Assembly: GCA_038882655.1 (NCBI GenBank)
Contig: JAVZNT010000003.1
Coordinates: 12,411 to 76,410, forward strand
Reading direction: 5' to 3'
Length of the DNA: 64,000 bases
Origin: Candidatus Bathyarchaeia archaeon
GTDB taxonomy: Archaea > Thermoproteota > Bathyarchaeia > Bathyarchaeales > Bathycorpusculaceae
Shown: in pieces, positions 1 to 64,000 of the stretch
How positions within the stretch are numbered: the first letter of the stretch is position 1
Layout: each line of letters starts with the position of its first letter
Position numbers and translations under genes: made by a program
The notes under the pieces: generated by a model
Seen by the model: only the letters and a program-made list of their open reading frames with translations
Told to the model about the DNA's origin: nothing
Databases searched by the model: none

Positions 1-1
1 A

Positions 2-670
2 ATAGCCGATTTTATTGTTGTTTTAACCCAAACAGACACAAAAGTTAGACCAACATACCGTGGTGAAACGTTGTTTGTCGTGAATAAGGGCACACCGGGA
101 CTTGAAACAACAAAGCTTCACAACAAGATGGGGATAAGATGTTCCGTAACTGGCGAAGTGCGCTTTGACAACGTTAAGGTCACCGACTGGCATATTGTAG
201 GCGAACTTAACAGAGGCTTCTACCACTCAATGGAGTTCTTCGACAAAACAAGGGTTGGCGTAGCAGCTCAAGCCGTGGGCATGGCTCAAGGCGCGTGGGA
301 AGTAGCCTTCAAATACTCAAAGCAGAGGGAAGCCTTCGGACAGCCCATAATACAGCATGAAGCCATAGGCTGTACCTTGGCGGAGTTAGCCACAAAAATA
401 GAGGCTGCAAGGCTTCTAACTTACAAGGCCGCTTGGCTCATAGATGTTGGAAAAATGGATCCAATGGGGACAGCCATGGCTAAACAGTACGCAAGCAGGG
501 TGGCAATGGAAGCCACAGACTTCGCCATCCAAACATTGGGCGGTTATGGCTATTTAGGCGAGTACCGTGTTGAAAGATACCATAGAGACGCAAAAATAAC
601 TGAAATCTACGAGGGAACAAGCGAAATCCAGAAGCTTACAGTGCTGAAGTATCTCCTAAGAAAGTTCTAA
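2..670 (+). CDS. acyl-CoA dehydrogenase, C-terminal part (5' end lies outside the window)
   Basis: The frame is open from base 2 (IADFIVVLTQTD...GETLFVVNKGTPG), so the listed ATG at 71 is internal. ACAD-like C-terminal motifs are present: RVGVAAQAVGMAQGA and ITEIYEGTSEIQ. Confidence 0.85.
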   Translation: MADFIVVLTQTDTKVRPTYRGETLFVVNKGTPGLETTKLHNKMGIRCSVTGEVRFDNVKVTDWHIVGELNRGFYHSMEFFDKTRVGVAAQAVGMAQGAWEVAFKYSKQREAFGQPIIQHEAIGCTLAELATKIEAARLLTYKAAWLIDVGKMDPMGTAMAKQYASRVAMEATDFAIQTLGGYGYLGEYRVERYHRDAKITEIYEGTSEIQKLTVLKYLLRKF

Positions 671-721
671 ATCTCCCAAAAGTAATATAGGCTGTTCCAT
701 AAAACATGGTTTGGTGAAATT

Positions 722-1510
722 ATGAGCAAAGCGTATGAAACCCTAAAAATTGAGAGGGAAGACAACGTCCTATGGATAACCCTAAACAGACCGCATAGAT
801 TAAACGCCTTTAACGACGTTTTAATGGAAGAGCTTGCAGACGCCTTGGATACGGCTGAAAAAGATTCATCCGTTAGATGTGTGGTGATAACCGGCGAAGG
901 CGACAGATCCTTCAGCGCTGGCGCAGACGTGACAATGTTTCCAAAGGCAACGCCCGTGAAAGCTGAAGAGTTTTCTAGGCTTGGGCAGAAGGTTTTCAGT
1001 AAAATAGAGGAAATGTCAAAACCAGTTATAGCGGCGATTAACGGCTTCGCCCTAGGCGGAGGCTTGGAACTGGCATTGGCATGCGACTTTAGAATAGCGG
1101 CAGAGCATGCAGAACTAGGTAGTCCCGAAATAAATTTGGGGCTAATACCTGGATGGGGTGGAACCCAAAGGCTTGTGAGGATTATTGGCTTAGCAAAGGC
1201 TAAGGAAATGGTTATGCTTGGAACAAGGCTTAAGGCTGAAGAAGCCCTAAAAATCGGTTTAGTCCACAAGATTGTGCATTACGAGAAGCTTAGAGACGAG
1301 GTTCGCGAGCTAGCCAAAAAACTGAGCGAAGGACCGCCTGTAGCTTTGAAGTATGCGAAATTCGCCGTAAACTTTGGAACACAAGTGCCATTAGACGCGG
1401 GCTTACGCATAGAATCAGCCCTTATGGGTCTAACCTTCTCAACAGAAGACCTGAAAGAAGGCGTTGAAGCCTTCATGTCAAGGCGGAAAGCAGAGTTCAA
1501 AGGAAAATAG
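722..1510 (+). CDS. enoyl-CoA hydratase/isomerase (crotonase family)
   Basis: Crotonase motifs ITGEGDRSFSAGADV, AAINGFALGGGLELALACDFRIA and PEINLGLIPGWGGTQRL. Confidence 0.9.
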   Translation: MSKAYETLKIEREDNVLWITLNRPHRLNAFNDVLMEELADALDTAEKDSSVRCVVITGEGDRSFSAGADVTMFPKATPVKAEEFSRLGQKVFSKIEEMSKPVIAAINGFALGGGLELALACDFRIAAEHAELGSPEINLGLIPGWGGTQRLVRIIGLAKAKEMVMLGTRLKAEEALKIGLVHKIVHYEKLRDEVRELAKKLSEGPPVALKYAKFAVNFGTQVPLDAGLRIESALMGLTFSTEDLKEGVEAFMSRRKAEFKGK

Positions 1511-1576
1511 GCACTTCACCATTTCCCCACATTTTTAATTGTTTCAAAATTTGAGGTCTAATGGAAGAGTGGTAAG

Positions 1577-2749
1577 ATGAGAAAAGTTGCGATCATCGGC
1601 GTTGGGAGCTCCAAGTTTGGAGTTAGAAACGATGTTAATGTGGCGGAACTCGCCTTTGAAGCTTTTAAGCCCTCTGTTGAGGATGCTGGGATAACGCCCA
1701 AAGACATAGAGTTCGTTGCTGTGGGCTCGACTGGAGCCGGAGCGTGGTATGAAGAGCTTCTCCCAGCCGTGGTTTCAGCTGAATATTGTGGCTTAACTGG
1801 GACTGGTCTTGTGCGTTGCGAAGCCGCATGTGCAAGTGGAAGTGCAGCCTTTTCGACAGCCTATTGGGATGTGGCAAGCGGGCAAGTCGAGATTGCAGCG
1901 GCTTTAGGTGTTGAGAAAATGCGGGAAATTGACACTCCGACAATGATGGAGTGGATTGGAAGAGCTGGATATTACCTATGGGAGTTCCACAACTTCGGTT
2001 TAACCTTTCCAGCTTATTATGCTTTATATGCAACCGCCCACATGGCGAAGTTCGGCACGACAGAAGAGGATTTAGCTTTAGTTGCTGTTAAAAACCACAA
2101 GTACGCTTCCATGAACCCAATAGCGCATCTACAAAACAGAATAACAGTTGACGACGTGTTATCTTCGATGGTTATTGCCGCACCCCTAAAACTCTTCGAC
2201 TGCTGCCCAGTCTCCGATGGGGCCGCTTCGATAATCTTGGCCTCTGAAGAGAAGGTTAAAGAGCTTAAGGTTGACACGCCAGTTTGGGTTGCCGGTATAG
2301 GATATGCTTCTGGAACAGCTAACATGAGCAAGAGGCTTGACTATGTGGGATTGGAAGCCAGCGTGGCAGCAGCCCAAAAAGCCTACAAAATGGCAAATGT
2401 AACACCAGACCAGCTTGACGTTGCAGTGGTCCACGACTGCTTCACCATAGCCGAAATAATGGCATACGAAGATTTGGGCTTCTGCAAGAAGGGCGAAGGC
2501 GCCAAACTAATTAGAGAGGGACAAACCGAAATAAGCGGAAAAATCCCGGTGAATGTAGACGGTGGCTTAAAAGCCAAGGGTCACCCGATTGGCACAACAG
2601 GCTGCTCAATGATATATGAGTTGACAAAGCAGTTGAGAGAGGAGGCTGTTGAAAAGAGCAGACAAGCTCCAATGAAAAATTACATAGCCCTAGCCCACAA
2701 TGTGGGCGGAACTGGGCACTACTGTTACGTGACGATTTTAAGGAGATGA
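1577..2749 (+). CDS. thiolase-family protein (archaeal acetyl-CoA acetyltransferase / SCP-x type)
   Basis: Active-site Cys context CEAACASGSAA and C-terminal HNVGGTG. It is followed 4 nt later by a DUF35 partner gene. Confidence 0.85.
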   Translation: MRKVAIIGVGSSKFGVRNDVNVAELAFEAFKPSVEDAGITPKDIEFVAVGSTGAGAWYEELLPAVVSAEYCGLTGTGLVRCEAACASGSAAFSTAYWDVASGQVEIAAALGVEKMREIDTPTMMEWIGRAGYYLWEFHNFGLTFPAYYALYATAHMAKFGTTEEDLALVAVKNHKYASMNPIAHLQNRITVDDVLSSMVIAAPLKLFDCCPVSDGAASIILASEEKVKELKVDTPVWVAGIGYASGTANMSKRLDYVGLEASVAAAQKAYKMANVTPDQLDVAVVHDCFTIAEIMAYEDLGFCKKGEGAKLIREGQTEISGKIPVNVDGGLKAKGHPIGTTGCSMIYELTKQLREEAVEKSRQAPMKNYIALAHNVGGTGHYCYVTILRR

Positions 2750-2753
2750 GAAG

Positions 2754-3185
2754 ATGGCTGCTATGCCCTCCATAAAATCGAGAGAAGTAAAAATCGTGCA
2801 AGACATCCCCATAAGTAAGACGCTTCAGTTTTGGGAAGCCCTCAAACAAGGGAAAATCCTAGCCACAAAATGCAGAAAATGTGGAAAACTGTATTTCCCA
2901 CCAGTTGCTGACTGCTCAAACTGCTTAACTTCAGACATGGAGTGGGTTGAACTCAGCAACGAGGCGACAATCGAAACTTTCACGCATGTGGTTGTTAGAC
3001 CAGCAACCTTCCAACAGGAAAAGCCCTACACCGTAGCCATCGGCAGACTAAAAGAAGGCGTTAGGGTGCTTGCGTGGCTTACAGGCTTTAAACTTTCAGA
3101 GGTTAAAGTGGGAATGAAAGCCAAACTTGTGGCAAAGTTAACCCCTGAAGGGCGTCCCACTTACGAGTTCACCCGTCCAGAGTAA
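2754..3185 (+). CDS. DUF35 OB-fold / zinc-ribbon protein (thiolase-associated)
   Basis: Zinc ribbon CRKCGKLYFPPVADCSNC followed by an OB-fold-like C-terminus. Typical gene pairing directly downstream of an archaeal thiolase. Confidence 0.8.
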   Translation: MAAMPSIKSREVKIVQDIPISKTLQFWEALKQGKILATKCRKCGKLYFPPVADCSNCLTSDMEWVELSNEATIETFTHVVVRPATFQQEKPYTVAIGRLKEGVRVLAWLTGFKLSEVKVGMKAKLVAKLTPEGRPTYEFTRPE

Positions 3186-3241
3186 AACCATGGAAAGTAT
3201 TATTACTTCAAAAATCGAAAATATCTCTAATAGGGTTTGAT

Positions 3242-4981
3242 ATGCCAGCTAAAAGGAAAAAGAAGGGTGAAGAGGAGAAAATTAAAAAGCCAGAAATGCC
3301 GGAAAAACCATGGTACAAGTTTTGGTCGCCCAGCGTTAGAAAACACATAGACTATCCCGAGGTGCCCCTTTTCGAGTTTTTAAGAGACTCCGCCAAAAAA
3401 TATTCAGATAAGACTGCGATAATCTACTTTGACAGAAAAATAACCTATAAGGAACTGGATTTGCTCTCTGACAGGTTTGCAACTGCCTTAGCGAATTTAG
3501 GAGTAAAGAAGGGGGACAAAGTCGCAATTTATCTTCCAAACGTTCCGCAGTTTGTAATTTCCTATTATGGCGCTTTGAAGGCTGGAGCAATTGTCACTGC
3601 GATAAGTCCGCTTTATAAGGAGCGGGAGGTGGAGCATCAGCTAAACGATTCTGAAGCTGAAACAATAGTTGTTCTTGACTTGCTTTATCCAATTGTGGCG
3701 AAGGTTTGGGGGAAAACAAAGCTTCGAAATGTTATAGTGGCAGGCCTAAAGGATTACATGCCAACTTTTAAGGCTGTTCTCGGTTCCTTATTGAAAAAGA
3801 TTCCATCTCATAAAGTTGAGCGGAAGGCCAACGTTTACTTTTTCATGGAATTGATGGCAAAGTATGAGGCTAAACCGCTGAAAGTTGAAATAAATCCGAG
3901 GGAAGATTTGGCTGCTCTCCAATACACTGGCGGGACTACTGGAATTTCTAAAGGAGCTATGCTCACTCACATGAACCTTGTTTCAAACGCTGTTATGTGC
4001 AAAGAATGGCTGCAAGCCAACGAGGCTGAAGAAGTTGTTTTAACAGTGCTTCCACTGTTCCACATCTACGGTATGACGACAAGCATGAACGCTCCAATAT
4101 TTTTCGCTGGAACAATGGTTATGTTGCCCCGCTTCGACCCAGTAGCCGTCTTGGAAGCCATCCACAAACACAGAGTGACGGTGTTTTGCGGTGCACCGAC
4201 AATGTATGCAATGCTCATAGCCCACCCAGACCTCAAAAGATACGACCTAAAATCAATAAAATTCTGTGTTTCAGGAGCAGCTCCGCTCCCACCAGAGGTC
4301 CAGAAGAAGTTCATGGAGGTTACAGGAGGCGTTTTGGTTGAAGGTTATGGGCTTACAGAATCATCGCCAGTAACACATGCTAACCCGCTTGACAAAACTA
4401 TGAAGACCGTGAAGATAGGCTCAATTGGGATACCTTGGCCTGACACAGACGCGAAAATAGTTGATTTGGAGACAGGCGAAAAAGAGCTTCCACCCGGAGA
4501 AATTGGTGAACTTATAGTTAAGGGGCCACAAGTGATGAAGGGCTACTGGAAAATGCCAGAAGAAACAGCCGAAGTCTTGAGAAATGGCTGGCTTTACACC
4601 GGCGACATTGGAAAAATGGACGAGGACGGCTACTTCTACATAACAGACAGAAAGAAAGATCTAATCAAATACAAGGGCTACAGCGTCTACCCAAGGGAGC
4701 TTGAAGATGTCTTATATGAGCATCCAGCTGTGAAACTCTGCGGAGTTATTGGCAAACCAGACCCTGTTGCTGGTGAAATCCCAAAAGCTTTCGTTGTGCT
4801 GAAAGAGGGAATGACTGCCACCGAAGAGGAGCTGATGAAATTTGTAAATGAGAAGGTTGCACCTTACAAGGCGATTAGGGAGCTGGAGATTCGCAAGGAG
4901 CTACCACTAAGCGCTGTTGGCAAGGTTCTCCGCAGAGTTCTGCGGGAAGAAGAGCTTAAAAAACTGGCTGCTAAAACCTAG
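3242..4981 (+). CDS. AMP-dependent acyl-CoA synthetase (fatty-acid--CoA ligase family)
   Basis: AMP-binding motifs YTGGTTGISKGAMLTH, GYGLTE and WLYTGDIGKMDEDGYFYITDRKKDLIKYKGYSVYPRELE. The Lys-rich first 18 codons may be non-coding; an alternative start gives MPEKPWY. Confidence 0.9.
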   Translation: MPAKRKKKGEEEKIKKPEMPEKPWYKFWSPSVRKHIDYPEVPLFEFLRDSAKKYSDKTAIIYFDRKITYKELDLLSDRFATALANLGVKKGDKVAIYLPNVPQFVISYYGALKAGAIVTAISPLYKEREVEHQLNDSEAETIVVLDLLYPIVAKVWGKTKLRNVIVAGLKDYMPTFKAVLGSLLKKIPSHKVERKANVYFFMELMAKYEAKPLKVEINPREDLAALQYTGGTTGISKGAMLTHMNLVSNAVMCKEWLQANEAEEVVLTVLPLFHIYGMTTSMNAPIFFAGTMVMLPRFDPVAVLEAIHKHRVTVFCGAPTMYAMLIAHPDLKRYDLKSIKFCVSGAAPLPPEVQKKFMEVTGGVLVEGYGLTESSPVTHANPLDKTMKTVKIGSIGIPWPDTDAKIVDLETGEKELPPGEIGELIVKGPQVMKGYWKMPEETAEVLRNGWLYTGDIGKMDEDGYFYITDRKKDLIKYKGYSVYPRELEDVLYEHPAVKLCGVIGKPDPVAGEIPKAFVVLKEGMTATEEELMKFVNEKVAPYKAIRELEIRKELPLSAVGKVLRRVLREEELKKLAAKT

Positions 4982-4988
4982 CTTTTCT

Positions 4989-6530
4989 TTAAATTGACTC
5001 ACTTAATTTCTTCCCAAACTTTTCAGTCCACTCACTGACTGATATGGCGAACTGTTTTTCCACATTGTTTCTATGGATGCTGTTGTATGTACAGAAGGGT
5101 CTAACCTTGCCGTCGGGCGTTGCATAGTGTATGACGCATCTTTGCACGCGGTCTAGATCAAAGTTCCAGACATCCATAAAATGCATTATCCCGATCATGA
5201 CTATCCTGCGCATAAACCTTCCAAGCGCCTCGTAGCTTCCCTTTGTTATAACGTCTTTAAGCAAGCCTCTAACAAGTGGTGACTTCACGAGTGGCAAAAG
5301 TTCCAACATTTTCATCTTCGCCGTTGTCCTCTTACCCTTAACGCCAGAATAGTAAATGTTCCAGAAGATTTCGGAGAAACGGTCAACATCCACGTACTGC
5401 GTAATAGGCTTGTATGAACCGTCCTTTTCAACAACAAGGAATGTTGCTGCTCCACACATGGGATGCATTGTGAATTCTGGATAAACCCTATTCTTCACAA
5501 CGCTCATGCCTTTAGAAATTGGAACAGGCCAGTTGACGGGTCGCCAGTCCCACCGCGTGACAATCCCATTTGTCTGTTCTTCTATTATTTTGATGGTGTC
5601 CGGCACTGTTATGCGCATTTTTCGCATTTCGTCTTTGCGGGCTCTTCCAGCCATAGAAATAGGCTGAATATTGATGCATCTAACAACATCGTGATTTTCA
5701 ACAGCGTAGCGCACTATGTCGCCTAGATCTATGTCGTTTACGCCTCTTGCGAGGGTGACTACCAAAACTATGGAGTCTAAGCCTATTTTTCTGGCATTTT
5801 CCAAAACCTTATGCTTAACTTGGACGAGGTCTGTTCTGCCCCTGGTTTTCTTATAGATTTCTTCCCTTAAACCGTCAAACTGAAGATAAAGTGTGCTCAT
5901 GCCAGCGTCTAAAAGTTTCTTGAAATAGTCTATTTCTTCTGCAATGCGTAAACCATTAGTATTCACTTCCACATGCTCTATTCCAGCCTTTTTCGCCTCT
6001 GCAATAAGCTGTGGCAAATCGTTTCTTATGGTTGGTTCGCCTCCACTGAACTGGAGCGCGTTGCACGCCCAAGGCTTATTGTTTCTAAGCAGTTTAATCA
6101 TATCCACAATCTGCTCGTATGTTGGTTCATAGACATAGTTAACCGCCCCAGCATAGGCGAAGCAGACGGGACAAGCCATATTGCACCGATTTGTGACGTC
6201 TATTATGCCTAAAACCGTGTAAGACTTATGTTGAGTGCATAAGCCGCAGTCGTAGGGGCACCCTTTGACAGTTTTTGTGTGGGGATTTTCCAAGCCATTT
6301 CCGATGTATTTGGCGTTGTACCATCCTCTGTAAATCCACTTGAAAAGCTCAGCGTCCCCCCAGTAAACATCTTCAAACTTTCCATGTTCTGGGCATGTTT
6401 TCTCGAGGTATATTACGCCGTGTTCCTCGTAGATTCTCATGGGAACCTTGTTTAGGCATTCTGGACATAGGCTTGTTGAGTAAGTTTCAAACTTTGCCTC
6501 TTCTTCTTGTTTTTGCATGTTAATCGCCAT
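4989..6530 (-). CDS. radical SAM protein of the MJ0619 family (tetraether lipid synthase Tes / GDGT-MAS-like)
   Basis: N-terminal Cys knuckles CPECL...CPEHG, auxiliary-cluster-like CPYDCGLCTQH, and radical SAM CNMACPVC (CxxxCxxC). Length is 513 aa. The family assignment is from memory of the MJ0619-type architecture. Confidence 0.6.
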   Translation of the reverse strand: MAINMQKQEEEAKFETYSTSLCPECLNKVPMRIYEEHGVIYLEKTCPEHGKFEDVYWGDAELFKWIYRGWYNAKYIGNGLENPHTKTVKGCPYDCGLCTQHKSYTVLGIIDVTNRCNMACPVCFAYAGAVNYVYEPTYEQIVDMIKLLRNNKPWACNALQFSGGEPTIRNDLPQLIAEAKKAGIEHVEVNTNGLRIAEEIDYFKKLLDAGMSTLYLQFDGLREEIYKKTRGRTDLVQVKHKVLENARKIGLDSIVLVVTLARGVNDIDLGDIVRYAVENHDVVRCINIQPISMAGRARKDEMRKMRITVPDTIKIIEEQTNGIVTRWDWRPVNWPVPISKGMSVVKNRVYPEFTMHPMCGAATFLVVEKDGSYKPITQYVDVDRFSEIFWNIYYSGVKGKRTTAKMKMLELLPLVKSPLVRGLLKDVITKGSYEALGRFMRRIVMIGIMHFMDVWNFDLDRVQRCVIHYATPDGKVRPFCTYNSIHRNNVEKQFAISVSEWTEKFGKKLSESI

Positions 6531-6560
6531 GTTATGTTTTAAGGTCTTGGTTTGTTGGCT

Positions 6561-6587
6561 ATATTAAAATTTCCATAATTTTAATAT
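6561..6587. promoter_or_regulatory. perfect 11-5-11 inverted repeat in a divergent promoter region (candidate operator and TATA elements)
   Basis: ATATTAAAATT-tccat-AATTTTAATAT lies in the 80-nt gap between the radical SAM gene (start 6530, minus) and the TrmB-like gene (start 6611, plus). Confidence 0.5.
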
Positions 6588-6610
6588 GGTGAAAAGTATT
6601 ACTCTCTCAC

Positions 6611-7354
6611 ATGAGCGAAAAAACAAGAACACTACTCAGAAAGGCTGGACTAACAGACTGTGAGGCAGACGCATACCTACTCCTTCTGGAGAAAGGCGCG
6701 TTAACAGCCAAACAAATAAGCTACGGGGCACAGATACCCTACTCCAAAGTTTATCAAGTTCTAAACAGTTTAGAAAAGAAAGGCTGGATAGAATCGGCTA
6801 GGAAAAGACCGAGCAAGTATTTTCCAAAATCGCCTAAAACAGCCCTAAAAACTGCAAGGGCAGCCTTTGAAAATGAGTGGTTGCAGATTGAGAAAACTAT
6901 CACCGATGAATTGCTTCCTATCTATGGAAAACTGAAGACCAAGGAGAAATATGACGTTTGGATTCTGAGGGGGGCATTAAACATAATTTCAAAGTTTAAG
7001 GAAATGACTAAAAAATGTAGGCAAGAGCTACTTATTGCTCTACCATTTGTTAAAGAAGAGTTTTTAATGGATTTTCATCAGCTGCTTTATTCCTTTGTTA
7101 GCGAAAAGGTACAGGTGCGCTTTATGATGTTAAAGGGACTAAGCGAAAACGTGTATAAGATGCTTTCAAAAATCGGCGAGGTGCGATGTCGGACAAAAAT
7201 GTTTGGCGGTGGAGCCATATCCGACGGCAGCGAAGTCTTACTACTCTTCAGTGACGAAAGAAGTGGAATAAGCGCCATATGGTCTGACCATCCAGGGTTG
7301 GCGGCACTAGCAAAAGATTATTTTAACTATTTGTGGAAGGAGTCTGAAGAGTGA
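6611..7354 (+). CDS. TrmB-family transcriptional regulator
   Basis: N-terminal wHTH typical of TrmB (LLRKAGLTDCEADAYLLLLEKGALTAKQIS...VYQVLNSLEKKGWI) plus a TrmB-like C-terminal domain of about 130 aa. Confidence 0.75.
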   Translation: MSEKTRTLLRKAGLTDCEADAYLLLLEKGALTAKQISYGAQIPYSKVYQVLNSLEKKGWIESARKRPSKYFPKSPKTALKTARAAFENEWLQIEKTITDELLPIYGKLKTKEKYDVWILRGALNIISKFKEMTKKCRQELLIALPFVKEEFLMDFHQLLYSFVSEKVQVRFMMLKGLSENVYKMLSKIGEVRCRTKMFGGGAISDGSEVLLLFSDERSGISAIWSDHPGLAALAKDYFNYLWKESEE

Positions 7355-7394
7355 AACTTTAAACCAGTGTTTTAAATGTGAATAGCTTCAAGAG

Positions 7395-9683
7395 ATGGAC
7401 ACGGTGCGAGTAAAAGTTAGAGTTACCGGCATAATTCAAGGTGTTGGATTTCGTCCATTTACATATCGCATAGCCGTGAAAAACGGTTTGAAAGGCTATG
7501 TTAAAAATATGGGTGACGCAGGCGTTGAAATCCTCTTAGAAGGCGAAGAAAACGCCATCAACAGCTTCTTAAGGGATTTGAGGGAAAAGAACCCGCCATT
7601 GGCGCATATACATGAAATTATCACAGTAAAACTTGAGGGTGAACACCAGTATTCCAGCTTTACGATCGAGAAAAGCTCCGAGGAGTCTGAGCTTTCGGGC
7701 TCTGTTATTCCGCCAGACGTAGCCATATGCGGCGAGTGCCTAAAAGAATTGAGGGAGAAGAGCAACCTTAGATATGAATACTTTTTTATAACGTGCACCG
7801 ACTGTGGTCCAAGATACACAATTATTGAAAGGCCCCCATACGACCGTGAAAACACCACTATGCGAGATTTTCCAATGTGCAGTTTCTGCCAAAGAGAATA
7901 CAAAGATCCGTTGGATAGGCGTTTCCATGCGCAAACTGTGGCTTGTCCAAAATGTGGTCCAAAAGTTTACTTAACCACAAGCAAAGGCGAACTGATTTCT
8001 GTTCATGATCCGATAAGGGAGGCTGGTAAACTGCTTGCTGAGGGCTTTATTGTTGCCATAAAGGGGTACGGCGGCTTTCACATGGCGGCGGCAACAACAA
8101 AGGATGAGCCTCTGGTAAGGCTTAGAGAGGCAAAGCATAGAAGGCAGAAGCCATTTGCTATTATGGCGCGAAGCCTCGAAACCGTGAAGTCTTTCGCCGA
8201 AGTTAGTCCAAGAGAAACTGAGCTTTTAACCTCTCATACACGACCCATAGTGCTCTTGAAAAAGAGCTGCAAATACTCCCTTTCAGATTTGGTTGCTCCG
8301 GGTTTGCATAATGTGGGCGTCATGCTTCCTTACACTGGATTGCACTATATGTTGTTTGACAGCGTAGACGAACCAGCCTTTGTCATGACAAGTGCCAATC
8401 CACCCAACCAGCCAATAGTTAAAGACGACGAGGAAGCCTTAAAAACGCTGGGCGACATTGTTGACTACTTCCTCTTCCATAATAGGCGCATAGCCCACAG
8501 ATGCGACGACTCAGTGGTGCGAGTGCATGGCGAAAAACTGGTTTTTATTAGGCGTTCAAGGGGTTACGCGCCAGCCCCTGTGATCTTGAGGGAGAAAGCC
8601 AAAAAATGTGTCTTGGCTTTGGGCGGGGAGCTTAACAACACCGCATGTGTTTTGCTCGGCAACAAATCCTTCATATCCCAACATATTGGCGATGTAGAAA
8701 ACATAGAAACGCGGGTTTTCTTGGAAAGCGCCGCCAAACATCTAATCCGTCTAACAAACAGCAAGGTGGAAGTTGTTGTGTGCGACTTGCATCCGAAGTT
8801 CACGACAACAAAGCTTGCACAAGACTTGGCTGAAGAAAATGGCTGGCAGCTTTTCCAAATCCAACATCACTACGCGCATGTTGCAGCCTTGATGGCTGAG
8901 CACGGTGTATCTGAAATTGTCGGCGTGTGCTGTGACGGCTACGGATACGGTGTTGACGGCGAGGCATGGGGCGGCGAAATAATACTGGGATTAAAAGACT
9001 CTATGGAGTTTAAGCGCCTAGCTCACCTTGAAAAGCAGCCCATGATTGGCGCAGATTTAGCCACCTGCTATCCGCTGAGAATGGCTGCTGGAATATTGTA
9101 CAAAAAGGTAGATGTGAAAGACTGGCTCATGTGGAATAGTAGGCATTTCCCTTATGGCGAAGGAGAGGTTCATTTGATTCTTCAACAACTGAAAATGGGA
9201 CGCTGCACAGTTAAAACAACAAGTTGTGGAAGGATTTTAGATGCTGTTGCAGCTGTTTTAAGCATATGCTTTGAACGAACATATGAAGGCGAGCCAGCCA
9301 TGAAACTTGAATCAACAGCAATGAAAGGAAACGACACGCTAAAATTGAAACCAATAATCAAAGAAGACACCCTAAACACCACGGAACTGCTGCTGGAAAT
9401 ATTTGAAAACAGAGAAAAATATGCTATACCTGATTTGGCTTTTTCCGCGCATGCCTACTTAGCCCGAGGCTTGGCTGAACTAGCCATAGAAAAAGCTTTA
9501 GAAAATGGCGTTAAAGTTATTGGATTTTCTGGCGGGGTTGCATGCAACGAGATATTAAACAGAATTATGCGGGAAACTATTGAGGCAGCTGGCCTAAAAT
9601 TTCTTGTCCATGAGGCGGTTCCACCGGGCGATGGCGGTTTATCCTTCGGTCAAGCTTTCACCGCTGGGTTCTCGTCATCTTAA
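7395..9683 (+). CDS. hypF: [NiFe]-hydrogenase maturation carbamoyltransferase HypF
   Basis: Acylphosphatase-like N-terminus (VTGIIQGVGFRPF). Two double zinc-finger motifs (CGECLKEL...CTDCGPRYT and CSFCQREY...CPKCGPK). YrdC-like and Kae1-like C-terminal domains. Length is 762 aa. Confidence 0.95.
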   Translation: MDTVRVKVRVTGIIQGVGFRPFTYRIAVKNGLKGYVKNMGDAGVEILLEGEENAINSFLRDLREKNPPLAHIHEIITVKLEGEHQYSSFTIEKSSEESELSGSVIPPDVAICGECLKELREKSNLRYEYFFITCTDCGPRYTIIERPPYDRENTTMRDFPMCSFCQREYKDPLDRRFHAQTVACPKCGPKVYLTTSKGELISVHDPIREAGKLLAEGFIVAIKGYGGFHMAAATTKDEPLVRLREAKHRRQKPFAIMARSLETVKSFAEVSPRETELLTSHTRPIVLLKKSCKYSLSDLVAPGLHNVGVMLPYTGLHYMLFDSVDEPAFVMTSANPPNQPIVKDDEEALKTLGDIVDYFLFHNRRIAHRCDDSVVRVHGEKLVFIRRSRGYAPAPVILREKAKKCVLALGGELNNTACVLLGNKSFISQHIGDVENIETRVFLESAAKHLIRLTNSKVEVVVCDLHPKFTTTKLAQDLAEENGWQLFQIQHHYAHVAALMAEHGVSEIVGVCCDGYGYGVDGEAWGGEIILGLKDSMEFKRLAHLEKQPMIGADLATCYPLRMAAGILYKKVDVKDWLMWNSRHFPYGEGEVHLILQQLKMGRCTVKTTSCGRILDAVAAVLSICFERTYEGEPAMKLESTAMKGNDTLKLKPIIKEDTLNTTELLLEIFENREKYAIPDLAFSAHAYLARGLAELAIEKALENGVKVIGFSGGVACNEILNRIMRETIEAAGLKFLVHEAVPPGDGGLSFGQAFTAGFSSS

Positions 9684-9729
9684 GCCATAAACGATTTATC
9701 TTCGTTTGTTTTGCTATCCACAGATAACA

Positions 9730-9975
9730 ATGTGTTTAGCCATCCCCGCAAGGGTTGTAAGTGTTCAAGGTAATTTTGCTAAAGTGGATTTTGGAGGAGG
9801 TCTAATAAGAGAGGTTGACATAAGCCTCGTAGACGTGAAAGTTGATGATTACGTGCTTGTCCACGCTGGCTACGCCATCCAAGTTTTAAGCAGAGAAGAA
9901 GCCGAGGAAACGCTGCATTTGTGGAGTGAAATTTTAGAAGCTGAAGAAAAGCTTGAACGAAAGAATTTGCGATGA
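9730..9975 (+). CDS. hypC: hydrogenase maturation chaperone HypC
   Basis: Starts MCLAIPARV. The essential Cys2 requires the ATG at 9730, not the TTG at 9706 in the ORF track. Lies between hypF and hypD. Confidence 0.9.
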   Translation: MCLAIPARVVSVQGNFAKVDFGGGLIREVDISLVDVKVDDYVLVHAGYAIQVLSREEAEETLHLWSEILEAEEKLERKNLR

Positions 9976-9981
9976 GCTGAA

Positions 9982-11067
9982 ATGTTTGAGCATTTTAAAA
10001 AATTTAGAGATCCAAATTTAGCGAAACATGTCGTAGAGAAAATCTGTGAAATTGCCCCTAGACGTGATGTTGTAAAAATATGCCACGTCTGTGGCACTCA
10101 CGAGTGGACAATAACCCATTTCGGTCTGAGAAGCCTCCTACCCCAAAATGTTGAAGTTATAGCCGGTCCGGGATGTCCAGTGTGCATAACGCCAGCCTCT
10201 GAAATAGATGAGGCTGTGCAACTTGCCCTAAAAGGAGTTGCTGTCGCATGTTTTGGGGATGCCCTCCGTGTGCCCGGTTCTGAAAAATCGCTGTTAAATG
10301 CTAAAGCTGAGGGCGCCGATGTCAGAGTTGTCTACAGTGCATTAGACGCCGTAAGAATAGCTGAAAAAGAGCCGGGCAAAGAGTTCTCTTTCTTCGCCAT
10401 AGGCTTTGAAACAACAGCGCCATCAACAGCCGTAGAAATCCTAAAAAAGCCACCAAAAAATCTAAGCTTTCTAGTTTCCCATCGTTTGATCCCGCCAGCA
10501 ATGGAACTTCTCCTCGGAATAGGCGACCTTCACATAGACGGTTTCATTGCCCCTGGACATGTAAGCACTATTATAGGCTTAAAAGCCTATGAAATATTTC
10601 CAAAAGCTTACCGCATGCCCACAGTGGTGGCGGGCTTTGAACCATTAGATGTTCTGCTCGCCATTTACATGGTTCTTAAACAATTGAAAGAGGGAAGGCC
10701 GCGCTTAGAAAACGAGTATACTCGCGCGGTAACATATGAGGGAAACGTGAAAGCCCAGCAAATTATGAACGAAGTCTTTGAGGTTGTTGGAGGAAATTGG
10801 CGGGGTCTCGGAAGGCTTCCCAACTCAGCCTTAAAGCTGCAAGATAAATACATTGGTTATGATGCACGAGAAAATTTCAATGTTATGGTTAGGCATGGCG
10901 CGGACATATTGCCCGGCTGCCAGTGCCATTTGGTAATAATTGGCAAGATAAAACCGACAGAATGCCCATTATTTATGAAAGCTTGTACTCCTCAAAATCC
11001 AATTGGCGCTTGTATGGTAAGTATAGAAGGAACCTGCCGCATATGGGCGCACGTCTACAATCTTTAG
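9982..11067 (+). CDS. hypD: hydrogenase maturation protein HypD
   Basis: Motifs GPGCPVCITP and GFETTAP, plus the C-terminal Cys cluster GCQCH...CPLF...GACMVSIEGTC. Confidence 0.95.
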   Translation: MFEHFKKFRDPNLAKHVVEKICEIAPRRDVVKICHVCGTHEWTITHFGLRSLLPQNVEVIAGPGCPVCITPASEIDEAVQLALKGVAVACFGDALRVPGSEKSLLNAKAEGADVRVVYSALDAVRIAEKEPGKEFSFFAIGFETTAPSTAVEILKKPPKNLSFLVSHRLIPPAMELLLGIGDLHIDGFIAPGHVSTIIGLKAYEIFPKAYRMPTVVAGFEPLDVLLAIYMVLKQLKEGRPRLENEYTRAVTYEGNVKAQQIMNEVFEVVGGNWRGLGRLPNSALKLQDKYIGYDARENFNVMVRHGADILPGCQCHLVIIGKIKPTECPLFMKACTPQNPIGACMVSIEGTCRIWAHVYNL

Positions 11068-11147
11068 GGACGACGTGACAAGAATTAAATATTATAAAGG
11101 CATAGTTAAGGTAAAGCTGAAGGAGGATAAAGGACGAGGTGAAGAAA

Positions 11148-11294
11148 ATGTCTGAAAAATCCTATGAAAAAGATATAGCCGAATTAAAGGAGAGGGTAAT
11201 ACGTCTAGAAATTCAGTTGGCAGAGCTTAACAAACGTGTTGAATCGCTCAGCAACTATTCCCGCCAGTTATTTGAATACCTCTCAAGAAAATAA
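11148..11294 (+). CDS. hypothetical small coiled-coil protein (48 aa)
   Basis: Not in the ORF track because it is under 60 aa. The ATG is preceded by GAAGGAGGATAAAGG. Heptad-like sequence IAELKERVIRLEIQLAELNKRVESL. Coding status is uncertain. Confidence 0.35.
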   Translation: MSEKSYEKDIAELKERVIRLEIQLAELNKRVESLSNYSRQLFEYLSRK

Positions 11295-11322
11295 AGATGA
11301 AATAAGATAAAAAGGGGACCCC

Positions 11323-11775
11323 CTATACCGGCGGGGGTGGTGGTGGGGCCTCAACACGAGCTTCAGGCTTCCATATCAAACCAAGTATGCCTCCGATTAA
11401 AGCCAAGATGAAACCTATGTAGAACCCGCTTGCAGTGAATAGGCTTAGAATGGAAAATATTAAAACCATAATGGATCCTTTTCTAACCTTGTCTTTTTCT
11501 CCAGAATTAATCATTAAAGCACCGACTAGTACAAGTATGCCGAAGACCAGCCCTACTATGCAGATGATGAGAAACATTAAGAAAAAGGCGCCTATAGCAC
11601 CACTAACACCCTCCATGCCAGGAACCATGCCAGCAAACTGGCCGATAAATCCGCCGACCATGCTTAGAAAAATGGCATAGACCAAGACGAGCACAGACTG
11701 TATGATTATCAATATGGCCCCAACTAGAGATAGCGCAAAAGCCACTGTAGGTTTTTCTCCCAAGATTTTCACCAA
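11323..11775 (-). CDS. integral membrane protein with a C-terminal hexaproline tail
   Basis: Four predicted TM helices rich in G/I/L. Ends ...EAPPPPPPV. Confidence 0.7.
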   Translation of the reverse strand: MVKILGEKPTVAFALSLVGAILIIIQSVLVLVYAIFLSMVGGFIGQFAGMVPGMEGVSGAIGAFFLMFLIICIVGLVFGILVLVGALMINSGEKDKVRKGSIMVLIFSILSLFTASGFYIGFILALIGGILGLIWKPEARVEAPPPPPPV

Positions 11776-11966
11776 ACTATAGGTTCAGGCTACTTGTATA
11801 TTAAATTAACTACTTACATGCAAAACTGTACTTTCCCTTGTTTCAATTATAGGTCAACTATTAAAAGCCCATAGTTGCAGCATTGTTGATTAACAAAAGT
11901 GTCGGCATGAACACATAAGTTTTATAAAGATTATAAAGCAGAATAAAACGCAAAGAGGAGAATAAT

Positions 11967-12209
11967 ATGGCTATCATGCAAGGAGAATGGCTATTGTTTG
12001 GTGGAGCTTGCCTAATACCGTTAATTTGGTTTATTGTTGCGATAATATTGTGCATATGGGTTTACAAGGATGCAGAATCGCGGGGAATGAATGGCGCCTT
12101 ATGGCTCATTATTGTGCTTCTTGCCGGTTTGCTGGGGCTTATAATATACTTAATTGTTAGGAAAGAGGAAAAACCGAGTCGACCTGCACCACCGCCGCCA
12201 CCACCATAA
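11967..12209 (+). CDS. small membrane protein, PLD-nuclease N-terminal (PLDc_N)-like, with a C-terminal hexaproline tail
   Basis: Two TM helices flank VYKDAESRGMNGALW...IYLIVRKEE, the pattern of the PLDc_N small membrane domain. Ends RPAPPPPPP. Confidence 0.65.
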   Translation: MAIMQGEWLLFGGACLIPLIWFIVAIILCIWVYKDAESRGMNGALWLIIVLLAGLLGLIIYLIVRKEEKPSRPAPPPPPP

Positions 12210-12245
12210 AAACGGCTTCAACAATTTTACGGATGGCGTGTTCAA

Positions 12246-12914
12246 ATGTCATGGGTAGAGGAAATAATCAATTTCTTCAACTTTATTGGAGGTTTGGTCT
12301 GCCACCAGAAGCCAGAAAGAACTTTGGTGGTGGGCGGTTACCCTCTCCCGGTGTGTGCAAGAGATACGGGTGCGTATATTGGACTTGATATGGGTTATAT
12401 AACGCTACTATTTCTCAGAAATAAGGATGCAAGTGGTCCCCCTAACTTACTTTTAACACTGGTTATGTCAGCACCCTTATATGTGGACTCTTTTGGACAG
12501 TTTTTCAGATTTTGGACCAGTAACAACGATTTAAGACTTTTTACGGGAATCCTTTTTGGGATGTCCCTTGCACCATTTCTGGTCTACACACTTTCGCTTT
12601 TCTTTTTTAAAGGCAAAATTCCATTGTTGAGAAGGATTCAGCCAAAAAATGCGGATTTAAATGCAAAGGATTCATGGTTTAATACTAAAGCTATAGGAGC
12701 AAACATGCTTATTTCAATTCTTTTATTCACTGGTATTAAATTAATTGCAAGCAGCGGATTCTACTTATTCTACTGGCTGCTAAGCATACCTATAATTTCA
12801 GGAGTGGTTTGGCATTTCTTTATTCTTTTGCCCCTCTTAGTGGCAATAACGCTAGTGCATTACTTTAGAAATAGGCTTAGTATAAAAATGCGAAATTATC
12901 ATGGCCAGAAATAG
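12246..12914 (+). CDS. DUF2085-like membrane protein
   Basis: N-terminal CHQKPERTL...PLPVCARDTGAYIG motif followed by several TM helices. Confidence 0.65.
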   Translation: MSWVEEIINFFNFIGGLVCHQKPERTLVVGGYPLPVCARDTGAYIGLDMGYITLLFLRNKDASGPPNLLLTLVMSAPLYVDSFGQFFRFWTSNNDLRLFTGILFGMSLAPFLVYTLSLFFFKGKIPLLRRIQPKNADLNAKDSWFNTKAIGANMLISILLFTGIKLIASSGFYLFYWLLSIPIISGVVWHFFILLPLLVAITLVHYFRNRLSIKMRNYHGQK

Positions 12915-12915
12915 T

Positions 12916-13986
12916 TTAGCAGATTCTTGGAACAGGGTCACCGAGGGGTCTAGCTATTATCCTTTTGCCACCTACTACTGTTTGCATCGCCACTCCGTCA
13001 AATTCTTTTGTGGCTTCGCCTATAATCTCGGCGTCTCTGCCTTCTTCCGTGGTTTTCAAGAATTGTAAAACTTCTTCGGCTTTCTCTCTTAACACTCCCA
13101 TGATTATTTTGCCTTCGTTTCCAACTTCAAGCGGGTCTAATCCTAGCATCTCGCATGCTGCCCTCACATTCTCTCTTATTGGGATTTTGTCTTCGTGGAT
13201 TAGTATGCCCACTTTTGATTTTTCGCTGAACTCGTTTAGGGCGTCTGCCAATCCGCCGCGGGTTGGGTCTTTAATGGCGACTATGCCGCCAGCCTCGCCT
13301 AACAAACGCTGAATAAGGCGGTTTAAGGGTTTAACATCGGACTTTATTTCGCTTCCAAAGCTCAAACCTTCTTGGGCAGATAAAATCGCTAAGCCATGGT
13401 CGCCTATTGTGCCGGACAATATTATTTTGTCTCCGGGTTTTAGGTTTGAATCGAGAATCCAACGCGCTTCAAAATCGCCCCTAAAGCGTTTAACAACAGC
13501 CAAATTTTTTTCTAAGGCTTCTGTTCTTCTGCCAATTCCAGAAACGTTTACAACGCAGCCACCTAGGCTTCCCTTTTCCACGACCTTTGTGTCACCCGTA
13601 ACAATGCTCACGTTTGCCTCTCGGCATGTCTGCTGCATGCTTACAAGAATCTTTTCAAAATCTGTTAGAGACAAGCCTTCTTCTAGGATAAAGCCGCACG
13701 CCAAAGCATGTGGTTCAGCTCCTAAAGCAGCAATATCATTGACAGTGCCGGAAACAGCCAAACGTCCAATGTCCCCACCTGGGAAAAAGATTGGCTTAAC
13801 AGCGTGGGAGTCGCTTTTCAAAACAATGTCGCCGATGGCTGCGGCGTCGTCTAAAGCCTCGAGGGGCACTTCAAAACTTGTGTTTTCAGCACCGCCAAAG
13901 TATTTTAGAACATATTTTTTAACGAGGTCGTGCATAACTGTTCCGCCGGCGCCATGCAACATCGTGATGTACTCGCTGTTCTTCAT
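12916..13986 (-). CDS. hypE: hydrogenase maturation protein HypE
   Basis: PurM/AIR-synthase-like fold (MLHGAGG, DDAAAI, FPGGDIG) and the diagnostic C-terminal PRIC. Confidence 0.95.
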   Translation of the reverse strand: MKNSEYITMLHGAGGTVMHDLVKKYVLKYFGGAENTSFEVPLEALDDAAAIGDIVLKSDSHAVKPIFFPGGDIGRLAVSGTVNDIAALGAEPHALACGFILEEGLSLTDFEKILVSMQQTCREANVSIVTGDTKVVEKGSLGGCVVNVSGIGRRTEALEKNLAVVKRFRGDFEARWILDSNLKPGDKIILSGTIGDHGLAILSAQEGLSFGSEIKSDVKPLNRLIQRLLGEAGGIVAIKDPTRGGLADALNEFSEKSKVGILIHEDKIPIRENVRAACEMLGLDPLEVGNEGKIIMGVLREKAEEVLQFLKTTEEGRDAEIIGEATKEFDGVAMQTVVGGKRIIARPLGDPVPRIC

Positions 13987-14145
13987 CGAGGTTCACCATC
14001 TTTGTGTCAATAAGGTCTTAGGTTGGACATAAATGCATCGAGGGATTTGCGGAGCCTTGTTGGGCGCGGCGCTTACGGGCTCGATTCACTAAATTGCGGA
14101 AGAGAGTCGTGTTTTGTTGGTGTTAGGCGAACTTCAAAATGTAAT

Positions 14146-14169
14146 GGTTTATGGAAAACCATATAAACC
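14146..14169 (+). promoter_or_regulatory. imperfect palindrome containing a TATA-like element upstream of the ribosomal protein operon
   Basis: GGTTTATGG-aaaa-CCATATAAACC. The ATATAAA element lies about 45 nt upstream of the probable GTG start of uL22, with GGAG at 14197-14200. Confidence 0.3.
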
Positions 14170-14210
14170 GCCATGTAGCTGTTCAATTGCACAGTTGGAG
14201 AGTCTATCGA

Positions 14211-14702
14211 GTGCCAAAATGGGGATACTCCATACCAGAAGAGGCATTAGATCCCGAGAAAACGGTTAAGGCAAGTGGACGTGAGGTTAGGGTGTCCCAT
14301 AAATCCGCCTGCGAAGTATGCAGTGCAATAAAGGACATGATGCTCACAGAAGCCAAAAAGTTTCTAAGAGATGTTATAACCAAAAAGAAGGCTGTCCCAT
14401 TCACAAGATTTAAAAAGAAGGCTGCCCACCGCCACGGACTGGAAAAGGCTTATGCTGGCAGATATCCGGTGAAAGCGGCAAAGCAGATTCTGAAAATCCT
14501 TCAAGGCGCGGAAGCCAACGCTGAAAACAAGGGATTAGACACGGAAAGACTCAAAATAATTCACGCCTCAGCCTATCCTGGAATGAAGATTAAGCGTTAT
14601 ATGCCGAGGGCTTCTGGAAGAGCCACGCCGAAATTTGAAACTCTAACCCATATTGAACTAGCCTTAGAAGAGCAGCCTGAGGCAGTCACGGAGGAAGCCT
14701 AA
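14211..14702 (+). CDS. rpl22: 50S ribosomal protein uL22
   Basis: PKWGYSIPEEALDPEKTVKASGREVRVSHK matches archaeal uL22 N-termini. A GTG at 14211 preceded by GGAG is the probable start. The ORF track ATG at 14151 would add a 20-aa atypical extension. Confidence 0.9.
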   Translation: MPKWGYSIPEEALDPEKTVKASGREVRVSHKSACEVCSAIKDMMLTEAKKFLRDVITKKKAVPFTRFKKKAAHRHGLEKAYAGRYPVKAAKQILKILQGAEANAENKGLDTERLKIIHASAYPGMKIKRYMPRASGRATPKFETLTHIELALEEQPEAVTEEA

Positions 14703-15389
14703 ATGGCTGTTGTAAAACATTTTATCTTAAAGTCTAGGAAAAGAACGGAAATCGATGAGTTTCTGCAGAAAAAACTTGAAAAGGCTGGTTATGGTGGGGT
14801 AAACGTCTCAGAGACCCCGCTTGGGACTCACGTAGTTATTTACGCTATGCGCCCCGGACTTGTGATAGGGCGAAGTGGTGAAACCATAAGGGAACTTGCG
14901 AAGATATTGGAAGAGAGATTCAATGTTTCAAATCCGCAAATTTCAGTCTCTGAAATTGAAGTTCCGGAGCTGAATCCGTACATCGTCGCTACGCGTGTAG
15001 CCTCTGCCTTGCAACGGGGCGTGCACTTTAGGCGCGCGGGCTTCTGGGCTTTAAATCAGGTTATAGAGGCTGGAGCTTTAGGAGCGGAGATAATTATTAG
15101 CGGGAAACTGCGAACAGAAAGAGCCAGATATGAGAAATTTAGGAGTGGCTACTTGCCCAAATGTGGAGACCCGGCTTTAAAGTATATGCGTAAAGCCGAA
15201 GTGCATGTTCAGCTTAAACCTGGTATTTTCGGCGTCAAGGTTAGGATAATGCCTCCGGACGCCAAGTTTCCGGACAAAATCCAGATAGTTGAAGCTCCAC
15301 CAGCAGAGGAAAAGCTCGGAGAGACCGTTGAAGAGGTTCCAGAAGAGACCGAAAGGACAAGCGAAGAGGGAGAAGAGGAGGCAACTTAG
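14703..15389 (+). CDS. rps3: 30S ribosomal protein uS3
   Basis: KH-domain sequence (GLVIGRSGETIRELAKILEE), operon position after uL22, and an acidic C-terminal tail. Confidence 0.95.
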   Translation: MAVVKHFILKSRKRTEIDEFLQKKLEKAGYGGVNVSETPLGTHVVIYAMRPGLVIGRSGETIRELAKILEERFNVSNPQISVSEIEVPELNPYIVATRVASALQRGVHFRRAGFWALNQVIEAGALGAEIIISGKLRTERARYEKFRSGYLPKCGDPALKYMRKAEVHVQLKPGIFGVKVRIMPPDAKFPDKIQIVEAPPAEEKLGETVEEVPEETERTSEEGEEEAT

Positions 15390-15392
15390 TAG

Positions 15393-15632
15393 ATGCCAAT
15401 AATTAGGGTTAAGGAGATAAGGGAGATGTCTTCTGAAGAGCGGCTTAAAAAGCTCAACGAGTTTAGGACAGAACTCCTTAGACTAAAGACTATGGTGAAA
15501 GCTGGCGGCACCGTAGAAAATCCTGCAAGGATTAAAGAGTTGCGGAGGGCAATTGCTAGAATATTGACAATAGAAAACGAGCAAAAGCTGGAGGCTAAAA
15601 CAGTAGAAGGCAAGGAGAGGATGAGCAAATGA
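15393..15632 (+). CDS. rpl29: 50S ribosomal protein uL29
   Basis: 79-aa helical protein (ELRTELLRLKT...) in the conserved operon position. Confidence 0.9.
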   Translation: MPIIRVKEIREMSSEERLKKLNEFRTELLRLKTMVKAGGTVENPARIKELRRAIARILTIENEQKLEAKTVEGKERMSK

Positions 15633-15910
15633 AGGTGACGTCGGACATAATACGCTACGCGTTTATTGGAGCAGAGGCGAAAGTAACCAGGAGCACTAAT
15701 CATGGTTATGTTGGGTTACGCGGCAAGATAATTGACGAGACACGTAACACGTTTACCATACTCCATAACGGTGAAAGAAAAATTGTTGTAAAAGAGTCTT
15801 CTATTTTTTGTTTCAAGTTTTCCGATGGAACCGTTGTTGAAATTGATGGTAAGCTTCTTGTTGGAAGACCCGAAGACCGCCTTAAAAAACGCGTTAGGAG
15901 GCTTTGGTAA
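15629..15910 (+). CDS. rnp1: RNase P protein component 1 (Rpp29/Pop4)
   Basis: 93 aa, located between uL29 and uS17 as in most archaea. Sm-like core GLRGKIIDETRNTFTI. Confidence 0.85.
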   Translation: MKVTSDIIRYAFIGAEAKVTRSTNHGYVGLRGKIIDETRNTFTILHNGERKIVVKESSIFCFKFSDGTVVEIDGKLLVGRPEDRLKKRVRRLW

Positions 15911-16230
15911 TGGCAATAACTCTTAAAAAGCCTAAGAAAACATGCAATGATCGGAACTGCCCATTCCATGGGAGTCTTCCAATAAGAGGCCGCATATTAG
16001 AAGGCGTGGTTGTAAGCGCGAAAATGGATAAAACCGTGATAGTGCGCCACGACTATCTGAAATATGTTTCAAAGTTCATGCGATATGAAAGGCGACGCAG
16101 TCGCATACCTTCTCATAACCCGCCATGTATAGATGCAAAAGAAGGCGACCGTGTTGTAATAGCTGAATGTCGACCAATAAGTAAGACCGTCTCCTTTGTG
16201 GTTGTAGAGAAGAAGGAGGAGGCGAAATAG
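15904..16230 (+). CDS. rps17: 30S ribosomal protein uS17
   Basis: [34 protein letters not shown] is typical of archaeal uS17. Confidence 0.95.
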
Positions 16231-16232
16231 GA

Positions 16233-16673
16233 ATGGCAGCGAAGGCAAAAACAAGAGGCTTGGTTGCGAAGGGAGTAATTGGTCAAAGGCCAAAAATCTC
16301 TAGGGGGCTGCCAGCCGGCTCCATTCTGAGGTGTGCAGACAACACCGGGGCCCGAGAACTGCGCCTAATACAAGTTATGGGTTATAAGGGTAGGCTTAGG
16401 CGTGTGCCTTCCGCTGCTGTCGGTGACCGCATAACTGTTTCGGTTAGGCATGGCACGCCAGACATGCGAAAGAAAATCTTTCAAGCAGTTGTTGTCAGGC
16501 AAAGAATGCCCTTCAGAAGGGCTGACGGCATCTGGGTTCAATTTGAAGACAACGCGGCAGTTATAATAACCCCAGAAGGCGAAATGAAGGGCTCTGAAAT
16601 TCGCGGGCCGGTGGCGAAGGAGGCAGCTGAAAGGTGGCCAAGAATAGCAAGCGCTGCCAGCATCATAATATAG
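16233..16673 (+). CDS. rpl14: 50S ribosomal protein uL14
   Basis: [15 protein letters not shown]...GDRITVSV...AVVVRQR is typical of uL14. Confidence 0.95.
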
Positions 16674-16688
16674 CGTGGTGAGATTTGT

Positions 16689-17312
16689 ATGCAGACAATA
16701 ACCCAAACATCAAAGCCTTCAAAACAAAGGAAAATGCTGTTCCAAGCCCCGGACCACGTACGCTATAAGCATTTTGCCGCCATCTTGGCGCCCGAGCTAA
16801 GAAAGTCTTATGGAACTAGAAGCCTTCCGGTGAGGAGCGGCGACACCGTTCGCGTATTGAGAGGAGACCATAAAGGGTTTGAGGGGAAAGTTGCCCGTGT
16901 TGACAGAAGAAAGTTCAGGATTTACGTTGAAGGCTTAACTCGAGAAAAGGTTGACGGCTCAACAGTCTTTGTTCCAATCCACCCATCGAAGGTTATGATA
17001 ACAAAGCTTAACGTAGACGACAAGTGGCGAAAGAAAATTCTGGAAAGGCGGAAGAAAGCCAAAGAAGTTGCGGAAAAAATGGTTGAGAAACCCCCAGAGG
17101 AAGTAGTGAAGGTTGTTGAAGAAAAACTAGCTGAGGAAAAGCCTCCAGCCGTAGAAGAGCTACCATCCAAAGAGAAGAAGCCAGTGAGGAGAAAAAGAGC
17201 CGCAAAGAAGCCGAAGGAAAAAGTAGAAGAAAAAATGGAGGAAGAAGCGCCGGAGAAGAAGAAAGGGGCTGTAAGAAGGCGCAAAAAAGAGGAGGGGTCT
17301 GAGCTTGGGTAG
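16689..17312 (+). CDS. rpl24: 50S ribosomal protein uL24 with a long Lys/Glu-rich C-terminal extension
   Basis: KOW region GDTVRVLRGDHKGFEGKVARVD. About 85 extra K/E/P-rich residues follow from roughly nt 17046 onward. Confidence 0.9.
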   Translation: MQTITQTSKPSKQRKMLFQAPDHVRYKHFAAILAPELRKSYGTRSLPVRSGDTVRVLRGDHKGFEGKVARVDRRKFRIYVEGLTREKVDGSTVFVPIHPSKVMITKLNVDDKWRKKILERRKKAKEVAEKMVEKPPEEVVKVVEEKLAEEKPPAVEELPSKEKKPVRRKRAAKKPKEKVEEKMEEEAPEKKKGAVRRRKKEEGSELG

Positions 17313-18063
17313 GAAAGGCGGCTCAACAACCCTTAAACGCAAGCCAGCACCAAGAATCTGGCCGATACATAGGAAAGAGTTCGTTTGGGTTGTAAAACCA
17401 ACCTCTGGTCCCCATTCTTTGAAGAGTTGTCTACCTATAACATTGCTTTTGCGTGACATCTTGGGAGTTGCAAAAACAAGGAAGGAAGCAGAAATAATAA
17501 CTGCGCAAGGGAAAGTTTACGTTGACGGGAGAGTTAGGCGAGACGACAAGTTTCCAACGGGACTTATGGATGTAGTCTCGCTTCTTGACATGAATAAATA
17601 CTTCCGCATTTTACCGTCACATAAGGGTTTAATCCTCCATCCAGTAAGCAGAGAGGAAGCCAACTTCAAGCTTTGCAGAATAGAGAGCAAGACGGTGGTG
17701 AAGAACGGGCATGTACAGCTGAATCTTCACGATGGCTCAAATATTCTCGTTAAGGTTGCTGACCCGAAGAATCCGCAAGAAGATGTTTACAGCAGCTTTG
17801 ACACTATTAAGATTAGTCTTCCGGATAGGCAAATTCTCGAACACATTAAGATGAAGGAGAACGATTATGTGATAATAACCAGCGGCAAAAACATGGGAAA
17901 GCATGGCAAAATTGTAGAAATTGAGAAGGTTAAGGGTAAAAAACGCAAAGACGCCATAGTAACAGTAGAAGATGAGAAGGGCAACCGCTACCAGACAGTA
18001 ATGGAGTTCGTTTTTGCAATAGGCGAGACAAAACCGCTGATATCCTTGCCGGAGGCTCAATAG
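17305..18063 (+). CDS. rps4e: 30S ribosomal protein eS4
   Basis: GSTTLKRKPAPRIWPIHRKE...TGLMDVVS is typical of eS4. The TTG start overlaps the uL24 stop. Confidence 0.95.
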   Translation: MGRKGGSTTLKRKPAPRIWPIHRKEFVWVVKPTSGPHSLKSCLPITLLLRDILGVAKTRKEAEIITAQGKVYVDGRVRRDDKFPTGLMDVVSLLDMNKYFRILPSHKGLILHPVSREEANFKLCRIESKTVVKNGHVQLNLHDGSNILVKVADPKNPQEDVYSSFDTIKISLPDRQILEHIKMKENDYVIITSGKNMGKHGKIVEIEKVKGKKRKDAIVTVEDEKGNRYQTVMEFVFAIGETKPLISLPEAQ

Positions 18064-18064
18064 A

Positions 18065-18604
18065 ATGTCTGAAGATAAAATCCGAAAAAAGTGGGAAGAA
18101 AATCCAATGCTTAAGCCGAGAATAGACAAAGTTGTTGTCAACATAAGTGTTGGAAAATCCGGAGAGCCTCTGGAAAAAGCCTCAAAGGTGCTGAAGGATT
18201 TAACCGGACAGGCACCGTGCAAAAGGAAGGCAAAGAAAACCATTAGGGATTTTGGAATAAGAAGGGGCGAACCAATGGCTTGTATTGTCACGCTTAGAAA
18301 GCAGAAAGCCATAGAATTCTTGAAAAAGGTCTTGCATGTAATTGATTACAAGATTCCGAAGAGCTGTTTTGATAATTGCGGAAATTTTGCCTTTGGAATA
18401 AAAGAGCATATAGAGATTCCTGGAGTCAAATACGATCCTGAAATAGGAATATTTGGTATGGACGTGTGCGTGACGCTAAGCCGGCCAGGATGGCGCGTTA
18501 AAAATAGACGTAGAAGTAAAGCGAAAGTAGGTTCAAGCCACGTCTTAACACCAGAGGAGGCTATGGTTTTTGTCAAAGATGCTTTGGGGGTTGAAATAGT
18601 CTAA
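18065..18604 (+). CDS. rpl5: 50S ribosomal protein uL5
   Basis: [18 protein letters not shown]...[11 protein letters not shown] is typical of uL5. Confidence 0.95.
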
Positions 18605-18626
18605 TTTGGCTATGAGAGGGAGTTTT

Positions 18627-18791
18627 ATGGGTAAAAAGAAGCTTAAAAGGGAAAGAAAATATGGCAAGGGTGCCAGACCATGCGTCAGATGCGGCTCATA
18701 CGGACCTGTTATTCGGCGTTATAATTTATATTTATGTAGGCATTGTTTTAGGGAAGTAGCCAAAAAACTTGGGTTCCAAAAATATGAATGA
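18627..18791 (+). CDS. rps14: 30S ribosomal protein uS14 (zinc-binding type)
   Basis: [25 protein letters not shown]. The ATG at 18627 is preceded by GAGGGAG. The track start at 18606 is a TTG. Confidence 0.9.
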
Positions 18792-19188
18792 TGAGGAAAG
18801 CATGATGGATGTGCTGTCAAACGGCTTAACAACAATTCTGAACAACGAGATGCGCAACAAACTCGAATGTGTTGTTAGCCCAGCCTCTAAACTTTTAGGC
18901 AAGGTTTTAAGGGTTATGCAGTTAAACGGGTACATAGGCGAATTCGAATTCATAGACGATGGGCGCTCCGGAAAGTTCAAAGTCCAACTTTTGGGCAGAA
19001 TAAACAAGTGTGGCGCCATAAGACCACGCTTCGCCGTTAAAGTTGATGAAATTGAAGACTGGGAGAGGAAGTTTCTACCATCAAGAGAGGTGGGGCTTCT
19101 AATAATCTCAACTTCGAGAGGGGTATTGTCCCATAGAGAGGCTAAAGAAAGGAGCGTTGGAGGCAGACTCTTAGCCTACGTCTACTAG
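18784..19188 (+). CDS. rps8: 30S ribosomal protein uS8
   Basis: [16 protein letters not shown]...[16 protein letters not shown]...GGRLLAYVY. The ATG at 18784 overlaps the uS14 stop. Confidence 0.95.
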
Positions 19189-19202
19189 GGGGTTTTTGAC
19201 AA

Positions 19203-19751
19203 ATGCGGGCTGTGGAGGTCTCAAAGGTCGTTCAAATTCCAGACGACGTGGAAGTAACCCTCGAAGGCAAAAAAGTGACGGTTAAAGGTGCCAAGGGAAC
19301 CCTAACCAGAGACTTCTCATCCGCCCCAATCTTAATGGAGCTTCAAGGCAAAAGCCTTCATATTTGGGCTAATTGGCCTCGCAAAAAAGAGAGCGCCCTA
19401 GTTGGCACAATTCATGCGCATATTAATAACATGATTACTGGAGTTAGGAAAGGTTTCACATACAAGCTGAAGGTGGTTTTCTCCCACTTTCCAATCTCCG
19501 TTAAAGTTCAAGACAAAATGGTGTTAATTGAAAACTTCACTGGTGAAAGAAACCCGAGGAAAGCAAAAATTGTCGGCAACGCCAAGGTGAAGGTCTCCGG
19601 CGACGACGTAATTGTTCAAGGGATAAACCTTGAAGAAGTAAGCCAAACAGCCGCAAACATAGAACAAGCCACAAAAGTGCGGAGGAAAGATCCCCGAGTC
19701 TTCTTGGACGGCATATACCTATACGAGAAAGGCGAGGGAATGGAAGCGTGA
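19203..19751 (+). CDS. rpl6: 50S ribosomal protein uL6
   Basis: Two-domain uL6 sequence (VTVKGAKGTLTRDF...) in the conserved operon position. Confidence 0.95.
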   Translation: MRAVEVSKVVQIPDDVEVTLEGKKVTVKGAKGTLTRDFSSAPILMELQGKSLHIWANWPRKKESALVGTIHAHINNMITGVRKGFTYKLKVVFSHFPISVKVQDKMVLIENFTGERNPRKAKIVGNAKVKVSGDDVIVQGINLEEVSQTAANIEQATKVRRKDPRVFLDGIYLYEKGEGMEA

Positions 19752-20311
19752 AAGAGCAGAACACCGCTGTTGTAAAGAAAGCCTTAAAGATAAGGGCGAG
19801 GCTAAAAAAGAAAAAGCCCGACTTTGTGCGACAGGAAAGCTGGCGTTACGACCGGCTAAAGGAGAACTGGCGCAAACCAAAAGGCATAGACAACAAAATG
19901 CGGAGAAAAATCAAGGGATGGCCTCAAACAGTAAACGTTGGATATAGAGGACCAAAAGCAGCTAGGGGACTCCATCCGTCCGGCTATGAAGAGGTTTTAG
20001 TGCATAATATTTATGAGCTAAAGAAAGTGAATCCTAAAACCCAAGCTGTACGGATCGCCCACACCGTTGGCAGAAAAACTAGACTGCAAATTCTTGCAGA
20101 GGCGAGAAAGAAGAAAATAACAGTCTTAAATGTGGGAGTTAGGGAAGAGGAAAAGAAGGCGGAAGCGGAGAAAGAAGAAACTGAAGAAGAGAAAAAAGCT
20201 GAAAAAGAGGCAACGGAGGAAAAAGAAAAAGAGAAGACGGTTAAAGAGGAGAAGCCGAAGCCCAAACGGAAAAGAGTAGAGAAAAGCAGGGGAGGAAAGG
20301 AAGAACGGTGA
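19748..20311 (+). CDS. rpl32e: 50S ribosomal protein eL32 with a Lys/Glu-rich C-terminal extension
   Basis: KKPDFVRQESWRYDRLKENWRKPKGIDNKMR is typical of eL32. About 55 extra K/E-rich residues follow from roughly nt 20138. Confidence 0.9.
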   Translation: MKEQNTAVVKKALKIRARLKKKKPDFVRQESWRYDRLKENWRKPKGIDNKMRRKIKGWPQTVNVGYRGPKAARGLHPSGYEEVLVHNIYELKKVNPKTQAVRIAHTVGRKTRLQILAEARKKKITVLNVGVREEEKKAEAEKEETEEEKKAEKEATEEKEKEKTVKEEKPKPKRKRVEKSRGGKEER

Positions 20312-20763
20312 CAATTCTGAAAAGTCAGAGGCGACTGGCAGCCCAAATATTGAAGGTTGGTCAAGAAAGGGTTTGGATAGACCCTAATAGGATTGAGGAT
20401 GTTGAAGCCGCCATAACCCGCGAGGAGATTAGGAAACTCATTCACGAAGGTGTAATTAAGCCCTTAAGAGAGAAGGGTGTCAGCCGGGCAAGAGCAAGAA
20501 TAATCCACCAAAAGAAAAAGAAGGGCTTGAGGCGGGGACCCGGAAGCAAAAGTAGTGCAGAAAAAGCTAAAATTTCTAAAAAGGAGGCTTGGATGCGCAA
20601 GGTTCGTGCATTAAGGAAGAGGCTTCACGAGCTAAAGGCTAACAAAACAATCACTGAAAACACGTACAGAAAGCTTTACACGATGGTTAAAAGTGGGCGG
20701 TTCACATCTGTCGCTGACATGGAGAGATTTCTAAAGGCTCATGACCTTTGGAGGAAACGCTGA
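20308..20763 (+). CDS. rpl19e: 50S ribosomal protein eL19
   Basis: [24 protein letters not shown] is typical of eL19. Confidence 0.95.
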
Positions 20764-21380
20764 TGGCGCAAGGTTCCAGTTATAGTGTACCGTACCGCCG
20801 AAGAAGAGAAGGCAAAACAGATTATCATAAAAGAAAAGCCTTAATCCTTTCCGGAAAGCCTAGGCTTGTAGTTCGCGGCACGCTCCAAAACTTTATTGTC
20901 CAAGTAGTGGCTGCCAAACCCCGAGGCGACGAAGTTTTGGTTTCAGCTCACAGTAGAGAACTCCTAAAAAATTATGGTTGGAAAACTCCTAGGGGAAATC
21001 TCCCAACAGCTTATTTAACAGGGCTTTTATGTGGGTTAAAAGCCAAAACAAAAGGCATAGAAGAGGCTGTTCTTGATGTTGGATTGCATTCTCCAACGAA
21101 GGGCGCAAGGGTTTTTGCAGCTCTTAAAGGCGTTTTAGACGCTGGTTTGAGTGTTCCATATGGGGAGGAAAAGTTGCCAGACGAGAAGAGAATTCAAGGT
21201 GCGCACATAGCCCAGTATGCGAAAACGCTTTCAGCAGATACTGAGAGGTATAGGGCAGTGTTCTCAAAATATCTTGACAATAAGGTTCCTCCCGAAAGTC
21301 TTCTTGAACATTTTGCAGAGGTTAGGAAGTCTGTAGTTGCCTCTTTTAAGAATGGAGGTAAAAGCCGTGGCAGTGGATAG
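20763..21380 (+). CDS. rpl18: 50S ribosomal protein uL18
   Basis: [22 protein letters not shown] is typical of archaeal uL18. The ATG at 20763 overlaps the eL19 stop (TGATG). Confidence 0.95.
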
Positions 21381-22002
21381 AGCTAAAAGTTTAGAGGAGT
21401 GGGTTCCTAAAACCCGTCTTGGAAAGCTGATTCAGGAGGGTAAAGTAACCTCTATTGAAGAGGTTTTTATGGAAGGCTTACCCATACGGGAACCCCAAAT
21501 TGTTGATGCTTTGCTTCCAGACCTTCAGGAAGAGGTTATAAACATTAATCTTGTGCAGAAGCAGACAGACGCCGGTGAGAAGTCTAGGTTTAAGGCGATA
21601 GTTGCTGTTGGAAATAGGGATGGCTACATTGGGCTTGGGGCTGGAAAGGCAAGCCAAGTGCGAACTGCAATAGAGAAGGCAGCTGCAGATGCCAGATTAA
21701 AACTTGTTCCAATAAGGCGAGGGTGTGGCAGCTGGGAATGTGGATGTGGAAAACCCCACTCTGTTCCATTCCAGGTTGAGGGCAGATGCGGCGGCGTAAA
21801 AATCGTCATCGTTCCAGGACCGAGAGGCTTAGGCTTGGTTGCCAGCGAAGTTGCAAAAGTGATTCTTGGACTTGCAGGGATAAAAGATTGTTGGACAAGG
21901 AGCTACGGCTCAACACGAACTGTTCCTTCCTTCGCGTATGCAGTTTTTGATGCTTTGAAGAGGACCTACAGCCTAATAACGCCAATGGATTGGGTGAAAT
22001 AG
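21352..22002 (+). CDS. rps5: 30S ribosomal protein uS5
   Basis: [16 protein letters not shown]...[17 protein letters not shown]. The exact start is uncertain (21337, 21352 or 21367). Confidence 0.9.
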
Positions 22003-22003
22003 C

Positions 22004-22492
22004 TTGCCAGAAGAGACCAAAAGCCGAAAATGTATTACAGCCATTCGCGTCCGCGGAATTATAAGCGCGCCCCTACAGGTTAGGGAAACCCTAAAAATGT
22101 TAAACTTGAAAAGGAACAACTATGCAGTTTTGATTGATAATAGACCCTCCTTTCTTGGAATGTTAAAAACAGCTCAAAGCTTTGTCACTTGGGGTGAAAT
22201 TTCAAAAGAGACCTTGAGGGCGCTGTTAAAGAAGAGGGGTAAACTTATTGGAAACAAAAAGTTGACGGATGATTATGCAAAAAAGCTTGGTTACGCCTCT
22301 TTGGAGGAGCTTGCAGAAGCAATATATAACTGTAAAGTTGAGTACTGGAAGCTTCCGAGCATACAGCCATATTTTAGGTTGCACCCGCCAACGAAGGGTT
22401 TCAAGGGTAAGACAAAGAAGGGCTATGGCATGGGCGGCGAGCTTGGATACCGCGGCGAAAAAATAAATGAGCTTTTAGAGAGAATGATTTAA
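22004..22492 (+). CDS. rpl30: 50S ribosomal protein uL30
   Basis: IRVRGIISAPLQVRETLKMLNLKRNNYAVL is typical of archaeal uL30. Confidence 0.9.
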   Translation: MPEETKSRKCITAIRVRGIISAPLQVRETLKMLNLKRNNYAVLIDNRPSFLGMLKTAQSFVTWGEISKETLRALLKKRGKLIGNKKLTDDYAKKLGYASLEELAEAIYNCKVEYWKLPSIQPYFRLHPPTKGFKGKTKKGYGMGGELGYRGEKINELLERMI

Positions 22493-22527
22493 AGGCTCTC
22501 TTATGTTGTGGCGATACCTTTTATAAC

Positions 22528-23007
22528 TTGTTTGAAGATGCGTTTGTGTCAAAGGGAGGAGAGACCAGCGTGAGATGGCGAAGAAGCGAGAAACTTCCCA
22601 AATGGTTTAGAACCGCTAAAAGACTGAGCAGAACCGAAGATAAAGCTTTAAAGTTTGAAAATTTGAGAATTGCAAAACAGCATTCTCATAGGTATAAAGG
22701 TTTAAAGACTTTTAAAGTTAAAAGTTGGAAAGAGCCCGAGCCGTTGGTGGATGTTTTTAGGGAAAAGGACAAAATAGTTGTTGTCGCCGAGCTTAAGGGC
22801 TTTAAGAAAGAAAACATAAAGATTCAAGCCAAAAAACAGCAGCTAACCCTGGCGGCGAGGGCTCAGGGGCGCAGATACTATAAAAGTTTAAATCTTCCAG
22901 AGGCTGTGATTCCAGAGGCAGTCCGCATAACATATAAGAATGGAGTCCTCGAAATACAGTTAAAGAAAGCCCTAGAAGAGAAACCACTAAACAAGGTTGC
23001 TGGTTAA
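22528..23007 (+). CDS. small heat-shock protein (Hsp20 / alpha-crystallin domain)
   Basis: Alpha-crystallin-like core PLVDVFREKDKIVVVAELKGFKKENIKIQAKKQQLTLAA...YYKSLNLPEAV...ITYKNGVLEIQLKK. TTG start. Located between uL30 and uL15. Confidence 0.75.
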   Translation: MFEDAFVSKGGETSVRWRRSEKLPKWFRTAKRLSRTEDKALKFENLRIAKQHSHRYKGLKTFKVKSWKEPEPLVDVFREKDKIVVVAELKGFKKENIKIQAKKQQLTLAARAQGRRYYKSLNLPEAVIPEAVRITYKNGVLEIQLKKALEEKPLNKVAG

Positions 23008-23009
23008 GG

Positions 23010-23450
23010 ATGCCCCATAGACTTAGGAAAATCCGCAAAAAACGCGGTTCAAGAACATGCGGCTACGGAAGAGTAGGACAGCATAGAAAATCAGGCTCCA
23101 AGGGATACCGCAGAGCCGGACGCCACAAGCACGGTTGGACATACGTCATAAAATACGAGCCAGAATACTTCGGAAAAAAGGGTTTCACCTCGCCTAAAAG
23201 TTTAAAACAAAAAAATAAAGTCATAAACGTTGGGGAGCTCGAAGAAATAGCCGAAAAATGCGGAGGAAGAACTGATGAAGGAAAAATCTTCATAGACTTG
23301 AATGGTTTAGGCTACACGAAGCTTCTTGGCTCTGGAAAAATAACAAAACCCCTAATCGTTAAAGTTGCCTTTTGCTCAAAATCAGCGGCTGAAAAAATAG
23401 AGGAGATTGGAGGGCAAGTTTTAGTAAAGTCTCAACAAGCTGGGGAGTAG
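23010..23450 (+). CDS. rpl15: 50S ribosomal protein uL15
   Basis: RKKRGSRTCGYGRVGQHRKSGSKG is typical of uL15. Directly upstream of secY. Confidence 0.95.
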   Translation: MPHRLRKIRKKRGSRTCGYGRVGQHRKSGSKGYRRAGRHKHGWTYVIKYEPEYFGKKGFTSPKSLKQKNKVINVGELEEIAEKCGGRTDEGKIFIDLNGLGYTKLLGSGKITKPLIVKVAFCSKSAAEKIEEIGGQVLVKSQQAGE

Positions 23451-23460
23451 CGGTTAACCC

Positions 23461-24879
23461 ATGGCTGGAAGGTTTCTTAACTTCTTTAAACCCGTTGCGC
23501 GTTTCATTCCAGAGGTAAAAGCTCCAGAGCGTAGAGTGAGCTTTAATGAAAAACTCTTCTGGACAGCCATAGCCCTCATAATATACCTAGTAATGGCCAG
23601 TAATGCGTGCAGCCTTTACGGTATTCAAAGTTCAGAGGAGTTTGCACCCCTAAGGATAATTTTTGCTTCAAGCCGCGGCACTTTGATGGAGCTAGGCATA
23701 GGTCCAATCGTGACCGCTGGCTTAATTTTGCAACTTTTAGTTGGTTCCGCCATGATAGAATGTGACATGTCAAAACCTGAAGACAGAGCCTTATTCACAA
23801 CAGCAAGCAAAGTTTTTGCGATAATTCTCACTGGGGTTCAAGCATCGGCTTACATAATAAGCGGAATGTACGGTAACTTGCCCGGCACAACTGCCATAAT
23901 CGTTTTTCTTCAACTCTTAGCCGCCGGGCTCATAGTCCTACTCCTAGACGAGCTTATCCAGAAAGGTTGGGGGTTCGGTAGTGGGATCAGCCTCTTCATA
24001 ATGGCAGGTGTTGCACAGCAAATATTTCTTCAATGCTTCGATATTAGTGGAGCTGTTGATGAATACTACAATCACGGAATTTTTCCAGCGTTAGCAGGTG
24101 CCATAATTAATGGAAAACCAATTACAGGATTATGGTTAAGAGGCAATCTTCCGTCCTTAACAGGGTTCATAGCAACAATAGCCGCTTTCCTTGTGATAAT
24201 TTATATGGAAGGTGTTAGAGTGGAGTTGCCGCTTTCTTACGCTGGCTACCGCGGTTTTAGGAGTCGCTACCCGATAAAGCTGCTGTACGTTTCAAATCTC
24301 CCAGTGATTTTTGCATCTGCGCTTTTTGCCAACATATACTTCTTCTCATATCTACTATGGAGCCAACCATGGGGTAAAGACAACGTTTGGATTAAACTTT
24401 TAGGAGATTATAAGTATGACTATAACGCTCGACAGAATGTGCCTGTCGGAGGCCTTGTTTATTTTGTAACTTCTCCAGGCAACCTTACCAACGTGATGAA
24501 TGAGCCTTTAAGAGCCATTGGATATTTAGCAATTCTCATAGTTTTCTGTGTAATCTTTTCGCTTACTTGGCTTGAAGTTGGCGGTTTAGGGCCTTCAACA
24601 GTGGCGAAGCAGCTTGTAGATTCTGGCATGCAGATTCCGGGTTATAGACGTTCAGGTAAGGCTGTTGAGCAGATTCTTAAACGCTACATTCCAGCAGTCA
24701 CTGTTTTGGGCGGAATTATAGTTGGATTAATCGCTGGTTTATCAGATTTCTTTGGAGTTTTCGGCTCCGGTATAGGGATTTTGCTTTCTGTAGGCATAGT
24801 TTACCAGTACTATGAAATTTTGGTGCGTGAAAGAGCAGCCGAAATGTACCCCGCCTTCAGAAGAATATTTGGAGAGTGA
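23461..24879 (+). CDS. secY: preprotein translocase subunit SecY
   Basis: 472-aa protein with 10 TM helices in the conserved operon position. Motif GTLMELGIGPIVTAGLILQLL. Confidence 0.95.
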   Translation: MAGRFLNFFKPVARFIPEVKAPERRVSFNEKLFWTAIALIIYLVMASNACSLYGIQSSEEFAPLRIIFASSRGTLMELGIGPIVTAGLILQLLVGSAMIECDMSKPEDRALFTTASKVFAIILTGVQASAYIISGMYGNLPGTTAIIVFLQLLAAGLIVLLLDELIQKGWGFGSGISLFIMAGVAQQIFLQCFDISGAVDEYYNHGIFPALAGAIINGKPITGLWLRGNLPSLTGFIATIAAFLVIIYMEGVRVELPLSYAGYRGFRSRYPIKLLYVSNLPVIFASALFANIYFFSYLLWSQPWGKDNVWIKLLGDYKYDYNARQNVPVGGLVYFVTSPGNLTNVMNEPLRAIGYLAILIVFCVIFSLTWLEVGGLGPSTVAKQLVDSGMQIPGYRRSGKAVEQILKRYIPAVTVLGGIIVGLIAGLSDFFGVFGSGIGILLSVGIVYQYYEILVRERAAEMYPAFRRIFGE

Positions 24880-24888
24880 GTTTAAAGC

Positions 24889-25356
24889 ATGTCCTTTCTC
24901 CCGACAAGTCCACCTTGGTCGACACTTTTCATTTTCCTACTTGCCGCTGCTATATCTTTTCTTATAACTCTGGCAAATCGTCTCACAACAAACCCGGAAA
25001 AGACAAGGGCTTGGAGAAAAGAAATTGCCGAATGGAATCAACAGTTTAATAAGGCTAGGAAAAGCGGGGATAAGAAACAACTGGAGAAGCTTATGAAAAA
25101 ACAGCAGTACATACTTCAGCTTCAAGCAAAAATGTCATGGCAGTCAATGAAAGTGTCCTTCTTATTCTTCGTCCCATTAATGATAATTTGGTCATTTCTG
25201 GGAAGCTTCTATACTGGTGAGAATGCCAACATTGCATACTTCCCAGGTATTGGCCCTCAGCTGTTGTTTCCGCCTTTGTTCTGGTGGTATCTTTTATGCT
25301 CCTTTTTCTTTAGTACGATATTTTCCCATTTATTAGGTATTTCAAGTGTGGAGTGA
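24889..25356 (+). CDS. DUF106 membrane protein (archaeal YidC/Oxa1-like, EMC3/TMCO1 superfamily)
   Basis: TM1, then a basic coiled coil (KTRAWRKEIAEWNQQFNKARKSGDKKQLEKLMKKQQ), then two more TM helices. Conserved location downstream of secY. Confidence 0.7.
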   Translation: MSFLPTSPPWSTLFIFLLAAAISFLITLANRLTTNPEKTRAWRKEIAEWNQQFNKARKSGDKKQLEKLMKKQQYILQLQAKMSWQSMKVSFLFFVPLMIIWSFLGSFYTGENANIAYFPGIGPQLLFPPLFWWYLLCSFFFSTIFSHLLGISSVE

Positions 25357-25362
25357 TGTAGC

Positions 25363-25641
25363 ATGCCCAGACCATCTCAACGTGCACGCAGCCGGAAACG
25401 TGTTTTCAGGACTCTGCCTGGAGGACGCACAAGCATGCATCTTAAACGCGAAGTTCCAAGAGGTGACAGTTGCGCCAGTTGCGGCAAACCTTTAGCCGGA
25501 ATTCCCCATCTTCTCCCCCATGAGGCGACGAAGCTTAACAGGACGAAGAGGAGAATTTCAAGAATTTATGGTGGGCATCTCTGCCACAACTGCTTGAAAG
25601 TAGCCCTTAAACATGCGGCACGAACACTTAGTGTTGTATGA
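25363..25641 (+). CDS. rpl34e: 50S ribosomal protein eL34
   Basis: RSRKRVFRTLPGGRT...CASCGKPLAGIP...RIYGGHLCHNC is typical of eL34. Confidence 0.9.
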   Translation: MPRPSQRARSRKRVFRTLPGGRTSMHLKREVPRGDSCASCGKPLAGIPHLLPHEATKLNRTKRRISRIYGGHLCHNCLKVALKHAARTLSVV

Positions 25642-25651
25642 GGTTCTTGGC

Positions 25652-26242
25652 ATGGCGAAAGAACCATTGATTATCTGCGTTTGTGGGATGGCTGGAAGCG
25701 GAAAAAGCACTTTAGCAAAAAAACTGGCCGAAAAGTACGGACTTAAATATTATTCTGGCGGTGATGCCCTAAAAGCTTTGGCTTTAGAGAGAGGTCATAA
25801 GCCAGCGGGGCACGGTTGGTGGGAAAGCAAAGAAGGCTTATCATTCCTAGAGAAAAGGAAGAAAAACCCCCAATTTGACAAGGCTGTTGACCAGAAACTC
25901 TTGGAAATTGCAAAACAGGGAAACGTAATTCTAGACAGTTGGACAATGCCGTGGCTTCTCGAAGGCGGGTTCAAAATATGGCTTGAAGCATCGCCAAGAA
26001 AAAGGGCGGAAAGAGTAGCAAAAAGAGACAACATGACCGTGAAAGAGGCATTAAACGCCTTGAGAAAGAAGGAGGAGAAGACAAAATCAATCTATGAGAA
26101 GCTTTACGGCTTCAAATTAGGCGAAGATTTCACCCCATTCCACATGATATTGGACACCGATAATTTATCAGCTGAAGAAGTTTTTCAAGCCCTAAGTTTA
26201 GTTTTAGACAAGCTAGTTTTTGGTAAACAGAACTTCGCGTAA
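25652..26242 (+). CDS. cmk: cytidylate kinase (archaeal type)
   Basis: P-loop CGMAGSGKSTLAKKLAEKYGLKYYSGG. ATG at 25652. Conserved eL34-cmk adjacency. Confidence 0.85.
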   Translation: MAKEPLIICVCGMAGSGKSTLAKKLAEKYGLKYYSGGDALKALALERGHKPAGHGWWESKEGLSFLEKRKKNPQFDKAVDQKLLEIAKQGNVILDSWTMPWLLEGGFKIWLEASPRKRAERVAKRDNMTVKEALNALRKKEEKTKSIYEKLYGFKLGEDFTPFHMILDTDNLSAEEVFQALSLVLDKLVFGKQNFA

Positions 26243-26313
26243 ATTTTTTAAAGCATTAGAGAAACTTCTATAATATTCCTTTAAAATAAAATCCACATCT
26301 GAATCTAAAACCA

Positions 26314-26700
26314 ATGCGGAGATTGGAGAACTTGAAAATGCTAATTTTCTGCTCCGCAATTGTTACAGCCTTAATCCTCACAATTCTTCACGGGCTTCTT
26401 CCAATGACTTGGGAAACGGCTCAAACACTGCTTACATTTAACCTTCTATTTCTGCTCATTCTCATGCCATTAAAAGGGTCTATTATGAGAAAAATAGCAA
26501 TACTTTTGTTAGGTAATATATTAAGCTTCATTTGGAGCACCCTTTTCTATCTGCTTGTTCACTTCGCTGTTGGGCAAATGGATGGAGTGTTTAACACCTT
26601 ATATGTTGTTTTGAGTCCACTGTTGAATGTTTTGTGGGTTGTAACATTTTGGTCTACAAGTCTGACCTTTTTGGCTGAACCGGGAAAAGGAAAGCGGTGA
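26314..26700 (+). CDS. hypothetical membrane protein (4 predicted TM helices)
   Basis: Hydrophobic 128-aa ORF. Its stop overlaps the start of the next gene (GTGA at 26697-26700). Confidence 0.6.
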   Translation: MRRLENLKMLIFCSAIVTALILTILHGLLPMTWETAQTLLTFNLLFLLILMPLKGSIMRKIAILLLGNILSFIWSTLFYLLVHFAVGQMDGVFNTLYVVLSPLLNVLWVVTFWSTSLTFLAEPGKGKR

Positions 26701-28019
26701 AAAACTTGATAACTGAAATTTTAGAGGTCTTGCTTTTTCTGTCGACGATCTTGATGGCGGCTTATCTTGTTCGCCATTACATCTTCACCATAACGGTTGC
26801 CAAGAAATCAAAAATAAATGGGAGGAGCCTTGTTGCAGCCGAAACCGCGGTCTTATCTTACCAACCAAAAGTGTCAATTTTGATACCTGCTCACAACGAA
26901 GAACTTGTCATTGGGCGGCTTCTCCAAAGAATGACGGAGCTGACATATCCAAAGGACAAGTTGCAAGTAGTAGTGATAGATGATGCCTCGACGGATAAAA
27001 CTGGAATTATAGCAGAACAGTATTCGAGGCATCACCCCTACATATTTGTTGTGAGAAGACATAGAGAGGAAGGTGGGCGTGGAAAGGCTTCCGCCCTAAA
27101 CGCCGGAATGAAGTGGGCTAATGGCGAGATAATTCTGTGTTTTGACGCTGACTATTACCCGCAAAGAGACATTATAGAAAAACTTGTGAAAGAGTTTAAA
27201 GACCCAAAAGTGGGAGCAGTTCAAGGAAGGGTTGTTGTGCTAAACGAACCGCAAAACATCGTCACAAGGCTTGTTGCCCTTGAAAGGATAGGCGGATACC
27301 GCGTTGATCAAGAAGCCCGCGACAGCCTCGGCTTGATAACGCAGTTCGGCGGGACTGTTGGAGGATTTAGGCGTACCCTTTTAGAATCTCTTGGCGGATG
27401 GGACGAAAATATTCTAGCGGAGGACACTGATTTGACTTTCCGCGTTTATCTCGCTGGTTATAAGGTTAAGTATGTTAGTGATGCAGAGTGCTATGAAGAG
27501 GCTGTTGAAAATTGGCGAGCCTATTGGAGGCAGCGATACAGATGGGCTAAAGGACATATGCAATGTGCCTTCAAGCATTTGCTAAAAGTTCTGAAAAGCA
27601 AAAAGCTTGGACTTAAAGAGAAAATTGATGGCTTATTCTTGCTCGGTGTCTATTTTCTCCCCATTATTGTCCTTTTCTCATGGATAATTGGGGTGTCGCT
27701 AATGTTTCTGAAATTTTCGCGGCATTTCTCTCCATTTTGGGCAACATCCTCCATTGCCCTCTACAGTTCCATCGGAAACTTCGCTCCATTTTATGAGATT
27801 GGAGTTGGCGCCTTTCTTGATGGCAGAAAGAGGGCACAGTGGCTTATCCCCCTACTTCTCTTCACCCTCTTTTACAATATCCCTATATGCACTAAAGCTC
27901 TTCTCGACATTTTTATTTCAAAAATTACAAGGAAAAACAATAACCATTGGGTTAAAACCGAACATTCAGGCAATGGAAACTGTTATATTATAAACTGCGC
28001 TAAAACCTTAGAAAGGTAG
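26697..28019 (+). CDS. family-2 glycosyltransferase with processive beta-glycan synthase architecture
   Basis: N-terminal TM helix. Motifs VVIDDASTDKTG, CFDADYYP, LAEDTDLTFR and WRQRYRWAKG (QxxRW). About four C-terminal TM helices. Confidence 0.85.
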   Translation: MKNLITEILEVLLFLSTILMAAYLVRHYIFTITVAKKSKINGRSLVAAETAVLSYQPKVSILIPAHNEELVIGRLLQRMTELTYPKDKLQVVVIDDASTDKTGIIAEQYSRHHPYIFVVRRHREEGGRGKASALNAGMKWANGEIILCFDADYYPQRDIIEKLVKEFKDPKVGAVQGRVVVLNEPQNIVTRLVALERIGGYRVDQEARDSLGLITQFGGTVGGFRRTLLESLGGWDENILAEDTDLTFRVYLAGYKVKYVSDAECYEEAVENWRAYWRQRYRWAKGHMQCAFKHLLKVLKSKKLGLKEKIDGLFLLGVYFLPIIVLFSWIIGVSLMFLKFSRHFSPFWATSSIALYSSIGNFAPFYEIGVGAFLDGRKRAQWLIPLLLFTLFYNIPICTKALLDIFISKITRKNNNHWVKTEHSGNGNCYIINCAKTLER

Positions 28020-28022
28020 AGA

Positions 28023-28274
28023 ATGGTTCCAGCTTCAGCTTTAACGTCAGTTATAATGTTGTTTTTTGGAGTTATGGCCTTCATTATTATTATGCTTTTA
28101 CCAGCAATTATGGAGCTGAAAAAACCAAAGGATGCAGGTCCAAAAATATTGGAAAGCGGCGAGCAACATGGAATTAATCTGTTGGTTAACATGGAAAGCG
28201 ACGTCAAATTTGATTGGACCACCATAAGGCGAGTTGCAGAGATAATTGCAATCCTTCCAAACTTGGAGCCCTAA
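28023..28274 (+). CDS. hypothetical small membrane protein (1-2 TM helices)
   Basis: 83-aa ORF starting 3 nt after the GT2 stop. Hydrophobic N-terminus and a charged tail. Confidence 0.5.
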   Translation: MVPASALTSVIMLFFGVMAFIIIMLLPAIMELKKPKDAGPKILESGEQHGINLLVNMESDVKFDWTTIRRVAEIIAILPNLEP

Positions 28275-28349
28275 CCCCAAAATTCAGAAAGCCTCATAGA
28301 CGAGACTGTTAAATTCAATAGTTAGGAAAAGGGAGGACGGGGCCACATA

Positions 28350-29753
28350 ATGTTCTATATAGAATGCACAGTGTGCGGTGCAAAGTTTGAAGCCTATCCA
28401 CCACAATACAGCTGCAAGAAATGTAGCGGCCTCCTAGAATACAGATGTGATAATGAAACGCTTAAAACCGGAACATTTGTCGGGCCTTTCACTTTTTGGC
28501 GTTACAGGAAGCTTCTGCCAAAGGTCAGAAATGTTGTCTCCATGGGGGAAGGAGGAACCCCACTTATCAAGGCGAGAAGACTTGCCAAAGGTATTGGGTT
28601 AAACAATTTATACTTTAAGGATGAGACGCGAAACCCAACGAATTCTTTTAGGGATAGATGCGCTGCCCTAATTGTTTCCAACGCTGTTGATTTGAAGTAT
28701 AAGTCGGTTGCTTGCGCTACAAATGGAAACCTTGGGGCCTCCTTAGCTGCATACTGTGCAAAGTCTGGATTAACATGCCATGTTGTGGTGCCGAGAAACG
28801 TGGATATGGGAAAACTTGCCCAAATGCTGATCTATGACGCCGTAATTGAAGAGTATGGGGAAATAGTGGATGATTCACTGAAAAGGGCAGATGAGCTAGC
28901 CAAAGAAATGGGCTGGTATCAAGGGTCTGCAGAGTTTAATCCGCTATCAATAGAAGCCCTAAAAACCATTGCCTACGAAGTTTACGAGCAAATTGGCGTC
29001 CCAGACTGGTTGATTGCTTCTATGGGAAGTGGTGGGACGTTATATGCTATTTGGAAAGGGTTTAAGGAGCTTGAAATAAGAGGCGAAGTAAAATCCATCC
29101 CAAAGATGGTTGGCGTTCAAGCTGAAGGCTGTTCACCAATTGTAAACGCGTATATGCAAAATATTCATGAGCTAACTCTCAAAACTAAACCTTCAACTCA
29201 CGCTCTTGCCATCCTCGTTAAAAGGCCGTGGTATGGTAAATTAGCCATCAAAGCAATCAAAGAATCTATAGGAATGGCTATATCAGTTTCAGACGAAGAA
29301 ATTTTCTCTGCGGAACAGGAAATTGCAAAACTTGAGGGTGTCTTCGCTGAACCAGCAAGCGCAGCAACATACGGGGCACTTAAGAAACTTGTAAACCAAC
29401 ATGTAATTGGCAAAAAGGACAAGATTGTATGCTTGATAACTGGAAGCGGACTTAAAGCAACAGACATCCTCCAAATTTTAACTAAGAGAAAGAAAACGGC
29501 TATTGTTGGATTAGAGCTTAGTACAAAAGAGAAAATATTGAGGATCCTATGTGAAAATGATGCTTACGGCTATGAATTATGGAAAAAACTCGGAAAAGTG
29601 ATGACGAGGGCAGCAATTTACCAACATTTAAGCGAATTATCAAAAAACGGGTTGGTCTCAAGTTATGAGAAAGATGGGCGAAAATATTTCAAAATAACAA
29701 AACGTGGAATTAAAGCTATTCATGCATTCGAGGATCTAAAACTTTTGTTATAG
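28350..29753 (+). CDS. threonine-synthase-like (PLP fold type II) protein lacking the Schiff-base lysine, fused to a C-terminal PadR-like winged helix
   Basis: N-terminal zinc ribbon CTVCG...CKKCSG. ThrC-like FKDETRNPTNSFRDRCAAL, where Arg101 (AGG, 28650-28652) replaces the PLP lysine. TNGNLGAS and MGSGGT loops are retained. The C-terminal approximately 80 aa (KILRILCENDAYGYELWKKL...IYQHLSELSKNGLVSSYEKDGRKYFKITKRG) are PadR-like. Confidence 0.75.
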   Translation: MFYIECTVCGAKFEAYPPQYSCKKCSGLLEYRCDNETLKTGTFVGPFTFWRYRKLLPKVRNVVSMGEGGTPLIKARRLAKGIGLNNLYFKDETRNPTNSFRDRCAALIVSNAVDLKYKSVACATNGNLGASLAAYCAKSGLTCHVVVPRNVDMGKLAQMLIYDAVIEEYGEIVDDSLKRADELAKEMGWYQGSAEFNPLSIEALKTIAYEVYEQIGVPDWLIASMGSGGTLYAIWKGFKELEIRGEVKSIPKMVGVQAEGCSPIVNAYMQNIHELTLKTKPSTHALAILVKRPWYGKLAIKAIKESIGMAISVSDEEIFSAEQEIAKLEGVFAEPASAATYGALKKLVNQHVIGKKDKIVCLITGSGLKATDILQILTKRKKTAIVGLELSTKEKILRILCENDAYGYELWKKLGKVMTRAAIYQHLSELSKNGLVSSYEKDGRKYFKITKRGIKAIHAFEDLKLLL

Positions 29754-29787
29754 TTTCCTATTTCATAAAGGGCATAAATTTAAAATA

Positions 29788-29805
29788 GTATAGCTACAGC
29801 TATAC
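29788..29805. promoter_or_regulatory. 8-2-8 perfect inverted repeat directly after a TATA-like element (candidate operator)
   Basis: GTATAGCT-ac-AGCTATAC is preceded by AAATTTAAAATA (29776-29787) and lies 20 nt upstream of the ATG at 29825. Confidence 0.45.
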
Positions 29806-29824
29806 CATTACACGAGGCTTTAAA

Positions 29825-30574
29825 ATGTCATTAAAGTCTGCGAACTTAACAAGGCAGCTAAGCATCACGGCTGTTTTCACAGCTCTTGTTTGCATAGCAA
29901 CAATAAGCTTCACTGTTTATGTGCCAAGCACAAAAGGCTATTTTAACATAGGGGAAACAATGGTTTACACTGCAGCCTTACTTTTCGGGCCTTTTGTAGG
30001 AGCTTTTGCTGGTGGTGTTGGTTCTATGCTCGCGGATGTTTTCTTAGGTTATTACTATTATGCACCAGCAACTTTAGTAATTAAAGCCTCGGAAGGTCTC
30101 CTTGTTGGTTTTATCAGTCGGAAAGGGCAAGTTTTTGCTAGGTCCTATGTCAAGCGTGAGTGGAGAATATTTACAATTGAAATAGGCATACTCGTAGGGA
30201 TGCTCATCAGTCTTATTGGTTTCCTTTACTATAGCGGGCTTGTCGAACTCTATTCAGGCATAGTTTCCATAGAAAACCCAGCATCAACAGTTTTCGTCCC
30301 TGTTGAGTTTTGGTTTGGAATAGGGATTCTTACAGTCATTCTAGTAACAGTTTTAGCCTTAACATCTGAACCAGATTTCAGTTTAACAATGATTGCATGC
30401 ATCTTTGGAGGGTTGCTAATGGTTTTCGGATACTTCCTCTACGAACAGCTTTTCCTTGGGGTGTTTGCTTTCGCAGAAGTTCCCATAAACATTGGACAAA
30501 TGACAGTAGGCCTAATTATTGCAGCACCCATTGTGCGAATCGCGAAGCAAACCTTGCCACAACTTAAAAGCTAA
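29825..30574 (+). CDS. membrane protein resembling ECF-transporter S components (substrate unknown)
   Basis: Six or more TM helices, with an S-component-like pattern IGETMVYTAALLFGPFVGAFAGGVGSMLADVFLG...LVIKASEGLLVGFI. Confidence 0.5.
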   Translation: MSLKSANLTRQLSITAVFTALVCIATISFTVYVPSTKGYFNIGETMVYTAALLFGPFVGAFAGGVGSMLADVFLGYYYYAPATLVIKASEGLLVGFISRKGQVFARSYVKREWRIFTIEIGILVGMLISLIGFLYYSGLVELYSGIVSIENPASTVFVPVEFWFGIGILTVILVTVLALTSEPDFSLTMIACIFGGLLMVFGYFLYEQLFLGVFAFAEVPINIGQMTVGLIIAAPIVRIAKQTLPQLKS

Positions 30575-30599
30575 CCTATTAAAATATTTGCTTGAGGCA

Positions 30600-31631
30600 T
30601 TGAAATTGAAACTGCCATTTGGAAAAGTTCCCATTGAAATACTAAAAGAGGTTATCTTTAAAAATCTTGGATTCAAACGCAGAGAGGTTATCCTTGGACC
30701 ATCAGCTGGCTACGATGGCGCGGTTATAGATTTGGGCGAGGAATCTCTGGTGGCTTCAATGGACCCCATTACCGGTGCTATTGAGCGTATCGGCTGGCTT
30801 GCAGTAAATATCAATGCAAATGACATCGCCACTTTTGGTGTAGAGCCAGCTTTTTTCCTTTCATGCATATTGCTTCCAGAAGACACAGACCGAAAAACAA
30901 TTGAAGTTATATGCCTTCAAATGAATGATGCTGCAAACGATTTAAAAATGGCTATTATTGGGGGGCACTGTGAAGTAACGCCCGGGCTCGCTAATCCTGT
31001 CGTTATAGGATGCGCTTTGGGAATAACAGAAAAGGGGCGTTATGTCACAGCCGGTGGAGCTAAGCCTGGGAACAAACTTATTTTAACAAAAAGTGCTGGC
31101 ATAGAAGGAACAGCCATACTGGCAACTGAACGCTATGATTTGCTCCTAAGGTTAGGCGCCGACGGTAAGCTGTTAAAGTCTGCGCAGAAGTTTTTTGACA
31201 AAATAAGCGTCGTCAAAGATGGCTTAACAGCATTCAAAACCGGCGGAGTTAAGGCAATGCATGACCCCACAGAAGGCGGCGTTCTAGGGGGCATCCATGA
31301 GATGGCAGATGCCTCAAACCTCGGCGTTAAAGTCTTTGAAGAGGAAATTCCAGTGGCAAAAGAAACGGCGGAAATTTGCAGGCTTTTAGGGATAGACCCA
31401 TTGCAGCTGATAAGTTCTGGAGCTATGCTTATTGCAGCAAAACAGGAATACATGGAACTTATCATCGAGAAATTAAGGAAGGAGAAGATTGAAGCGTCCG
31501 TAATTGGCGAGTTTTTGAGCGATTCGAAAAAACGGGTAATGGTTCGCCAAGATAAACGTGAAACAAACCTTCTGCGTCCGGGATGCGACCACTTATGGTT
31601 GGCATTAACAAGTCAAAAAGGAGTAAAGTAA
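30600..31631 (+). CDS. AIR-synthase-related protein (PurM/ThiL/HypE/SelD superfamily, function unknown)
   Basis: GPSAGYDGAVIDL...ASMDPITG...NINANDIATFG...GGHCEV...MHDPTEGG. No HypE-type PRIC terminus. Probable TTG start at 30600, because the track ATG at 30519 overlaps the upstream gene. Confidence 0.7.
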   Translation: MKLKLPFGKVPIEILKEVIFKNLGFKRREVILGPSAGYDGAVIDLGEESLVASMDPITGAIERIGWLAVNINANDIATFGVEPAFFLSCILLPEDTDRKTIEVICLQMNDAANDLKMAIIGGHCEVTPGLANPVVIGCALGITEKGRYVTAGGAKPGNKLILTKSAGIEGTAILATERYDLLLRLGADGKLLKSAQKFFDKISVVKDGLTAFKTGGVKAMHDPTEGGVLGGIHEMADASNLGVKVFEEEIPVAKETAEICRLLGIDPLQLISSGAMLIAAKQEYMELIIEKLRKEKIEASVIGEFLSDSKKRVMVRQDKRETNLLRPGCDHLWLALTSQKGVK

Positions 31632-31670
31632 ATATGCCTATACCTTTTGAAATATGAATTTCGCTGAAGG

Positions 31671-32651
31671 ATGAAAATGTTTCAAAACCTAAATATGGAA
31701 AGAGTTTTTATAACCGGGGGCGCCGGTTTCATTGGAAGTCACCTAGTTGACAGACTATGCGAAATGGGCGAAGACGTTATTGTATTTGACAACTTAAGCT
31801 CTGGCACCGTTGAAAATGTCAAAAAATGGTTGAACATGCCTAACTTTAAATTTATACGTGGTGATTTACTATCTCTGAAAGAGATTATTAAATCCATAGA
31901 AGGATGCGACACCGTTTTTCATCTCGCTGCCAACCCAGAAGTTCGTGTTGGTTCGGAAAACCCTAAAATCCATTATGAACAAAACGTGCTTGCAACGTTT
32001 AATCTGCTTGAAGTAATCCGCAAAGTTGGGCGTGTCAAAACCCTAATTTTCACTTCTTCTTCAACGGTTTATGGAGATGCAATAGCAATACCAACTCCAG
32101 AGGATTATGCCCCACTAAAGCCCATCTCAGCTTACGGCGCTTCTAAGCTAGCTGCTGAAGCCCTCATATCAGCATACGCCAACACATACGGCTTTCAAGC
32201 CATAATATATAGACTGGCAAACATTGTAGGCCAGAGGTCGCAGCATGGAGTCATACATGATTTCATAAAAAAACTCAAAGAAAATCCGAAAAAGCTTGAG
32301 ATACTTGGCGATGGCACTCAAACCAAATCCTATTTACATGTTGAAGACTGTATAGACGCCATTCTGACAGGCTTATATAAGAGCAATGAAAGGGTAGGCA
32401 TATTCAATGTGGGATCTGAGGACCAAGTAGTCGTAGAGGAGATAGCAGACATTGTTTGCGCAAAGATGGGGTTAAAAAGTGTGCAATATGTTTTTACAGG
32501 CGGTGTCGATGGGGGGAGAGGCTGGAAAGGCGACGTAAGGGTCATGCTTTTAAACATTGAAAAACTTAAAAAATTAGGGTGGAAGCCAAAACTGAAAAGC
32601 CGTCAAGCAGTTGAGAGAGCGGTTTCAGAAATATTGCATGCTACACGTTAG
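31671..32651 (+). CDS. NAD-dependent nucleotide-sugar epimerase/dehydratase (SDR family)
   Basis: ITGGAGFIGSHLVDRL (GxxGxxG) and YGASKLAAE (YxxxK). Confidence 0.85.
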   Translation: MKMFQNLNMERVFITGGAGFIGSHLVDRLCEMGEDVIVFDNLSSGTVENVKKWLNMPNFKFIRGDLLSLKEIIKSIEGCDTVFHLAANPEVRVGSENPKIHYEQNVLATFNLLEVIRKVGRVKTLIFTSSSTVYGDAIAIPTPEDYAPLKPISAYGASKLAAEALISAYANTYGFQAIIYRLANIVGQRSQHGVIHDFIKKLKENPKKLEILGDGTQTKSYLHVEDCIDAILTGLYKSNERVGIFNVGSEDQVVVEEIADIVCAKMGLKSVQYVFTGGVDGGRGWKGDVRVMLLNIEKLKKLGWKPKLKSRQAVERAVSEILHATR

Positions 32652-33682
32652 TGTCTTTTTAAAAAGAATCTCACGCTTCGCCACTTGTCCTTAACTATTT
32701 CAATGTTGCCAGCAACGCTTCCATGAATCGAGTAAAAAATGTAACAAAGATATGCGCATCTTTCACACTCACTATATTTTTTTCTAAGGACTTCAAATCT
32801 TTCGCTTTCCCAAAGACTGGGCAATTCGAAAATTGAAGCAACCGGTTCGTGAAGATGGCAGCCGGCAACTTCACCTCGATGATTTATTACAAAAAAATTC
32901 CGCAGCGCACCACATTTCCAGATTCTCTCATTACTCAGATAAAGGTGCTTAACAGCCTCCAAAACTTTTGTTGTAATCAAAATATTGTCATTCTCTCGCT
33001 TCATTTCAAGAAGTGAGTCGCAAACCTTAACCATGGCGTCTCTATCCCTTATTAAGAAAGCATCTTCCGCTTTTCCTATCTTAAAAAGTGAGTTTGAATG
33101 GTCGGGCGCGTCATAGGAATATAGGGAATACCAGACCGGTATTCCTTTGTCTAAGAAATATTTAGTGAAATCAACAATCTCGTAAAGATTTGCTTGCGAA
33201 ATAGTAGGCGTCACGCTTACATTAATTCCTTCCATGTGAAGTCTTTCAACAGCTTCCATAGCTTTTTTCCACGCCCCCTTAACCCCCCTTATGCGGTCGT
33301 TTTTATCCGGGTTTAGGCTGTCTATTGAAATCGCAACAAAATTTGTGTGTCTTAACGCGCCAATGTTTTTAACCGCCAAGCTACCATTATCATAAACTGT
33401 TACAAGGAAGTAACGTGACGCATACTCAATTATTTCGTCGATGTCGGCCCTCAAGAGTGGGTTACCACCAGATATCAAAACCTCCACAACGCCAAGTTTT
33501 CGAAGGATATCCAACCCGCGTTTGACCTTTTCAGTTGATAATTCCTTGTTGTCCTGCTCCCGCCAGACATTACACCCTCTACAACGGTAATTACATTTTC
33601 TCGTAACCATCCATTGCACATGATAAGGCCTATTAGGCGCCAAAACCCGCGAAACAATGCTCAAGGCTTTTCTAATGGACAT
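32648..33682 (-). CDS. radical SAM protein with a Cys-rich (SPASM/twitch-like) C-terminal region
   Basis: CNYRCRGC (CxxxCxxC) near the N-terminus. C-terminal CGALRNFFVINHRGEVAGCH...CERCAYLCY. Confidence 0.8.
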   Translation of the reverse strand: MSIRKALSIVSRVLAPNRPYHVQWMVTRKCNYRCRGCNVWREQDNKELSTEKVKRGLDILRKLGVVEVLISGGNPLLRADIDEIIEYASRYFLVTVYDNGSLAVKNIGALRHTNFVAISIDSLNPDKNDRIRGVKGAWKKAMEAVERLHMEGINVSVTPTISQANLYEIVDFTKYFLDKGIPVWYSLYSYDAPDHSNSLFKIGKAEDAFLIRDRDAMVKVCDSLLEMKRENDNILITTKVLEAVKHLYLSNERIWKCGALRNFFVINHRGEVAGCHLHEPVASIFELPSLWESERFEVLRKKYSECERCAYLCYIFYSIHGSVAGNIEIVKDKWRSVRFFLKRH

Positions 33683-33896
33683 TCACCGGCACCATTTCAA
33701 ACGATTCTCGGTTTTAATGCCCAGTACATCTTTTTAAAGATATAAACTGTACTTTTATGAATAACTTATTTTAGACTTTACTTTAGTATTTAGTGGTTGT
33801 TAAGACCCTGCGAACTTCGTGAATGTGAAGTCGGATTACTTATGCCACGTTGAAGGTTAAAATCATCAGCTTATACAAAAATTAAAGCTCAAAACG

Positions 33897-35027
33897 TTAA
33901 GGCAGCGACTTTTTAAATAGTTGATATATTCCTCCCAAGAGGAATGCCAAGGCTCTTGCGATATCTATTATTGGATAAAGGATTATTCTTCGGTATTTTT
34001 TATCTCTTCTCTTGATGGTCTGATAGCCATAAAAAGCCATAAGCCCAAAAAGTGGAAGCACAAGCGTGACTAGGAGAATTATTTGAGATGTGAAATAACC
34101 AGTTAATAGAATGTGTATTACTAATGCCAAGACTGTTAAACTCCATGTGAGAAAGCTAAGTACGCAGACCAGAAGCCATTTTGAAAATACGCTCTTAATT
34201 CCGAATTTTTTCAACATTAAACCTAAACCTCTTCCATAATTGAAATTTTGCTTCAAAAGCCCCCTTAACGTTGGTCTATGCTTATGCATCACTAAAACCT
34301 CCGGGTCCAAAACCATCTTGTATCCTTCTCTACAGATTCTTTCCACAAGTTCAACTTCGTCAAAACCATACTTAATGTCTTCATCAAACAATCCAACTTT
34401 GTTCAAGACATCACGCTTCAGTCCCATGTTGCAGCCGGCCGGATATTTTTGTGGAGGCTTAATGGAGTCTAATGTTTCTCTTCTTCTAAAAATTCTCATA
34501 ACCGGGATGAAACTTTCATCAGAATATTTGGATAAAAAATTATCATAATACCTGAGAACATTTCCCCCAACGCATCCGACATGCAAATCTCGAAGGTTGT
34601 CGACCATTTTATTTAGCCAGTTCTTTGGTACAATACAATCAGCATCCGTGAAGGCAAGAATTTCTCCAGTACTATTTTTTATGCCGGTATTTCTTGCTGC
34701 ATTTAATCCCGGGCGTTCCTCTAATATGAGTTTAACTGGATACTGTAAAACTATTTCCCTAGTATTATCTGTGGAATTTCCATCTACCACAATAATTTCC
34801 AGACAATTCTTTTCGTAGTTGATTTGCATGAGAGAATCCAAAAGCTCTCTTATATGTGCGGCTCCATTTTTAACAGGAACGATCAATGTAACTTTTGGGT
34901 AATATTTACTCTCTTCACGCAATGGTTGCGCCTTCATTAAATTGGTTTCCTTCTGCAGAATTGTTTTTAAATTTACCGCGTGCTTGAACAACTGTTCATT
35001 TTGAATTTTGCCAGAACTGTTAAACAT
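33897..35027 (-). CDS. family-2 glycosyltransferase with a C-terminal membrane domain
   Basis: TLIVPVKNGAAHI...IIVVDGNSTDNT and AFTDADCIVPKNW. About four C-terminal TM helices. Confidence 0.85.
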   Translation of the reverse strand: MFNSSGKIQNEQLFKHAVNLKTILQKETNLMKAQPLREESKYYPKVTLIVPVKNGAAHIRELLDSLMQINYEKNCLEIIVVDGNSTDNTREIVLQYPVKLILEERPGLNAARNTGIKNSTGEILAFTDADCIVPKNWLNKMVDNLRDLHVGCVGGNVLRYYDNFLSKYSDESFIPVMRIFRRRETLDSIKPPQKYPAGCNMGLKRDVLNKVGLFDEDIKYGFDEVELVERICREGYKMVLDPEVLVMHKHRPTLRGLLKQNFNYGRGLGLMLKKFGIKSVFSKWLLVCVLSFLTWSLTVLALVIHILLTGYFTSQIILLVTLVLPLFGLMAFYGYQTIKRRDKKYRRIILYPIIDIARALAFLLGGIYQLFKKSLP

Positions 35028-35139
35028 ATGCTTTTGCTAACCTTTTAGCCCGCTAATAGTGCTATACGTTTTGTTAAAAGTCTACCTCAAAAGATAAAAG
35101 TTAGCATAAGCTGAAGTGCAGATTTTATCTAGACTCCAG

Positions 35140-35898
35140 TCATGGGTAATCTCTTGAATAGCTAGAGAGAAGTGCTTTTCTGGTTAATATGTAATAGGAG
35201 CCAACAACAAGCCATACGAGAGAAAGTTTAAGGTAGCCATTTTTTTCAAATCTCCTCATTGAAACATAACCCTTCGCGTTGCGAACAAACTTGATTTTTC
35301 CATAATCCCTTAGTTTCAGGGACATGTCCACATCCTCACAGCATGCGTTTTTCTCGGTGAAACCTTCAACTTTTTCGAAAGCAGCCCTTTTAATTGCTAC
35401 GGCTGTTCCCAGTTTTCCGAAACAAGGAGTTTTAGCGTTTCTAAGGATTAGATTTGATAACTCTTCTTTGCTGTATGCCAACCAAGCTTTTAACGCTCTT
35501 TCTTTAGGTAACAGGTCCCCATATGTAGCAATAACTGTTCCATCGCGCAGGTATGGCAAGACGGTGCTAATCCAGTTTGGAGAGAGAGTTATATCTGCAT
35601 CCACAAAGAGAAATACGTCTCCTCGAGCCTCTCTTGCTCCAAGATTTCTTCCCACCGGGATTATGCAGTCTTGAACTATTATTCGGTCAGCATATTGCTT
35701 CGCAATATCAACAGTCTTATCTTTCGAATTTGAATCAACTACAATTATCTCCTTATTGGCATATGTTTGATTCTTTAAAGATCTTAAACAGTCTCCAACG
35801 TAATCTTCTTCGTTACGAGTTGTCACTATTATCGAGACAAGCTCTAACATTCTGTTTTCATTTTGCTTGCTCGGATAATTAAGAATTTTTATGAGCAA
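35140..35898 (-). CDS. family-2 glycosyltransferase (soluble type)
   Basis: VSIIVTTRNEEDYV...IIVVDSNSKDKT and LFVDADITLSPNW. Confidence 0.85.
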   Translation of the reverse strand: MLIKILNYPSKQNENRMLELVSIIVTTRNEEDYVGDCLRSLKNQTYANKEIIVVDSNSKDKTVDIAKQYADRIIVQDCIIPVGRNLGAREARGDVFLFVDADITLSPNWISTVLPYLRDGTVIATYGDLLPKERALKAWLAYSKEELSNLILRNAKTPCFGKLGTAVAIKRAAFEKVEGFTEKNACCEDVDMSLKLRDYGKIKFVRNAKGYVSMRRFEKNGYLKLSLVWLVVGSYYILTRKALLSSYSRDYP

Positions 35899-35987
35899 CT
35901 TAAAAACTTGTTTCTATTTTGGGCAAAATCTGTGGGAAAACCTAAATGCATGTTCGTCTTGATTATCGAGTTGTCAGGTTGGTTGTC

Positions 35988-36362
35988 ATGGCGGAAGAGG
36001 AAGACCCCGTTAAACTCCACAAGGATGGAAATACCCTTTACGAGCTTGGCAAATATGAAGAAGCTAAAGGAAAGTTTTTAAAAGCCTCTGAACTTTACAG
36101 GAAGGCAAATAACTTCTTTGATTCCGCCTATGCGCTTTTCAAGGCTGGTGAATGCGCTTTCATGCTGAAGGACTATGCTGGCGCGGTTGAATATTTCCTG
36201 AAGTCTGCAGAGCTCTCATTTCAAAAGGGCTTTGACAGATTCGGCGTCAGCGCTTTGGAGTATGCCAGAGACTGTTATAAGGCTTTAGACGAAAAAGAGA
36301 AAGTCTCGGAGACTGAGAAGAAGATAAAGGAAGTTAAGGCGAAGCTTGAAGAGTCCTTCTGA
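35988..36362 (+). CDS. small TPR-like helical protein
   Basis: GNTLYELGKYEEAKGKFLKASELYRKANNFFDSAYALFKAGECAFMLKDYAGAVEYFLKSAE. The ATG at 35988 is preferred over the track start at 35946. Confidence 0.6.
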   Translation: MAEEEDPVKLHKDGNTLYELGKYEEAKGKFLKASELYRKANNFFDSAYALFKAGECAFMLKDYAGAVEYFLKSAELSFQKGFDRFGVSALEYARDCYKALDEKEKVSETEKKIKEVKAKLEESF

Positions 36363-36434
36363 GAGTCCGCATCCCCCTTTTTATCGCACTTCTCTTAAAT
36401 AAACAATTTTAAATTCCATCAAACCATTTTTAAC

Positions 36435-38162
36435 ATGGCAGTATTAAAGTGTGTTATTATGCCTACATCTTTTAAGGCACTGGCCGAGTTATGCGAGAAA
36501 CTGGAAGGTATGAGTAGGCGTGTTCCAGCAGTAAACCTTGTAGTGGATTTCCTAAAAAGCCTTGAGCCCAGCGAGGTTGAGCCTGCGGTTTCGATGATTT
36601 TGGGGAGACCTTTTCCAACGTGGAGCCAGCAAACTATTGATGTGAGTTGGGCTACTCTAAGCGAGATTATTAGGCGCATTACTGGGGTTAAATGGAGAGT
36701 TTTTCTAGAAGCCTTCAATCAGACTGGCGATGTGGGTTCGGCGGCAAAGGTTGTTTTTGAAAGTTGCAAGGTTAAGCGGCAAGCAGTGCTTTTTGAAAAG
36801 CCTTTAACAATTTTGGAGGTTAGACGGAGTTTTGAAGCTATTGCCGAAACCGTTGGGTATGGTTCTAAGGGGAAAAGGGAACGTTTAATTGAGACCATGC
36901 TAAGTTTGGCTTCCCCTCTTGAGGCAAAATATCTGGTTAAAATATTCATTGGTGAGATGCGAACGGGTTTTTATGAGGGATTGATGGAGCAAGCAGTTTC
37001 AAGGGCTTTCCAGATACCGCTTGAAGCCGTTAAAAGGGCGGGGATGATGCTTGGGGATATTGGCACTGTGGCGGCGCTATTTAAGACTGAGGGTGGGGAG
37101 GCGCTGTCAAAGATTGATTTTCAAGTTTTTAGACCCGTAAAGCTTATGCTGGCTCAGATGGCGAATGATGTGGCTGAGGCGATTAAAGAACATGGTGGGC
37201 GAACAGCTTTTGAGCATAAGCTTGACGGCGCTCGTGTTCAAATTCACAAGCAAGGCAATAATGTGCGAATTTTCAGTCGCAGATTAACAGACGTTACCAA
37301 AAGTTTGCCAGAAATAACCGACATCGTGAAAAGGGAGATTAAAGCCTATAACGCCATTATGGAAGGCGAAGTAATATCCGTAGATGATGAAGGGCACCCA
37401 GTTCCTTTCCAACATCTTATGCGGAGATTTAAAAGAGTTCATGAAATTGAAGACGTGGCCGAAACAATCCCTGTTAAGCTTTACCTTTTCGACATTTTAT
37501 ATCTAGATGGTGAAAGCCTAATATCTTTGCCCTACCTTCAGCGAAGAAAAATTTTGGCTGAAAATGCTGGTGGGATACCTCTAACAAAACAGCTAATTAC
37601 AAACAGCGTTGACGAGGCTGAAAAATTCCTTAAGGAGGCTATTGACTGTGGACATGAGGGACTAATGGCAAAGAGGTTAAACAGCGAATACAAACCCGGA
37701 ATTCGTGGAAAACACTGGTTGAAGATAAAGCCGATCCTTGAACCGTTAGACTTAGCCATTGTTGCCGCAGAGTACGGTTATGGGCGGAGACGCGAATGGC
37801 TTTCAGATTATTATTTGGCTGCTCGCGACGCTGAAACTGGCGAATTTCTAATTGTTGGCAAAACCTTCAAGGGGTTAACAGACTCTGAAATTATCGAGAT
37901 GACCAAGCGCCTAAAAGAACTGACCATAAAAGAAGAGTACCGTAGGGTCTATGTCACTCCAAAAATTGTTGTAGAAGTAGCCTACAACGAAATTCAGAAG
38001 AGCCCAAAATACAAGTGTGGCATGGCACTGCGGTTTGCACGGATAGCCCGCATAAGAGAGGACAAAACACCAGAGGAAATCGACACCATCCAGAGGGTTA
38101 GGGAAATCTATCAGAAACAGTTTTTAAAAAAGGGTAATATAAGACTGCAGAACAGCATTTAA
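36435..38162 (+). CDS. lig: ATP-dependent DNA ligase
   Basis: Adenylation motif I EHKLDGARVQIHK (KxDG). Also FDILYLDG, EGLMAK and WLKIKP. Length is 575 aa. Confidence 0.95.
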   Translation: MAVLKCVIMPTSFKALAELCEKLEGMSRRVPAVNLVVDFLKSLEPSEVEPAVSMILGRPFPTWSQQTIDVSWATLSEIIRRITGVKWRVFLEAFNQTGDVGSAAKVVFESCKVKRQAVLFEKPLTILEVRRSFEAIAETVGYGSKGKRERLIETMLSLASPLEAKYLVKIFIGEMRTGFYEGLMEQAVSRAFQIPLEAVKRAGMMLGDIGTVAALFKTEGGEALSKIDFQVFRPVKLMLAQMANDVAEAIKEHGGRTAFEHKLDGARVQIHKQGNNVRIFSRRLTDVTKSLPEITDIVKREIKAYNAIMEGEVISVDDEGHPVPFQHLMRRFKRVHEIEDVAETIPVKLYLFDILYLDGESLISLPYLQRRKILAENAGGIPLTKQLITNSVDEAEKFLKEAIDCGHEGLMAKRLNSEYKPGIRGKHWLKIKPILEPLDLAIVAAEYGYGRRREWLSDYYLAARDAETGEFLIVGKTFKGLTDSEIIEMTKRLKELTIKEEYRRVYVTPKIVVEVAYNEIQKSPKYKCGMALRFARIARIREDKTPEEIDTIQRVREIYQKQFLKKGNIRLQNSI

Positions 38163-38194
38163 TATGCCTAATTGCCCTATAAGGAAGATTTAAA

Positions 38195-39241
38195 ATGGCG
38201 AAAACACGAAAGCCTCGCATTCCATATGAGGAATTCTATAGCCGGCAACTCGTTATGAAAGAGCTTGGACGCGATGGACAAGAGAAGCTTGCAAGGGCAA
38301 AGGTTGCTGTTGTGGGACTTGGTGGGCTTGGCACGGTTTCCTCGCTTTATTTGGCGCTTGCTGGTGTTGGCTACATACGCCTAATAGACCAAGACACTGT
38401 GGAACCACACAACCTCCACAGACAAGTTTTGTACACGTCAAAGGATTTGCGGTATCCAAAAGCCGAGGTTTCAGCTAAGAGGCTTATGGGGATAACCCCC
38501 TTCGTTAAAGTTGAGGCAATTCCGGAGAACTTAAATGTGGACAACGCTGAAAAACTTTTGAAAAGTGTTGACTGCGTTGTTGACGGCTTAGATAACATGC
38601 GAACACGTTATCTGGTTAATCGCACTTGTATAAAGCTTAAAATTCCATATGTTTTTGGAGCCGCCATAGGAATAGAAGGTAACCTCTCAGTTTTCGTCCC
38701 ACCAGAAACCCCATGCCTAGAATGTATCCTGCCAAACCTTGAAGACAGCAACCTACTAACATGCGACGTTAGAGGAGTTTTAGGCGCAACTCCAGGGATC
38801 ATTGGAACAATGGAAGCCATGGAAACAATAAAACTCTTGACTGGAATAGGCACGCCATTAAAAGGTAAGCTTATGATATGCGACTTCAGCGACATGTACT
38901 TCACAACAATAGACATATACAAAAGGGAAAACTGTCCAGCGTGCCGTGGCGAAGTCACCGCCCAAAAACTAAGGGAAAAGCTTGTATGGCTATGCGGGAG
39001 AAACACTGTCAACATAAACCCAGAAAAACCAACAAGACTCAACCTTGAAAGCCTCTACACAAAAATAAGGCAAATCTTTAAAGTGCGCGTGAAATCTTCA
39101 ATGGCAATAGTCTTCACATACAAAGACTATGAAGTAACACTGTTTAACGGCGGACGCATGCTAATAAAAAACATTAACAACGAAGAAAAAGCCCACAAGA
39201 TCTACAGAGAAATAGCCCAAAAAATAGGATTAAACCAATAA
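38195..39241 (+). CDS. ThiF/MoeB/HesA-family E1-like adenylyltransferase with an extra C-terminal domain of about 95 aa
   Basis: VAVVGLGGLGTVSSLYLALAGVGYIRLIDQDTVEPHNLHRQ. Zinc motifs CLEC and CPAC. Cys loop TCDVRGVLG. The C-terminal domain VWLCGRNTV...VTLFNGGRMLIKNINNEEKAHKIY is unassigned. Confidence 0.8.
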   Translation: MAKTRKPRIPYEEFYSRQLVMKELGRDGQEKLARAKVAVVGLGGLGTVSSLYLALAGVGYIRLIDQDTVEPHNLHRQVLYTSKDLRYPKAEVSAKRLMGITPFVKVEAIPENLNVDNAEKLLKSVDCVVDGLDNMRTRYLVNRTCIKLKIPYVFGAAIGIEGNLSVFVPPETPCLECILPNLEDSNLLTCDVRGVLGATPGIIGTMEAMETIKLLTGIGTPLKGKLMICDFSDMYFTTIDIYKRENCPACRGEVTAQKLREKLVWLCGRNTVNINPEKPTRLNLESLYTKIRQIFKVRVKSSMAIVFTYKDYEVTLFNGGRMLIKNINNEEKAHKIYREIAQKIGLNQ

Positions 39242-39280
39242 AACCTTTATTTGCACGTTAACAAAACTCTATTTAAAAAT

Positions 39281-39353
39281 GCCGGGGTGGCCGAACGGTT
39301 CAGGCGGCTGCCTGCAGAGCAGCTATATGTGGGTTCAACTCCCACCCCCGGCT
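39281..39353 (+). tRNA. tRNA-Cys (GCA)
   Basis: Cloverleaf folded by hand. Acceptor GCCGGGG/CCCCGGC, anticodon stem GCTGC/GCAGC with loop CTGCAGA (anticodon GCA, G37), T arm GTGGG-TTCAACT-CCCAC, discriminator U73. No intron and no encoded CCA. Confidence 0.9.
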
Positions 39354-39361
39354 CTGCACTG
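39332..39361 (+). repeat. tRNA-Cys 3' end plus 8 nt of downstream flank (copy 1 of a degenerate direct repeat, candidate att site)
   Basis: GGTTCAACTCCCACCCCCGGCTCTGCACTG. A partial second copy lies at 44253-44279. Confidence 0.5.
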
Positions 39362-39368
39362 AAGCAAC

Positions 39369-39527
39369 TCACTTAAGTTTCCTGAAGAACTTTGCTCCAT
39401 TATGGTCACAAACATATTCAAAACCAGCCTCTACGAGCTCCGTTATCTTCTCATTCGAAGTTGCGACTTTACAAATGTAATCATCTTTGTGTTTCCAAAG
39501 TTTAAAATTGTGTATATTAGTGTGTTC
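39369..39527 (-). pseudogene. start-less 52-codon remnant of a protein C-terminus abutting the tRNA-Cys 3' end
   Basis: The minus-strand frame reads EHTNIHNFKLWKHKDDYICKVATSNEKITELVEAGFEYVCDHNGAKFFRKLK-stop. It is bounded upstream by an in-frame TAA and has no start codon. The stop lies 16 nt from the tRNA end. Confidence 0.45.
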
Positions 39528-39682
39528 TTAATGTTTTTGCGGTACTCTAAAGTGGTGTTCCGATGTTTAAAAGCAGCATTGATGTCGTTAAAGGGAGGCG
39601 CATTAGGAAGTCTTCTTTAAAGTCTAATCGGTTAGGGAAAGCTTTTCTAAAAGCATGCGCACTGTTTATATGGTCTGTCAGC

Positions 39683-42600
39683 ATGCCTGAGGGCTTGAAG
39701 GTTGAGCGTTTTCTTCGTCAAGCGGAAAAAATGGAAGGAAAGTATGAGTGGCTGGAAGCTGCTGAGTCCTACAAGAAAGCGTTGAGTCTGTTGCCGCCAC
39801 GCGAATTTCTTAAGGTAGGCGACGTGTACGAGCATATAAGCTATGCTTTTTATCGAGCAGCAATGCAATCTGGGAGTTTAAACGAATTTAGGAGCAGGAT
39901 GAGCCAAGCTGTTGTTAATTGCGAGCGGGCAAGAGCTTCATATGCTAAGCTGAGCACTGCCAAAAGATTACCTCTGATGCTTCGTTGCGATGCCATGGTC
40001 GCATTGGCACATTATTGGCTTGGGTCTTCAGTGTCGGAAAGAAAAAAGCATGCGGATGAATGTTGGCAATTGACAATAAAAGCTCTCGAATTATTCAAGG
40101 AGTCTTCAAACGCTAGAGAATATGGCTTAACTTACAACAGGTTCACAACAAGCGTTCTTTTTGGGTTCTTTGCAGAATGGGATTATGAGACCCGAAGAAA
40201 AAAAGCTACAGAAGCTATAGAAAGCGGAGAGCAGGCAGTTAAGTTTCTTTCCACACGTGGCAATTCTCGCGAGTTAACAACAGCCCTTGTTAAGGTTGCA
40301 AGTTTTCGGGAAATGTTTGGTTTCTATTTCCTTGATTTAGAGGCGAGGAAAGAAGAGTATCAGAGAGCTTTAGACTGTTGGCTTAGAGCTAACGAGCTTT
40401 CTGAAGAAACAGCTTACCATGAATTATTGAATTCTTTTGCCATGGTGATGCTTGAAAACCCTGAATGGGAGTGGGGAACAGAAAAAACGCTTGCGAATAT
40501 TAAGAAAGCGTTGAACTACAGTAAAAAAGCGAGAGATAATCTAACAATCGGGCTTGCACTCGATTGGTTGGGTTTTCATGCTCTTTTCAATGCAGAAACA
40601 TGTGAAGATCCAAAACGTAGGGTTGAACTTACTAAGAAGGCCTTGCAATATGCCGAAGATGCTAAACGTAACTATTCGCGGGTTTGCTTCATCAGTCCAC
40701 TTTGGGGTCCTTTGTGGGTGGAATCTCCTCTTGCTGGCTTCTATTTCGACCTTGCTGCTTGTGCAACGAATCTTAACGAAAGACGCGATTTATTAGAAAA
40801 AGCCAGAGATGCATCAATGGAGTTGCTGAATTGTGCTTATGCGTCTACGTATCCAGAAGTCATAATGTATGCACATCATGTGTTCAGCGATGTTTTATTC
40901 TCATTTGCTCATATGGAAACCAATCCTGACAAGAGGCAGCAGCTCCTAGAAGAAGCTATGACACATTCAGATGAGACTGTCAGGATAATCGAGCAGTTTA
41001 TCCCCTATTACTATTGGAAACGTGGTAAGATGCAGAATTCCTTGGCAGACATCAAGTCTGAACTGTCTGATTTGTATAAAGATTTTGAAGTTAAAAAGAG
41101 TTTACTTGAGGAAGCTGTGATGGGGAAAGAAAGAACGGTGAAACTTGTTGCAAAGTATGTGAACTTCTGGGAAGGCATAGGGCCTATTCCACCATTGGTC
41201 GCCAATTTGGCAGAATGGCAATTCCAATACGGAGTCTTGCTAAGTCGCCTCGGCGAGTTCACAAAAAACATTGAATATCTGAAAAAAGCTGCCAAAACCT
41301 TTGAAGAAGCTGCAGCGTCCTTCATGAAGCTTAACCTATTCAGTTACATAGCTCAGTGCTACTGGAAAAAAGGGCAAACCTCCGATGCGTTAGAAGATTA
41401 CTTGACGGCTGCAGCAGATTTTGATACAGCTTCAAAGTATTTCAGAAGAGCCTCAAAGACAATTCCTCAACTGTCACAATTCTATCAAGACTACGCTCGT
41501 TACATGCATGCATGGGCTGAGATTGAAAAAGCCAGACACAACCACAAAACACAGGATTATGAGTCAGCCCGGGAGCATTTCAAGAAAGCTTCCAAAATTC
41601 ATAGGCTGTCGAAGCAATGGAGTTACCTTGCTCTAAACTATGAAGCTTGGGCAGAACTGGAAAGCGCTGAGGCTTTGAGCACAAGAGAGCAAAGTGAAAA
41701 AGCCCTCAAAACTTTCACAAATGCCATTGCAATGTTTAATGAGACGAAAAATTCTCTTCAAGCCCAGCTAAGCAGGATTAAAGATAGAGATGAAATCCAA
41801 ATGGTCGCAAGCATTATTAAAGCCGCATCGTTCAGAACAAAATACTGCAGAGGAAGAATGGCCATAGAAGAAGCAAAGATTCTCGACAGAAAAGGCGACC
41901 ATTATTCTAGCTCGGAAAAATACAGTTCAGCCGCAGAAAATTTTGAAAAAATAATTCAAAATATGGAATCAGAACACTATCGGAACGAACTTGAATTCAT
42001 TTTAATTCTTTGCCGAGCTTGGCAAAAAATGACGAAAGCTGAAGCGGAAGTTTCCCCTTCGTTGTATATGGAGGCGTCAGAGTTGTTTGAACAAGCGAAA
42101 GAGTTTAGCGTAGACGAAAGGTCCAAAATGCTGGCGTTGGGGCATAGTCACTTCTGCAAGGCGCTTGCATCAGGAACAAAATTCGTGGACACAAGAGACA
42201 AACGCCTCTACGCTGTCACTTTACAACACCTAGAAATCGCCTCCAACTACTATCTTAAGGCAGGTTTCAAAAACGCTGTAGAGTACGGAAAAGGCATTGA
42301 ACTGCTTTTCGAGGCTTATATATACATTAACACCGCTAAGAAAGAGAGAGAACCTGAGAAAAAAGTCAAACTTTTCATGATGGCTAAGAAAATTCTGGAA
42401 TCTTCTGCTGAATCATTTCTGAAGGCGAGGCACTTTGAAAAAAGAGAGCAAGTGCTCAAGTTGATCGAAAAAGTGGCGGAAGAACGGACATTAGCTCTTT
42501 CTCTCACCGAGACATTGCATGCTCCAGCTATTATTACGGCTGCATCTACTTTTCCCACTCCAAGTCCAACCAACGAAAAAGCTGTAGGCTTAGAACAATT

Positions 42601-43306
42601 TGAACACGCCAACATACAAGCCTATTTGGTTGCACCCAGAGAAGTAGAGGTTGGAGAGACGTTTGAAGTTAGACTGGATATGACAAATGTCGGCAAAGAG
42701 CCCGGGTTGCTTGTTAGAATTGAGGACCTTGTTTCGTCTGTTCTGAAGATTTCTGGAACTATACCAAAATACAATTTTGATGAAAGCTCGATAGATGTGA
42801 AGGGCAAGCAACTTGAACCTCAGAGAATCGAATCCATCCTTCTTCAAGTCACAGCATTAGGAAGCGGCATCACGCATCTGAGTCCAAAAATAGTCTACAT
42901 TGATAGCCGCGGCAACTTTAAGACGTGTCAAGCCAAACCGACCACATTAACAATTTATCCGATTGGCAAATTTCAGTTTAGAACAGTCAACGCACAAAAA
43001 GTATTTGACTATTTAGCTAAAGCCTTCTCTGACGATTATATGAGAAAGCGGATGCCATTGGAAAAGTCAGGTTGGAGAACGCTCATGCAAATTGTGAAAA
43101 ATGCGCATGTATCAAAGTCAAGTATATACGGCACAGGAGTTCATCGTGGAGTAGGCATGACTGAACTGGAAAGACGAGGCGTCGTTGAAGTCAGAATCTT
43201 CCCAGAAGAAAGAGGAAGAGGCGGAAAAATCACTAAAGCACGCATAGCTTATGAGAGAGATGTGGTAAAGAGGTACATTGACCAGCAGGTTATGAAAATA
43301 AAGTAA
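39683..43306 (+). CDS. very large helical-repeat (TPR-like) protein with a C-terminal Ig-like beta-sandwich and a winged-helix-like domain
   Basis: About 1000 aa of helical hairpins roughly 40 aa each (for example AQCYWKKGQTSDALEDYLTAAADFDTASKYFRRASK). Then VAPREVEVGETFEVRLDMTNVGKEPG...TTLTIYP (beta-sandwich-like). Then WRTLMQIVKNAHVSKSSIYGTG...MTELERRGVVEVRIFPEERGRGGKITKARI (wHTH-like). The ATG at 39683 (MPEGLKVERF) is preferred over the track start at 39563. Confidence 0.75.
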   Translation: MPEGLKVERFLRQAEKMEGKYEWLEAAESYKKALSLLPPREFLKVGDVYEHISYAFYRAAMQSGSLNEFRSRMSQAVVNCERARASYAKLSTAKRLPLMLRCDAMVALAHYWLGSSVSERKKHADECWQLTIKALELFKESSNAREYGLTYNRFTTSVLFGFFAEWDYETRRKKATEAIESGEQAVKFLSTRGNSRELTTALVKVASFREMFGFYFLDLEARKEEYQRALDCWLRANELSEETAYHELLNSFAMVMLENPEWEWGTEKTLANIKKALNYSKKARDNLTIGLALDWLGFHALFNAETCEDPKRRVELTKKALQYAEDAKRNYSRVCFISPLWGPLWVESPLAGFYFDLAACATNLNERRDLLEKARDASMELLNCAYASTYPEVIMYAHHVFSDVLFSFAHMETNPDKRQQLLEEAMTHSDETVRIIEQFIPYYYWKRGKMQNSLADIKSELSDLYKDFEVKKSLLEEAVMGKERTVKLVAKYVNFWEGIGPIPPLVANLAEWQFQYGVLLSRLGEFTKNIEYLKKAAKTFEEAAASFMKLNLFSYIAQCYWKKGQTSDALEDYLTAAADFDTASKYFRRASKTIPQLSQFYQDYARYMHAWAEIEKARHNHKTQDYESAREHFKKASKIHRLSKQWSYLALNYEAWAELESAEALSTREQSEKALKTFTNAIAMFNETKNSLQAQLSRIKDRDEIQMVASIIKAASFRTKYCRGRMAIEEAKILDRKGDHYSSSEKYSSAAENFEKIIQNMESEHYRNELEFILILCRAWQKMTKAEAEVSPSLYMEASELFEQAKEFSVDERSKMLALGHSHFCKALASGTKFVDTRDKRLYAVTLQHLEIASNYYLKAGFKNAVEYGKGIELLFEAYIYINTAKKEREPEKKVKLFMMAKKILESSAESFLKARHFEKREQVLKLIEKVAEERTLALSLTETLHAPAIITAASTFPTPSPTNEKAVGLEQFEHANIQAYLVAPREVEVGETFEVRLDMTNVGKEPGLLVRIEDLVSSVLKISGTIPKYNFDESSIDVKGKQLEPQRIESILLQVTALGSGITHLSPKIVYIDSRGNFKTCQAKPTTLTIYPIGKFQFRTVNAQKVFDYLAKAFSDDYMRKRMPLEKSGWRTLMQIVKNAHVSKSSIYGTGVHRGVGMTELERRGVVEVRIFPEERGRGGKITKARIAYERDVVKRYIDQQVMKIK

Positions 43307-43528
43307 AAATAAAGGTGAACATTCCAGCGCTAAAATGCTGTAATCTCAAAGCCCCAAGTAAATTTGCAGTTTTCAGCTTTGAATCAAGATCCTCCATTCA
43401 AATAGCCATGAAATGACCTGTTTATTATCAAAATAGGCGTTTTTTTACCTTGCATAACATGCAAAAATGCTCTACTATTTTTCCTTCTTTTAAATTAAAT
43501 CAGAAACGGGAAAAGGAGGTGGGATGAT

Positions 43529-44041
43529 ATGAAAGGAAAAATATTACTAGTCATACCCGTTGCACTCTTAGCATTGTCAATTATTCCAGCGAAGGCGGCT
43601 CCTACTTGGTACAATAAAGCTGAAATGGAAATAACAGGCTTTACGTTTATGGGACCTGATCCAGGGGGAAGAGGTCTCCTATTTGATGTAACTTTTGTTG
43701 GAGTTGCTGCTGGACCTAACATCAAAGAGGCAACTGTGGAGGGAGTAGATCATCTTCTCATGGACTGGGAAGGAATTGGCCATTTAGATGTGTACTTGAC
43801 GGATACCGACAAACAAGGTGAAAAAATTTCAGCGCATATTACTGGACTCGCTGTGACCAAGACGCCTGGCCGCATTGTTTTTGAAAATGCACAGGCAACT
43901 GTCATCAACACGGCTGGTTATCCTACTACTGGCAAGTATACTGACCTGATTGGCACCACTTTCAATGTTGAAGGCTTTATTACAGAACTCTCCATCAACC
44001 CTCCAAGTGGGTATATACACGCTAAGTGGTGCTGGACCTAA
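43529..44041 (+). CDS. hypothetical secreted beta-rich protein
   Basis: GGAGGTG lies 7 nt upstream of the ATG. Signal-peptide-like MKGKILLVIPVALLALSIIPAKA. I recognise no family. Confidence 0.65.
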   Translation: MKGKILLVIPVALLALSIIPAKAAPTWYNKAEMEITGFTFMGPDPGGRGLLFDVTFVGVAAGPNIKEATVEGVDHLLMDWEGIGHLDVYLTDTDKQGEKISAHITGLAVTKTPGRIVFENAQATVINTAGYPTTGKYTDLIGTTFNVEGFITELSINPPSGYIHAKWCWT

Positions 44042-44252
44042 ATGAAAAGCCATTCAAATTGGCTTTCCTCCTTTTTAAACGACGCTGAATACAGAGAGGT
44101 GAATTGTTCAAAAAGAACGAAGTATATGTCGAAATTCCGTTCTACTTTCTATAAATCCAGCATAATCCACATTCAAACAGGATGTCTAATCCTGAAATTT
44201 CACTCTTAAAAAGAAAAATGGAAGTTTGCGGGAGATGTCTCCACGCGTTGAT

Positions 44253-44279
44253 GGTTCAACTCCCCCCAACTCTACACTG
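44253..44279 (+). repeat. degenerate second copy of the tRNA-Cys 3' end and flank (candidate distal att site)
   Basis: GGTTCAACTCCCCCCAACTCTACACTG. The first 12 nt are identical to the tRNA T-loop/stem, and CTCT-CACTG matches the flank CTCTGCACTG at 9 of 10 positions. Confidence 0.45.
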
Positions 44280-44406
44280 CTACCCAAATACGAAAGAAGC
44301 TTACCAGTGGTTTCGGCAAAATGTCCATCTTTAACATTTAGGGATAGAATTTTCTTACATAAACGTTTTATGATTAAACATTGAATGTGAAGCGGTGACA
44401 TGAGCT

Positions 44407-45780
44407 TTGGAATATAAATGCTATTGTGGCGCGACCCTGAAATGTTCGCATGATGGAAACTGGTTCTGTCCAAATGGACACCCAGTATACACTTGTAAAA
44501 AATGCGAAGCGCTTGGAAAGAATACTCCACTTCAATGGGTTTCGCAGTATCAACGATGGTATTGTTATGAATGCAGGGAATATGCTTCAAAATCAGTTGC
44601 GGAAGAAAAAATAGAAGAGGAAGAGGAGGTAGGCGGGGAAGAAGAGGAGTTTCTCGACGAAGAAGAATTTCTTGAAGAGGAAGAAGAAGTCGAAGTAAGC
44701 GGCTACATACTCGGCATACCTAGAGGCAGTAGAGTTGACGAATTCTGTTTCATGTGCAAACATCTGAAATTCACACAAAATAATACGCACATCAAATGTG
44801 GTATGAACATCCCCAGATTCTTGGAACCAGCGATTTCAGAGGTCACCATAAGACCAACAGGCGCAGGCAAGGGGATAAGCGGTATATGCGCTCAAGCATC
44901 TTTCATCTCCGACGAGGACGCCCTATTAACTCTTCAAGAATGGCGAGAATTCATTGAGAAAATAGTTGAAAAGCAGATAGAAAATCACGAAGATGAAGCT
45001 GAACCCATCGAAATGTACCGAATTGAATTCGTCGGCGCAACCACCGCAGATGGAGGTGCAAACGCCACCAAGGTACCTGTAAGTCGCGACAGCATTGTTG
45101 GTGGCCGAATCACTGTGACAATTGACAGCGAAAATGAGAAAGTTTGGATTCATGCTGGAACTAAAAAGTCCGGTTTTCTGAGCGGCTTTGCAAAGGTTAT
45201 AGGAGGCATTGCCGGCTCCATGGAAGACTGTTTCAGTGCGCGATTTCTGAGGGATCTACTAAAACGGGATATAGAATCGTTTAGCGTTGAGAAAATATGG
45301 GCTGGAGAGGAGCCTCTGGAGTTTTGGCAGGTTTTGGATAGAGGCGCAAGAGAGCTATCTAGTCAGGCATCTGAGCATGTGTTAGAACAACCTAAATTTG
45401 AAGGTCCTAAGATAGAAATGTACCTGTTAAAGTATCACATGGGAAGGGCATACGGTGAATATTATACTGGAGGCAGAAGTGATAGCGAAACAAAATCAAT
45501 AACTATCGAGCCATTAAAAGCATCCGTTGAAGAACTTCAGTCAAAACGCATGGTAATCGTCATAGATCACCAAGCAAAAATTGTTTGGCACTGGATAGGA
45601 GACAAAAGTGCACGCCTAATGAAGTTCTTCGTAAAAAGAATACCCTCAGATGGACAGTCACGGAGGCATCATTTAGGCATTATTGGAAGTCGAATAGGGC
45701 AAAGCATAGACGATTATGACTATGTCGTAGTCGAAGAGAAAAAGGAACCAGAACAGTTCAAGAGGCTTTTCCAAGCTTAA
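44407..45780 (+). CDS. hypothetical protein: N-terminal zinc ribbons, poly-Glu linker, unknown domain, and two tandem gelsolin-like repeats
   Basis: TTG start immediately after an in-frame TGA. CKKCEALG...RWYCYECREY ribbon. Residues 66-96 are almost pure E. An internal duplication covers aa 200-311 and 335-457, with IEMY..., (T/V)ID...K(V/I)W.H.G.K.S and EEPLEFWQVL / KEPEQFKRLF motifs. Confidence 0.7.
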   Translation: MEYKCYCGATLKCSHDGNWFCPNGHPVYTCKKCEALGKNTPLQWVSQYQRWYCYECREYASKSVAEEKIEEEEEVGGEEEEFLDEEEFLEEEEEVEVSGYILGIPRGSRVDEFCFMCKHLKFTQNNTHIKCGMNIPRFLEPAISEVTIRPTGAGKGISGICAQASFISDEDALLTLQEWREFIEKIVEKQIENHEDEAEPIEMYRIEFVGATTADGGANATKVPVSRDSIVGGRITVTIDSENEKVWIHAGTKKSGFLSGFAKVIGGIAGSMEDCFSARFLRDLLKRDIESFSVEKIWAGEEPLEFWQVLDRGARELSSQASEHVLEQPKFEGPKIEMYLLKYHMGRAYGEYYTGGRSDSETKSITIEPLKASVEELQSKRMVIVIDHQAKIVWHWIGDKSARLMKFFVKRIPSDGQSRRHHLGIIGSRIGQSIDDYDYVVVEEKKEPEQFKRLFQA

Positions 45781-45794
45781 TGTCTGGGAATTAA

Positions 45795-46646
45795 ATGAAT
45801 GTTGAGGCCATCACATTCCTTGCAATTAGCACAATCTACTGGGTACTTGCACTGCGTTATTATTATGGCGTTTCTAAAGAACTGAGTCAGTATGCGCAAA
45901 AACCTCTAAAATCACCTAAAACTAGGACACTCATTATCGCTATTTACGGTTTCGGGCTAACATTATCTTTCGCGCTTGTGGGCCTAAACTCGAAATCAAT
46001 CCTGCTGTCAGCCCTTCGAGGAGGCGCCCCTATTTCAGCTTTCTTTATAATCCTTCTTTCTTTTTTAAGCCCAATTATCAATTATCTTTCTGTTTGCATT
46101 CAAGCTACGAATAGTGTTAATACTATTTTTCTATCCTCTAGCTTTCTGTTGGCAGTTGCTTCCGGCATAGCCATCCTTATTCCCTTCGGCTATGTCCTAT
46201 ATAAAACTCGAAAAGAAATAGAGATGCGCTTTCAAATGGCTACAGGTGGAATGCCTAAAAAACTGCGTGGAGATTTTAAAATGTACAGAACATCTCATGG
46301 AAAGCCGGTTACACGAGGCATATTTGGAGGGCTTATGGGCTTGATTATGTTTCCTTGGTATTTGTACTTTGATTTATTCAAAGCTAAGCAAGGCCTCGTT
46401 GTATATAGAAAAGCGACAACAACCGAATACGACTGGACTTTCGTTGATTCGTCCCATCCTCCGCCCTTTTATGTTAGAGATGAGAGATTAGAGGTGGATA
46501 TAGGAGAGGCGCTCGCTAAAACAGACAAAAGAACTATAAATCATGCCGGCGTCCCTATTTGCCCAAAATGCAAAAAGGCGCTCATCTACTTAGAAGACCA
46601 TCAAAAATGGTGGTGTACCAAGTGCAAAAGAGCCTATATAGAATAA
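45795..46646 (+). CDS. hypothetical membrane protein with a C-terminal zinc ribbon
   Basis: Four or more N-terminal TM helices, one further hydrophobic segment, then CPKCKKALIYLEDHQKWWCTKCKRAY at the extreme C-terminus. Starts 14 nt after the upstream gene. Confidence 0.7.
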   Translation: MNVEAITFLAISTIYWVLALRYYYGVSKELSQYAQKPLKSPKTRTLIIAIYGFGLTLSFALVGLNSKSILLSALRGGAPISAFFIILLSFLSPIINYLSVCIQATNSVNTIFLSSSFLLAVASGIAILIPFGYVLYKTRKEIEMRFQMATGGMPKKLRGDFKMYRTSHGKPVTRGIFGGLMGLIMFPWYLYFDLFKAKQGLVVYRKATTTEYDWTFVDSSHPPPFYVRDERLEVDIGEALAKTDKRTINHAGVPICPKCKKALIYLEDHQKWWCTKCKRAYIE

Positions 46647-46709
46647 TAGAGAGAAATAAGCGATTTTGCGGTATATCACGTAGCAGTAAGTTCACTTTTC
46701 AAGCCGGTG

Positions 46710-48110
46710 CTAAGTGCTTTTGATGACCGCTTTTGCCCAGCTTCCATATTTTATCCAGAGTATGGCTATCATTCCGCTTATAATGTTGCTTATTGCTATG
46801 GCTAGCCAAATCCCTATAGAGCCCATGTCGAGAATGAAAGCCATGAGATAGCCTGCGGCTATCCTTATTCCCCAAAGCCTCACCATTCCCAAGCCCGTTG
46901 GAAATGTTGTGTGTCCCGAACCCCTCCCAACTGATAGGGCTACGGCGAAAAGTCCAAAGAATGGAAGCGTGGGAAGCATTGTTTGGAGGAAAATGTCTGT
47001 CTCATTTACTGTGTTAGGATCATCTGCGAAGACGTCCACTAAGTTTCTCCTAACTGGGTATACTATGGCGGCACTTATCATCATTAGGGCGAATATGAGG
47101 AGGGTTGCTTTAAAGGCTACTTCTCTGGCTCTTTTATGGTTGTCCGCGCCGAGACTTTGCCCTATCATTATGGCCGGGGCTCCACTTAAACCCCAAAGCG
47201 CAGCATCCACAATATCCATCATTACAAAACCTATAGAAAAGGCGGTTGCGGTTACGATTCCAAGCATGTTGACAAGTCTAAGCTGCATGAGAAAGGCGAA
47301 ACCATTTGTTAAGCCAAGCGTTAAAATTGGCAGCCCTATACGTAAAACCAAGCGAGCCCATGTGACGTCTATTTCCTTAGTTGGTCTTATATGGAGCTCT
47401 GGGTAGTATTTTCTCAAAATGTATGTTAGGGCTGTTATTGATATTATTTTTCCCATAACATCTGTTAGGGCTGCTCCGACTACTCCGAGTCTTGGAATGG
47501 GTCCTATACCTAAAATAAGGAACGGGTCTAAGGCTATGTTTATGGCGACAGATATGACATTAACAATTGCTGGTCTTCTTGTGTCTCCCACGCTTTGGAG
47601 AATCGTCGTATATGTTAGGGCTATGTAGTTGAAAAACACGTCGAAGACTATTACGCCAGAATACCTCATAACATCCTCAAAAATTTCTGTGGGTGTGGAC
47701 ACAACAACTGTAAAAATCGAATTTCTAAGTGCCAAAAGGAGCATGCTTAAGGCACCACCAGATATTAGGGACAGCGTAAAGAAGCGTGATGCTGACATAC
47801 TTGCTTCCTTGTAGGCTTTGCTTCCCACATACTGTGAGATTACGCTTAGACTTGCTGTGGTGATGGCGTTTGCAAGGGCTTGAAAAAGCATTAGAATGGG
47901 CCAAATCTGTCTAGGAACAGCCACAGCTTGTTCGCTGTAGTTGCTAAGCCAATAAGTGTCAGCCACGTTGTAAGTTACAACCACAAGTTGGTTTACAAGG
48001 GGAGGGGTTCCCAACCAAAAAATTGTGCGAATAATGGGGCCGTCAATAATTTTATCCCTGTACTTGCTTATTCCACTAGGCTCTAGTGGGCTTTCAGAGT
48101 CTTCAGCCAT
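46710..48110 (-). CDS. MATE-family efflux transporter
   Basis: 466 aa with 12 predicted TM helices. MATE-like N-terminal TPPLVNQLVVVTYNVADTYWL. Confidence 0.85.
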   Translation of the reverse strand: MAEDSESPLEPSGISKYRDKIIDGPIIRTIFWLGTPPLVNQLVVVTYNVADTYWLSNYSEQAVAVPRQIWPILMLFQALANAITTASLSVISQYVGSKAYKEASMSASRFFTLSLISGGALSMLLLALRNSIFTVVVSTPTEIFEDVMRYSGVIVFDVFFNYIALTYTTILQSVGDTRRPAIVNVISVAINIALDPFLILGIGPIPRLGVVGAALTDVMGKIISITALTYILRKYYPELHIRPTKEIDVTWARLVLRIGLPILTLGLTNGFAFLMQLRLVNMLGIVTATAFSIGFVMMDIVDAALWGLSGAPAIMIGQSLGADNHKRAREVAFKATLLIFALMMISAAIVYPVRRNLVDVFADDPNTVNETDIFLQTMLPTLPFFGLFAVALSVGRGSGHTTFPTGLGMVRLWGIRIAAGYLMAFILDMGSIGIWLAIAISNIISGMIAILWIKYGSWAKAVIKST

Positions 48111-48161
48111 AGGCTTCCCTTTACGTTGAAAATGAATTCTTAAAAGCTTTTCCTAAAATTT

Positions 48162-49022
48162 TCAGAAATATTCAAGAATTTTTGAAGAGATGGGCCTGTG
48201 GAACTTTCTTTTCACCCTTTCAATAGGCTCTCCGACAACTTCTATGTTTTCCAGTCGGCATGTTCCAAGTCCCTTTTTCTCCGCCAAAACCAGATGCTTA
48301 ACTTTCGTTGGCGAAACTCCCATAACAGCAGCACCAACAGTGTCAACAGCCACAGGGTCTGCGCCTGCTATAACCAAATCCATTTTTACAGGATTTCCAC
48401 TCGTTTCATGTCCTTCTCCAGCTATTATTCCATCAATAACCGTTAGGCTTGGCTTTAGTACGGAAGTCAAGTCCACAATGTTCGCGTGAAGTCTACCGTT
48501 GTGCATGCTTCCTTTGGAGGCGAGGGCTCCCATCATGTTCTTTATTCCAAGCGTGACTGTGGCGAGCCTATGAAGTTTCAGCTTTGGAACACTTATTATT
48601 ACGCTTTCTAGGGCTGTTTTTGCTACCTTAACCTTTCTTAGAGCCAAAGGATTTGACGGATAAACCTCAACGAAAATGTCCTTGTTGAGGTCGACAAGTT
48701 TCACTTTCCATTTTTCGCTTACTTTGTCTAACTCAGCAACTTTGAAGGCTTCAAACGTGTCTGCCCAACCGCTTCCCTCACCAATAACGATGTCGTCTTT
48801 ATCATGCTCTTTAAGAAATTTAACAACCCCTTCCACCACCCTGCCGTCTGTTGTGATTCCAGTTGAAGGGTGCTGAGCTGTTATGTAATTCGGCTTTATG
48901 AGAATGGGCTTTTTTGCGGAAAGAATGGCGTCTAAATCCGACTTTACTGCTTCAAGCGCTCTAACAGTTGTTTCTATGGGGTCTGAGCCTTTAATTATGG
49001 CTACTTGGCTAATTTTACTCAT
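48162..49022 (-). CDS. DUF362 domain protein
   Basis: ILIKPNYITAQHPSTGITTDGRVVEGVVKFLKEH...IVIGEGSG pattern typical of DUF362. Confidence 0.7.
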   Translation of the reverse strand: MSKISQVAIIKGSDPIETTVRALEAVKSDLDAILSAKKPILIKPNYITAQHPSTGITTDGRVVEGVVKFLKEHDKDDIVIGEGSGWADTFEAFKVAELDKVSEKWKVKLVDLNKDIFVEVYPSNPLALRKVKVAKTALESVIISVPKLKLHRLATVTLGIKNMMGALASKGSMHNGRLHANIVDLTSVLKPSLTVIDGIIAGEGHETSGNPVKMDLVIAGADPVAVDTVGAAVMGVSPTKVKHLVLAEKKGLGTCRLENIEVVGEPIERVKRKFHRPISSKILEYF

Positions 49023-49309
49023 CTCGACACTTGAAAGTCAAAAATAAGAGCGGCAATTTAACACTTACCATCTTACAAACCATAAAAAAGCAAGGAGAAA
49101 GACGTTGAAATTTAAAAGCGGGACCGGTGAAGGCAAAACATCTTCAAGAGGCAATGGGAAGCTTTTACTTCTTTTCCTTCTTCTTTGGCACGGCCATCAT
49201 CAAATTTTGATGGGAAAAACCAGATGTTAAAATTTTTCGTTCCATCTAAAGGTGTTTAGAGGCATTTTGTTGCAATATTTTTAAATGGGGCTTTGCGGGA
49301 GGCTTTCCT

Positions 49310-49708
49310 ATGCACGAATGGGCTTTAGCGGAGGCAATAATCTCTTCCGTTTCGCAAATAGCTGAAAAGGAGGGGCTAAAAGAGGTCAAGGAGGTCAAGA
49401 TAAAAGTTGGCGAGCTTCAGCAGGTAGAAGTAGACATTTTAGAGTTTGCGCTGTCGGAGCTTAAGATGGACAAGCTCAAAAACACCAAATTTTCGATAAA
49501 AACTGTTAAAGTCAAGTTGCAATGCAGAGCTTGCAGACATAAATGGTCTTTCAACAAGAACAAACTTGATGAGGAATCAGCCGAAGCCATTCACTTCCTC
49601 CCCGAAACAGTGCACGCCTACATTAAATGTCCAAGATGCGGCAGTCCGGACTTTGAAGTTTTACAAGGTAGGGGTGTATGGCTTGAAAGCGTAAGGGGAG
49701 TCAAGTAG
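49310..49708 (+). CDS. hypA: hydrogenase nickel-insertion protein HypA
   Basis: MHEWALAEAI N-terminus (metal-binding MHE). Zinc motifs CRACRHKW and CPRCGS. Confidence 0.9.
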   Translation: MHEWALAEAIISSVSQIAEKEGLKEVKEVKIKVGELQQVEVDILEFALSELKMDKLKNTKFSIKTVKVKLQCRACRHKWSFNKNKLDEESAEAIHFLPETVHAYIKCPRCGSPDFEVLQGRGVWLESVRGVK

Positions 49709-49710
49709 CC

Positions 49711-50439
49711 ATGTTAGACCCGCGAGAAAATGTTATCAACAAGAGACTTAAAGGGGTAAAGCGCATAATTGCCGTTTCAAGTGGTAAAGGCGGTGTTGGA
49801 AAAAGCCTTGTTGCATCCACCATTGCCTTGACACTGGTGAGAAAAAACTTTAAAGTCGGGCTTTTTGACGCGGATTTCACGAGTCCCTCAACCCACCTAA
49901 TTTTAGGTGTTAAAAAAGCGGAGCCAAAAGAGGAGAAGGGCATAATTCCAGTTCAAGTTCACGGTTTAAAATACGTCTCAATTGTCGCTTACTCAAAAGA
50001 AAGAGCGTTGCCTTTGAGGGGCGCAGATGTTTCAAATGCTCTTATAGAACTTTTCGCCACTACGATATGGGGAGATTTAGACTTCCTAATAATAGATATG
50101 CCTCCAGGCATAAGCGACGTCGCATTAGACGTAGTTAGACTTGTTAAAGGCATAAACTTCCTCGTAGTTACGACACCTTCTTTGCTTGCCTTTGAAACCG
50201 TTAAGAAGTTGCTGGATCTGCTTGCTGGGCTTAAAGTGCCAGTTTTAGGCGTTGTTGAGAACATGAAAACTAAGGGAAACGCGTTTATATCGCAGAATGT
50301 TGTGGCCACGAGTTTTCCTTTTCTTGGAGAGTTACCCTTCGACTCGAAGGTTGAGGATTCACTGGGGGACGTAGATGCACTTTTAAAGACAGATTTTGCC
50401 AAAAAATTGGCTGAAATTGTTTCAAAAAATTTCCTTTAA
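49711..50439 (+). CDS. hypB: Mrp/MinD-family P-loop ATPase, probable ATPase-type HypB
   Basis: Deviant Walker A VSSGKGGVGKS. No CxxC FeS-scaffold motif. Starts 2 nt after the hypA stop. Thermococcales use an Mrp/MinD-type HypB. Confidence 0.6.
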   Translation: MLDPRENVINKRLKGVKRIIAVSSGKGGVGKSLVASTIALTLVRKNFKVGLFDADFTSPSTHLILGVKKAEPKEEKGIIPVQVHGLKYVSIVAYSKERALPLRGADVSNALIELFATTIWGDLDFLIIDMPPGISDVALDVVRLVKGINFLVVTTPSLLAFETVKKLLDLLAGLKVPVLGVVENMKTKGNAFISQNVVATSFPFLGELPFDSKVEDSLGDVDALLKTDFAKKLAEIVSKNFL

Positions 50440-50440
50440 T

Positions 50441-50836
50441 CTATTTAGCCGTTTTCTTAGCCGGTTTTTTCTTCGTTTCGCTTGAAACCCGCTTTCTAGA
50501 CAGCAAAACTTCTTCCATTGAGTTTGCCTTTTGCAACTCATTCATATACCAACCTCTGTCCCTTGAATAGTTTATTCCAGCCGCTATTCCATAAATGATT
50601 AGGGTTAGACCACAAATTATTAGGGCTAAACCTAGAAGGGTTCCGCTGTGAAAGACAGCATAATAAGGAATAAATAGAAACCACTCGGGATTTCTACCAA
50701 TCACACTGCTGATAAGTAGGTTTTCAAGGATTCCTCCAACAAAGAATGTTGTTCCAGCGAGAAACATTAGATAAGCCACTGTCTCGTTGTGTCTTGATTC
50801 TTCAGCCTTTTCGTGCAAGTAGTCTCTGAAAGACAT
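50441..50836 (-). CDS. hypothetical membrane protein (3 TM helices) with a basic C-terminal tail
   Basis: 131-aa hydrophobic ORF ending KKKPAKKTAK. I recognise no family. Confidence 0.55.
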   Translation of the reverse strand: MSFRDYLHEKAEESRHNETVAYLMFLAGTTFFVGGILENLLISSVIGRNPEWFLFIPYYAVFHSGTLLGLALIICGLTLIIYGIAAGINYSRDRGWYMNELQKANSMEEVLLSRKRVSSETKKKPAKKTAK

Positions 50837-50896
50837 AACTTCTCAATATTCTCATCATTGGACATATACCTAAATCTTATTATGTGGAAATAAGTA

Positions 50897-51676
50897 TTGC
50901 AAAAAAGTATTAGAAATTCAGCGAAGTGGAGAAGAAAGGCTTTGCCACTCATTAAGGCTGTTATATTTGATTTCATTGGTACGCTGGTGAATGTTAAAGG
51001 TTACAACTTGGAAACTTCAAAAATGAAGCTTTGTAAGGCTATTTTCGACGCTGGTTTTAAAGTGAGCCAAAAAGATTTTTTAGAGGCGTACAGTCAAGCC
51101 CATGAAAAATATCGTGCTATACGCTATCAGAAACTTATCGAAGTCACAAACGCTATATGGATTTCCGAAGCACTAAACAGTTTAGGATTTAAGACAAGCC
51201 CAGAGGACGCTCGCATAAGAACTGCTGTTAACATTTTCTTTGAGGACTACCTGAACTCTTTTAGGCTAAGAAAGTGTGCAAAGCAAACTTTGAGAATGTT
51301 GGCTGGGGATTATAAGCTTGGGCTTGTTTCAAACTTTACATATGCCCCAGTTATATACGCTGGGCTTAGAAGAGTTGGAATAAGCAATTTTTTTGATGTT
51401 ATACTGGTCTCGGAGGCTGTTGGCTGGCGAAAGCCCCACGCCAAAATTTTTGAGGAAATGTTAAAGAGGCTTGGAGTAGAGGCTAAAGAGGCGCTTTATG
51501 TCGGGGACAGTCCTGAGGAAGATATCAAGGGTGCAAAGCAGTTAGGCATGAAAACAGTCTTTGTTGCCTCTCAGTTTTTCCCGGTTGAAAGACTTCTTGA
51601 AAGCGAACAGAAGCCAGACGTCATAGCAAGGAACATGTGCGAGGCGAGAAGAAAAATTCAAGGTATAGTTCGCTAA
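50897..51676 (+). CDS. HAD-superfamily hydrolase (subfamily IA-like)
   Basis: Motif I VIFDFIGTL, motif II LVSNFT, motif III/IV K...YVGDSPEEDIKGAKQLGM. The true start may be the TTG at 50942. Confidence 0.8.
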   Translation: MQKSIRNSAKWRRKALPLIKAVIFDFIGTLVNVKGYNLETSKMKLCKAIFDAGFKVSQKDFLEAYSQAHEKYRAIRYQKLIEVTNAIWISEALNSLGFKTSPEDARIRTAVNIFFEDYLNSFRLRKCAKQTLRMLAGDYKLGLVSNFTYAPVIYAGLRRVGISNFFDVILVSEAVGWRKPHAKIFEEMLKRLGVEAKEALYVGDSPEEDIKGAKQLGMKTVFVASQFFPVERLLESEQKPDVIARNMCEARRKIQGIVR

Positions 51677-51683
51677 TTTTCTG

Positions 51684-51974
51684 GTGGCAATTAACATGAC
51701 TGGTCCTTTTAATATTGTTGTGCTTGTCCTTCCGTTGGTTGCTGGTATGGTAGCGGGCTATTATTCAAGAAGTAAGAAACTTTTAAATGTTGGAAAGCTT
51801 GTACTTGGCACTATTTTGGTATTGATCTTCTCTCTTGGCTTTTCAATAGGTTCAAACACCGAACTTTTGGCGATAATGCCAAACGTCGCTTTTAATGCTC
51901 TGGTGCTTTTGGTTATGGCTTTATTTTTTAGCATACTCTTTGTAAAGGCAGCTCGAAAACTGGTGAAAATATGA
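51684..51974 (+). CDS. LysO/DUF340-family membrane protein, small subunit
   Basis: 96-aa protein with 3 TM helices. It overlaps the next gene by 4 nt. The two ORFs together (96 + 203 aa) match the size I recall for single-chain LysO (YbjE). Confidence 0.6.
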   Translation: MAINMTGPFNIVVLVLPLVAGMVAGYYSRSKKLLNVGKLVLGTILVLIFSLGFSIGSNTELLAIMPNVAFNALVLLVMALFFSILFVKAARKLVKI

Positions 51975-52582
51975 TAAAATATGTTTTGCCAGTCCTCTCC
52001 ATCGGAATTCTGGCGGGTTACTTAAACAATAGTTTCGGTGCTCCGTTGTTAAACATCGTTTTTTCAGAATACGCTTTTAACTTCTCCCTAATAGTGTTGT
52101 TGTTTTTGATGGGCCTGCTTTTCGCAGTAGATGAAAAAGCAGTGGCAAAAATGAGGCAAGCCAAGTTTAAAATATTGGTTTTTCCGCTGGCAGTGGCTTT
52201 AGGCAGCATAATAGGAGGGCTTGTTGGCGGAACAATCCTTAGAATCAACATATTTGCCTCTATGGGAGTCTGCGCTGGCTACGGCTGGTATACGCTGGCC
52301 GGACCATTAGCCGGGCAGCTTTTCGGGCTGGAATGGGGCGCCCTTGGCTTCACAGTAAACCTTCTCAGAGAACTTGTCACAATAGTTTTTGCGTCGCTGG
52401 CGGCAAAACTGGATAGATATGCACCGATAGCAATGGGAGGCGCAACCGCAATGGACACAACGCTGCCAATAATAGTGCGCTACTGCGGCCAAGACACGCT
52501 TATAACAGCCTTCTCCAGCGGCTTCATCCTAACGATGGCAGCGCCTTTCACTATAACCGCCATAGCAGCCATAGCCCATTAA
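51971..52582 (+). CDS. LysO/DUF340-family membrane protein, large subunit
   Basis: 203-aa polytopic protein. DUF340-like ASMGVCAGYGWYTLAGPL. Confidence 0.6.
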   Translation: MIKYVLPVLSIGILAGYLNNSFGAPLLNIVFSEYAFNFSLIVLLFLMGLLFAVDEKAVAKMRQAKFKILVFPLAVALGSIIGGLVGGTILRINIFASMGVCAGYGWYTLAGPLAGQLFGLEWGALGFTVNLLRELVTIVFASLAAKLDRYAPIAMGGATAMDTTLPIIVRYCGQDTLITAFSSGFILTMAAPFTITAIAAIAH

Positions 52583-52776
52583 GGTTTGTCCCTAAACTTT
52601 TCAGATGCTGGTTCCCCGCCGATACCCCAATGCACTTTCGGGACTTCATGCACAATCACTTCCACAGCACTTTCAGGAACACCCAAGCCTCCAAACACCC
52701 TCGTTATCTCTCGAATCAATGTTTTGACGCGGTCTTTTCCGAAACCTTTCCAAACATACACGTGAACTATAGGCAA
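52579..52776 (-). CDS. 4-oxalocrotonate tautomerase-family protein
   Basis: With the TTG start at 52776 (GGAG upstream) the product begins M-PIVHVYVWKGF..., giving the catalytic Pro1. Also EVIVHEVPKVHWGIGG. Confidence 0.8.
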   Translation of the reverse strand: MPIVHVYVWKGFGKDRVKTLIREITRVFGGLGVPESAVEVIVHEVPKVHWGIGGEPASEKFRDKP

Positions 52777-52829
52777 GCACAACCAACTCCTTACACTAAC
52801 AATTATACACATTTTAGGTTTAAAATCTG

Positions 52830-52907
52830 TGGTGCGGCCGCCGGGATTTGAACCCGGGTCGTCAGCGTGGCAGGCTGATGTCCTAGTCCAGGCTAGACTA
52901 CGGCCGC
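52830..52907 (-). tRNA. tRNA-Gly (GCC) with genomically encoded CCA
   Basis: Reverse complement GCGGCCG-TA-...-TCAGC-CTGCCAC-GCTGA-...-CCGGG-TTCAAAT-CCCGG-CGGCCGC-A-CCA. The anticodon is GCC. Confidence 0.9.
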
Positions 52908-53129
52908 CCTGATAATTTCTGGTTATCCTCTTACCGTTATTTTCCTAAAAAGCGTTATGTTCAATTTTGCGGGTAGGTCAATTTTGTGCTGGTTTTCTAC
53001 TGTCAAAATTGGTAGCCCCTCTAGGTTTTTGGTGTTGGGTTGGAAGTGGCAATCTTTTGCAGTTTGTTTGCATGGTTTTATGTTTTTCATTCGTCAAGTT
53101 TTTATGGTTTGTTGGCTTTTGTGTTTTTG

Positions 53130-54017
53130 ATGTTTGGCGAGGAGTTTTTTGTTAATCGTTATCGGCTGTTTGGTTGGGAGTTTAGGGATGTTACGCCAAA
53201 ACAAGCCATCAGAGTTAATTTCATGAATGTTAAGGGCATCAACATCTTGGAGAGGCTTAAGGGTTTGGGGGTTAAGCTTGAGGGAATTCATTTTCTGCGC
53301 GGTGGTTATTGGGTTGTGCGTTCGGAGTTTTCTGTCGGCGCTACAATAGAATATCTTTTGGGCTATTACTCTGTCCAGGAAGCTGCAGCTCAAATCCCAG
53401 CAACATTGTTTACAGATTTAAGAGGCAAGACTGTTCTGGATGCCTGTGCTGCCCCGGGCGGAAAGACTGTTCAGTTGGCTGATTTGATGGAGAACACTGG
53501 TGTTATTGTGGCTTTGGACGTTGATGGGCGGAGGCTTAACGCCCTAATGAATCAGCTGGAGCGGTGCTGCGTAAAAAACACTATTGTTTATAGGTTGGAT
53601 GCCCGAAAGGCTTCAAGGTTGGGTTTAAGGTTTGATAGGATACTGCTTGATGTTCCGTGCTCGGGCAATTTTGCTACCGACAAAGACTGGTTTAGTCGAA
53701 GGACACTGGCTGATGTTAAGCGAAACGCCAAGCTTCAAAGGGAGATTCTCGCCGAAGCCGCCAAGGTTCTAAGGAAAGACGGCGAAATAATTTATGCCAC
53801 ATGCTCCCTAGAGCCAGAAGAAGACGAACTAAACATTGACTGGGCTGTGAAGAACCTTGGTCTTGAAACCGTGGAGATAGAATGTTATGGCGAGGAAGCG
53901 CCAACAGAGATTTTCGGCAAAAAATTGGATGATTCTGTAAGAAATTGTCGCCGCATATGGCCCGGTGAAACTCAAGGCTTCTTTGTATGCAAACTCAAAA
54001 AACGCAAGCAAAGGTGA
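53130..54017 (+). CDS. NOL1/NOP2/Sun-family RNA cytosine-C5 methyltransferase
   Basis: SAM motif DACAAPGGKT. Catalytic motifs LLDVPCSG and IYATCSLEPEEDE. The ATG at 53130 is preferred, because the track extension from 53040 lies in GT-rich low-complexity sequence. Confidence 0.9.
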   Translation: MFGEEFFVNRYRLFGWEFRDVTPKQAIRVNFMNVKGINILERLKGLGVKLEGIHFLRGGYWVVRSEFSVGATIEYLLGYYSVQEAAAQIPATLFTDLRGKTVLDACAAPGGKTVQLADLMENTGVIVALDVDGRRLNALMNQLERCCVKNTIVYRLDARKASRLGLRFDRILLDVPCSGNFATDKDWFSRRTLADVKRNAKLQREILAEAAKVLRKDGEIIYATCSLEPEEDELNIDWAVKNLGLETVEIECYGEEAPTEIFGKKLDDSVRNCRRIWPGETQGFFVCKLKKRKQR

Positions 54018-54024
54018 AATAATT

Positions 54025-54492
54025 ATGGCGAAGACCATAGAAGATTTTGCCAAACTGTTTGGTGCAAAAATTAGCTTGGAAAAGAGTTTGGTGTTTAAGA
54101 AGAAGGACAAGTTTTTCTTGTTTGGTCCGAATTTGAAGAAATTAGCCGGGAAAGGCGGAGGCTGGCTTTTTGCAGGCACATATCTTGGCAAAATCGAGAA
54201 TGGAGAGCTCTTTCCAAGTTTTCCCTTGCTTTCTATGGTTGCAGAGCAAGCCAAAAACAAGGTGGTTGTTGATGATAAGACGGCTTGGCTTTTCGTCTGC
54301 GGCAGAGACATATTCAAGGAAGGGATATTGGAGGCTTATGGCTCAAGGAGTAGAGGCGCCTACACATTGGTTTTTAATCGTTATGGCGAGTGCCTTGGCT
54401 TTGGCAAAATAGAAAGAGACTTAGACGAGACGAAAAGGGGCGTAGTCATCAAAAATATTTTGGATGTTGGAGATTTCCTAAGAAGGGAGTGA
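54025..54492 (+). CDS. Nip7-like PUA-domain protein (ribosome biogenesis factor homologue)
   Basis: C-terminal PUA-like region YTLVFNRYGECLGFGKIE...GVVIKNILDVGDFLR. ATG at 54025. Adjacent to the NOP2/Sun methyltransferase gene. Confidence 0.65.
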   Translation: MAKTIEDFAKLFGAKISLEKSLVFKKKDKFFLFGPNLKKLAGKGGGWLFAGTYLGKIENGELFPSFPLLSMVAEQAKNKVVVDDKTAWLFVCGRDIFKEGILEAYGSRSRGAYTLVFNRYGECLGFGKIERDLDETKRGVVIKNILDVGDFLRRE

Positions 54493-54512
54493 AACACGAG
54501 AATTTTAGAGAC

Positions 54513-55811
54513 CTAAACTTCGCCAGATTTTATTTTTTTGGCTAGTTCCTCAATTTTGACCTTGCTTTGTTCTTTTTTCTGCATGTTTCTTAGGACGACT
54601 GCTCCCACGCTTAGTTCTTTTTCGCCAACTATTATTACGTGACTCATGCCCCTTCTATTCGCGTCTTCCAAAGCCTTTGTAACCTTCCGCCTAATGACTT
54701 CTGTTTCAACGGCTATTCCCTCGTTCCTCAGCATTTCTGAAATCTTCAAGGCTTCATTGTTTAAGTTTTCACTAACTGGAATAACCATAACTCTCTTTTC
54801 CTCTTCGGCTGGTAGGATAGTTTTCTGCTCTTGCATGGCAAGCATTATTCTATCTATTCCATGGGCAACCCCAACGGCCGGCGTTGGTTCTCCACCAAAA
54901 AGCTCTACAAGTTTGTCATACCTTCCCCCACCAGCTAGTGCAATGTCCAATTCTGGGGCGTAAACCTCAAAAATCATTCCAGTATAATATTCTAATCCAC
55001 GGGCAAAACCAGCATCCAAAATGATTTCCAGCTCTTTTTCCGACTCCATTATTAGTTTGATAATTTCACCGAGGTTTTCCACCGCTTCGGAAGCTTTCCC
55101 GTAATCTTTCACGAGTGTTCCCATTTCCTCCAGAATACTCGCGATGTTGCTTCCCCTTAAATCGACCAGCCTCTGGAGCGTTTTTAGGCACTTACTTGAT
55201 GAGCCAGCTTCCGTTACAATGCCTAGTGCTTCCTTATACTGTTTTTTGTCCATTAACTGCATAACGCGGTTTTGGGTTTCCTCTTCTAATCCTTCGCTGT
55301 TTAAAATGCCTCTTAAAACGCCGACATGTCCAACCTTGAAGGCGTAGTTTTTTAGCCCAACAGCCCTCATTAAAGTGTTTGTTAAAAGAAGCACTTCTGC
55401 GTCTGCTTCTGGTTTTTCAGAGCCCATAAGTTCAAAGTTTGACTGCCAAAACTCTCTAAAGCGTCCTTTTTGGGGTTCGTCATATCTGTAAAGGCTTCCA
55501 ATGCAAAAAAGCCTTAATGGTTTAGGCTCATTTCGCATCGTTGTTGCCACAAGCCTTGCAACGGAAGCCGTGAACTCTGGTCTTAGGGCGACTTTTCTCC
55601 CGCCTAAATCTTCAAAGGCGTACATTCTTGCGCGGACTTCTTCGCCTGCCTTTGCCGCCACAAGCTCATAGGACTCTACAACTGGGGTTATTATTTCCTT
55701 GTATCCGTATAGTTTGGCTGTTTTTCTGGCTTTTTCCTCTATTAAGCGCATTATTTTTGCTTCTTCCGGTAGGAAGTCCCTCATTCCACGGACTGTTTTG
55801 TAGGCGCTCAT
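54513..55811 (-). CDS. hisS: histidyl-tRNA synthetase
   Basis: Class II motifs VRGMRDFLP, LYRYDEPQKGRFREFWQ and GGGRYD. C-terminal anticodon-binding domain. Confidence 0.95.
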   Translation of the reverse strand: MSAYKTVRGMRDFLPEEAKIMRLIEEKARKTAKLYGYKEIITPVVESYELVAAKAGEEVRARMYAFEDLGGRKVALRPEFTASVARLVATTMRNEPKPLRLFCIGSLYRYDEPQKGRFREFWQSNFELMGSEKPEADAEVLLLTNTLMRAVGLKNYAFKVGHVGVLRGILNSEGLEEETQNRVMQLMDKKQYKEALGIVTEAGSSSKCLKTLQRLVDLRGSNIASILEEMGTLVKDYGKASEAVENLGEIIKLIMESEKELEIILDAGFARGLEYYTGMIFEVYAPELDIALAGGGRYDKLVELFGGEPTPAVGVAHGIDRIMLAMQEQKTILPAEEEKRVMVIPVSENLNNEALKISEMLRNEGIAVETEVIRRKVTKALEDANRRGMSHVIIVGEKELSVGAVVLRNMQKKEQSKVKIEELAKKIKSGEV

Positions 55812-55841
55812 AGCAGTTCACGTTTTAGGCTTACGTCCCTT

Positions 55842-56402
55842 TTATGGTAGGGTTAATTGTGAGACGGAATAGTAAACTATTTCGCCTCTTCGGCTCATAA
55901 CCGCCAAAATAAGCTCCTTTTTTAAGCTTTGGCACTGCCTCATTATTTGGGTTAATTCCTCCATTGTTAATGGTCTGCCTTCTTGAAGGCTTAGAATTAG
56001 GTATTTGGCTGTGTCCTTTCCATATTCGCCTCTTTCGTAAACTCTGAAGTCTACGCCTAAGCCGAAGCCTTCGCGGACAACGTATCCGCGGTTTCTTAGG
56101 TCTCTGTAAACAAGGTACTTAGCCCAAGCATTCTCATCTTTTTTCTCCGCAACCTGCAAGAGTTGTTGGAAGTCCATTTCCCCACCCTTCTCGTCTTTAA
56201 CTAAAATTAAACCCTTGTCGAGGATATGAAGTGCCTCGTAAAAGTTTAGGAGGAGCTCACCGTTTTCTTCTATGCCGTAGCCTTTTGCTTTCAGCTCTTC
56301 TATTCTCTGTTTGCTGGCTATTTTCACTCCCTTTTCCGTTAATGTCCCTTCTATTCTTGTTTCTTGGCGGATTGGCTGCGGCTGCTCTTTATTTTTGCTC
56401 AT
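55842..56402 (-). CDS. endA: tRNA-splicing endonuclease (short, homotetramer-type subunit)
   Basis: YLVYRDLRNRGYVVREGFGLGVDFRVYERG...YLI is typical of EndA catalytic domains. Length is 186 aa. Confidence 0.9.
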   Translation of the reverse strand: MSKNKEQPQPIRQETRIEGTLTEKGVKIASKQRIEELKAKGYGIEENGELLLNFYEALHILDKGLILVKDEKGGEMDFQQLLQVAEKKDENAWAKYLVYRDLRNRGYVVREGFGLGVDFRVYERGEYGKDTAKYLILSLQEGRPLTMEELTQIMRQCQSLKKELILAVMSRRGEIVYYSVSQLTLP

Positions 56403-56406
56403 AGGC

Positions 56407-57426
56407 TTAACCGTGTTGGCTTATTTTTGCTAAATCGTCCTTATATAGAATGCCTTCCTCGCAGATGATTGCTGTCACATATTTTATTGGCGTAATGTCA
56501 AAGGCTGGATTTAGGACTGGAACGTCTTCCGGGGCTATCCGCTCAGAGCCTATACATGTCACTTCTTCTGGGCTTCGCTCCTCTATTGTTATGTCTGCTA
56601 CTGTGTGGGCTAAATCGAAGGTTGATTTTGGAGCCGCCACATAAAAGGGTATGCCATGCTCCTTGGCTAAAACCGCTATTTGATAGGTTCCAATTTTGTT
56701 GATGACGGCGTCCCGCACTATACGGTCAGCTCCAACAATAACCTTGTTGACTATGCGCTTATACATGACGTATCCCACCATAGTGTCGCTTATCAAGATG
56801 ACTGGTATGCCGTCCCGTTTAAGCTCGTAGACTGTTAGGCGCGCGCCTTGCAGTTTAGGTCTTGTTTCGGTGGCAATAACCCTAACCTTCTTGCCTTGTT
56901 TAACGGCTGCCCTAATAATGCCTAGGGCTGTTCCATAGTCAACTGTGGCTAGCGCCCCAGCATTACAATGCGTTAGCACAGTGTCCCCATCATTAATTAG
57001 GGCGGCTCCATACTTTCCCATCAAACGGTTTGCTGCGGCGTCCTCGTCAGCTATTTTATTTGCCTCTTCAACAACGGAGACGGCTAAATCCTCAACGTTT
57101 CCTTGGAAAGCCTTAGCCTTGTTTAAAATTCTGTCAACCGCCCAGAAGAGGTTAACCCCTGTTGGTCTGGTTTTCCATAACGTTTTTGCCTCCTCCTCCA
57201 ATTCGCGGATAAGGTCTTCTTTCCGCCGTGCCTTTGAATGATAAGCTGTCAGCGCCAAAGCGTAGGCTGCGGCAACCCCAATTAGTGGAGCGCCCCTAAT
57301 CTTCATGGTTTTTATGGCTTCAGTCACTTCACTACAATTTTTCAGCTCTAGAAACTCTGTTTTGTGAGGAAGCTTCGTCTGGTCTATTGTTATGACTGTT
57401 CCGTTGCGCCACATTATGGTTCGCAT
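56407..57426 (-). CDS. mtnA: eIF-2B alpha/beta/delta-family isomerase (methylthioribose-1-phosphate isomerase type)
   Basis: ITIDQTKLPHKTEFLELKNCSEVTEAIKTMKIRGAPLIGVAAAYALAL is the MtnA-type N-terminus. Confidence 0.8.
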   Translation of the reverse strand: MRTIMWRNGTVITIDQTKLPHKTEFLELKNCSEVTEAIKTMKIRGAPLIGVAAAYALALTAYHSKARRKEDLIRELEEEAKTLWKTRPTGVNLFWAVDRILNKAKAFQGNVEDLAVSVVEEANKIADEDAAANRLMGKYGAALINDGDTVLTHCNAGALATVDYGTALGIIRAAVKQGKKVRVIATETRPKLQGARLTVYELKRDGIPVILISDTMVGYVMYKRIVNKVIVGADRIVRDAVINKIGTYQIAVLAKEHGIPFYVAAPKSTFDLAHTVADITIEERSPEEVTCIGSERIAPEDVPVLNPAFDITPIKYVTAIICEEGILYKDDLAKISQHG

Positions 57427-57516
57427 CCGGCATCCGCCTCTCCATGCCCGCTAACCGTTTATGCCAGTATAAGTATAAATCTTGTTAGACACTTGTGAGA
57501 GGAGTGGCAAAAAGTT

Positions 57517-58227
57517 TTGAAGAGGGAAATCCTCCAAACCCTCGTTGAAAAACTTGGAACGCGATATTCCGAAATCTTAGGCATAGACCTAAAAAGCCGA
57601 GGGGAAAAGGAAATTTTCAAGTGGTTTTTGACTTCCATACTTTTTGGCGCGCCCATAACCGAAACTTCCGTCATAAAAACCTACAAGTGCTTCGAAAAGC
57701 ACGGTATCTTAACCCCGCAAAAGATTTTGGAAACCGGCTGGGATGGCTTGGTGCAGATTCTCGACGAGGGCAGTTACACACGTTACGACTTCAAAACGGC
57801 TGACAAGCTTCTCGAAGTTATGCGAAACCTAACTGAAAAGTATGGCGGTAAACTAACCACTCTCTATGAGGAAGCCCACAACCACGCAGATTTGGAAGAG
57901 AAGCTTAAAGGTTTAGGGAAGGGCGTCGGCGAAGTAACGGTGGGCATATTTCTAAGGGAACTGCGTGACGTTTGGGAAAAAGCCAAACCAAAACCAACAA
58001 GCCTCGTTGTAGTGGCAGTCAAAAACCTTGGAATAGTTGATGAGAAATCTCCAAAGGATGTTTTGCGACAACTTGAAGATTTTTGGGCTAAGAATGCTTT
58101 TTCCGGCGAGTCCTTCATAAACTTTGAAACTGCGCTGCTTCGCCTAGGCAAGAACTATTGTAGAAAAGAAAAGTGCGCCGCTTGCCCGGTTAGGGCGGAT
58201 TGCAAACGCCACGTTATGGAGGCTTGA
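57517..58227 (+). CDS. HhH-motif DNA-glycosylase-superfamily protein with a C-terminal Cys cluster
   Basis: Helix-hairpin-helix-like LKGLGKGVGEVTVGIFLREL. C-terminal CRKEKCAACPVRADC. TTG start. Confidence 0.55.
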   Translation: MKREILQTLVEKLGTRYSEILGIDLKSRGEKEIFKWFLTSILFGAPITETSVIKTYKCFEKHGILTPQKILETGWDGLVQILDEGSYTRYDFKTADKLLEVMRNLTEKYGGKLTTLYEEAHNHADLEEKLKGLGKGVGEVTVGIFLRELRDVWEKAKPKPTSLVVVAVKNLGIVDEKSPKDVLRQLEDFWAKNAFSGESFINFETALLRLGKNYCRKEKCAACPVRADCKRHVMEA

Positions 58228-58966
58228 TGTAGGTTACAACCTCTATTGGGCACTCTTCCGGAAGTTTCAGCCGTTTCCGCCACTCGTCGCCTATAGCTAT
58301 GAGAGAAAAAACTCCTGAAATTTCAGCCTTCGCCTTACGCACCAGATTGACGAGGGCTGCTTGTGTTTCGCCAGTCTTTATCATGTCATCCACTATTAGG
58401 ACGCTGTCGCGCTTTTTGATGGCTTCCTTTGGAACATAAAGCGTCATTGTTACGCCGGAATCTCTAAGCACATAAGTTTCTTCAAGGAATTCTTTAACTC
58501 CAACTTCCTTGCTTCTTTTGGCTATGACGAGGTTTACGCCTAAAGCATTTGCCACCATAGTCGCTAAAGGAATCCCATCCACCGCCGCTGTGAAAACTTT
58601 TGTAACGCGTTTTCCAGCAAAATTTGCAAGCGCATGATTAGCCGCCTGCTGAAGAATGTTAAAATCGCCGATAATCTCCGTGTTATCAAAATAACCATCC
58701 TCATTAAACCTTATTCTGTTCCGAAGTTCGTTCTCCAAACCAACAAACTTTGACAAAACCTTCCAAAGCTGCTTGGCTCTGGCAGTGTTGGGCAAAACAT
58801 GTCCTTTGGCGTATCTGCTTAAAACTGTTACTGGCAAGCCAGTTTTTGCCGACAACTCGCGGTATGTGATGTTCCGCTTATATTTGGCTGTTCTAAGAAG
58901 CTCTATGGTCATCAAGCGCAGTTTCAACTCTTCTGCATGTGTGCTCATCAGCCTTCCCCCATACAC
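58214..58966 (-). CDS. HTH plus phosphoribosyltransferase-domain protein (PyrE-like / GfcR-like regulator)
   Basis: N-terminal HTH YRELSAKTGLPVTVLSRYAKGHVLPN. PRPP-binding loop VLIVDDMIKTGETQ. Confidence 0.7.
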   Translation of the reverse strand: MYGGRLMSTHAEELKLRLMTIELLRTAKYKRNITYRELSAKTGLPVTVLSRYAKGHVLPNTARAKQLWKVLSKFVGLENELRNRIRFNEDGYFDNTEIIGDFNILQQAANHALANFAGKRVTKVFTAAVDGIPLATMVANALGVNLVIAKRSKEVGVKEFLEETYVLRDSGVTMTLYVPKEAIKKRDSVLIVDDMIKTGETQAALVNLVRKAKAEISGVFSLIAIGDEWRKRLKLPEECPIEVVTYIKPP

Positions 58967-59060
58967 ATGGACTAGTTAAATTTCAAGGCGTTTACATCTT
59001 ATTATTTCCTTACCAATTTATAATTTCCGCTCGAAAACCGAACAATGGCAAACGAACACT

Positions 59061-60011
59061 TCAAGGCGCCGCCGCTAAAACTACTTCAACAGAATACTCA
59101 AACCTGTCCCGGTAAACTGTTAGGTTGACTCTTTCGCCAGCCCTTTTCTTGTGAATTTCGCCTAGAAGCTTCTCTATCCGTGTTATGGGCACGTCGTCCA
59201 AAGCCAGTATTATGTCGCCAGCCACTATGCCAGCTTCATGTGCTGGGCTTCCATCCACAACTCTTGTCACCAACACACCCTCGTCTACTGGTATTCCATA
59301 ATAGCGGGAAATCTCTTTAGTAAGGCTTAAGCCCATTATCCCAAGCCACGGGCGTGTGTGTACTCCTTTTGATATGATTTCTGCTGCGCATTTATTAGCA
59401 GAGTTTATGGGAATGGCAAATCCGATTCCATGGGCGAATGGGATAATCGCCGTGCTTATGGCAACAACCTTGCCATTAACATCCACGAGGGGGCCACCGC
59501 TGTTTCCAGGGTTTATGGCTGCATCCGTCTGAACGAGGTTTTCCAAAAGCTCGTTTTTAGATTCTATGGTGCGGTTTAGAGCGCTTATAACCCCAGAAGT
59601 TATTGTGGGTCCGCCCGCCAAACCGAAGGGGTTGCCGATCGCGTAGACGCGTTGCCCAATCCTCAGCTTATCGGAGTCTCCCAACTCGGCGTAGGGCAAG
59701 CCTTTCTTATCAACTTTGACGACGGCTATGTCGTGGATTGTGCACGTTCCAAGCAAGCGTCCATTTAAAACCTCGCCGTTCCAGAGGGTGACAGCTATTC
59801 GTTCGGCGCCTTGAACCACATGATTATTCGTCAATATGTGGCCTTCACTGTCTATTATTGTTCCGGAGCCCATGCCCTTAACTGGAAAAACTTGATAGAA
59901 TACGTCTTGAATCAGCCTTATCGTGCTGATGTTAACAACACACTTGCTGGCTTTCTCTAGAACATCCAAAACCTTAGATTCATCATCCGATACCAATTTT
60001 AATCGCCACAC
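59061..60011 (-). CDS. HtrA/DegP-type trypsin-like serine protease with a PDZ domain
   Basis: Catalytic triad contexts LTNNHVV, DIAVVKV and GNSGGPLV. PDZ domain GVLVTRVVDGSPAHEAGIVAGDIILALDD. Confidence 0.9.
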   Translation of the reverse strand: MWRLKLVSDDESKVLDVLEKASKCVVNISTIRLIQDVFYQVFPVKGMGSGTIIDSEGHILTNNHVVQGAERIAVTLWNGEVLNGRLLGTCTIHDIAVVKVDKKGLPYAELGDSDKLRIGQRVYAIGNPFGLAGGPTITSGVISALNRTIESKNELLENLVQTDAAINPGNSGGPLVDVNGKVVAISTAIIPFAHGIGFAIPINSANKCAAEIISKGVHTRPWLGIMGLSLTKEISRYYGIPVDEGVLVTRVVDGSPAHEAGIVAGDIILALDDVPITRIEKLLGEIHKKRAGERVNLTVYRDRFEYSVEVVLAAAP

Positions 60012-60032
60012 ATAAAATCTGTTTTACATGAT

Positions 60033-61238
60033 TTAAACACTTTTCCCGCTGGTTTGAGTTTTTAAGTAAGCATTGATGAGCAGAGTCACCGCGGCGAATT
60101 GTGTTGCAAGAACATATGCTACCACCACCAAGTATGAAATGCTCAGCTCTATCATTAAGCCGTATACCGCCCCGCCAATTAGCATTCCAACACCATACGC
60201 TGTGTTAAATATGCCGTAGGCTGTTCCCCGCAAAGAGATTGGGGCAAAGCTGGAAACAGCTGCGCGGTAAATGGACTCTTGCATTCCCAAAACTAGACCG
60301 AAAAATGCTGCAGCAACGATGAGCATTGTTAAGTCTGCATTAGCCATAGCGAAAAATGTTGGAACAACCGATAGAATGAACGGCAGCATCAAAACCCTAA
60401 TCTTGAACTTGTCGTAGGCGAACCCGGCAAAAAGCGCTGTTGGTGCATCAACCCCTTGTATCAGCGTGTAGATTAAGGGAACAATCCACAACTGATTTGG
60501 CTCCAGAATTTTCGTAGCCCTAAGAAGTATCAGCTCAAAAGGTATAAGCCCAACCGCATTCAGCAAAACAGCCAAAGCGTAAACATAGAAGGCTTTCCCA
60601 AGTTTTTCTCCACCCTTTTCCAGCTTAGCCTCCGCTGGCTCGGCAGCTTTTCTCCAGCCAACCTTCCTAAACGTGTAGGCTAGAAATGCCAAAAGCATAA
60701 CGAAGGGCAATGCTAGAAGACTGAAGGTCAAATTATAATTATTGCTAGTGTAAAACATTAAGCCAGCCACGACGAGGGGACCTAAAATAGCGCCTATCTG
60801 GTCTAATAGCTCATGGATTCCAAAGGCTTTTCCAGCACCAACCCCTCGGCTTACAATTGATAACACCGCGTCTCTTGCCGGCGACCTTATGGCCTTTCCG
60901 ATTCTTTCCAGAAGCACCAGGATTATTGCTATTCCCCATATCCCTGCCACTCCTAGCAGTGGTATTGCCGCAATAAGCCCGTATCCCAGAAATATGAAAA
61001 GCCAGTAAGCCCTTGTGGTATCCGCAAGTTTCCCGCTTACAAGCCTTAAGGCGTATCCCAAAAACTCTCCAAATCTGCCGAAAAAGGCTATGGCAAAGGC
61101 GGAGGCTCCTAGAAACTCTAGGTATGGTGTAACAATTCCCTTTGAGCCCTCATAGACAACATCTCCCATGAGGCTCACTATTCCGAGAAGGAGAATAGCC
61201 ATGTAGGCATTTTTCGCGTTTACCAAGCCATGTTTCAT
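60033..61238 (-). CDS. MFS transporter
   Basis: 401 aa with about 12 TM helices. MFS loop-like LVSGKLADTTR. Confidence 0.8.
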   Translation of the reverse strand: MKHGLVNAKNAYMAILLLGIVSLMGDVVYEGSKGIVTPYLEFLGASAFAIAFFGRFGEFLGYALRLVSGKLADTTRAYWLFIFLGYGLIAAIPLLGVAGIWGIAIILVLLERIGKAIRSPARDAVLSIVSRGVGAGKAFGIHELLDQIGAILGPLVVAGLMFYTSNNYNLTFSLLALPFVMLLAFLAYTFRKVGWRKAAEPAEAKLEKGGEKLGKAFYVYALAVLLNAVGLIPFELILLRATKILEPNQLWIVPLIYTLIQGVDAPTALFAGFAYDKFKIRVLMLPFILSVVPTFFAMANADLTMLIVAAAFFGLVLGMQESIYRAAVSSFAPISLRGTAYGIFNTAYGVGMLIGGAVYGLMIELSISYLVVVAYVLATQFAAVTLLINAYLKTQTSGKSV

Positions 61239-61306
61239 TGTTGTTTTCCTGCTGAAAGTAACCCTTTAATTTAGGGTGAAGTTAAGAGTTTCGCTATCTT
61301 CTCAAG

Positions 61307-61729
61307 CTACTCCCTATCCTTCTCATCAAAACTGCTGTGCTCCTCGCTGTCCACGTCGAGGACAGCTACAACATCACCTTTCTCGCCAAAGACTGGCACG
61401 GCAATTTCAGACCTAGACCTTGGGTCACATACGATGTGTCCCGGAAACTCGTGAACATTTGGCACAATAATGGTTTTCCGGCTTTTGGCGCACTTTCCGC
61501 AAACGCCAGTATAGGCTATTCTGGCGCATGCTGGTGGTCCACGAGAATGTCCAAGTTCCAGCCGCTCTTCTTTTGGAATGTAGAATCCAACCCAAAAATA
61601 GTATGGGATTTTCGCCTTCAACACGCTACACACAAGCGCCATCCTTTCCTCGAAGGTTTTTCCCCTAATTTCTCTCTTTATAGTGTCGAGGCATTCGCTG
61701 TAAACTCTGTCTTTTTCATGATGTTCCAT
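61307..61729 (-). CDS. GAF-domain protein (free methionine-R-sulfoxide reductase family)
   Basis: WVGFYIPKEE...ACARIAYTGVCGKCA...IVPNVHEFPGHIVCDPRSRSEIAVPVF...AVLDVDS. Confidence 0.75.
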   Translation of the reverse strand: MEHHEKDRVYSECLDTIKREIRGKTFEERMALVCSVLKAKIPYYFWVGFYIPKEERLELGHSRGPPACARIAYTGVCGKCAKSRKTIIVPNVHEFPGHIVCDPRSRSEIAVPVFGEKGDVVAVLDVDSEEHSSFDEKDRE

Positions 61730-61839
61730 AATGCTCCACTCAGCTGTTGTGTTGCAAATTTAAAGCGTGTTTTTGTTGGATAAAGCTTTTATTGGTGCTC
61801 TAGGTTTAGTTTGGCAAATGCCCTAAAAGATGATGTGAA

Positions 61840-62544
61840 ATGGCTCTGCAAAAAGGCGAGTTTATACTGTTAGATTACACTGCCAAAGTGAAGGAGACAG
61901 GCGAAGTTTTCGACACCACAATTGAAGAAGTAGCCAAAAAAGAGCGCCTATACAAGGAGGGCGAAATCTACGAGCCAAAACTTGTTGTCATAGGCGAAGG
62001 TTGGGTCCTCAAGGCTTTAGATGAGAGCCTAACAGGCATGGAAGTTGGGAAAACCGAGACTGTGGAAATACCGCCGGAAAAAGCCTTCGGAGCCAGAGAC
62101 CCGGAAAAGGTTAGGCGGGTTCCTCTTAGGCACTTGACGGCTAAGGGCATAACCCCAACTCTTGGAATGCGCCTCGAATATGACGGTAAACTGGCGACTG
62201 TTAGGGCTATTGGCGCTGGGCGTGTCCTTTTAGACTTTAATCCTCCGTTGGCTGGAAAAACGCTTGTTTATGAAGTTGCAGTCAAAAAGAAGCTTGAAAC
62301 GCCTGAAGAGAAGATAGCCGCTTTAATTCACCGCAGAATACCAACAGTTGAGGTTGAAAAGTTCAAGTTCACGGTCAAGGCGAAAAATGTTAGCATAGAA
62401 ATGCCAGAAGAAGCCTTCTACTTGGAAGGAATTCAAGTTGCAAAGCGCGGCATAGCCTTAGACGTACAGAAGTTTTTCCCAGAAATAACAACCGTCAAGT
62501 TCACAGAAACTTTTAAGGCGGAGCCAAAACAAAAGTCTAAATAA
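61840..62544 (+). CDS. FKBP-type peptidyl-prolyl isomerase (long archaeal type with an insert-in-flap domain)
   Basis: GEFILLDYTAKVKETGEVFDTT...VVIGEGWVLKALDESLTGMEVG...DFNPPLAGKTLVYEV. Confidence 0.9.
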   Translation: MALQKGEFILLDYTAKVKETGEVFDTTIEEVAKKERLYKEGEIYEPKLVVIGEGWVLKALDESLTGMEVGKTETVEIPPEKAFGARDPEKVRRVPLRHLTAKGITPTLGMRLEYDGKLATVRAIGAGRVLLDFNPPLAGKTLVYEVAVKKKLETPEEKIAALIHRRIPTVEVEKFKFTVKAKNVSIEMPEEAFYLEGIQVAKRGIALDVQKFFPEITTVKFTETFKAEPKQKSK

Positions 62545-63571
62545 CCCCAGTTGTTTTTGCGATTCTCTCGCATTCTTCGAGGCTTAGGTTCAACTTGTTA
62601 AGGATCGTGTAGCGTTCAGGTCTTATGGAAGACGCCATAAACAAGGCTTTAACAAGTTCGTCTTTAGTTAACCCCAGTTCGTAGATATTGGTCGGCGCCC
62701 CAATAGTCTTTAGGGTTTCCCTTATGCGTCTCCAGTTTGCACCGTGCAGATAAGCCATAACAATTGTTCCAATGCCACATTGCTCGCCATGAAGGGCGTT
62801 ATTCGGCTTTATCAGGTCTAAGGCATGGCTGAACAAGTGCTCCGCACCGCTGCATGGGCGGCTGCTCCCAGCAATGCTCATGGCCACGCCACAGCTTATT
62901 AGAGCTTCAAGGAGCACGCGAAGTCCTTCCTCGTTTTCTGGTTTTATGAGGCTCGCGTTTCGCATCACAAGTCTTGCGCTCATTAGAGCTAGGCTTGCGG
63001 CATACTCTCCATAATACTCATTCCTATCCATGCTTGCAAGTTTCCAGTCTCTCACTGCTGTAAACTTTGCAATTACGTCTCCGCAGCCACTTGCAATAAA
63101 ACGTTGAGGCGTTTGTGCAATTATGTTTGTGTCGGCTATTATAGCTATTGGAGCTTGAGCCATAACTGAAAAAGGTTTTTCAAGACCCTTAACTGACGAA
63201 AGCGGGCTTGCAATTCCATCGTGAGAGGCTGTTGTTGGCACACTAATGAAAGGCACCCTTTGCCGACCAGAGCTCAACTTTGCCACGTCAATTTTTGTTC
63301 CTCCACCCACGCCGAAAACCACTTGAGGTTTTAGAGTTCCAATTTTTTCCTCAACGGCTTCCACATCTTTTATGGTGGCTGACTCTACAATGTGTGTTTT
63401 GGCTTCCACGCCATCGTTTTCAAGAATCTCCTTAACAATTTTTCCAGCAATATCATAGGTTTTCTTCCCAGTAATTATTAGGGCGGACTCCGTGAATCCC
63501 AACCTTCTAGATATCTCTGCAGTTTGTTCTATTACACCCTTTCCAACAATAACCTCTCTTGGAAGCTGCAT
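62537..63571 (-). CDS. egsA: glycerol-1-phosphate dehydrogenase
   Basis: MQLPREVIVGKGV start. GVGGGTKIDVAK and SVPTTASHDGIASP, plus the His-rich metal site SHALD...HGEQCG. The ATG at 63571 gives 344 aa. The upstream 91-codon extension in the ORF track looks non-coding. Confidence 0.85.
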   Translation of the reverse strand: MQLPREVIVGKGVIEQTAEISRRLGFTESALIITGKKTYDIAGKIVKEILENDGVEAKTHIVESATIKDVEAVEEKIGTLKPQVVFGVGGGTKIDVAKLSSGRQRVPFISVPTTASHDGIASPLSSVKGLEKPFSVMAQAPIAIIADTNIIAQTPQRFIASGCGDVIAKFTAVRDWKLASMDRNEYYGEYAASLALMSARLVMRNASLIKPENEEGLRVLLEALISCGVAMSIAGSSRPCSGAEHLFSHALDLIKPNNALHGEQCGIGTIVMAYLHGANWRRIRETLKTIGAPTNIYELGLTKDELVKALFMASSIRPERYTILNKLNLSLEECERIAKTTGVI

Positions 63572-64000
63572 CCAATGGCGTTTTAAAGGCAAATCAACCA
63601 CTCGTTGGGCTTTTCCCTTTAGGATGATATGGGCGTGGCTCTTAAAACCCTTTTCACGGCAACGCTGCAATCTGAAGATTTTAGCTATGAATTTTAGTTT
63701 CATACCGATAAGAATCACGGATTTAAACCCACTGCCATGTTTGATAAGCCGACGGTTGAGAAAAGAAAATGTAAATATTACTGTGAAAGATGCGGCAAGG
63801 AGGACGAGCTGATAGAGGAAGAGGGCATAATCTAGGCTATGCAAGTTTGTAGACGAATCGGCGATTTTCGAAGCGTAATATTAATAAGCTTCATGACGTG
63901 ATTAAATGATGCTACTTCCTAGCGAAGTAATCTGGCACATGTTTAGGTTTTGGGAGAAATGTGTAAAATGTCAAACAACAACGTAGTTGACAAGTTGACG

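Follow-up and report, generated by a model that had tools for sequence, protein, structure and literature searches.

Is a protein that has the fold of threonine synthase (ThrC), lacks the lysine on which that enzyme depends and ends in a winged helix still an enzyme, or is it a regulator? The question is raised by an open reading frame in a 64,000-nucleotide stretch of a Bathyarchaeia genome (the window), which a preliminary description, made from the letters of the DNA, had taken to encode a ligand-sensing pseudoenzyme regulator. The explanation that we favour, with a probability of roughly 0.6, is that the fusion is a one-component repressor responsive to PLP/B6, not a threonine synthase, and that it represses genes for the uptake or synthesis of vitamin B6. 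The features discussed below are collected in Table 1.

Table 1. Positions of the fusion gene, its parts and the neighbouring elements within the window, with the basis of each assignment.
Feature	Position	Strand	Basis
ThrC-fold/PadR-wHTH fusion gene, predicted B6-responsive repressor	28350..29753	+	ORF, PALP and PadR matches
N-terminal four-Cys zinc ribbon (C6, C9, C22, C25)	28365..28424	+	Cys conservation in fusion proteins
Fold-type II PLP (ThrC-like) domain, residues 63-365	28536..29444	+	Pfam, structure alignments
AGG codon for Arg101, position of the PLP Schiff-base Lys	28650..28652	+	Alignments, non-Lys in 119/119 close homologues
Flexible linker, residues 376-389, between sensor and DNA-binding domain	29475..29516	+	pLDDT < 50
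PadR-type winged helix-turn-helix, residues 396-458	29535..29723	+	Pfam PadR, PDB sequence matches
A/T-rich TATA-box-like element ATAAATTTAAAATA, putative S-component promoter	29774..29787	+	Read from sequence
Predicted 22-bp palindromic operator TAGTATAGCTACAGCTATACCA, putative site of the fusion protein	29786..29807	.	Unique in window, conserved at loci
Target gene: ECF-transporter S component, PdxU/HmpT family (PF07155/COG4720), predicted B6-vitamer uptake	29825..30574	+	Pfam
AIR-synthase/PurM-superfamily gene, HypE/ThiL-like, candidate salvage enzyme	30588..31631	+	Pfam AIRS and AIRS_C

Domain architecture of the fusion protein

The open reading frame encodes 467 residues. Domains of two types only were detected in the product by Pfam: PALP (E 7e-77) and PadR (PF03551, E 3e-12, 46.6 bits against a gathering score of 27). 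Both the reading frame and the C-terminal PadR-like winged helix-turn-helix (wHTH) of the preliminary description were thus recovered. The AlphaFold2 model has a pLDDT of 92.9 and falls below 50 in the linker segment only. Its best Foldseek matches are ThrC structures (6cgq, 2zsj and 1v7c; TM scores of 0.85–0.88, target-normalised), and the identity to solved ThrC is 35–38%. In the model the wHTH consists of helices 386-402, 407-413 and 420-432, a wing at 436-449 and a C-terminal helix at 451-466, and the nearest solved sequences are the PadR-family regulators 1xma, 3l7w and 4esb. The topology (a1-a2-a3-wing-a4) is that of LmrR, PadR and 1xma. PadR proteins, however, carry the wHTH at the N-terminus and bind ligand and dimerise in or beside it, whereas in the fusion it is a C-terminal appendage on a large enzyme-like sensor.

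At the other end of the protein, C25 of the zinc ribbon is invariant and C6, C9 and C22 are almost so among 62 distant fusion proteins; the ribbon is present too in the closest unfused ThrC-like proteins. The fusion shares the fold, the N-terminal Zn ribbon and the PLP-pocket motifs with the Zn-ribbon archaeal ThrC (EC 4.2.3.1, PRK08197-like), but differs from it in the absence of the Schiff-base Lys and of the substrate-phosphate residues, in the additional linker and wHTH, and in having no threonine-pathway context. A second PALP gene was searched for in the 64-kb window and was not found.

The lysine position and the cofactor pocket

Residue-level alignment to 2zsj, 2d1f and 6cgq sets NPTNSFRDRC opposite NPTGSFKDRG and places Arg101 where the Schiff-base Lys is expected, in agreement with the loss, through an AGG codon, that had been read from the sequence. 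In the same alignments ATNGNL lies opposite ASTGNT and GSGGT opposite GNAGN; the loops TNGNLGAS and MGSGGT, earlier described as retained, were both found in the protein. AAG and AGG differ by one base, and an ordinary gene with an assembly or sequencing error could be read in the same way. This explanation is already refuted by the distribution among homologues, and its probability is practically nil. Of the 120 closest homologues (65–100% identity) one had no match to the motif pattern; in the 119 that were scored, from independent assemblies, residue 101 is R (116), S (2) or M (1) and in no case K. Other fusion clades have quite different residues at this position (L, I, V, M, F, T).

The distribution of the Lys, a check that had been proposed at the outset, tracks the fusion. 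It is absent from 70 of 72 distant fusion representatives and kept in 69 of 71 unfused relatives, and the two unfused relatives without it are truncated fragments. Metagenome stretches encoding NPTGSFxDRG with a hydrophobic residue at x gave a similar picture: only one of the 120 does not encode a relative of the fusion, and the winged helix was matched in every case in which the gene reached its C-terminal end. Loss of the Lys in the fusion family is frequent, not universal, as 7 of 35 species-level fusion loci keep it, with the same target and operator.

The residues of the pocket did not all change alike. The PLP-contacting residues F100, N127, G226/G228 and T364 are conserved in the fusion family. 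At positions 193-194, 200 and 128, the fusion protein has S-A, S and L in place of the N-S, R and T of canonical ThrC representatives. From the literature on the T. thermophilus ThrC structure, we take the N-S..R of NSxNPxR and the Thr of STGNT to be the residues that bind the phosphate of the substrate, O-phosphohomoserine. They are lost even in the fusions that retain the Lys.

These observations bear on the possibility that the protein is still an enzyme, a threonine synthase or another PLP enzyme, to which a DNA-binding domain has been added, and that it is bifunctional like RbkR. It passes TIGR00260 (209.9 bits against a cut-off of 167.1), it belongs to proteins publicly named 'threonine synthase', and a minority of the fusions have the Lys; but the window protein and nearly all distant fusions are without the Schiff-base/general-base Lys that ThrC chemistry needs, the substrate-phosphate residues are missing whether or not the Lys is present, and in two instances a separate Lys-bearing ThrC gene was found in the same MAG as a fusion. 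We therefore consider a bifunctional enzyme very improbable.

The palindrome and the genes beside it

The palindrome GTATAGCT-AC-AGCTATAC is located at 29788-29805, and its arms extend to 12 nt (29784-29795 and 29798-29809). It is unique in the window, where 0.12 chance matches are expected at three or fewer mismatches. The operator consensus across loci is TAGTATAGTT-NN-AACTATACTA (22 bp). An S-component gene was detected by tblastn in 27 species-level loci, and the motif precedes it in at least 24 of them; in 752 kb of metagenome loci there are 75 sites, each of them upstream of either the fusion gene or a target gene. The same palindrome family occurs in the intergenic regions between pdxS and the fusion gene and between the permease and the fusion gene. 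The palindrome noted previously is thus real, and comparative genomics across archaeal phyla strongly supports its putative role as an operator. Neither the rest of the window nor the region upstream of the regulator gene holds a second copy; for the co-directional arrangement there is thus no sign of autoregulation.

The TATA-like element ATAAATTTAAAATA, a putative promoter element of the S-component gene, has a position relative to the ATG at 29825 that fits an archaeal promoter. The arms of the motif are TATA-like as well, and part of their conservation may come from promoter elements, not from the operator. The palindrome was also considered as a mere pair of TATA boxes in opposite orientation, belonging to a bidirectional promoter. 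This was rejected: the motif is equally found upstream of single co-directional or convergent genes, the core within it, AGTT-NN-AACT, is conserved, and no site at any other place was present in the ∼1.2 Mb of DNA examined. A role as terminator was rejected because the palindrome also occurs between divergent genes, where no gene ends. A scan for sigma-70 promoters and hairpins scored the palindrome as a minus-strand 'terminator', the scan model being bacterial and uninformative for an archaeon. Rfam gave no riboswitch match in the operator region; a chance-level snoRNA match was inside the coding region only.

The S component encoded downstream of the palindrome matches PF07155 (E 5.6e-29, 101.8 bits against a gathering score of 26.7), and its sole PDB sequence match is 4hzu_S (HmpT; E 7e-11). 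PdxU and PdxU2/HmpT are B6 S components, assigned to COG4720/PF07155 (PMC9997740). HmpT binds pyridoxamine and contacts its substrate through Glu41, His84 and Gln43, according to PMC4860826. In the alignment to 4hzu_S the equivalent of Glu41 is kept and that of His84 is Lys, with Gln43 unmapped. The S component is predicted to import a B6 vitamer. Specificity differs among PF07155 members. The AIRS-like gene, whose start was set at the first in-frame TTG past the S-gene stop, encodes a protein below all NCBIfam cut-offs, with ThiL as second-best NCBIfam match. In both Bathyarchaeia and Nitrososphaerota it comes after the S gene, and co-transcription of the two is predicted.

Homologues of the S component adjoin 27 of 35 fusion loci, versus none of 45 unfused ThrC loci. 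Across phyla the S-component/fusion pair occurs in co-directional, convergent and divergent arrangements; in 61 of 96 metagenome loci the S-component gene is divergent and upstream of the fusion gene. In two loci the regulator-adjacent S gene is followed by EcfA/EcfA' genes, and one of these (L005) has an EcfT-type (CbiQ) gene as well. In Nitrososphaerota the fusion regulator and the motif adjoin pdxS-pdxT (PLP synthase) in place of the S component, and in six loci pdxS-pdxT is divergent from the fusion gene. A gene of the APC 'amino acid permease' family is the divergent partner in some Nitrososphaerota (four loci). By tblastn about a quarter of the metagenome loci had none of these three neighbour types; when the upstream ORFs were read, four of them were found to encode S-component-like membrane proteins. 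In the Thermococcales members neither an S-component gene nor pdxST adjoins the fusion gene, and their context gave no target gene. The genes under the operator are thus a PdxU/HmpT-family S component, pdxS-pdxT or a permease, and no gene of the threonine/homoserine pathway was among them at the loci examined. Within the 64-kb window tblastn detected no pdxS, pdxT or ECF energising module (PdxS and PdxT of locus L081 served as queries), and for the Bathyarchaeia lineage of the window the link to B6 therefore rests on the transporter family and on the other phyla.

The survey of homologues showed that the fusion is abundant and widespread in Archaea (Bathyarchaeia, Asgard, Nitrososphaerota, Thermococcales and Desulfurococcales), and it co-occurs with loss of the Lys, an adjacent target gene and the palindromic motif across several archaeal phyla. 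The view that the PadR-fused, Lys-less and catalytically dead ThrC-fold sensor would be a transcription factor is strongly supported by these comparisons. Of the original proposal, the regulatory role of the pseudoenzyme is upheld by comparative genomics; the class of ligand is not.

That ligand had been expected to be like an amino acid or phospho-amino acid (threonine or O-phosphohomoserine, to which phosphoserine may be added). It would be bound directly or as an external aldimine with a permanently held PLP. The model is analogous to GabR. In PLP enzymes that have been deprived of their Lys by mutation, amino acids can be captured by the cofactor held in the site, in the form of stable external aldimines. 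The ThrC descent of the sensor and the four loci with an APC-family partner also point to an amino-acid effector. The recurrent operator targets, however, are the PdxU/HmpT-type S component and pdxST, with no threonine or homoserine gene found, and the residues for the substrate phosphate of ThrC are not conserved in the fusion family; an amino-acid-like effector is unlikely. Because those residues are lost, the PLP contacts are kept and the genes under the operator are an S component of B6 type, pdxST or a permease, a B6 vitamer (PLP or PMP) is the more likely effector.

In principle, the regulator and the operator could be real and the micronutrient be, instead of B6, another one served by S components of the PF07155 type, such as hydroxymethylpyrimidine (a thiamine precursor) or riboflavin, with the AIRS gene acting in that pathway. 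HmpT was originally predicted to carry hydroxymethylpyrimidine (PMC4860826), Pfam calls PF07155 'riboflavin transporter S component', and the match of the AIRS-like protein to ThiL would fit. We regard this as decidedly improbable, as in the six loci with pdxS-pdxT directly divergent from the regulator the same motif lies in between, the sensor pocket is a PLP pocket, and RibU proper is COG3601 and RbkR-controlled in Archaea (PMC5397151).

Proposed mechanism and relation to known regulators

In the B6-responsive repressor that we favour, a ThrC-derived fold-type II PLP domain would have been turned into a sensor, with the cofactor pocket kept and the Schiff-base Lys and phosphate-holding residues gone, and a flexible linker would join it to the PadR-type winged helix. 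ThrC enzymes are dimers, and therefore two winged helices would read both arms of the 22-bp palindrome, which overlaps the TATA-like element of the following gene or sits immediately downstream of it. In a B6-replete cell PLP (or PMP) would bind non-covalently in the Lys-less pocket; the liganded dimer would then bind the operator and block use of the promoter, and this would silence both the S component for import of B6 vitamers and the AIRS-like gene paired with it. For other lineages we propose the PLP synthase operon pdxST or the permease as the target of the repressor. The computations show the architecture and fold, the conserved loss of the Lys, the PLP contacts kept and the substrate contacts lost, the conserved pairing of regulator and target gene, and the motif conserved at that target; from these we infer that the protein binds DNA, that it does so as a dimer, that it represses and does not activate, and which effector it senses.

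A wider reading, with odds only slightly better than even, is that the fusions form the first archaeal family of vitamin B6 (PLP)-responsive transcription factors, in which ThrC would have been converted into a reversible cofactor sensor and the operator would mark the archaeal B6 regulon. The fusion to the PadR winged helix would have come first and the loss of the Schiff-base Lys later. The regulon would comprise the PdxU-like ECF S component, pdxST, the APC-type permease, which may be a new B6 transporter, and the PurM-superfamily enzyme, which may supply a missing salvage step. The family would span Bathyarchaeia, Asgard archaea, Nitrososphaerota and Thermococcales and be misannotated as threonine synthase throughout. 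The conversion of enzyme to sensor would be a natural case of a pseudoenzyme with Lys-retaining intermediates still extant.

The combination of a sensor derived from a PLP enzyme with a winged helix, and the logic of feedback by the cofactor, recall MocR/GabR/PdxR. In MocR regulators the wHTH is N-terminal and of the GntR type, and it is joined to a fold-type I aminotransferase domain in which the PLP lysine is kept, whereas the fusion has a C-terminal PadR-type wHTH and a fold-type II ThrC sensor in which it is usually lost; the relation is one of analogy, without homology. In Bacteria, pdxST, pdxK and pdxU belong to PdxR regulons; Archaea are reported to have no MocR regulators (PMC5320631). 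The predicted control of pdxST and a pdxU-type transporter resembles that by PdxR in function only (PMC5320631). If the fusion family is a B6 regulator, it would fill the archaeal gap left by the absent MocR/PdxR with an unrelated scaffold.

Among archaeal one-component regulators, the fusion is comparable to RbkR (riboflavin kinase and wHTH) and ThiR (ThiN and wHTH) in that a vitamin-pathway-type domain is joined to a wHTH and a palindromic operator of 16–22 bp precedes genes for vitamin transport or biosynthesis. The same kind of reasoning from comparative genomics had led to the RbkR regulon (PMC5397151). The vitamin is different, and the domains of the fusion are unrelated to those of RbkR and ThiR (no homology to riboflavin kinase or ThiN); RbkR is still an active kinase, whereas the fusion sensor is predicted to be catalytically dead for ThrC chemistry. 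The transporters of B6 have been named a major gap in B6 biology (PMC9997740), and the operator points to candidates for them and to an uncharacterised PurM-superfamily enzyme linked to these. It could also serve to chart the B6 regulon of Bathyarchaeia, Asgard archaea and ammonia-oxidising Nitrososphaerota, which are uncultured and dominant in sediments and soils.

The preliminary description had supposed that the fusion was undescribed. In the full-text literature searched, which leaves most subscription journals outside its coverage, neither the fusion as a regulator nor an archaeal B6 regulator was found; the architecture itself, on the other hand, is abundant in public databases under the name "threonine synthase". 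The NCBIfam equivalog NF004170 (PRK05638, 'threonine synthase') aligns to the fusion over its full length, the winged helix being covered as well. Against this model the window protein reaches 396.8, slightly under the cut-off of 421, and a member from Thermococcus chitonophagus 799.6 bits although the latter has Arg at the Lys position. As the model spans the whole fusion and this Arg-bearing member is far above the cut-off, NF004170 corresponds to the fusion family, and its functional name is very probably wrong for that family. Thousands of database entries carry the name threonine synthase along with this equivalog, which may distort reconstructions of threonine prototrophy from MAGs.

The fusion protein and its cofactor pocket

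The preliminary description had read the protein, from the sequence alone, as a threonine synthase (ThrC)-like domain with arginine in place of the PLP lysine, joined to a PadR-type winged helix; the ORF, both domains, the substitution and the motifs are all present (see table). Among solved proteins, threonine synthases are the best matches (2zsj, E 2.5e-60, followed by 2d1f, 6cgq and 1uim). In the alignments NPTNSFRDRC lies opposite NPTGSFKDRG, which places Arg101 at the position of the Schiff-base lysine. The AlphaFold2 model, computed from an alignment of 62 distant homologues, has high confidence (pLDDT 92.9), with disorder limited to residues 376–389, the linker joining both domains, and with a helix-helix-helix-wing-helix topology in the C-terminal part. 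Foldseek placed the large domain onto ThrC structures (TM 0.85–0.88, normalized by target) and returned no solved structure with the C-terminal domain covered in the same chain. The C-terminal 80 residues, searched alone, matched PadR-family regulators best.

The PLP pocket is as conserved in the fusion family as in the unfused enzymes: the NPTxSF-DR motif including F100, N127 of the GN motif, the glycine-rich phosphate loop G226-x-G228 and T364 are kept. The canonical ThrC hallmarks, namely the N-S pair and Arg of NSxNPxR and the last Thr of STGNT, which we take to hold the phosphate of O-phosphohomoserine, are absent from the family (S-A, S200 and L128 in the window protein). Residues specific to the fusions include D/E at 152 as well as Tyr at 157, the latter in many members. 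Given that the PLP pocket is kept and that the lysine and the phosphate hallmarks are lost, the domain has the appearance of a cofactor pocket that carries out no chemistry and has no ThrC substrate site.

All 120 closest database proteins (65–100% identity, Bathyarchaeia) contain PALP and all but one, a partial entry, PadR; the source-named entries are labelled 'threonine synthase'. R occupies the lysine position in 116 of them, S in 2 and M in 1; none has K, so that a sequencing error is refuted. An exhaustive search covered 1.84 billion cluster representatives, of which the best 150 matches were aligned. The lysine is missing from 70 of the 72 winged-helix proteins (residues in fusions include L 19, R 15, I 14, V 5, T 5, M 4 and F 3) and present in 69 of the 71 proteins without winged helix, the two exceptions being truncated pieces of fusion proteins. 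In a neighbour-joining tree built on the PALP domain, the unfused, lysine-bearing proteins stand apart from two fusion clades, 'Arg-type' (holding the window protein) and 'hydrophobic-type'. Scanning one genome per GTDB species revealed full-length fusions in Bathyarchaeia, Asgard lineages (Thor-, Hermod-, Jord- and Promethearchaeia), Nitrososphaerota and Nitrosopumilales, Methanomethylicota, Desulfurococcales and uncultured Thermococci; Thermococcus chitonophagus is a cultured organism with the fusion. The architecture is thus found across several archaeal lineages and is not rare. Two MAGs hold a lysine-less fusion together with a separate unfused, lysine-bearing ThrC (comparison loci L026/L058 and L029/L041). 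A codon-level metagenome scan for NPTGSF[F/L/I/M/V]DRG yielded 120 stretches, 119 of which encode fusion relatives, and every stretch that reaches the C-terminal end of the gene also matched the winged helix.

Features of the window and of comparison loci (L-handles)
Feature	Location	Coordinates	Strand	Remarks
Fusion gene	window	28350-29753	+	ORF, 467 residues
PALP domain (fold-type II PLP enzyme)	fusion protein	residues 63-365		Pfam E 7e-77
PadR winged helix	fusion protein	residues 396-458		Pfam E 3e-12, exceeds gathering score
Arg101 codon AGG	window	28650-28652		Schiff-base lysine position
22-bp palindromic motif	window	29786-29807		predicted operator, TAGTATAGCTACAGCTATACCA
S component (ECF transporter)	window	29825-30574		PF07155 E 5.6e-29
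PurM/AIR-synthase-superfamily gene	window	30588-31631	+	
PurM/AIR-synthase-superfamily gene	L084	2117-3115		
PurM/AIR-synthase-superfamily gene	L085	1985-3046		
PurM/AIR-synthase-superfamily gene	L087	2129-3145		
PurM/AIR-synthase-superfamily gene	L050	about 4113-5072		
APC-superfamily permease	L039	about 4368-5900	-	
APC-superfamily permease	L083	2390-3961	-	
APC-superfamily permease	L099	9580-11148		
APC-superfamily permease	L122	3935-5506		
HAD-family hydrolase	L084	5477-6142	-	
HAD-family hydrolase	L087	5437-5880	-	
HAD-family hydrolase	L050	7449-8162	-	
Lysine-keeping fusion gene	L208	4001-5413		
Lysine-keeping fusion gene	L211	4001-5428		

Conserved neighbour and predicted operator

The only widely conserved neighbour of the fusion gene is an S component, encoded in the window by the next gene, a homologue of which adjoins it in 27 of the 35 species-level fusion loci and adjoins unfused ThrC genes in none of 45. 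The S gene lies co-directional downstream, convergent downstream or divergent upstream; ECF ATPase genes follow it in L005 and L049, and in L005 an EcfT-type (CbiQ) gene as well. Among the 96 metagenome stretches that have 700 bp or more of upstream sequence, S is divergent from the fusion in 61, pdxS(T) was found in 4, a permease in 2 and a downstream S gene in 1; several of the remaining 28 hold S-like membrane proteins too diverged for the tblastn queries.

A 22-bp motif that occurs once in the 64-kb window has the palindrome of the preliminary description as its core. The consensus is TAGTATAGTT-NN-AACTATACTA in Bathyarchaeia, TATATAAGTT-NN-AACTTATATA in Asgard loci (mostly as two tandem copies) and TATATA(A/G)G-N6-C(C/T)TATATA in Thorarchaeota and Nitrososphaerota, and in every case only a few tens of bases separate the motif from the S-gene start downstream. 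A scan of 752 kb of independent metagenome loci that allowed up to 2 mismatches gave 75 sites: 73 are at most 900 bp upstream of a fusion gene, and the other 2 precede an S gene that is shifted by a few kb. The motif of the window starts where an A/T-rich TATA-like element (29774-29787) finishes and stops 18 bp short of the ATG, a placement that would be typical of an archaeal repressor site. No Rfam family accounts for the operator region. We estimate a probability of about 0.85 that the fusion protein is a transcription factor whose targets are this operator and neighbour. Strong comparative evidence backs the ligand-sensing pseudoenzyme regulator that had been proposed.

The tandem copies upstream of the S gene in the Asgard loci L018–L023 and L211 are spaced 16–30 bp, which suggests that two dimers may bind cooperatively. 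A second inverted repeat, of 9 nt, AGGCTTTAA / TTAAAGTCT (29815-29823 / 29831-29839), surrounds the S-gene start codon of the window. In Bathyarchaeia as well as Nitrososphaerota the S gene is followed by a PurM/AIR-synthase-superfamily gene that matches HypE and ThiL best, with a score under every curated cut-off. The predicted operator of the S gene would control this gene too, which could be an uncharacterized ATP-dependent step of B6 (or other) salvage. The window locus is flanked by a GT2 glycosyltransferase gene (26697-28019; syntenic in L001, L003 and L012) and a radical-SAM/SPASM gene (32648-33682; syntenic in L003 and L012); as this synteny is limited to close Bathyarchaeia relatives, both are unrelated to the regulator-transporter pair.

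Proposed link to vitamin B6

Among solved proteins, the S component has a single sequence match, chain S of 4hzu (Lactobacillus brevis HmpT, E 7e-11); for HmpT, pyridoxamine binding has been demonstrated (PMC4860826). S components listed for B6 vitamers are PdxU and PdxU2/HmpT, both COG4720/PF07155 (PMC9997740), and RibU proper is COG3601 (PMC5397151). In Bacteria, the regulons of PdxR comprise pdxST, pdxK and pdxU; Archaea lack MocR regulators (PMC5320631).

Within Nitrososphaerota, the PLP synthase operon pdxS-pdxT is divergent from the fusion gene in L080 (Pfam SOR_SNZ E 2e-95, SNO E 2e-48), L081, L094, L151, L155 and L198, with a palindrome of the same family in between; we regard this pairing as the decisive comparative evidence for the predicted B6 link. 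In L119, pdxS-pdxT lies upstream on the same strand. The fusion gene of the same clade faces an S component and an AIRS-like gene in L082 and L084–L087, with the motif present, and an APC-family permease (PF13520) in L039, L083, L099 and L122, with the motif between; the permease is a candidate new B6 vitamer transporter.

An amino acid or phospho-amino acid had been suggested as the ligand; the lost ThrC phosphate residues, the PdxU/HmpT-type S component and the pdxST neighbours argue for vitamin B6 instead. That the effector is a B6 vitamer and that the factor represses is a reading we favour with moderate confidence. ThrC enzymes are dimeric. A dimer would read the palindrome via its two PadR winged helices, PLP or PMP, held non-covalently in the lysine-less pocket, would stabilize the DNA-binding state, and the bound dimer would occlude the promoter of the uptake gene in the window or of the synthesis genes in other lineages.

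Just downstream of the fusion gene, several Nitrososphaerales and Nitrosopumilales loci have a convergent HAD-family hydrolase gene, which may be part of the same B6 theme because the HAD family includes PLP phosphatases such as YbhA. Thermococcales fusion genes (6001-7326 in L213, from Thermococcus chitonophagus CP015193.1; L029) come directly after a KH/beta-CASP (aCPSF1-type) gene. These two loci have no S-component or pdxST neighbour, so the targets of the regulator must be elsewhere in the genome.

Lysine-retaining fusions, known systems and annotation

The lysine is kept in 7 of the 35 species-level fusions; lysine-keeping loci are L013 and L014 (Bathyarchaeia) and L018–L023 (Loki/Promethearchaeia, Hermodarchaeota and unclassified archaea), and the representative clusters P0121 and P0126 keep it too. 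These fusions have the same S-component neighbour and palindrome as the lysine-less ones and also lack the ThrC substrate-phosphate residues; the fusion and its sensor role therefore appear to have preceded the lysine loss, which looks secondary and to have occurred more than once. Lysine-keeping members could represent intermediates in evolution or forms of the sensor that bind PLP covalently, and we speculate that the loss made cofactor binding reversible.

The fusion is probably not a functional ThrC, lacking two defining features (Schiff-base lysine and substrate-phosphate residues), and belongs to PadR through its DNA-binding domain alone. It would work like PdxR/MocR, yet has neither domain in common with them, and shares its building principle with the archaeal regulators RbkR and ThiR, although the parts are unrelated. 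It would be a new family among the enzyme-derived one-component vitamin regulators, themselves a known kind; an incomplete literature search found no description of the family as a regulator, which does not prove novelty.

NCBIfam NF004170 (PRK05638), named 'threonine synthase' and typed equivalog, aligns over the whole length of the window protein. The Thermococcus chitonophagus protein (representative P0137, WP_068578498.1) has Arg at the lysine position and scores 799.6 bits, with a cut-off of 421. NF004170 actually models the fusion family, and it passes a probably wrong enzyme name on to archaeal genomes.

Follow-up and report, generated by a model that had tools for sequence, protein, structure and literature searches.

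Archaeal gelsolins have been described from the Asgard lineage, namely ProGel/2DGel of Thorarchaeota and 2DGel of Loki/Heimdall (PDB 7c2f, 7c2g, 7c2h and 7whf; PMC7444086, PMC9433394), and none was described outside Asgard in the literature searched. The protein O3 of the locus analysed here resembled them in having two tandem gelsolin-homology domains and a core motif around the central strand, (V/I)IDH..K..(Y/W).W.G, which was common to both; they were also the only PDB family matched by the O3 profile and stood among its top structural matches. Unlike the Asgard proteins, O3 originated from Bathyarchaeia, was too divergent for the Pfam Gelsolin model, carried an additional 60-aa double zinc-ribbon head, acidic linker and Cys-cluster domain, and had a dedicated membrane protein as its operon partner; its actin binding is putative. 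Compared to eukaryotic gelsolin, villin, adseverin and CapG, O3 had the same fold in tandem (Foldseek E down to 6e-10 over ~260 columns) and, in our reading of alignment A3, C-terminal motifs of the '..EG.EP..F' type, but it contained only two domains, against three or six in those proteins, its identity was 11-17%, its N-terminal modules differed and it had a membrane partner.

Two further kinds of known system were comparable to the left half of the locus. Like archaeal tRNA-targeting elements with XerA/SSV/pNOB8-like tyrosine integrases, it showed an intact tRNA at attL, a partial 3' copy as attR, an integrase gene abutting attL and relatives with an empty site. Unlike them, this element was tiny (~4.9 kb) and without replication or virion genes, it had no relatives among IMG/VR viral contigs, its integrase was a stump, and the integrase family possessed an unusual C-terminal extension of ~40 aa (..EAGFEY....G.K.FRKRK). 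The large bacterial TPR-HTH one-component regulators of the MalT/LAL and SARP/AfsR types (NTPase, TPR and (w)HTH) were similar to O1 in that a long TPR-type region was combined with a DNA-binding-type domain, O1 adjoined the gene that it presumably controls, from which it was separated by a palindromic site, and O1 paralogues paired with a KaiC-like P-loop ATPase. Differently from these regulators, O1 was without an NTPase, its family was archaeal and its putative HTH was C-terminal, after a beta-sandwich; the likeness seen is one of architecture.

The window, i.e. the whole 64,000-nucleotide stretch of Candidatus Bathyarchaeia DNA, contained four consecutive plus-strand genes, whose coordinates had been given correctly by a sequence-only reading: O1 (39683..43306, 1207 aa; the frame is open from 39563, and the ATG at 39683 was backed by homologues), O2 (43529..44041, 170 aa), O3 (44407..45780, 457 aa, TTG start) and O4 (45795..46646, 283 aa), with gaps of 222, 365 and 14 nt. 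On the left were a ThiF/E1-like gene (38195-39241, Pfam 3.4e-76) and an intact plus-strand tRNA-Cys (GCA) (39281..39354, ARAGORN; Rfam RF00005, 60.7 bits), and on the right a convergent MatE transporter on the minus strand (46710..48110, Pfam MatE 4.4e-41); Pfam, ARAGORN and Rfam agreed with the earlier reading on these flanks. The claim that the four genes belong to no standard housekeeping family also held, since none of O1-O4 passed the curated thresholds of Pfam, NCBIfam, PADLOC or PHROGs. PADLOC defence models gave no match to O1, O2 or O3 and only a 16-bit zinc-ribbon match of O4 to candidate PDC-S64, PHROGs gave no meaningful matches, and IMG/VR viral contigs contained no relatives of O1 or O3. 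The label of orphan genes failed for O1, with at least 229 homologues, and was partly right for O3 and O4, with 27 and 21. Taken together, the four genes were probably a composite from one integration event, comprising the tRNA-Cys insertion, a proposed regulation of O2 by O1, and a resident O3-O4 pair with a putative role on actin.

O3 and O4 form a separate resident operon

O3 and O4 were adjacent in 8/8 distinct loci from five unrelated neighbourhoods, never with O1 or O2, and lay directly downstream of tRNA-Cys in the relatives without the insertion. The O4 homologues were on the same contigs as those of O3, as judged by equal contig sizes. These results showed that O3-O4 make up a resident operon of their own; its co-transcription is presumptive, as some DNA may be present in the 'metatranscriptomic' contigs. 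The MatE gene is the resident right-hand neighbour, outside both the O1-O2 and the O3-O4 units, and its adjacency to O4 was retained in the relatives L090/L091.

The N-terminal part of O3 consisted of the double zinc-ribbon head (residues 1-60), an acidic disordered linker (63-93) and the Cys-cluster domain (~100-165), followed by a long helix (170-197) and the gelsolin-homology domains 1 (~198-320) and 2 (~335-457) (alignment A3). The AF2 model (pLDDT 77.4, pTM 0.65; domains mostly at pLDDT 75-92) contained the gelsolin/ADF-type fold, a mixed sheet between a long and a short helix. In the Foldseek search against PDB, 58 matches were obtained at E<=1e-3, with E down to 6.4e-10, and the top 50 were all gelsolin, adseverin, villin, CapG, fragmin or Asgard 2DGel; global TM-scores were low (0.17-0.37) because the two domains were oriented differently. 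By sequence, the top match of the family profile in PDB was the Thorarchaeota gelsolin-like 7c2f_B (E=6e-4, domain 2 only), the single O3 sequence reached E=0.089, domain 1 was undetected, and Pfam Gelsolin PF00626 did not match O3 even at E<=0.1. The profile alignment revealed an IDH..W.W.G motif common to O3 and known gelsolins, and the EP..F motif of O3 is presumably that of known gelsolin repeats. Against 1.84 billion representatives the family profile gave ~90 other matches, of which those checked covered only the zinc-ribbon head; beyond the O3 family, only one further protein matched a gelsolin domain. By its predicted structure, O3 is a very divergent gelsolin-type protein of a hot-spring Bathyarchaeon. 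The gelsolin-like zinc-ribbon protein proposed from the letters alone was thus recovered by Foldseek, the PDB profile match and the zinc-ribbon head.

For O4, the proposal of a membrane zinc-ribbon protein was borne out by four hydrophobic helices (~3-31, 41-63, 69-107 and 114-150, by hydropathy) and a C-terminal Cys4 zinc ribbon (C256/C259/C274/C277), together with a conserved basic juxtamembrane segment and a small beta domain (alignments A2 and A7). Under the 4-TM model the positive-inside rule conflicted with a cytoplasmic zinc ribbon, and the topology was ambiguous. The AF2 model of O4 (pLDDT 77.1, pTM 0.71) had no match in a fold search against PDB (best E 0.8). A weak hhalign similarity (E=0.0012, probability 19%) was found between the O4 zinc ribbon and O3 residues 27-59.

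A crenactin-like actin has been documented in Bathyarchaeia (PMC4571567). The two gelsolin-homology domains of O3 may bind, cap or sever an actin-family filament, activities that are often Ca2+-regulated in gelsolins; O4 would tether or position this activity at the membrane, and the two proteins would probably touch through their related zinc ribbons. On the strength of the structural models, an action of O3-O4 on an actin-family filament is a tentative proposal, with somewhat less than an even prospect. The competing explanation, whose chances we put not far below even, holds that the gelsolin-like domains are unrelated to actin and that O3-O4 is a membrane-associated adaptor pair for another client, O3 being one of several zinc-ribbon-head adaptors in which gelsolin-fold, TPR and ankyrin parts serve as generic protein-binding modules. 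It draws on the 60-aa head, which recurred almost unchanged on proteins with TPR (P0173, P0174), ankyrin (P0178) or unknown domains (P0175, P0177) and also occurred on a TPR protein without an O4 neighbour, on the divergence of the O3 family beyond the reach of the Pfam Gelsolin model, and on the fact that no actin gene was seen near O3-O4 at any locus. Roles other than actin binding are also known for the gelsolin/ADF fold, as in Sec23/24, which fits an adaptor role. However, the top 50 structural matches were all from the actin-binding gelsolin family, including Asgard 2DGel-actin complexes, and none was Sec23/24; the sole PDB sequence-profile match was Thorarchaeota ProGel. The further proposal built on an actin role, namely that Bathyarchaeia (TACK/Thermoproteota) possess a gelsolin-type regulator of crenactin-like filaments which is membrane-tethered by a dedicated partner (O3-O4), is rather unlikely at present.

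O1, the palindrome and O2

O1 belonged to a Bathyarchaeia family with 169 stretches in GTDB species-representative genomes and several copies per genome. It was composed of a TPR/SNAP-like alpha-solenoid (~1-940), a DUF11/TRAP-beta-like beta-sandwich (~965-1090) and a C-terminal winged-helix-like tail (residues 1097-1207, nt 42971-43303), the latter being borne by the subfamily of ~1200 aa (long form). The Pfam matches among 23 family members were TPR_12 (9), SNAP (9), TRAP_beta (9), BatD (3) and DUF11 (1). The tail had no match in Pfam, and the top PDB match of the C-terminal profile was the Orc1/Cdc6 WH domain 2qby_B, which was weak (E=0.05). The giant wHTH scaffold of the earlier reading accordingly resolved into a solenoid, a beta-sandwich and a probable winged helix.

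A palindromic element of 20 bp (43463..43482, plus strand; AAAAATGCTCTACTATTTTT, family consensus GCAAAAATGCCTACCTATTTTTCC, alignment A9) with the pattern AAAAAT-N8-ATTTTT lay 157 nt past the O1 stop and 47 nt ahead of the O2 ATG. In a regex census of 1.54 Mb on both strands, all 19 of the 19 matches adjoined long-form O1 genes and none lay elsewhere, and the element was present in 0/68 tail-less family copies (Fisher p=4.5e-14 versus short-form copies). It followed every tail-bearing family member at a fixed distance, in or beside the promoter of the next gene, ~45-55 nt ahead of a start codon with a GGAGGTG Shine-Dalgarno sequence, and the downstream ORF differed between loci. Here the downstream gene was O2, whose GGAGGTG lay 8 nt upstream and whose N-terminal signal peptide (MKGKILLVIPVALLALSIIPAKA, followed by AP) agreed with the secreted protein predicted earlier. 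Apart from a weak DUF3237 match (E=0.011), O2 had no match in PDB or Pfam, and no homology was found between O2 and the secreted proteins following other O1 homologues. Its only relative in ~1.5 Mb of fetched loci was the copy in L011 (94%), and its 90% cluster had 3 members, one labelled Candidatus Bathyarchaeota.

Based on this arrangement, O1 may be a cytoplasmic one-component-style regulator, in which the solenoid and beta-sandwich would be the sensing or scaffolding part, the C-terminal winged helix would bind the palindrome as a candidate operator/promoter, and the following gene, here that of the secreted O2, would be controlled through it. From the sequence evidence, the prospects that O1 regulates O2 are evenly balanced. 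The association between palindrome and tail is a correlation, and instead of an O1 operator the palindrome could be just a BRE/TATA promoter that was inherited along with the gene and is unusually well conserved.

The palindrome would likewise be only a conserved promoter if O1, rather than being a transcription factor, served through its TPRs as the sensor or scaffold in a system for conflict or signalling that involves KaiC-like ATPases, which we consider unlikely. Some family members carried a C-terminal KaiC-like ATPase replacing or following the tail (P0005, P0009, L084 9986-13921) and others were followed by a standalone KaiC gene (L084 14252-15031, L039, L067), as such a system would have it; the multicopy nature of the family and the association of long forms with integrase fragments pointed in the same direction. 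Against it, O1 itself had no NTPase or effector domain, the PADLOC and PHROGs searches were without matches, and the palindrome strictly tracked the winged-helix-like tail, being missing from all tail-less copies.

Insertion at the 3' end of tRNA-Cys

The ~4.9 kb of the window at ~39355-44279 were inserted into the tRNA-Cys 3' end and hold an integrase remnant, O1 and O2. Integration targeted the tRNA gene, whose 3' part serves as attL (39332..39361, plus strand; T-arm, acceptor 3' end and 7 nt; GGTTCAACTCCCACCCCCGGCTCTGCACTG), and a degenerate copy of the tRNA-Cys 3' end forms attR (44253..44279, plus strand; GGTTCAACTCCCCCCAACTCTACACTG), the right end of the insertion, between O2 and O3. The two were identical at 23-24/27 aligned positions with one 3-nt gap in local alignment; of all non-self matches to the 3' region of the tRNA, on both strands of the window, this repeat scored highest, and only 2/300 shuffles reached its score, so the tRNA-derived repeat of the sequence-only reading was real. 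Empty sites were found in L090/L091, which were 88% identical to window 44253-46908: these contigs contained the attL sequence once, started at the tRNA-Cys 3' end (29/30 positions equal to window 39329-39358) and then ran directly into O3, O4 and MATE. Contigs in runs X3, X13 and X14 joined 39355 to 44300 with 4944 nt skipped, and in run X7 the depth was 24-40x for O3-O4 versus 0-3x for O1-O2. In the relative L084 the E1/tRNA-Cys adjacency was also present, and the synteny (small TPR protein, DNA ligase, E1, tRNA-Cys) ended exactly after the tRNA. Abundant relatives from the same hot springs also diverged directly after the tRNA. The stretch was accessory or variable, as had been suspected, with O1-O2 as a discrete insertion at tRNA-Cys.

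The gene remnant that had been noticed was the frameshifted C-terminal fragment of a tyrosine recombinase (39372..39598, minus strand; six-frame translation, tblastn). Only the last ~80 codons were retained, with a frameshift and an upstream stop (..KNIKNTLIYT.. and then ..ELVEAGFEYVCDHNGAKFFRKLK to its stop). Pfam gave no match to the remnant itself, and its XerA-like affiliation was established indirectly: it matched a fragment in L011 (tblastn E=6e-9) and fragments in L002, L004, L003 and L005, and its full-length relatives matched XerA-type recombinases (4a8e, E=1.7e-9). The 5' ends of these full-length relatives overlapped tRNA genes, unlike the arrangement here. In locus L011, cargo 93.8% identical to that of the window was preceded by the 3' end of another tRNA and by another integrase stump; O1-O2 was bracketed there by tRNA-like ends of L011 itself, without O3. 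Integrase fragments were located near 7/14 long-form O1 copies versus 2/67 short-form copies (p=3e-5), in line with the insertion. The homology between the window and L011 ended at 44246, and that between the window and L090/L091 began at 44253. These results showed that a small integrative element (~4.9 kb) entered the tRNA-Cys 3' end, duplicating ~27-30 nt, and that its tyrosine integrase later decayed, leaving O1 and O2 as cargo. As the integrase is a frameshifted stump of ~80 codons, the element is now immobile, a fossil.

A reversed direction, in which O1-O2 were ancestral here and the 'empty' relatives lost them by deletion between the repeats, is quite improbable. Direct repeats can mediate a deletion rather than just mark an insertion, and with the integrase dead the event is not datable; however, a partial copy of a tRNA 3' end, paired with the original and with the remains of an integrase next to attL, is what site-specific integration characteristically leaves, O1-O2 was likewise missing after tRNA-Cys in L084, a more distant relative, and L011 had the same cargo at a different tRNA. 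Under either direction, O1-O2 is a discrete unit separate from O3-O4.

In 78 fetched genome loci of the O1 family, some with two O1 copies, O3 or O4 was never found within 10 kb (0/78), and no other O3-O4 locus contained O1 or O2. With this lack of co-occurrence and the empty site in a close relative, the juxtaposition of O1-O2 and O3-O4 is attributed to the integration event. The four genes as a single undescribed system or operon-like island, as they had been read at first, are extremely improbable: they are co-directional, share the same flanks, belong to no known family and in run X1 had a uniform depth of 7-10x over the whole of 39364-46524 versus 300-1200x in the flanks, but this stands against the counts just given, the direct passage from tRNA-Cys to O3-O4-MATE in the 88% relative, the separately bracketed O1-O2 of L011 and the position of attR. 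The earlier reading had expected a chance juxtaposition to show itself by families that never co-occur and that each have an established function; the families did not co-occur elsewhere, and none has an established function.

Meaning for Bathyarchaeia

As the locus illustrated, unknown genes that lie in one direction next to a tRNA can form a mosaic instead of a system. The O1 family is among the larger uncharacterised multicopy families of Bathyarchaeia, and the strict link between tail and palindrome provided a first starting point for testing what it does. A two-domain gelsolin-fold protein that is conserved in Bathyarchaeia and has a membrane partner can be cloned to test whether actin regulation is older than Asgard or extends beyond it. 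If O3-O4 does regulate crenactin-like filaments, regulated actin dynamics and a membrane-actin link would exist outside Asgard archaea and eukaryotes, and the gelsolin domain would predate the Asgard lineage or have moved between archaeal phyla.

The four genes and their chromosomal setting

Four plus-strand ORFs were found between tRNA-Cys and a MatE gene, namely O1 (39683-43306), O2 (43529-44041), O3 (44407-45780) and O4 (45795-46646), exactly at the positions proposed in the sequence-only reading. The flanking genes it named were also present: a ThiF/E1-like gene beside an intact tRNA-Cys (39281-39354) on the left, and the convergent MatE gene. The window was an ordinary archaeal chromosome carrying SecY, HisRS, HypD, DNA ligase and IF-2B, and the G+C of the four-ORF block was not deviant. 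That reading could place none of the four ORFs in a standard housekeeping family, and searches of Pfam, NCBIfam, PADLOC and PHROGs likewise gave no match above curated cut-offs (0/4). The O1 frame was open from 39563, and its start was set by homologues, the equivalent of 39683 being used by the 93% homologue in locus L011 and by others. O3 began with TTG, the first start codon past an in-frame TGA; the context was the same in locus L090 (DNA 88% identical), and the homologue encoded there (P0121, 90% identical) shared the first residue of O3 in the family alignment A3. The O4 gene call in the source record (P0151, 165 aa) covered 58% of the ORF and missed the membrane half, and homologues support a predicted full length of 283 aa. 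O1 homologues, like the top relatives of the E1 and ligase genes in the flank, came from MAGs labelled Candidatus Bathyarchaeia or Bathyarchaeota, and DNA near-identical to the window was detected in hot-spring metagenomes only.

A decayed integrative element at tRNA-Cys

The interval of about 39355-44279 was a decayed integrative element with O3 and O4 outside it, based on an integrase remnant, an att repeat, an empty site, a related cargo in L011 and a synteny break in L084. The gene remnant noticed earlier was real: a frameshifted tyrosine-integrase stump on the minus strand at 39372-39598 beside the tRNA (..KNIKNTLIYT.. / ..ELVEAGFEYVCDHNGAKFFRKLK*). Pfam gave no match for this stump or for the minus-strand ORF across attR, nor did tblastn of the stump against phage and plasmid collections, and its identification came via C-terminal fragments in related loci (L011 fragment, E=6e-9). 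It also matched the C-termini of full-length 330-aa proteins in L003 and L065, whose profile retrieved archaeal XerA-type tyrosine recombinases (4a8e, E=1.7e-9). An SSV-type split integrase was rejected, since the natural stop of the remnant lay 18 nt from the tRNA and the att site was not inside it. The tRNA-derived repeat was likewise confirmed: the 3' end of the tRNA together with the next 7 nt (attL, 39332-39361) recurred in degenerate form at 44253-44279 (attR, the right end of the insertion), which was the top non-self match across the window, with a score reached by 2 of 300 shuffles.

The empty site was represented by L090/L091, which were 88% identical to window 44253-46908. Their sequence started with the tRNA-Cys 3' end (29/30 identical to 39329-39358) and was joined without a break to the DNA preceding O3, followed by O3, O4 and the 3' end of MATE. 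Among public contigs aligned to the window, a joint from 39355 to 44300, skipping 4944 nt, was present in sequencing runs X3, X13 and X14, and in run X7 the depth was 24-40x over O3-O4 versus 0-3x over O1-O2. The occupied form was also real, because contigs of run X1 identical to the window spanned the attL junction at about 7-10x. In L011, O1-O2 was found at 93.8% identity and homology with the window was restricted to 39537-44246; its left side had another tRNA 3' end (T-loop CAAATCC versus CAACTCC) and an integrase stump that was distinct and better preserved, and its right end a T-arm-like sequence with its own CAAATCC variant. Thus, the same O1-O2 cargo lay behind a different integrase/att module. 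In the more distant MAG locus L084, synteny ran through a small TPR protein, the ligase (72%), E1 (72%) and tRNA-Cys, and stopped exactly at the tRNA. The proposal that the four genes form a single system found no support, as the four families did not occur together elsewhere and O1-O2 was a separate insertion. The block was composite, joining a fossil integrative element at tRNA-Cys (integrase stump, O1, palindrome and O2) to a resident O3-O4 operon.

Several further features of the locus were recorded. In X1 and X7, two hot-spring runs, depth over the flanks (38000-39363 and 46525-48200, with E1, tRNA-Cys and MATE) was 300-1450x at >=85% identity and that over the block 39364-46524 was <=40x, with contigs continuing into unlike sequence right past 39353; the site downstream of tRNA-Cys is a variable spot at the population level. 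Immediately 3' of the O2 stop, at 44042-44080, the hairpin AAAGCCA-TTCAAAT-TGGCTTT and, after it, CCTCCTTTTT form a plausible candidate terminator within the element, ahead of attR. The stretch 30574-35946, from an AIR-synthase-related gene to the small TPR protein, contained two GT2 glycosyltransferases and other genes and had no counterpart in L084, where homologues of window 28350-30574 directly adjoined the small TPR protein and ligase; judged from this comparison, it is a second variable region. The small protein itself (35946-36362, 138 aa, 5' of DNA ligase) was TPR/SNAP-like with a weak HEPN match as well, and was 71% conserved in L084.

Full-length XerA-like integrases elsewhere started inside a tRNA gene, in antisense orientation, and overlapped the 5' part of that gene by about 55 nt: L003 7277-8269(-) with tRNA-Pro 8213-8283, L065 6876-7886(-) with tRNA-Arg 7832-7904, and L047 16747-17230 with tRNA-Arg 16729-16807. 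This overlap resembles SSV-type integrases, in which the att site lies within the int ORF, and differs from the geometry in the window, where the stump points its 3' end towards that of the tRNA. Integrase C-terminal fragments were located at L001 4682-4918 (78 aa), L004 7344-7529 (61 aa), L005 1766-1999 (77 aa), L002 6008-6121, L011 63-290 and window 39372-39598. They were strikingly alike in size (about 60-80 aa), recurring as small ORFs with the box II Tyr and a ..EAGFEY....G.K.FRKRK tail, and one of them gave a weak F-93 winged-helix match. Such fragments may be either uniform decay products or a retained mini-gene.

The O1 family and its downstream palindrome

O1 had been called an orphan, but its full-length homologues, 44-93% identical, numbered at least 229. 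In species-representative genomes, nearly all of them Bathyarchaeia, 169 stretches matched the family, and a scan of IMG/VR viral contigs gave no relative. Multiple copies per genome were counted, with at least 5 in SPRUCE 53, 4 in MFD04408.bin.2.62 and 3 in bin42. Two tandem short-form paralogues, 48% and 44% identical to O1, lay about 1.3 kb apart in one MAG (L012 10001-13288 and 14631-17939, same as L049), and would be consistent with local duplication as a driver of family growth. Pfam matches across 23 members (TPR_12 in 9, SNAP in 9, TRAP_beta in 9, BatD in 3 and DUF11 in 1) indicated a long alpha-solenoid and, C-terminal to it, an Ig-like beta-sandwich.

Three forms of the family were distinguished: a short form of about 1095 aa without a tail; a long form of about 1200 aa, including O1, with a 110-aa tail (residues 1097-1207 in O1) whose best profile match was weak, to the Orc1/Cdc6 winged-helix domain (E=0.05); and a form with a C-terminal KaiC-like ATPase or a KaiC gene downstream. 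Members without the winged-helix-like tail often carried a C-terminal KaiC/DUF7504-type ATPase or had a standalone KaiC-like gene downstream (L084 9986-13921 and 14252-15031; proteins P0005 and P0009; L039 and L067), and the L084 copy was convergent with the orthologous tRNA-Cys at a distance of about 3.3 kb. Integrase fragments were found within 4 kb of 7/14 long-form versus 2/67 short-form copies (p=3e-5). No convincing att-like repeats were detected around the long-form loci L001, L002, L004, L023 and L024.

A conserved core, GCAAAAATGCCTACCTATTTTTCC, was present in the aligned intergenic regions downstream of O1, about 45-55 nt 5' of the next start codon, which was preceded by GGAGGTG; the window copy lay at 43463-43482. 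A search for AAAAAT-N7-9-TATTT[AT]T on both strands of the window and of 1.54 Mb of retrieved loci gave 19 matches, 14 of them at 119-256 nt past a long-form O1 gene, a census that is partly circular because the pattern was derived from seven of the loci counted. The remainder were the same palindromes on the other strand (4) and one copy 260 nt upstream of the L026 long-form gene. None was found near 68 short-form copies or elsewhere in the searched DNA (p=4.5e-14), and slight variants occurred in L001/L002 and L028. Independent of the derivation of the pattern were long-form L003, L019, L023, L024, L026, L055, L082 and L083, and the absence elsewhere. The O1 tail would bind the palindrome, and O1 would thereby control the next gene, O2. 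Judged from sequence, a role of O1 as a TPR-sensor/winged-helix regulator that acts on the palindrome and controls O2 has about an even chance of being correct. Alternatively, the palindrome may be no more than a strongly conserved promoter that has travelled with the O1-family gene.

A gene encoding a signal-peptide protein usually lay about 200 nt past a long-form O1 gene, and the family of this protein varied by locus. Homology of O2 to the other small secreted proteins in this position was rejected, BLASTP aligning the signal peptide only and hhalign giving a probability of 5%; by their sequences, O2 and these proteins are positional analogues only. O2 had no match among PDB sequences, and its 90% cluster included an NCBI protein from 'Candidatus Bathyarchaeota archaeon'.

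The O3-O4 operon and its gelsolin-like fold

Among 5.8 billion clusters, 27 homologues of O3 and 21 of O4 were found, on contigs of matching size, and an exact look-up of the O3 sequence retrieved no record. In every locus with enough sequence (window, L090/91, L010, L005/6, L007/92, L008/9, L093 and L094), O4 followed O3 by 14-24 nt; the neighbourhoods were unrelated, and outside the window they contained neither O1 nor O2. Contigs from libraries labelled metatranscriptomic, in which DNA may be included, ran unbroken over O3-O4, and 4 raw RNA reads of run X15 aligned to the window. In O4, four hydrophobic helices preceded a conserved basic segment and a small beta domain, and an invariant Cys4 ribbon formed the C-terminus. 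The O4 model matched no PDB fold (best E 0.8), and the O4 ribbon aligned weakly with the second ribbon of O3 (hhalign E=0.0012, probability 19%).

According to A3 and the AF2 model (pLDDT 77.4, pTM 0.65), O3 opened with a double zinc-ribbon head (1-60), which an acidic, disordered linker connected to a Cys-cluster domain; a long helix and two alpha/beta domains came after it. The domain guesses of the sequence-only reading were largely right, and its gelsolin-like label for O3 held at the fold level and only weakly by sequence. The model gave 58 Foldseek matches at E<=1e-3, with E down to 6.4e-10 over about 260 columns, and the best 50 of the 58 were all gelsolin, adseverin, villin, CapG, fragmin or Asgard 2DGel; global TM-scores were low because the inter-domain geometry differs. 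The sole meaningful match of the family profile in PDB was a Thorarchaeota gelsolin-like domain (7c2f_B, E=6e-4), and the Pfam Gelsolin model did not match O3. Across 1.84 billion representatives, the O3 profile reached the gelsolin part in only about eight proteins and, besides these, in P0234; of some 90 further matches, those checked covered the zinc-ribbon head only. The head was also N-terminal on TPR, ankyrin and unknown-domain proteins.

Residues 1-60 (44407-44586) were nearly identical in P0173 and P0174 (TPR), P0178 (ankyrin), and P0175 and P0177 (unknown), with the pattern MDY.C.CGA..........W.CP.GH.VY.CK.CEA.GKS.PLQWI.QYQRWYCYEC.QYA, which suggests that the head may be a portable docking module. 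A constant O4-like neighbour of such heads was rejected, P0173 being without one (the contigs of P0175 were too short). Additionally, shorter O3 paralogues of 226-244 aa in L096-L102 (e.g. L097 4128-4862 and L100 5992-6672; P0169 and P0170) corresponded to about residues 100-310 of O3, that is, the Cys-cluster and first gelsolin-like domain. They were without the zinc-ribbon head and O4, and adjoined secreted-protein genes. No O3 relative was found in the viral contig scan.

Archaeal gelsolins have been reported for Asgard lineages (PMC7444086, PMC9433394, PMC12993045, PMC13037920), and a crenactin-like actin in a Bathyarchaeota (MCG) single-cell genome (PMC4571567). A limited literature search found no description of Bathyarchaeial gelsolins, which is not proof of novelty. 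No actin was detected among ten large ORFs scanned in the window, which were thiolase, HypD, SecY, glycosyltransferases, AIR-synthase-related, HisRS, MFS, Fe-ADH and IF-2B. The main rival explanation, in which O3-O4 would be a general adaptor with a zinc-ribbon head and no link to actin, has a probability a little under even. From the modelled fold, we infer tentatively, at a likelihood well short of even, that O3-O4 could be a membrane-associated gelsolin-type module on an actin-family filament. Interest in this block lies in its divergent gelsolin operon and in the O1 subfamily linked to the palindrome.

Follow-up and report, generated by a model that had tools for sequence, protein, structure and literature searches.

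P0001, a giant TPR-type solenoid protein of a Bathyarchaeia archaeon, as a candidate ATPase-less relative of archaeal STAND regulators

The window analysed here, a stretch of 64,000 nucleotides from a Candidatus Bathyarchaeia archaeon, encodes a giant protein, P0001, composed of TPR-type repeats (~955 aa), an Ig-like beta-sandwich and a basic tail of 112 aa. We consider it somewhat probable that P0001 is a cytoplasmic sensor and transcription regulator of the one-component type, an ATPase-less relative of the archaeal MalT/AfsR-like STAND regulators. In such a regulator, the TPR superhelix of ~955 aa would offer an input surface for a ligand or a partner protein, the Ig-like domain together with the basic winged helix would form a self-contained DNA-binding output unit, and occupancy of the solenoid would alter the engagement of an operator by this unit at putative target genes. 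The gene and its parts are located as follows.

39683 to 43306 (stop codon counted), plus strand: coding sequence of P0001, 1207 aa, with a start at 39683 favoured by relatives.
39683 to 42547, plus strand: TPR-type alpha-solenoid, residues 1-955, from Pfam, the family profile, self-comparison and the STAND match.
42548 to 42967, plus strand: Ig-like beta-sandwich (DUF11/BatD/TRAP-beta type), residues 956-1095, from sub-threshold matches.
42968 to 43303, plus strand: C-terminal module of 112 aa, residues 1096-1207, in which a helix leads into a probable Cdc6_C-like winged helix.

The frame is open on the plus strand from 39563 to 43306, i.e., 1247 aa, and from 39683 it encodes 1207 aa; the start at 39683 is supported because full-length relatives align from residue 1 of the 1207-aa form. 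A sequence-only reading had described the product as a solenoid devoid of an NTPase module, and this description holds: TPR profiles match, neither GxxxxGK[ST] nor GK[ST] occurs anywhere in the 1207 aa, and no NTPase family was detected in P0001 with Pfam or NCBIfam, the NCBIfam scan giving spurious low scores only. Whole P0001 had no match among PDB sequences, and the ESM Atlas, queried with the homologue P0029, returned just unnamed clusters of its own family with no structure among them. A limited literature search found no published description of the solenoid family, of the Ig plus winged-helix module, or of proteins uniting STAND, TPR, Ig-like and winged-helix regions.

The same reading had proposed TPR/SNAP-like helical repeats, which were recovered as Pfam TPR matches above cut-off, as matches to solved TPR structures and as internal repeats. 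Scanned alone against Pfam, residues 501-955 matched TPR_12 (37.6 bits, cut-off 30.1), TPR_1 (30.8 bits, cut-off 27.8) and TPR_14 (25.1, cut-off 23.5); TPR matches lay slightly under cut-off when the entire P0001 was scanned. The family profile matched the solved TPR proteins engineered CTPR (7e-6) and APPBP2 (2.8e-5) and, more weakly, alpha-SNAP (0.002) and LGN/Pins (0.003). By profile-profile self-comparison, residues 121-240 align with residues 241-360 (96.9% probability, E 1.7e-10) and with residues 361-480 (95.6%), residues 241-360 align with residues 361-480 (96.5%), and self-similarity is lower in residues 601-955 (best 69%). A eukaryote-like TRAPP or SNAP kinship was considered and rejected, the SNAP and TRAPPC13 scores being generic TPR and Ig-fold signals.

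The layout of a STAND/MalT-type regulator minus its ATPase, also suggested from the letters alone, is upheld by comparisons with hhalign. Residues 24-440 and 403-763 of the solenoid match the TPR region of STAND relatives (E 6e-13 and 5e-9, respectively), whereas the solenoid and the ATPase region (NOD) of 23 STAND relatives align with a probability of 0.4%. The ~400-aa TPR array of these relatives fits into the solenoid roughly twice, with a further stretch left over. The alignment of the family profile with AAA_16-type proteins covers residues 403-1207 (E 1.3e-62), and in Pfam scans the Ig plus winged-helix module ended AAA_16 proteins with MalT-like TPRs in all five of the Walker-A-bearing proteins scanned. 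These archaeal proteins (L018, L022, L027, L033 and L036, from Bathyarchaeia and a Baldrarchaeota MAG) are uncharacterised; the MalT-like TPR family (PF17874) was above its cut-off (45.6 bits) in one of the five and under it in two more. From residue ~400 to the end, P0001 shares with them, in unchanged order, a TPR array, a linker, the Ig-like domain and the winged helix, with 41-57% identity over the Ig-like domain and tail, and the module of G025 is 53% identical. Their N-terminus is a Walker-A-bearing AAA_16 ATPase region, whereas that of P0001 is a further TPR array. Since the Ig-like domain and tail are shared and the solenoid matches the TPR region of STAND proteins and not their ATPase region, P0001 can be placed as an ATPase-less relative of archaeal MalT-like regulators.

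Like P0001, MalT of E. coli and the AfsR-type regulators join a TPR-like sensor superhelix to a DNA-binding domain, a candidate one in P0001, within one polypeptide. Unlike them, P0001 is archaeal, possesses an extra Ig-like domain and lacks the ATP-driven oligomerisation module. Its candidate DNA-binding domain is Cdc6_C-like, in contrast to the LuxR-type domain of MalT or the SARP domain of AfsR. The abstract of PMC10936776 gives the AfsR layout as SARP, NOD and TPR. It counts against a regulator that, with no ATPase region, P0001 has no known switch mechanism.

A conserved linker precedes the Ig-like segment, whose Pfam matches are all sub-threshold and go nearly all to Ig-like beta-sandwich families. 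Among 24 members such matches were to DUF11 in nine (best E 0.0074), BatD in seven and TRAPPC13_N in four; TRAP_beta reached E 6e-4 in the relative P0039, below the cut-off, and the segment of P0001 itself matched DUF11 alone (E 0.13).

The tail defines a sharply bounded domain family of 462 clusters (50% identity) in 1.84 billion proteins, with a mean column identity of 58% over 31 sampled copies and invariant columns that include G-W-R and R-G-R-G-G. This family has no Pfam model, and the copy of P0001 has no Pfam match. Based on three weak similarities, all toward the C-terminal winged helix of Orc1/Cdc6, the tail is probably a winged helix of this type. The top PDB match of the tail profile was 2qby_B residues 324-367 (E 0.092), Cdc6_C was matched in 8 of 31 tail-family members, all below threshold (best E 0.0081), and comparison with Cdc6_C domains, taken from nine Orc1 proteins of related genomes, gave hhalign P values of 0.0011-0.0013 (20% probability), against P 0.04-0.73 in twelve control comparisons. 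In P0001, Cdc6_C (PF09079, gathering score of 25.1 bits not reached) had no match at E<=10, and a genome-wide PF09079 scan returned just two frames, both Orc1/Cdc6-sized (432 and 414 aa). The best similarity of the tail, and the only one to recur, is that to the Orc1/Cdc6 winged helix, with all scores far under the family threshold; the likeness to Cdc6_C and 2qby_B takes in the last helix along with the basic beta-hairpin wing, where ELE.RG..E.R-F-GERGRGG of the tail aligns with ELD..G....R-.-RGRAGG of Cdc6_C. Unlike Orc1/Cdc6, the tail has no attached AAA+ ATPase and displays an extra leading helix and its own invariant G-W-R. The leading helix was also considered as a remnant of the STAND helical domain and rejected (MalT, E 0.45; NOD of STAND relatives, hhalign P 0.42).

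Binding of nucleic acid by the tail may be envisaged, as it fits both the Cdc6_C-type similarity and a net charge of +13 over 112 aa; for DNA in particular, the similarity just described is a weak pointer. Cdc6-type winged helices can also make protein contacts. Among the best 150 of the 462 clusters, the tail was found at the C-terminus of solenoid and STAND proteins, alone (115-180 aa) or as an Ig plus tail protein (~250 aa). Further fusions join it to FIST (L038) and to FIST_C and KaiC (L043); as an N-terminal domain it precedes TPR arrays (P0217, P0231, P0252), a cyclase plus TPR (P0244) and a nitroreductase-like domain (P0209). The tail therein seems to behave like a promiscuous output domain.

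The family to which P0001 belongs keeps the solenoid and Ig core constant and varies what follows it. Of 116 full-length relatives, 56 have no C-terminal end beyond this core, 35 have a KaiC-like end (PF06745/DUF7504) and 22 a winged helix, the remaining ends being a winged helix with a KaiC-like domain, a cyclase and a nitrilase (one each). Ends were swapped at least 14-16 times on a FastTree tree, compared with about 50 times when labels were shuffled. Walker A was present in none of 37 KaiC-like tails (last 245 residues inspected), and a conserved TSPSCDER-like stretch occupies its place. Stand-alone KaiC genes were found in 5 of 24 family loci, directly adjoining the family gene in three; the adjoining KaiC at L091 is 252 aa long. 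P0007 and L043 combine the winged helix with KaiC. P0001 itself contains no KaiC-like domain (PF06745), and its contig has no KaiC-like gene.

These observations bear on whether P0001 serves as a scaffold or adaptor and does not bind DNA, its core assembling a complex and the variable ends docking KaiC-type ATPases or other partners, which we regard as unlikely. The 56 tail-less relatives favour such a scaffold, and their lack of an output domain implies that the function of the core does not need DNA binding; the missing Walker A motifs with the TSPSCDER-like stretch, the KaiC genes at family loci and the co-occurrence of winged helix and KaiC point the same way. However, the tail is strongly basic, the one similarity that could be detected for it is with a DNA-contacting winged helix, and it occurs alone or on classical sensors (FIST, TPR, cyclase) as DNA-binding outputs do. 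If P0001 is instead a one-component-type regulator, its relatives would have wired the same core to other outputs, chiefly the KaiC-like domain, which, lacking Walker A, is likely to dock onto the KaiC-type ATPase network of archaea. Such a KaiC-like ATPase signalling network was reportedly described for archaea by Makarova, Galperin and Koonin in 2017; 35 of the 116 relatives end with a KaiC-like domain while P0001 does not. A passage of PMC5847659 refers to inactivated KaiC-like domains that are fused to signalling domains.

A bolder proposal, which we hold to be rather doubtful, is that the solenoid and Ig core constitutes an undescribed, ATPase-independent archaeal signalling platform, a sensor of ~1100 aa swapped onto DNA through a new Cdc6-related winged-helix family or onto KaiC-type hexamers through a catalytically dead KaiC-like subunit, and spread on small integrative elements. 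If true, a TPR sensor would through this platform be linked directly to the KaiC signalling hub that has been proposed for archaea. Most of the signal transduction of Bathyarchaeia and other uncultured archaea lacks annotation, and the tail provides a new lead as a compact, highly conserved candidate DNA-binding domain outside Pfam, serving as output for sensors of several kinds (STAND-TPR, FIST, cyclase-TPR and the giant solenoid). In addition, a large family with a MalT-like sensor would dispense with the ATPase switch that is regarded as central in STAND regulators. The occurrence of one sensor with a candidate DNA-binding end, a Walker-A-less KaiC-like end or none is a natural experiment that could serve to probe the way in which archaeal KaiC-like hubs obtain their input. 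The gain in annotation amounts to ~170 or more proteins called 'hypothetical' or 'TPR repeat', plus a candidate new transcription-factor family.

The gene lies in a variable segment of 4.9 kb at a tRNA-Cys, in and beside which the following features were recognized.

39281 to 39354, plus strand: tRNA-Cys(GCA), left border of the variable segment and probable integration site.
39372 to 39515, minus strand: start-less remnant resembling the C-terminus of a tyrosine integrase (residues 268-315, 27% identity, E 0.05).
43529 to 44041, plus strand: 170-aa protein with an N-terminal hydrophobic leader (by eye), within the segment.
44253 to 44267, plus strand: imperfect repeat, matching in 14 of 15 bases, of a stretch of the tRNA-Cys 3' arm, near the right border.

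An accessory role near the tRNA-Cys had been anticipated from the letters, and the gene is indeed accessory: it was found in none of 13 same-genus genomes and in 50 of 401 genomes of the class, and its relatives are not widespread core proteins. Synteny breaks exactly between the tRNA-Cys and the MATE gene, and on a contig of a different hot-spring sample 39355 is followed by 44300 with the gene missing in between, a joint that could be that of a related organism since it relies on 27 letters on the tRNA side at 90% likeness. The integrase matched by the remnant adjoins the same tRNA-Cys in a same-genus genome (G013). The gene would have entered this genome aboard a small element that integrated at the tRNA-Cys. 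Counting against a regulator, no conserved neighbouring target gene was found across the 24 family loci, and no convincing operator-like repeat in 39355-39700 or 43290-43540.

Such an insert, with its integrase remnant, its patchy distribution and the frequent end swapping, is also what would be expected of a conflict or defence sensor that travels on a mobile element, i.e., an Avs-like pattern-recognition TPR protein without ATPase whose variable ends are effectors; the nitrilase tail of one relative resembles CARF-nitrilase/DRT models (E 5e-12) and the cyclase tail of another is weakly like PycC (E 0.0017). Yet these two ends each occur once in 116 relatives, a winged helix is atypical as an abortive-infection effector, and the defence role initially put forward found no PADLOC signature: PADLOC-DB 2.0 gave no family for P0001 at E<=0.01 and no meaningful match for its three downstream neighbours (one with a weak zinc-ribbon match) or for a KaiC-form relative. 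Moreover, no known defence gene was seen among the recurring neighbour clusters of the 24 loci (ten proteins read by eye), none of 118 pattern matches in viral contigs was confirmed, and plasmids yielded no copy. We therefore judge a defence sensor improbable.

More improbable still, P0001 would be the transcription factor of the element itself, controlling element genes such as that of the 170-aa secreted protein and not host genes. Both genes reside on the 4.9-kb segment absent from the related strain, are co-directional and lie 222 bp apart; however, most family members occupy ordinary chromosomal contexts, and the link to the downstream secreted protein raised beforehand is not supported, as no homologue of the 170-aa gene was found beside any of the 24 other family loci.

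In an RNA-Seq library (X11), seven small contigs are 90-100% like parts of 39371-43282, which is no proof of transcription. Stretches left uncovered by runs X5 and X11 carry no evidential weight. Hot-spring metagenomes from four studies contained 20-96% of the sampled words of the gene, and the richest of these may be the sample from which the sequence came.

The best-fitting reading of P0001, the 1207-aa solenoid protein of the window, is a one-component-type sensor/regulator with no STAND ATPase, gained on a small integrative element. Its frame is open on the plus strand from 39563 to 43306 (1247 aa), and the start at 39683 proposed by the sequence-only reading, which yields the 1207-aa form, is preferred because alignments with relatives of 1200-1210 aa begin at that form's first residue. 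The 40 codons of open frame ahead of this start (39563-39682) include a hydrophobic stretch absent from relatives, so automatic annotation may pick the longer form. Whole-protein Pfam and NCBIfam scans returned TPR matches near threshold only and no enzyme family, and neither a Walker A motif nor GK[ST] occurs anywhere in the sequence, in agreement with the earlier inspection by eye. The TPR/SNAP-like helical repeats that had been recognized in the same way also hold: in a separate scan of residues 501-955, TPR_12, TPR_1 and TPR_14 all score above their Pfam cut-offs, and the family profile matches solved TPR proteins (CTPR, 7e-6; APPBP2, 2.8e-5; alpha-SNAP, 0.002; LGN/Pins, 0.003). When a 58-sequence family alignment was cut into 120-residue slices and these were compared by hhalign, internal repeats emerged within the first 600 residues (91.6-96.9% probability, E down to 1.7e-10), the signal being fainter beyond them. 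The solenoid has a net charge of +4 over 955 aa.

The Ig-like domain (residues 956-1095) and the 112-aa C-terminal tail are also found as a module apart from the solenoid. A scan of the genome collection revealed 29 loci, 25 of them from Bathyarchaeota or Bathyarchaeia according to genome titles and the other four from Thermoplasmatota, Baldrarchaeota, Heimdallarchaeota and a "Thermoproteota archaeon", one each. Four of the 29 encode full-length solenoid proteins. Six carry an N-terminal GEAGxGKT Walker A motif; five of these were scanned, and all contain Pfam AAA_16, with MalT-like TPR also matched in three. Further architectures are FIST+tail (L038), FIST_C+KaiC+tail (L043) and Ig+tail alone (L025, L032). 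When the solenoid family was compared by hhalign with 23 Walker-A-bearing STAND relatives, residues 403-1207 matched at E 1.3e-62. With the Ig domain and tail left out, the ~400-aa STAND TPR region was matched twice, by solenoid residues 24-440 (E 6e-13) and by residues 403-763 (E 5e-9), but the STAND ATPase region found no match in the solenoid family (0.4% probability). By this match to the TPR but not to the ATPase region, P0001 is related to archaeal MalT-like regulators, with a second TPR array in place of their ATPase region.

The last 112 residues of P0001 have no Pfam match. An alignment of 31 tail copies from widely differing proteins shows a mean column identity of 58% and invariant G-W-R and R-G-R-G-G motifs. 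The best PDB match of the tail profile is the Sulfolobus Orc1/Cdc6-3 winged helix (2qby_B residues 324-367, E 0.092), and Cdc6_C is the sole Pfam family recurring across tail copies, with matches in 8 of 31 (best E 0.0081). In hhalign, comparison with the Cdc6_C domains of nine Orc1 proteins from related genomes gave P 0.0011-0.0013, the aligned part being the last helix and the wing. For twelve controls, which comprised reversed alignments, the Ig domain, eight solenoid slices and the STAND ATPase region, P was 0.04-0.73. These results are suggestive, not proof, of a Cdc6_C-like winged helix. The tail has a net charge of +13 and the Ig-like domain of -3; from the weak similarity and the charge, we infer that P0001 may bind DNA. 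The Ig-like segment itself produced sub-threshold matches only, nearly all of which belong to Ig-like sandwich families: of 24 members, 9 match DUF11, 7 BatD and 4 TRAPPC13_N, and relative P0039 has a sub-threshold TRAP_beta match.

In a search of 1.84 billion cluster representatives, 462 proteins match the tail profile at E<=1e-3; 412 remain at <=1e-10, and 170 at <=1e-30. The tail family is sharply bounded. Among the 150 best of these 462 matches, the tail is mostly C-terminal, also stands alone (115-180 aa) or as Ig+tail (~250 aa), and precedes TPR arrays in P0217, P0231 and P0252. It is N-terminal in P0244, joined to a cyclase and TPR, and lies near the N-terminus (residues 83-193) of P0209, which has a nitroreductase-like domain. 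P0122 (388 aa, no Pfam family found) and P0123 (248 aa) each contain two tandem copies. This promiscuity on sensor domains is the pattern shown by one-component output domains.

A protein homologue search identified 167 relatives of P0001; the 120 listed are mostly without a name or annotated as TPR proteins, one carrying the name Candidatus Bathyarchaeia. Once partial sequences were left out (P0053, P0063, P0069, P0084, P0100), 116 full-length proteins among the matches listed were kept, in which the ~950-aa solenoid and Ig domain are constant and the region past the Ig domain varies.

C-terminal ends of the 116 full-length proteins among the matches listed (Pfam positions checked directly in seven; other KaiC labels are precomputed Pfam tags plus tail length)
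None (12 aa or fewer): 56
KaiC-like domain of ~226 aa: 35
Winged helix of ~112 aa: 22
Winged helix plus KaiC-like (P0007): 1
Class III cyclase (P0061): 1
CN-hydrolase/nitrilase (P0076): 1

On the core tree, a quick FastTree tree only, end types cluster, yet at least 14-16 switches are required versus a mean of 50 with shuffled labels. The KaiC-like ends look inactive: GxxxxGK[ST] is missing from the last 245 residues of all 37 inspected, P0012, P0018 and P0085 among them, and the expected P-loop position is taken by a conserved TSPSCDER-like stretch. They are probably KaiC-like subunits without catalytic activity. Some also match DUF7504.

The weak similarity behind DNA binding and the lack of any output domain in the commonest relatives are main weaknesses of the regulator reading; a pure scaffold feeding the KaiC network is a rival to it. 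Across 24 other family loci no neighbour is universal, and two recur: a stand-alone KaiC-like gene, present in five loci and directly adjoining the family gene in three, and a Liv-type solute-binding protein (by eye), whose gene directly adjoins KaiC-form genes in L098, L099, L101 and L102, loci from two family-level groups. The apparent remaining ABC transporter genes line up beside it in L099 and L102, and L098 has an alternating array of two pairs of KaiC-form and solute-binding protein genes. At L091, the KaiC-form gene adjoins a gene for a 327-aa protein (11955-12938, minus strand) with an N-terminal stretch like a different winged helix (by eye only) and a KaiC-like domain in which TSPSCDEK takes the place of Walker A; on the opposite side, a stand-alone KaiC keeps GGPGTGKT intact. 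A defence sensor is a further rival, against which P0001 has no PADLOC match. Co-occurrence with the downstream secreted protein, raised in the sequence-only reading, did not materialize: none of the 24 loci holds a homologue of any of the window's three downstream genes.

The sensor/regulator reading includes gain on an integrative element. A DNA ligase gene, a ThiF/MoeB-like gene and a tRNA-Cys lie upstream of the solenoid gene; a 170-aa, a 457-aa and a 283-aa gene follow downstream, then a MATE transporter gene on the opposite strand. Synteny with three same-genus genomes is kept up to the tRNA-Cys and returns at the MATE gene, the interval holding differing cargo in each genome. In genome G013 a tyrosine integrase opens the cargo, and at least 22 bases of the tRNA 3' end are exactly repeated on both flanks of the cargo, 5.1 kb apart. 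The window contains:

39281-39354, tRNA-Cys(GCA), upstream of the solenoid gene
39372-39515, minus strand, start-less remnant whose alignment covers the final 48 residues of the G013 integrase (27% identity, E 0.05)
44253-44267, tRNA-arm copy (14 of 15 bases)

In G013 (L015, contig C1, ~9780-14950), the ~5.1-kb element at the same tRNA-Cys has an intact tyrosine integrase, whose called frame extends into the tRNA gene. A 962-base contig (depth 288) from hot-spring run X3 links 39355 to 44300 via 25 unrelated letters; a caveat is that it has just 27 letters on the tRNA side and was matched at 90% likeness. The contig omits 4944 bases, exactly the solenoid and 170-aa genes, and thus looks like an "empty site" form of the locus. 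The 457-aa and 283-aa genes (44407-46646), neither with a Pfam family above cut-off, are outside this 4.9-kb segment and within the variable interval. An element-specific regulator is another rival to the sensor/regulator reading. Upstream of the ligase gene, a 138-aa TPR protein (35946-36362; TPR_2 above cut-off, weak SNAP and HEPN scores) shows 87-89% conservation (translated matches) across the three compared genomes of the genus, unlike the solenoid gene.

P0001 has one copy in its own genome (1.02 Mb, 84% complete) and no match in the 13 other same-genus genomes with this query; 7 of 41 relatives' genomes, its own counted, have any match. Class-wide, matches at E<=1e-30, module-alone as well as full-length, occur in 50 of 401 genomes (35 of the 219 of high quality) and in 30 of 131 genera. 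No relatives were found on viral contigs or plasmids. Some genomes of the class have two copies; one contig (L087, G302:C14) bears tail-less paralogues at 8251-11562 and 14486-17791, same strand, ~3 kb apart. The gene is present in hot-spring metagenomes of four studies.
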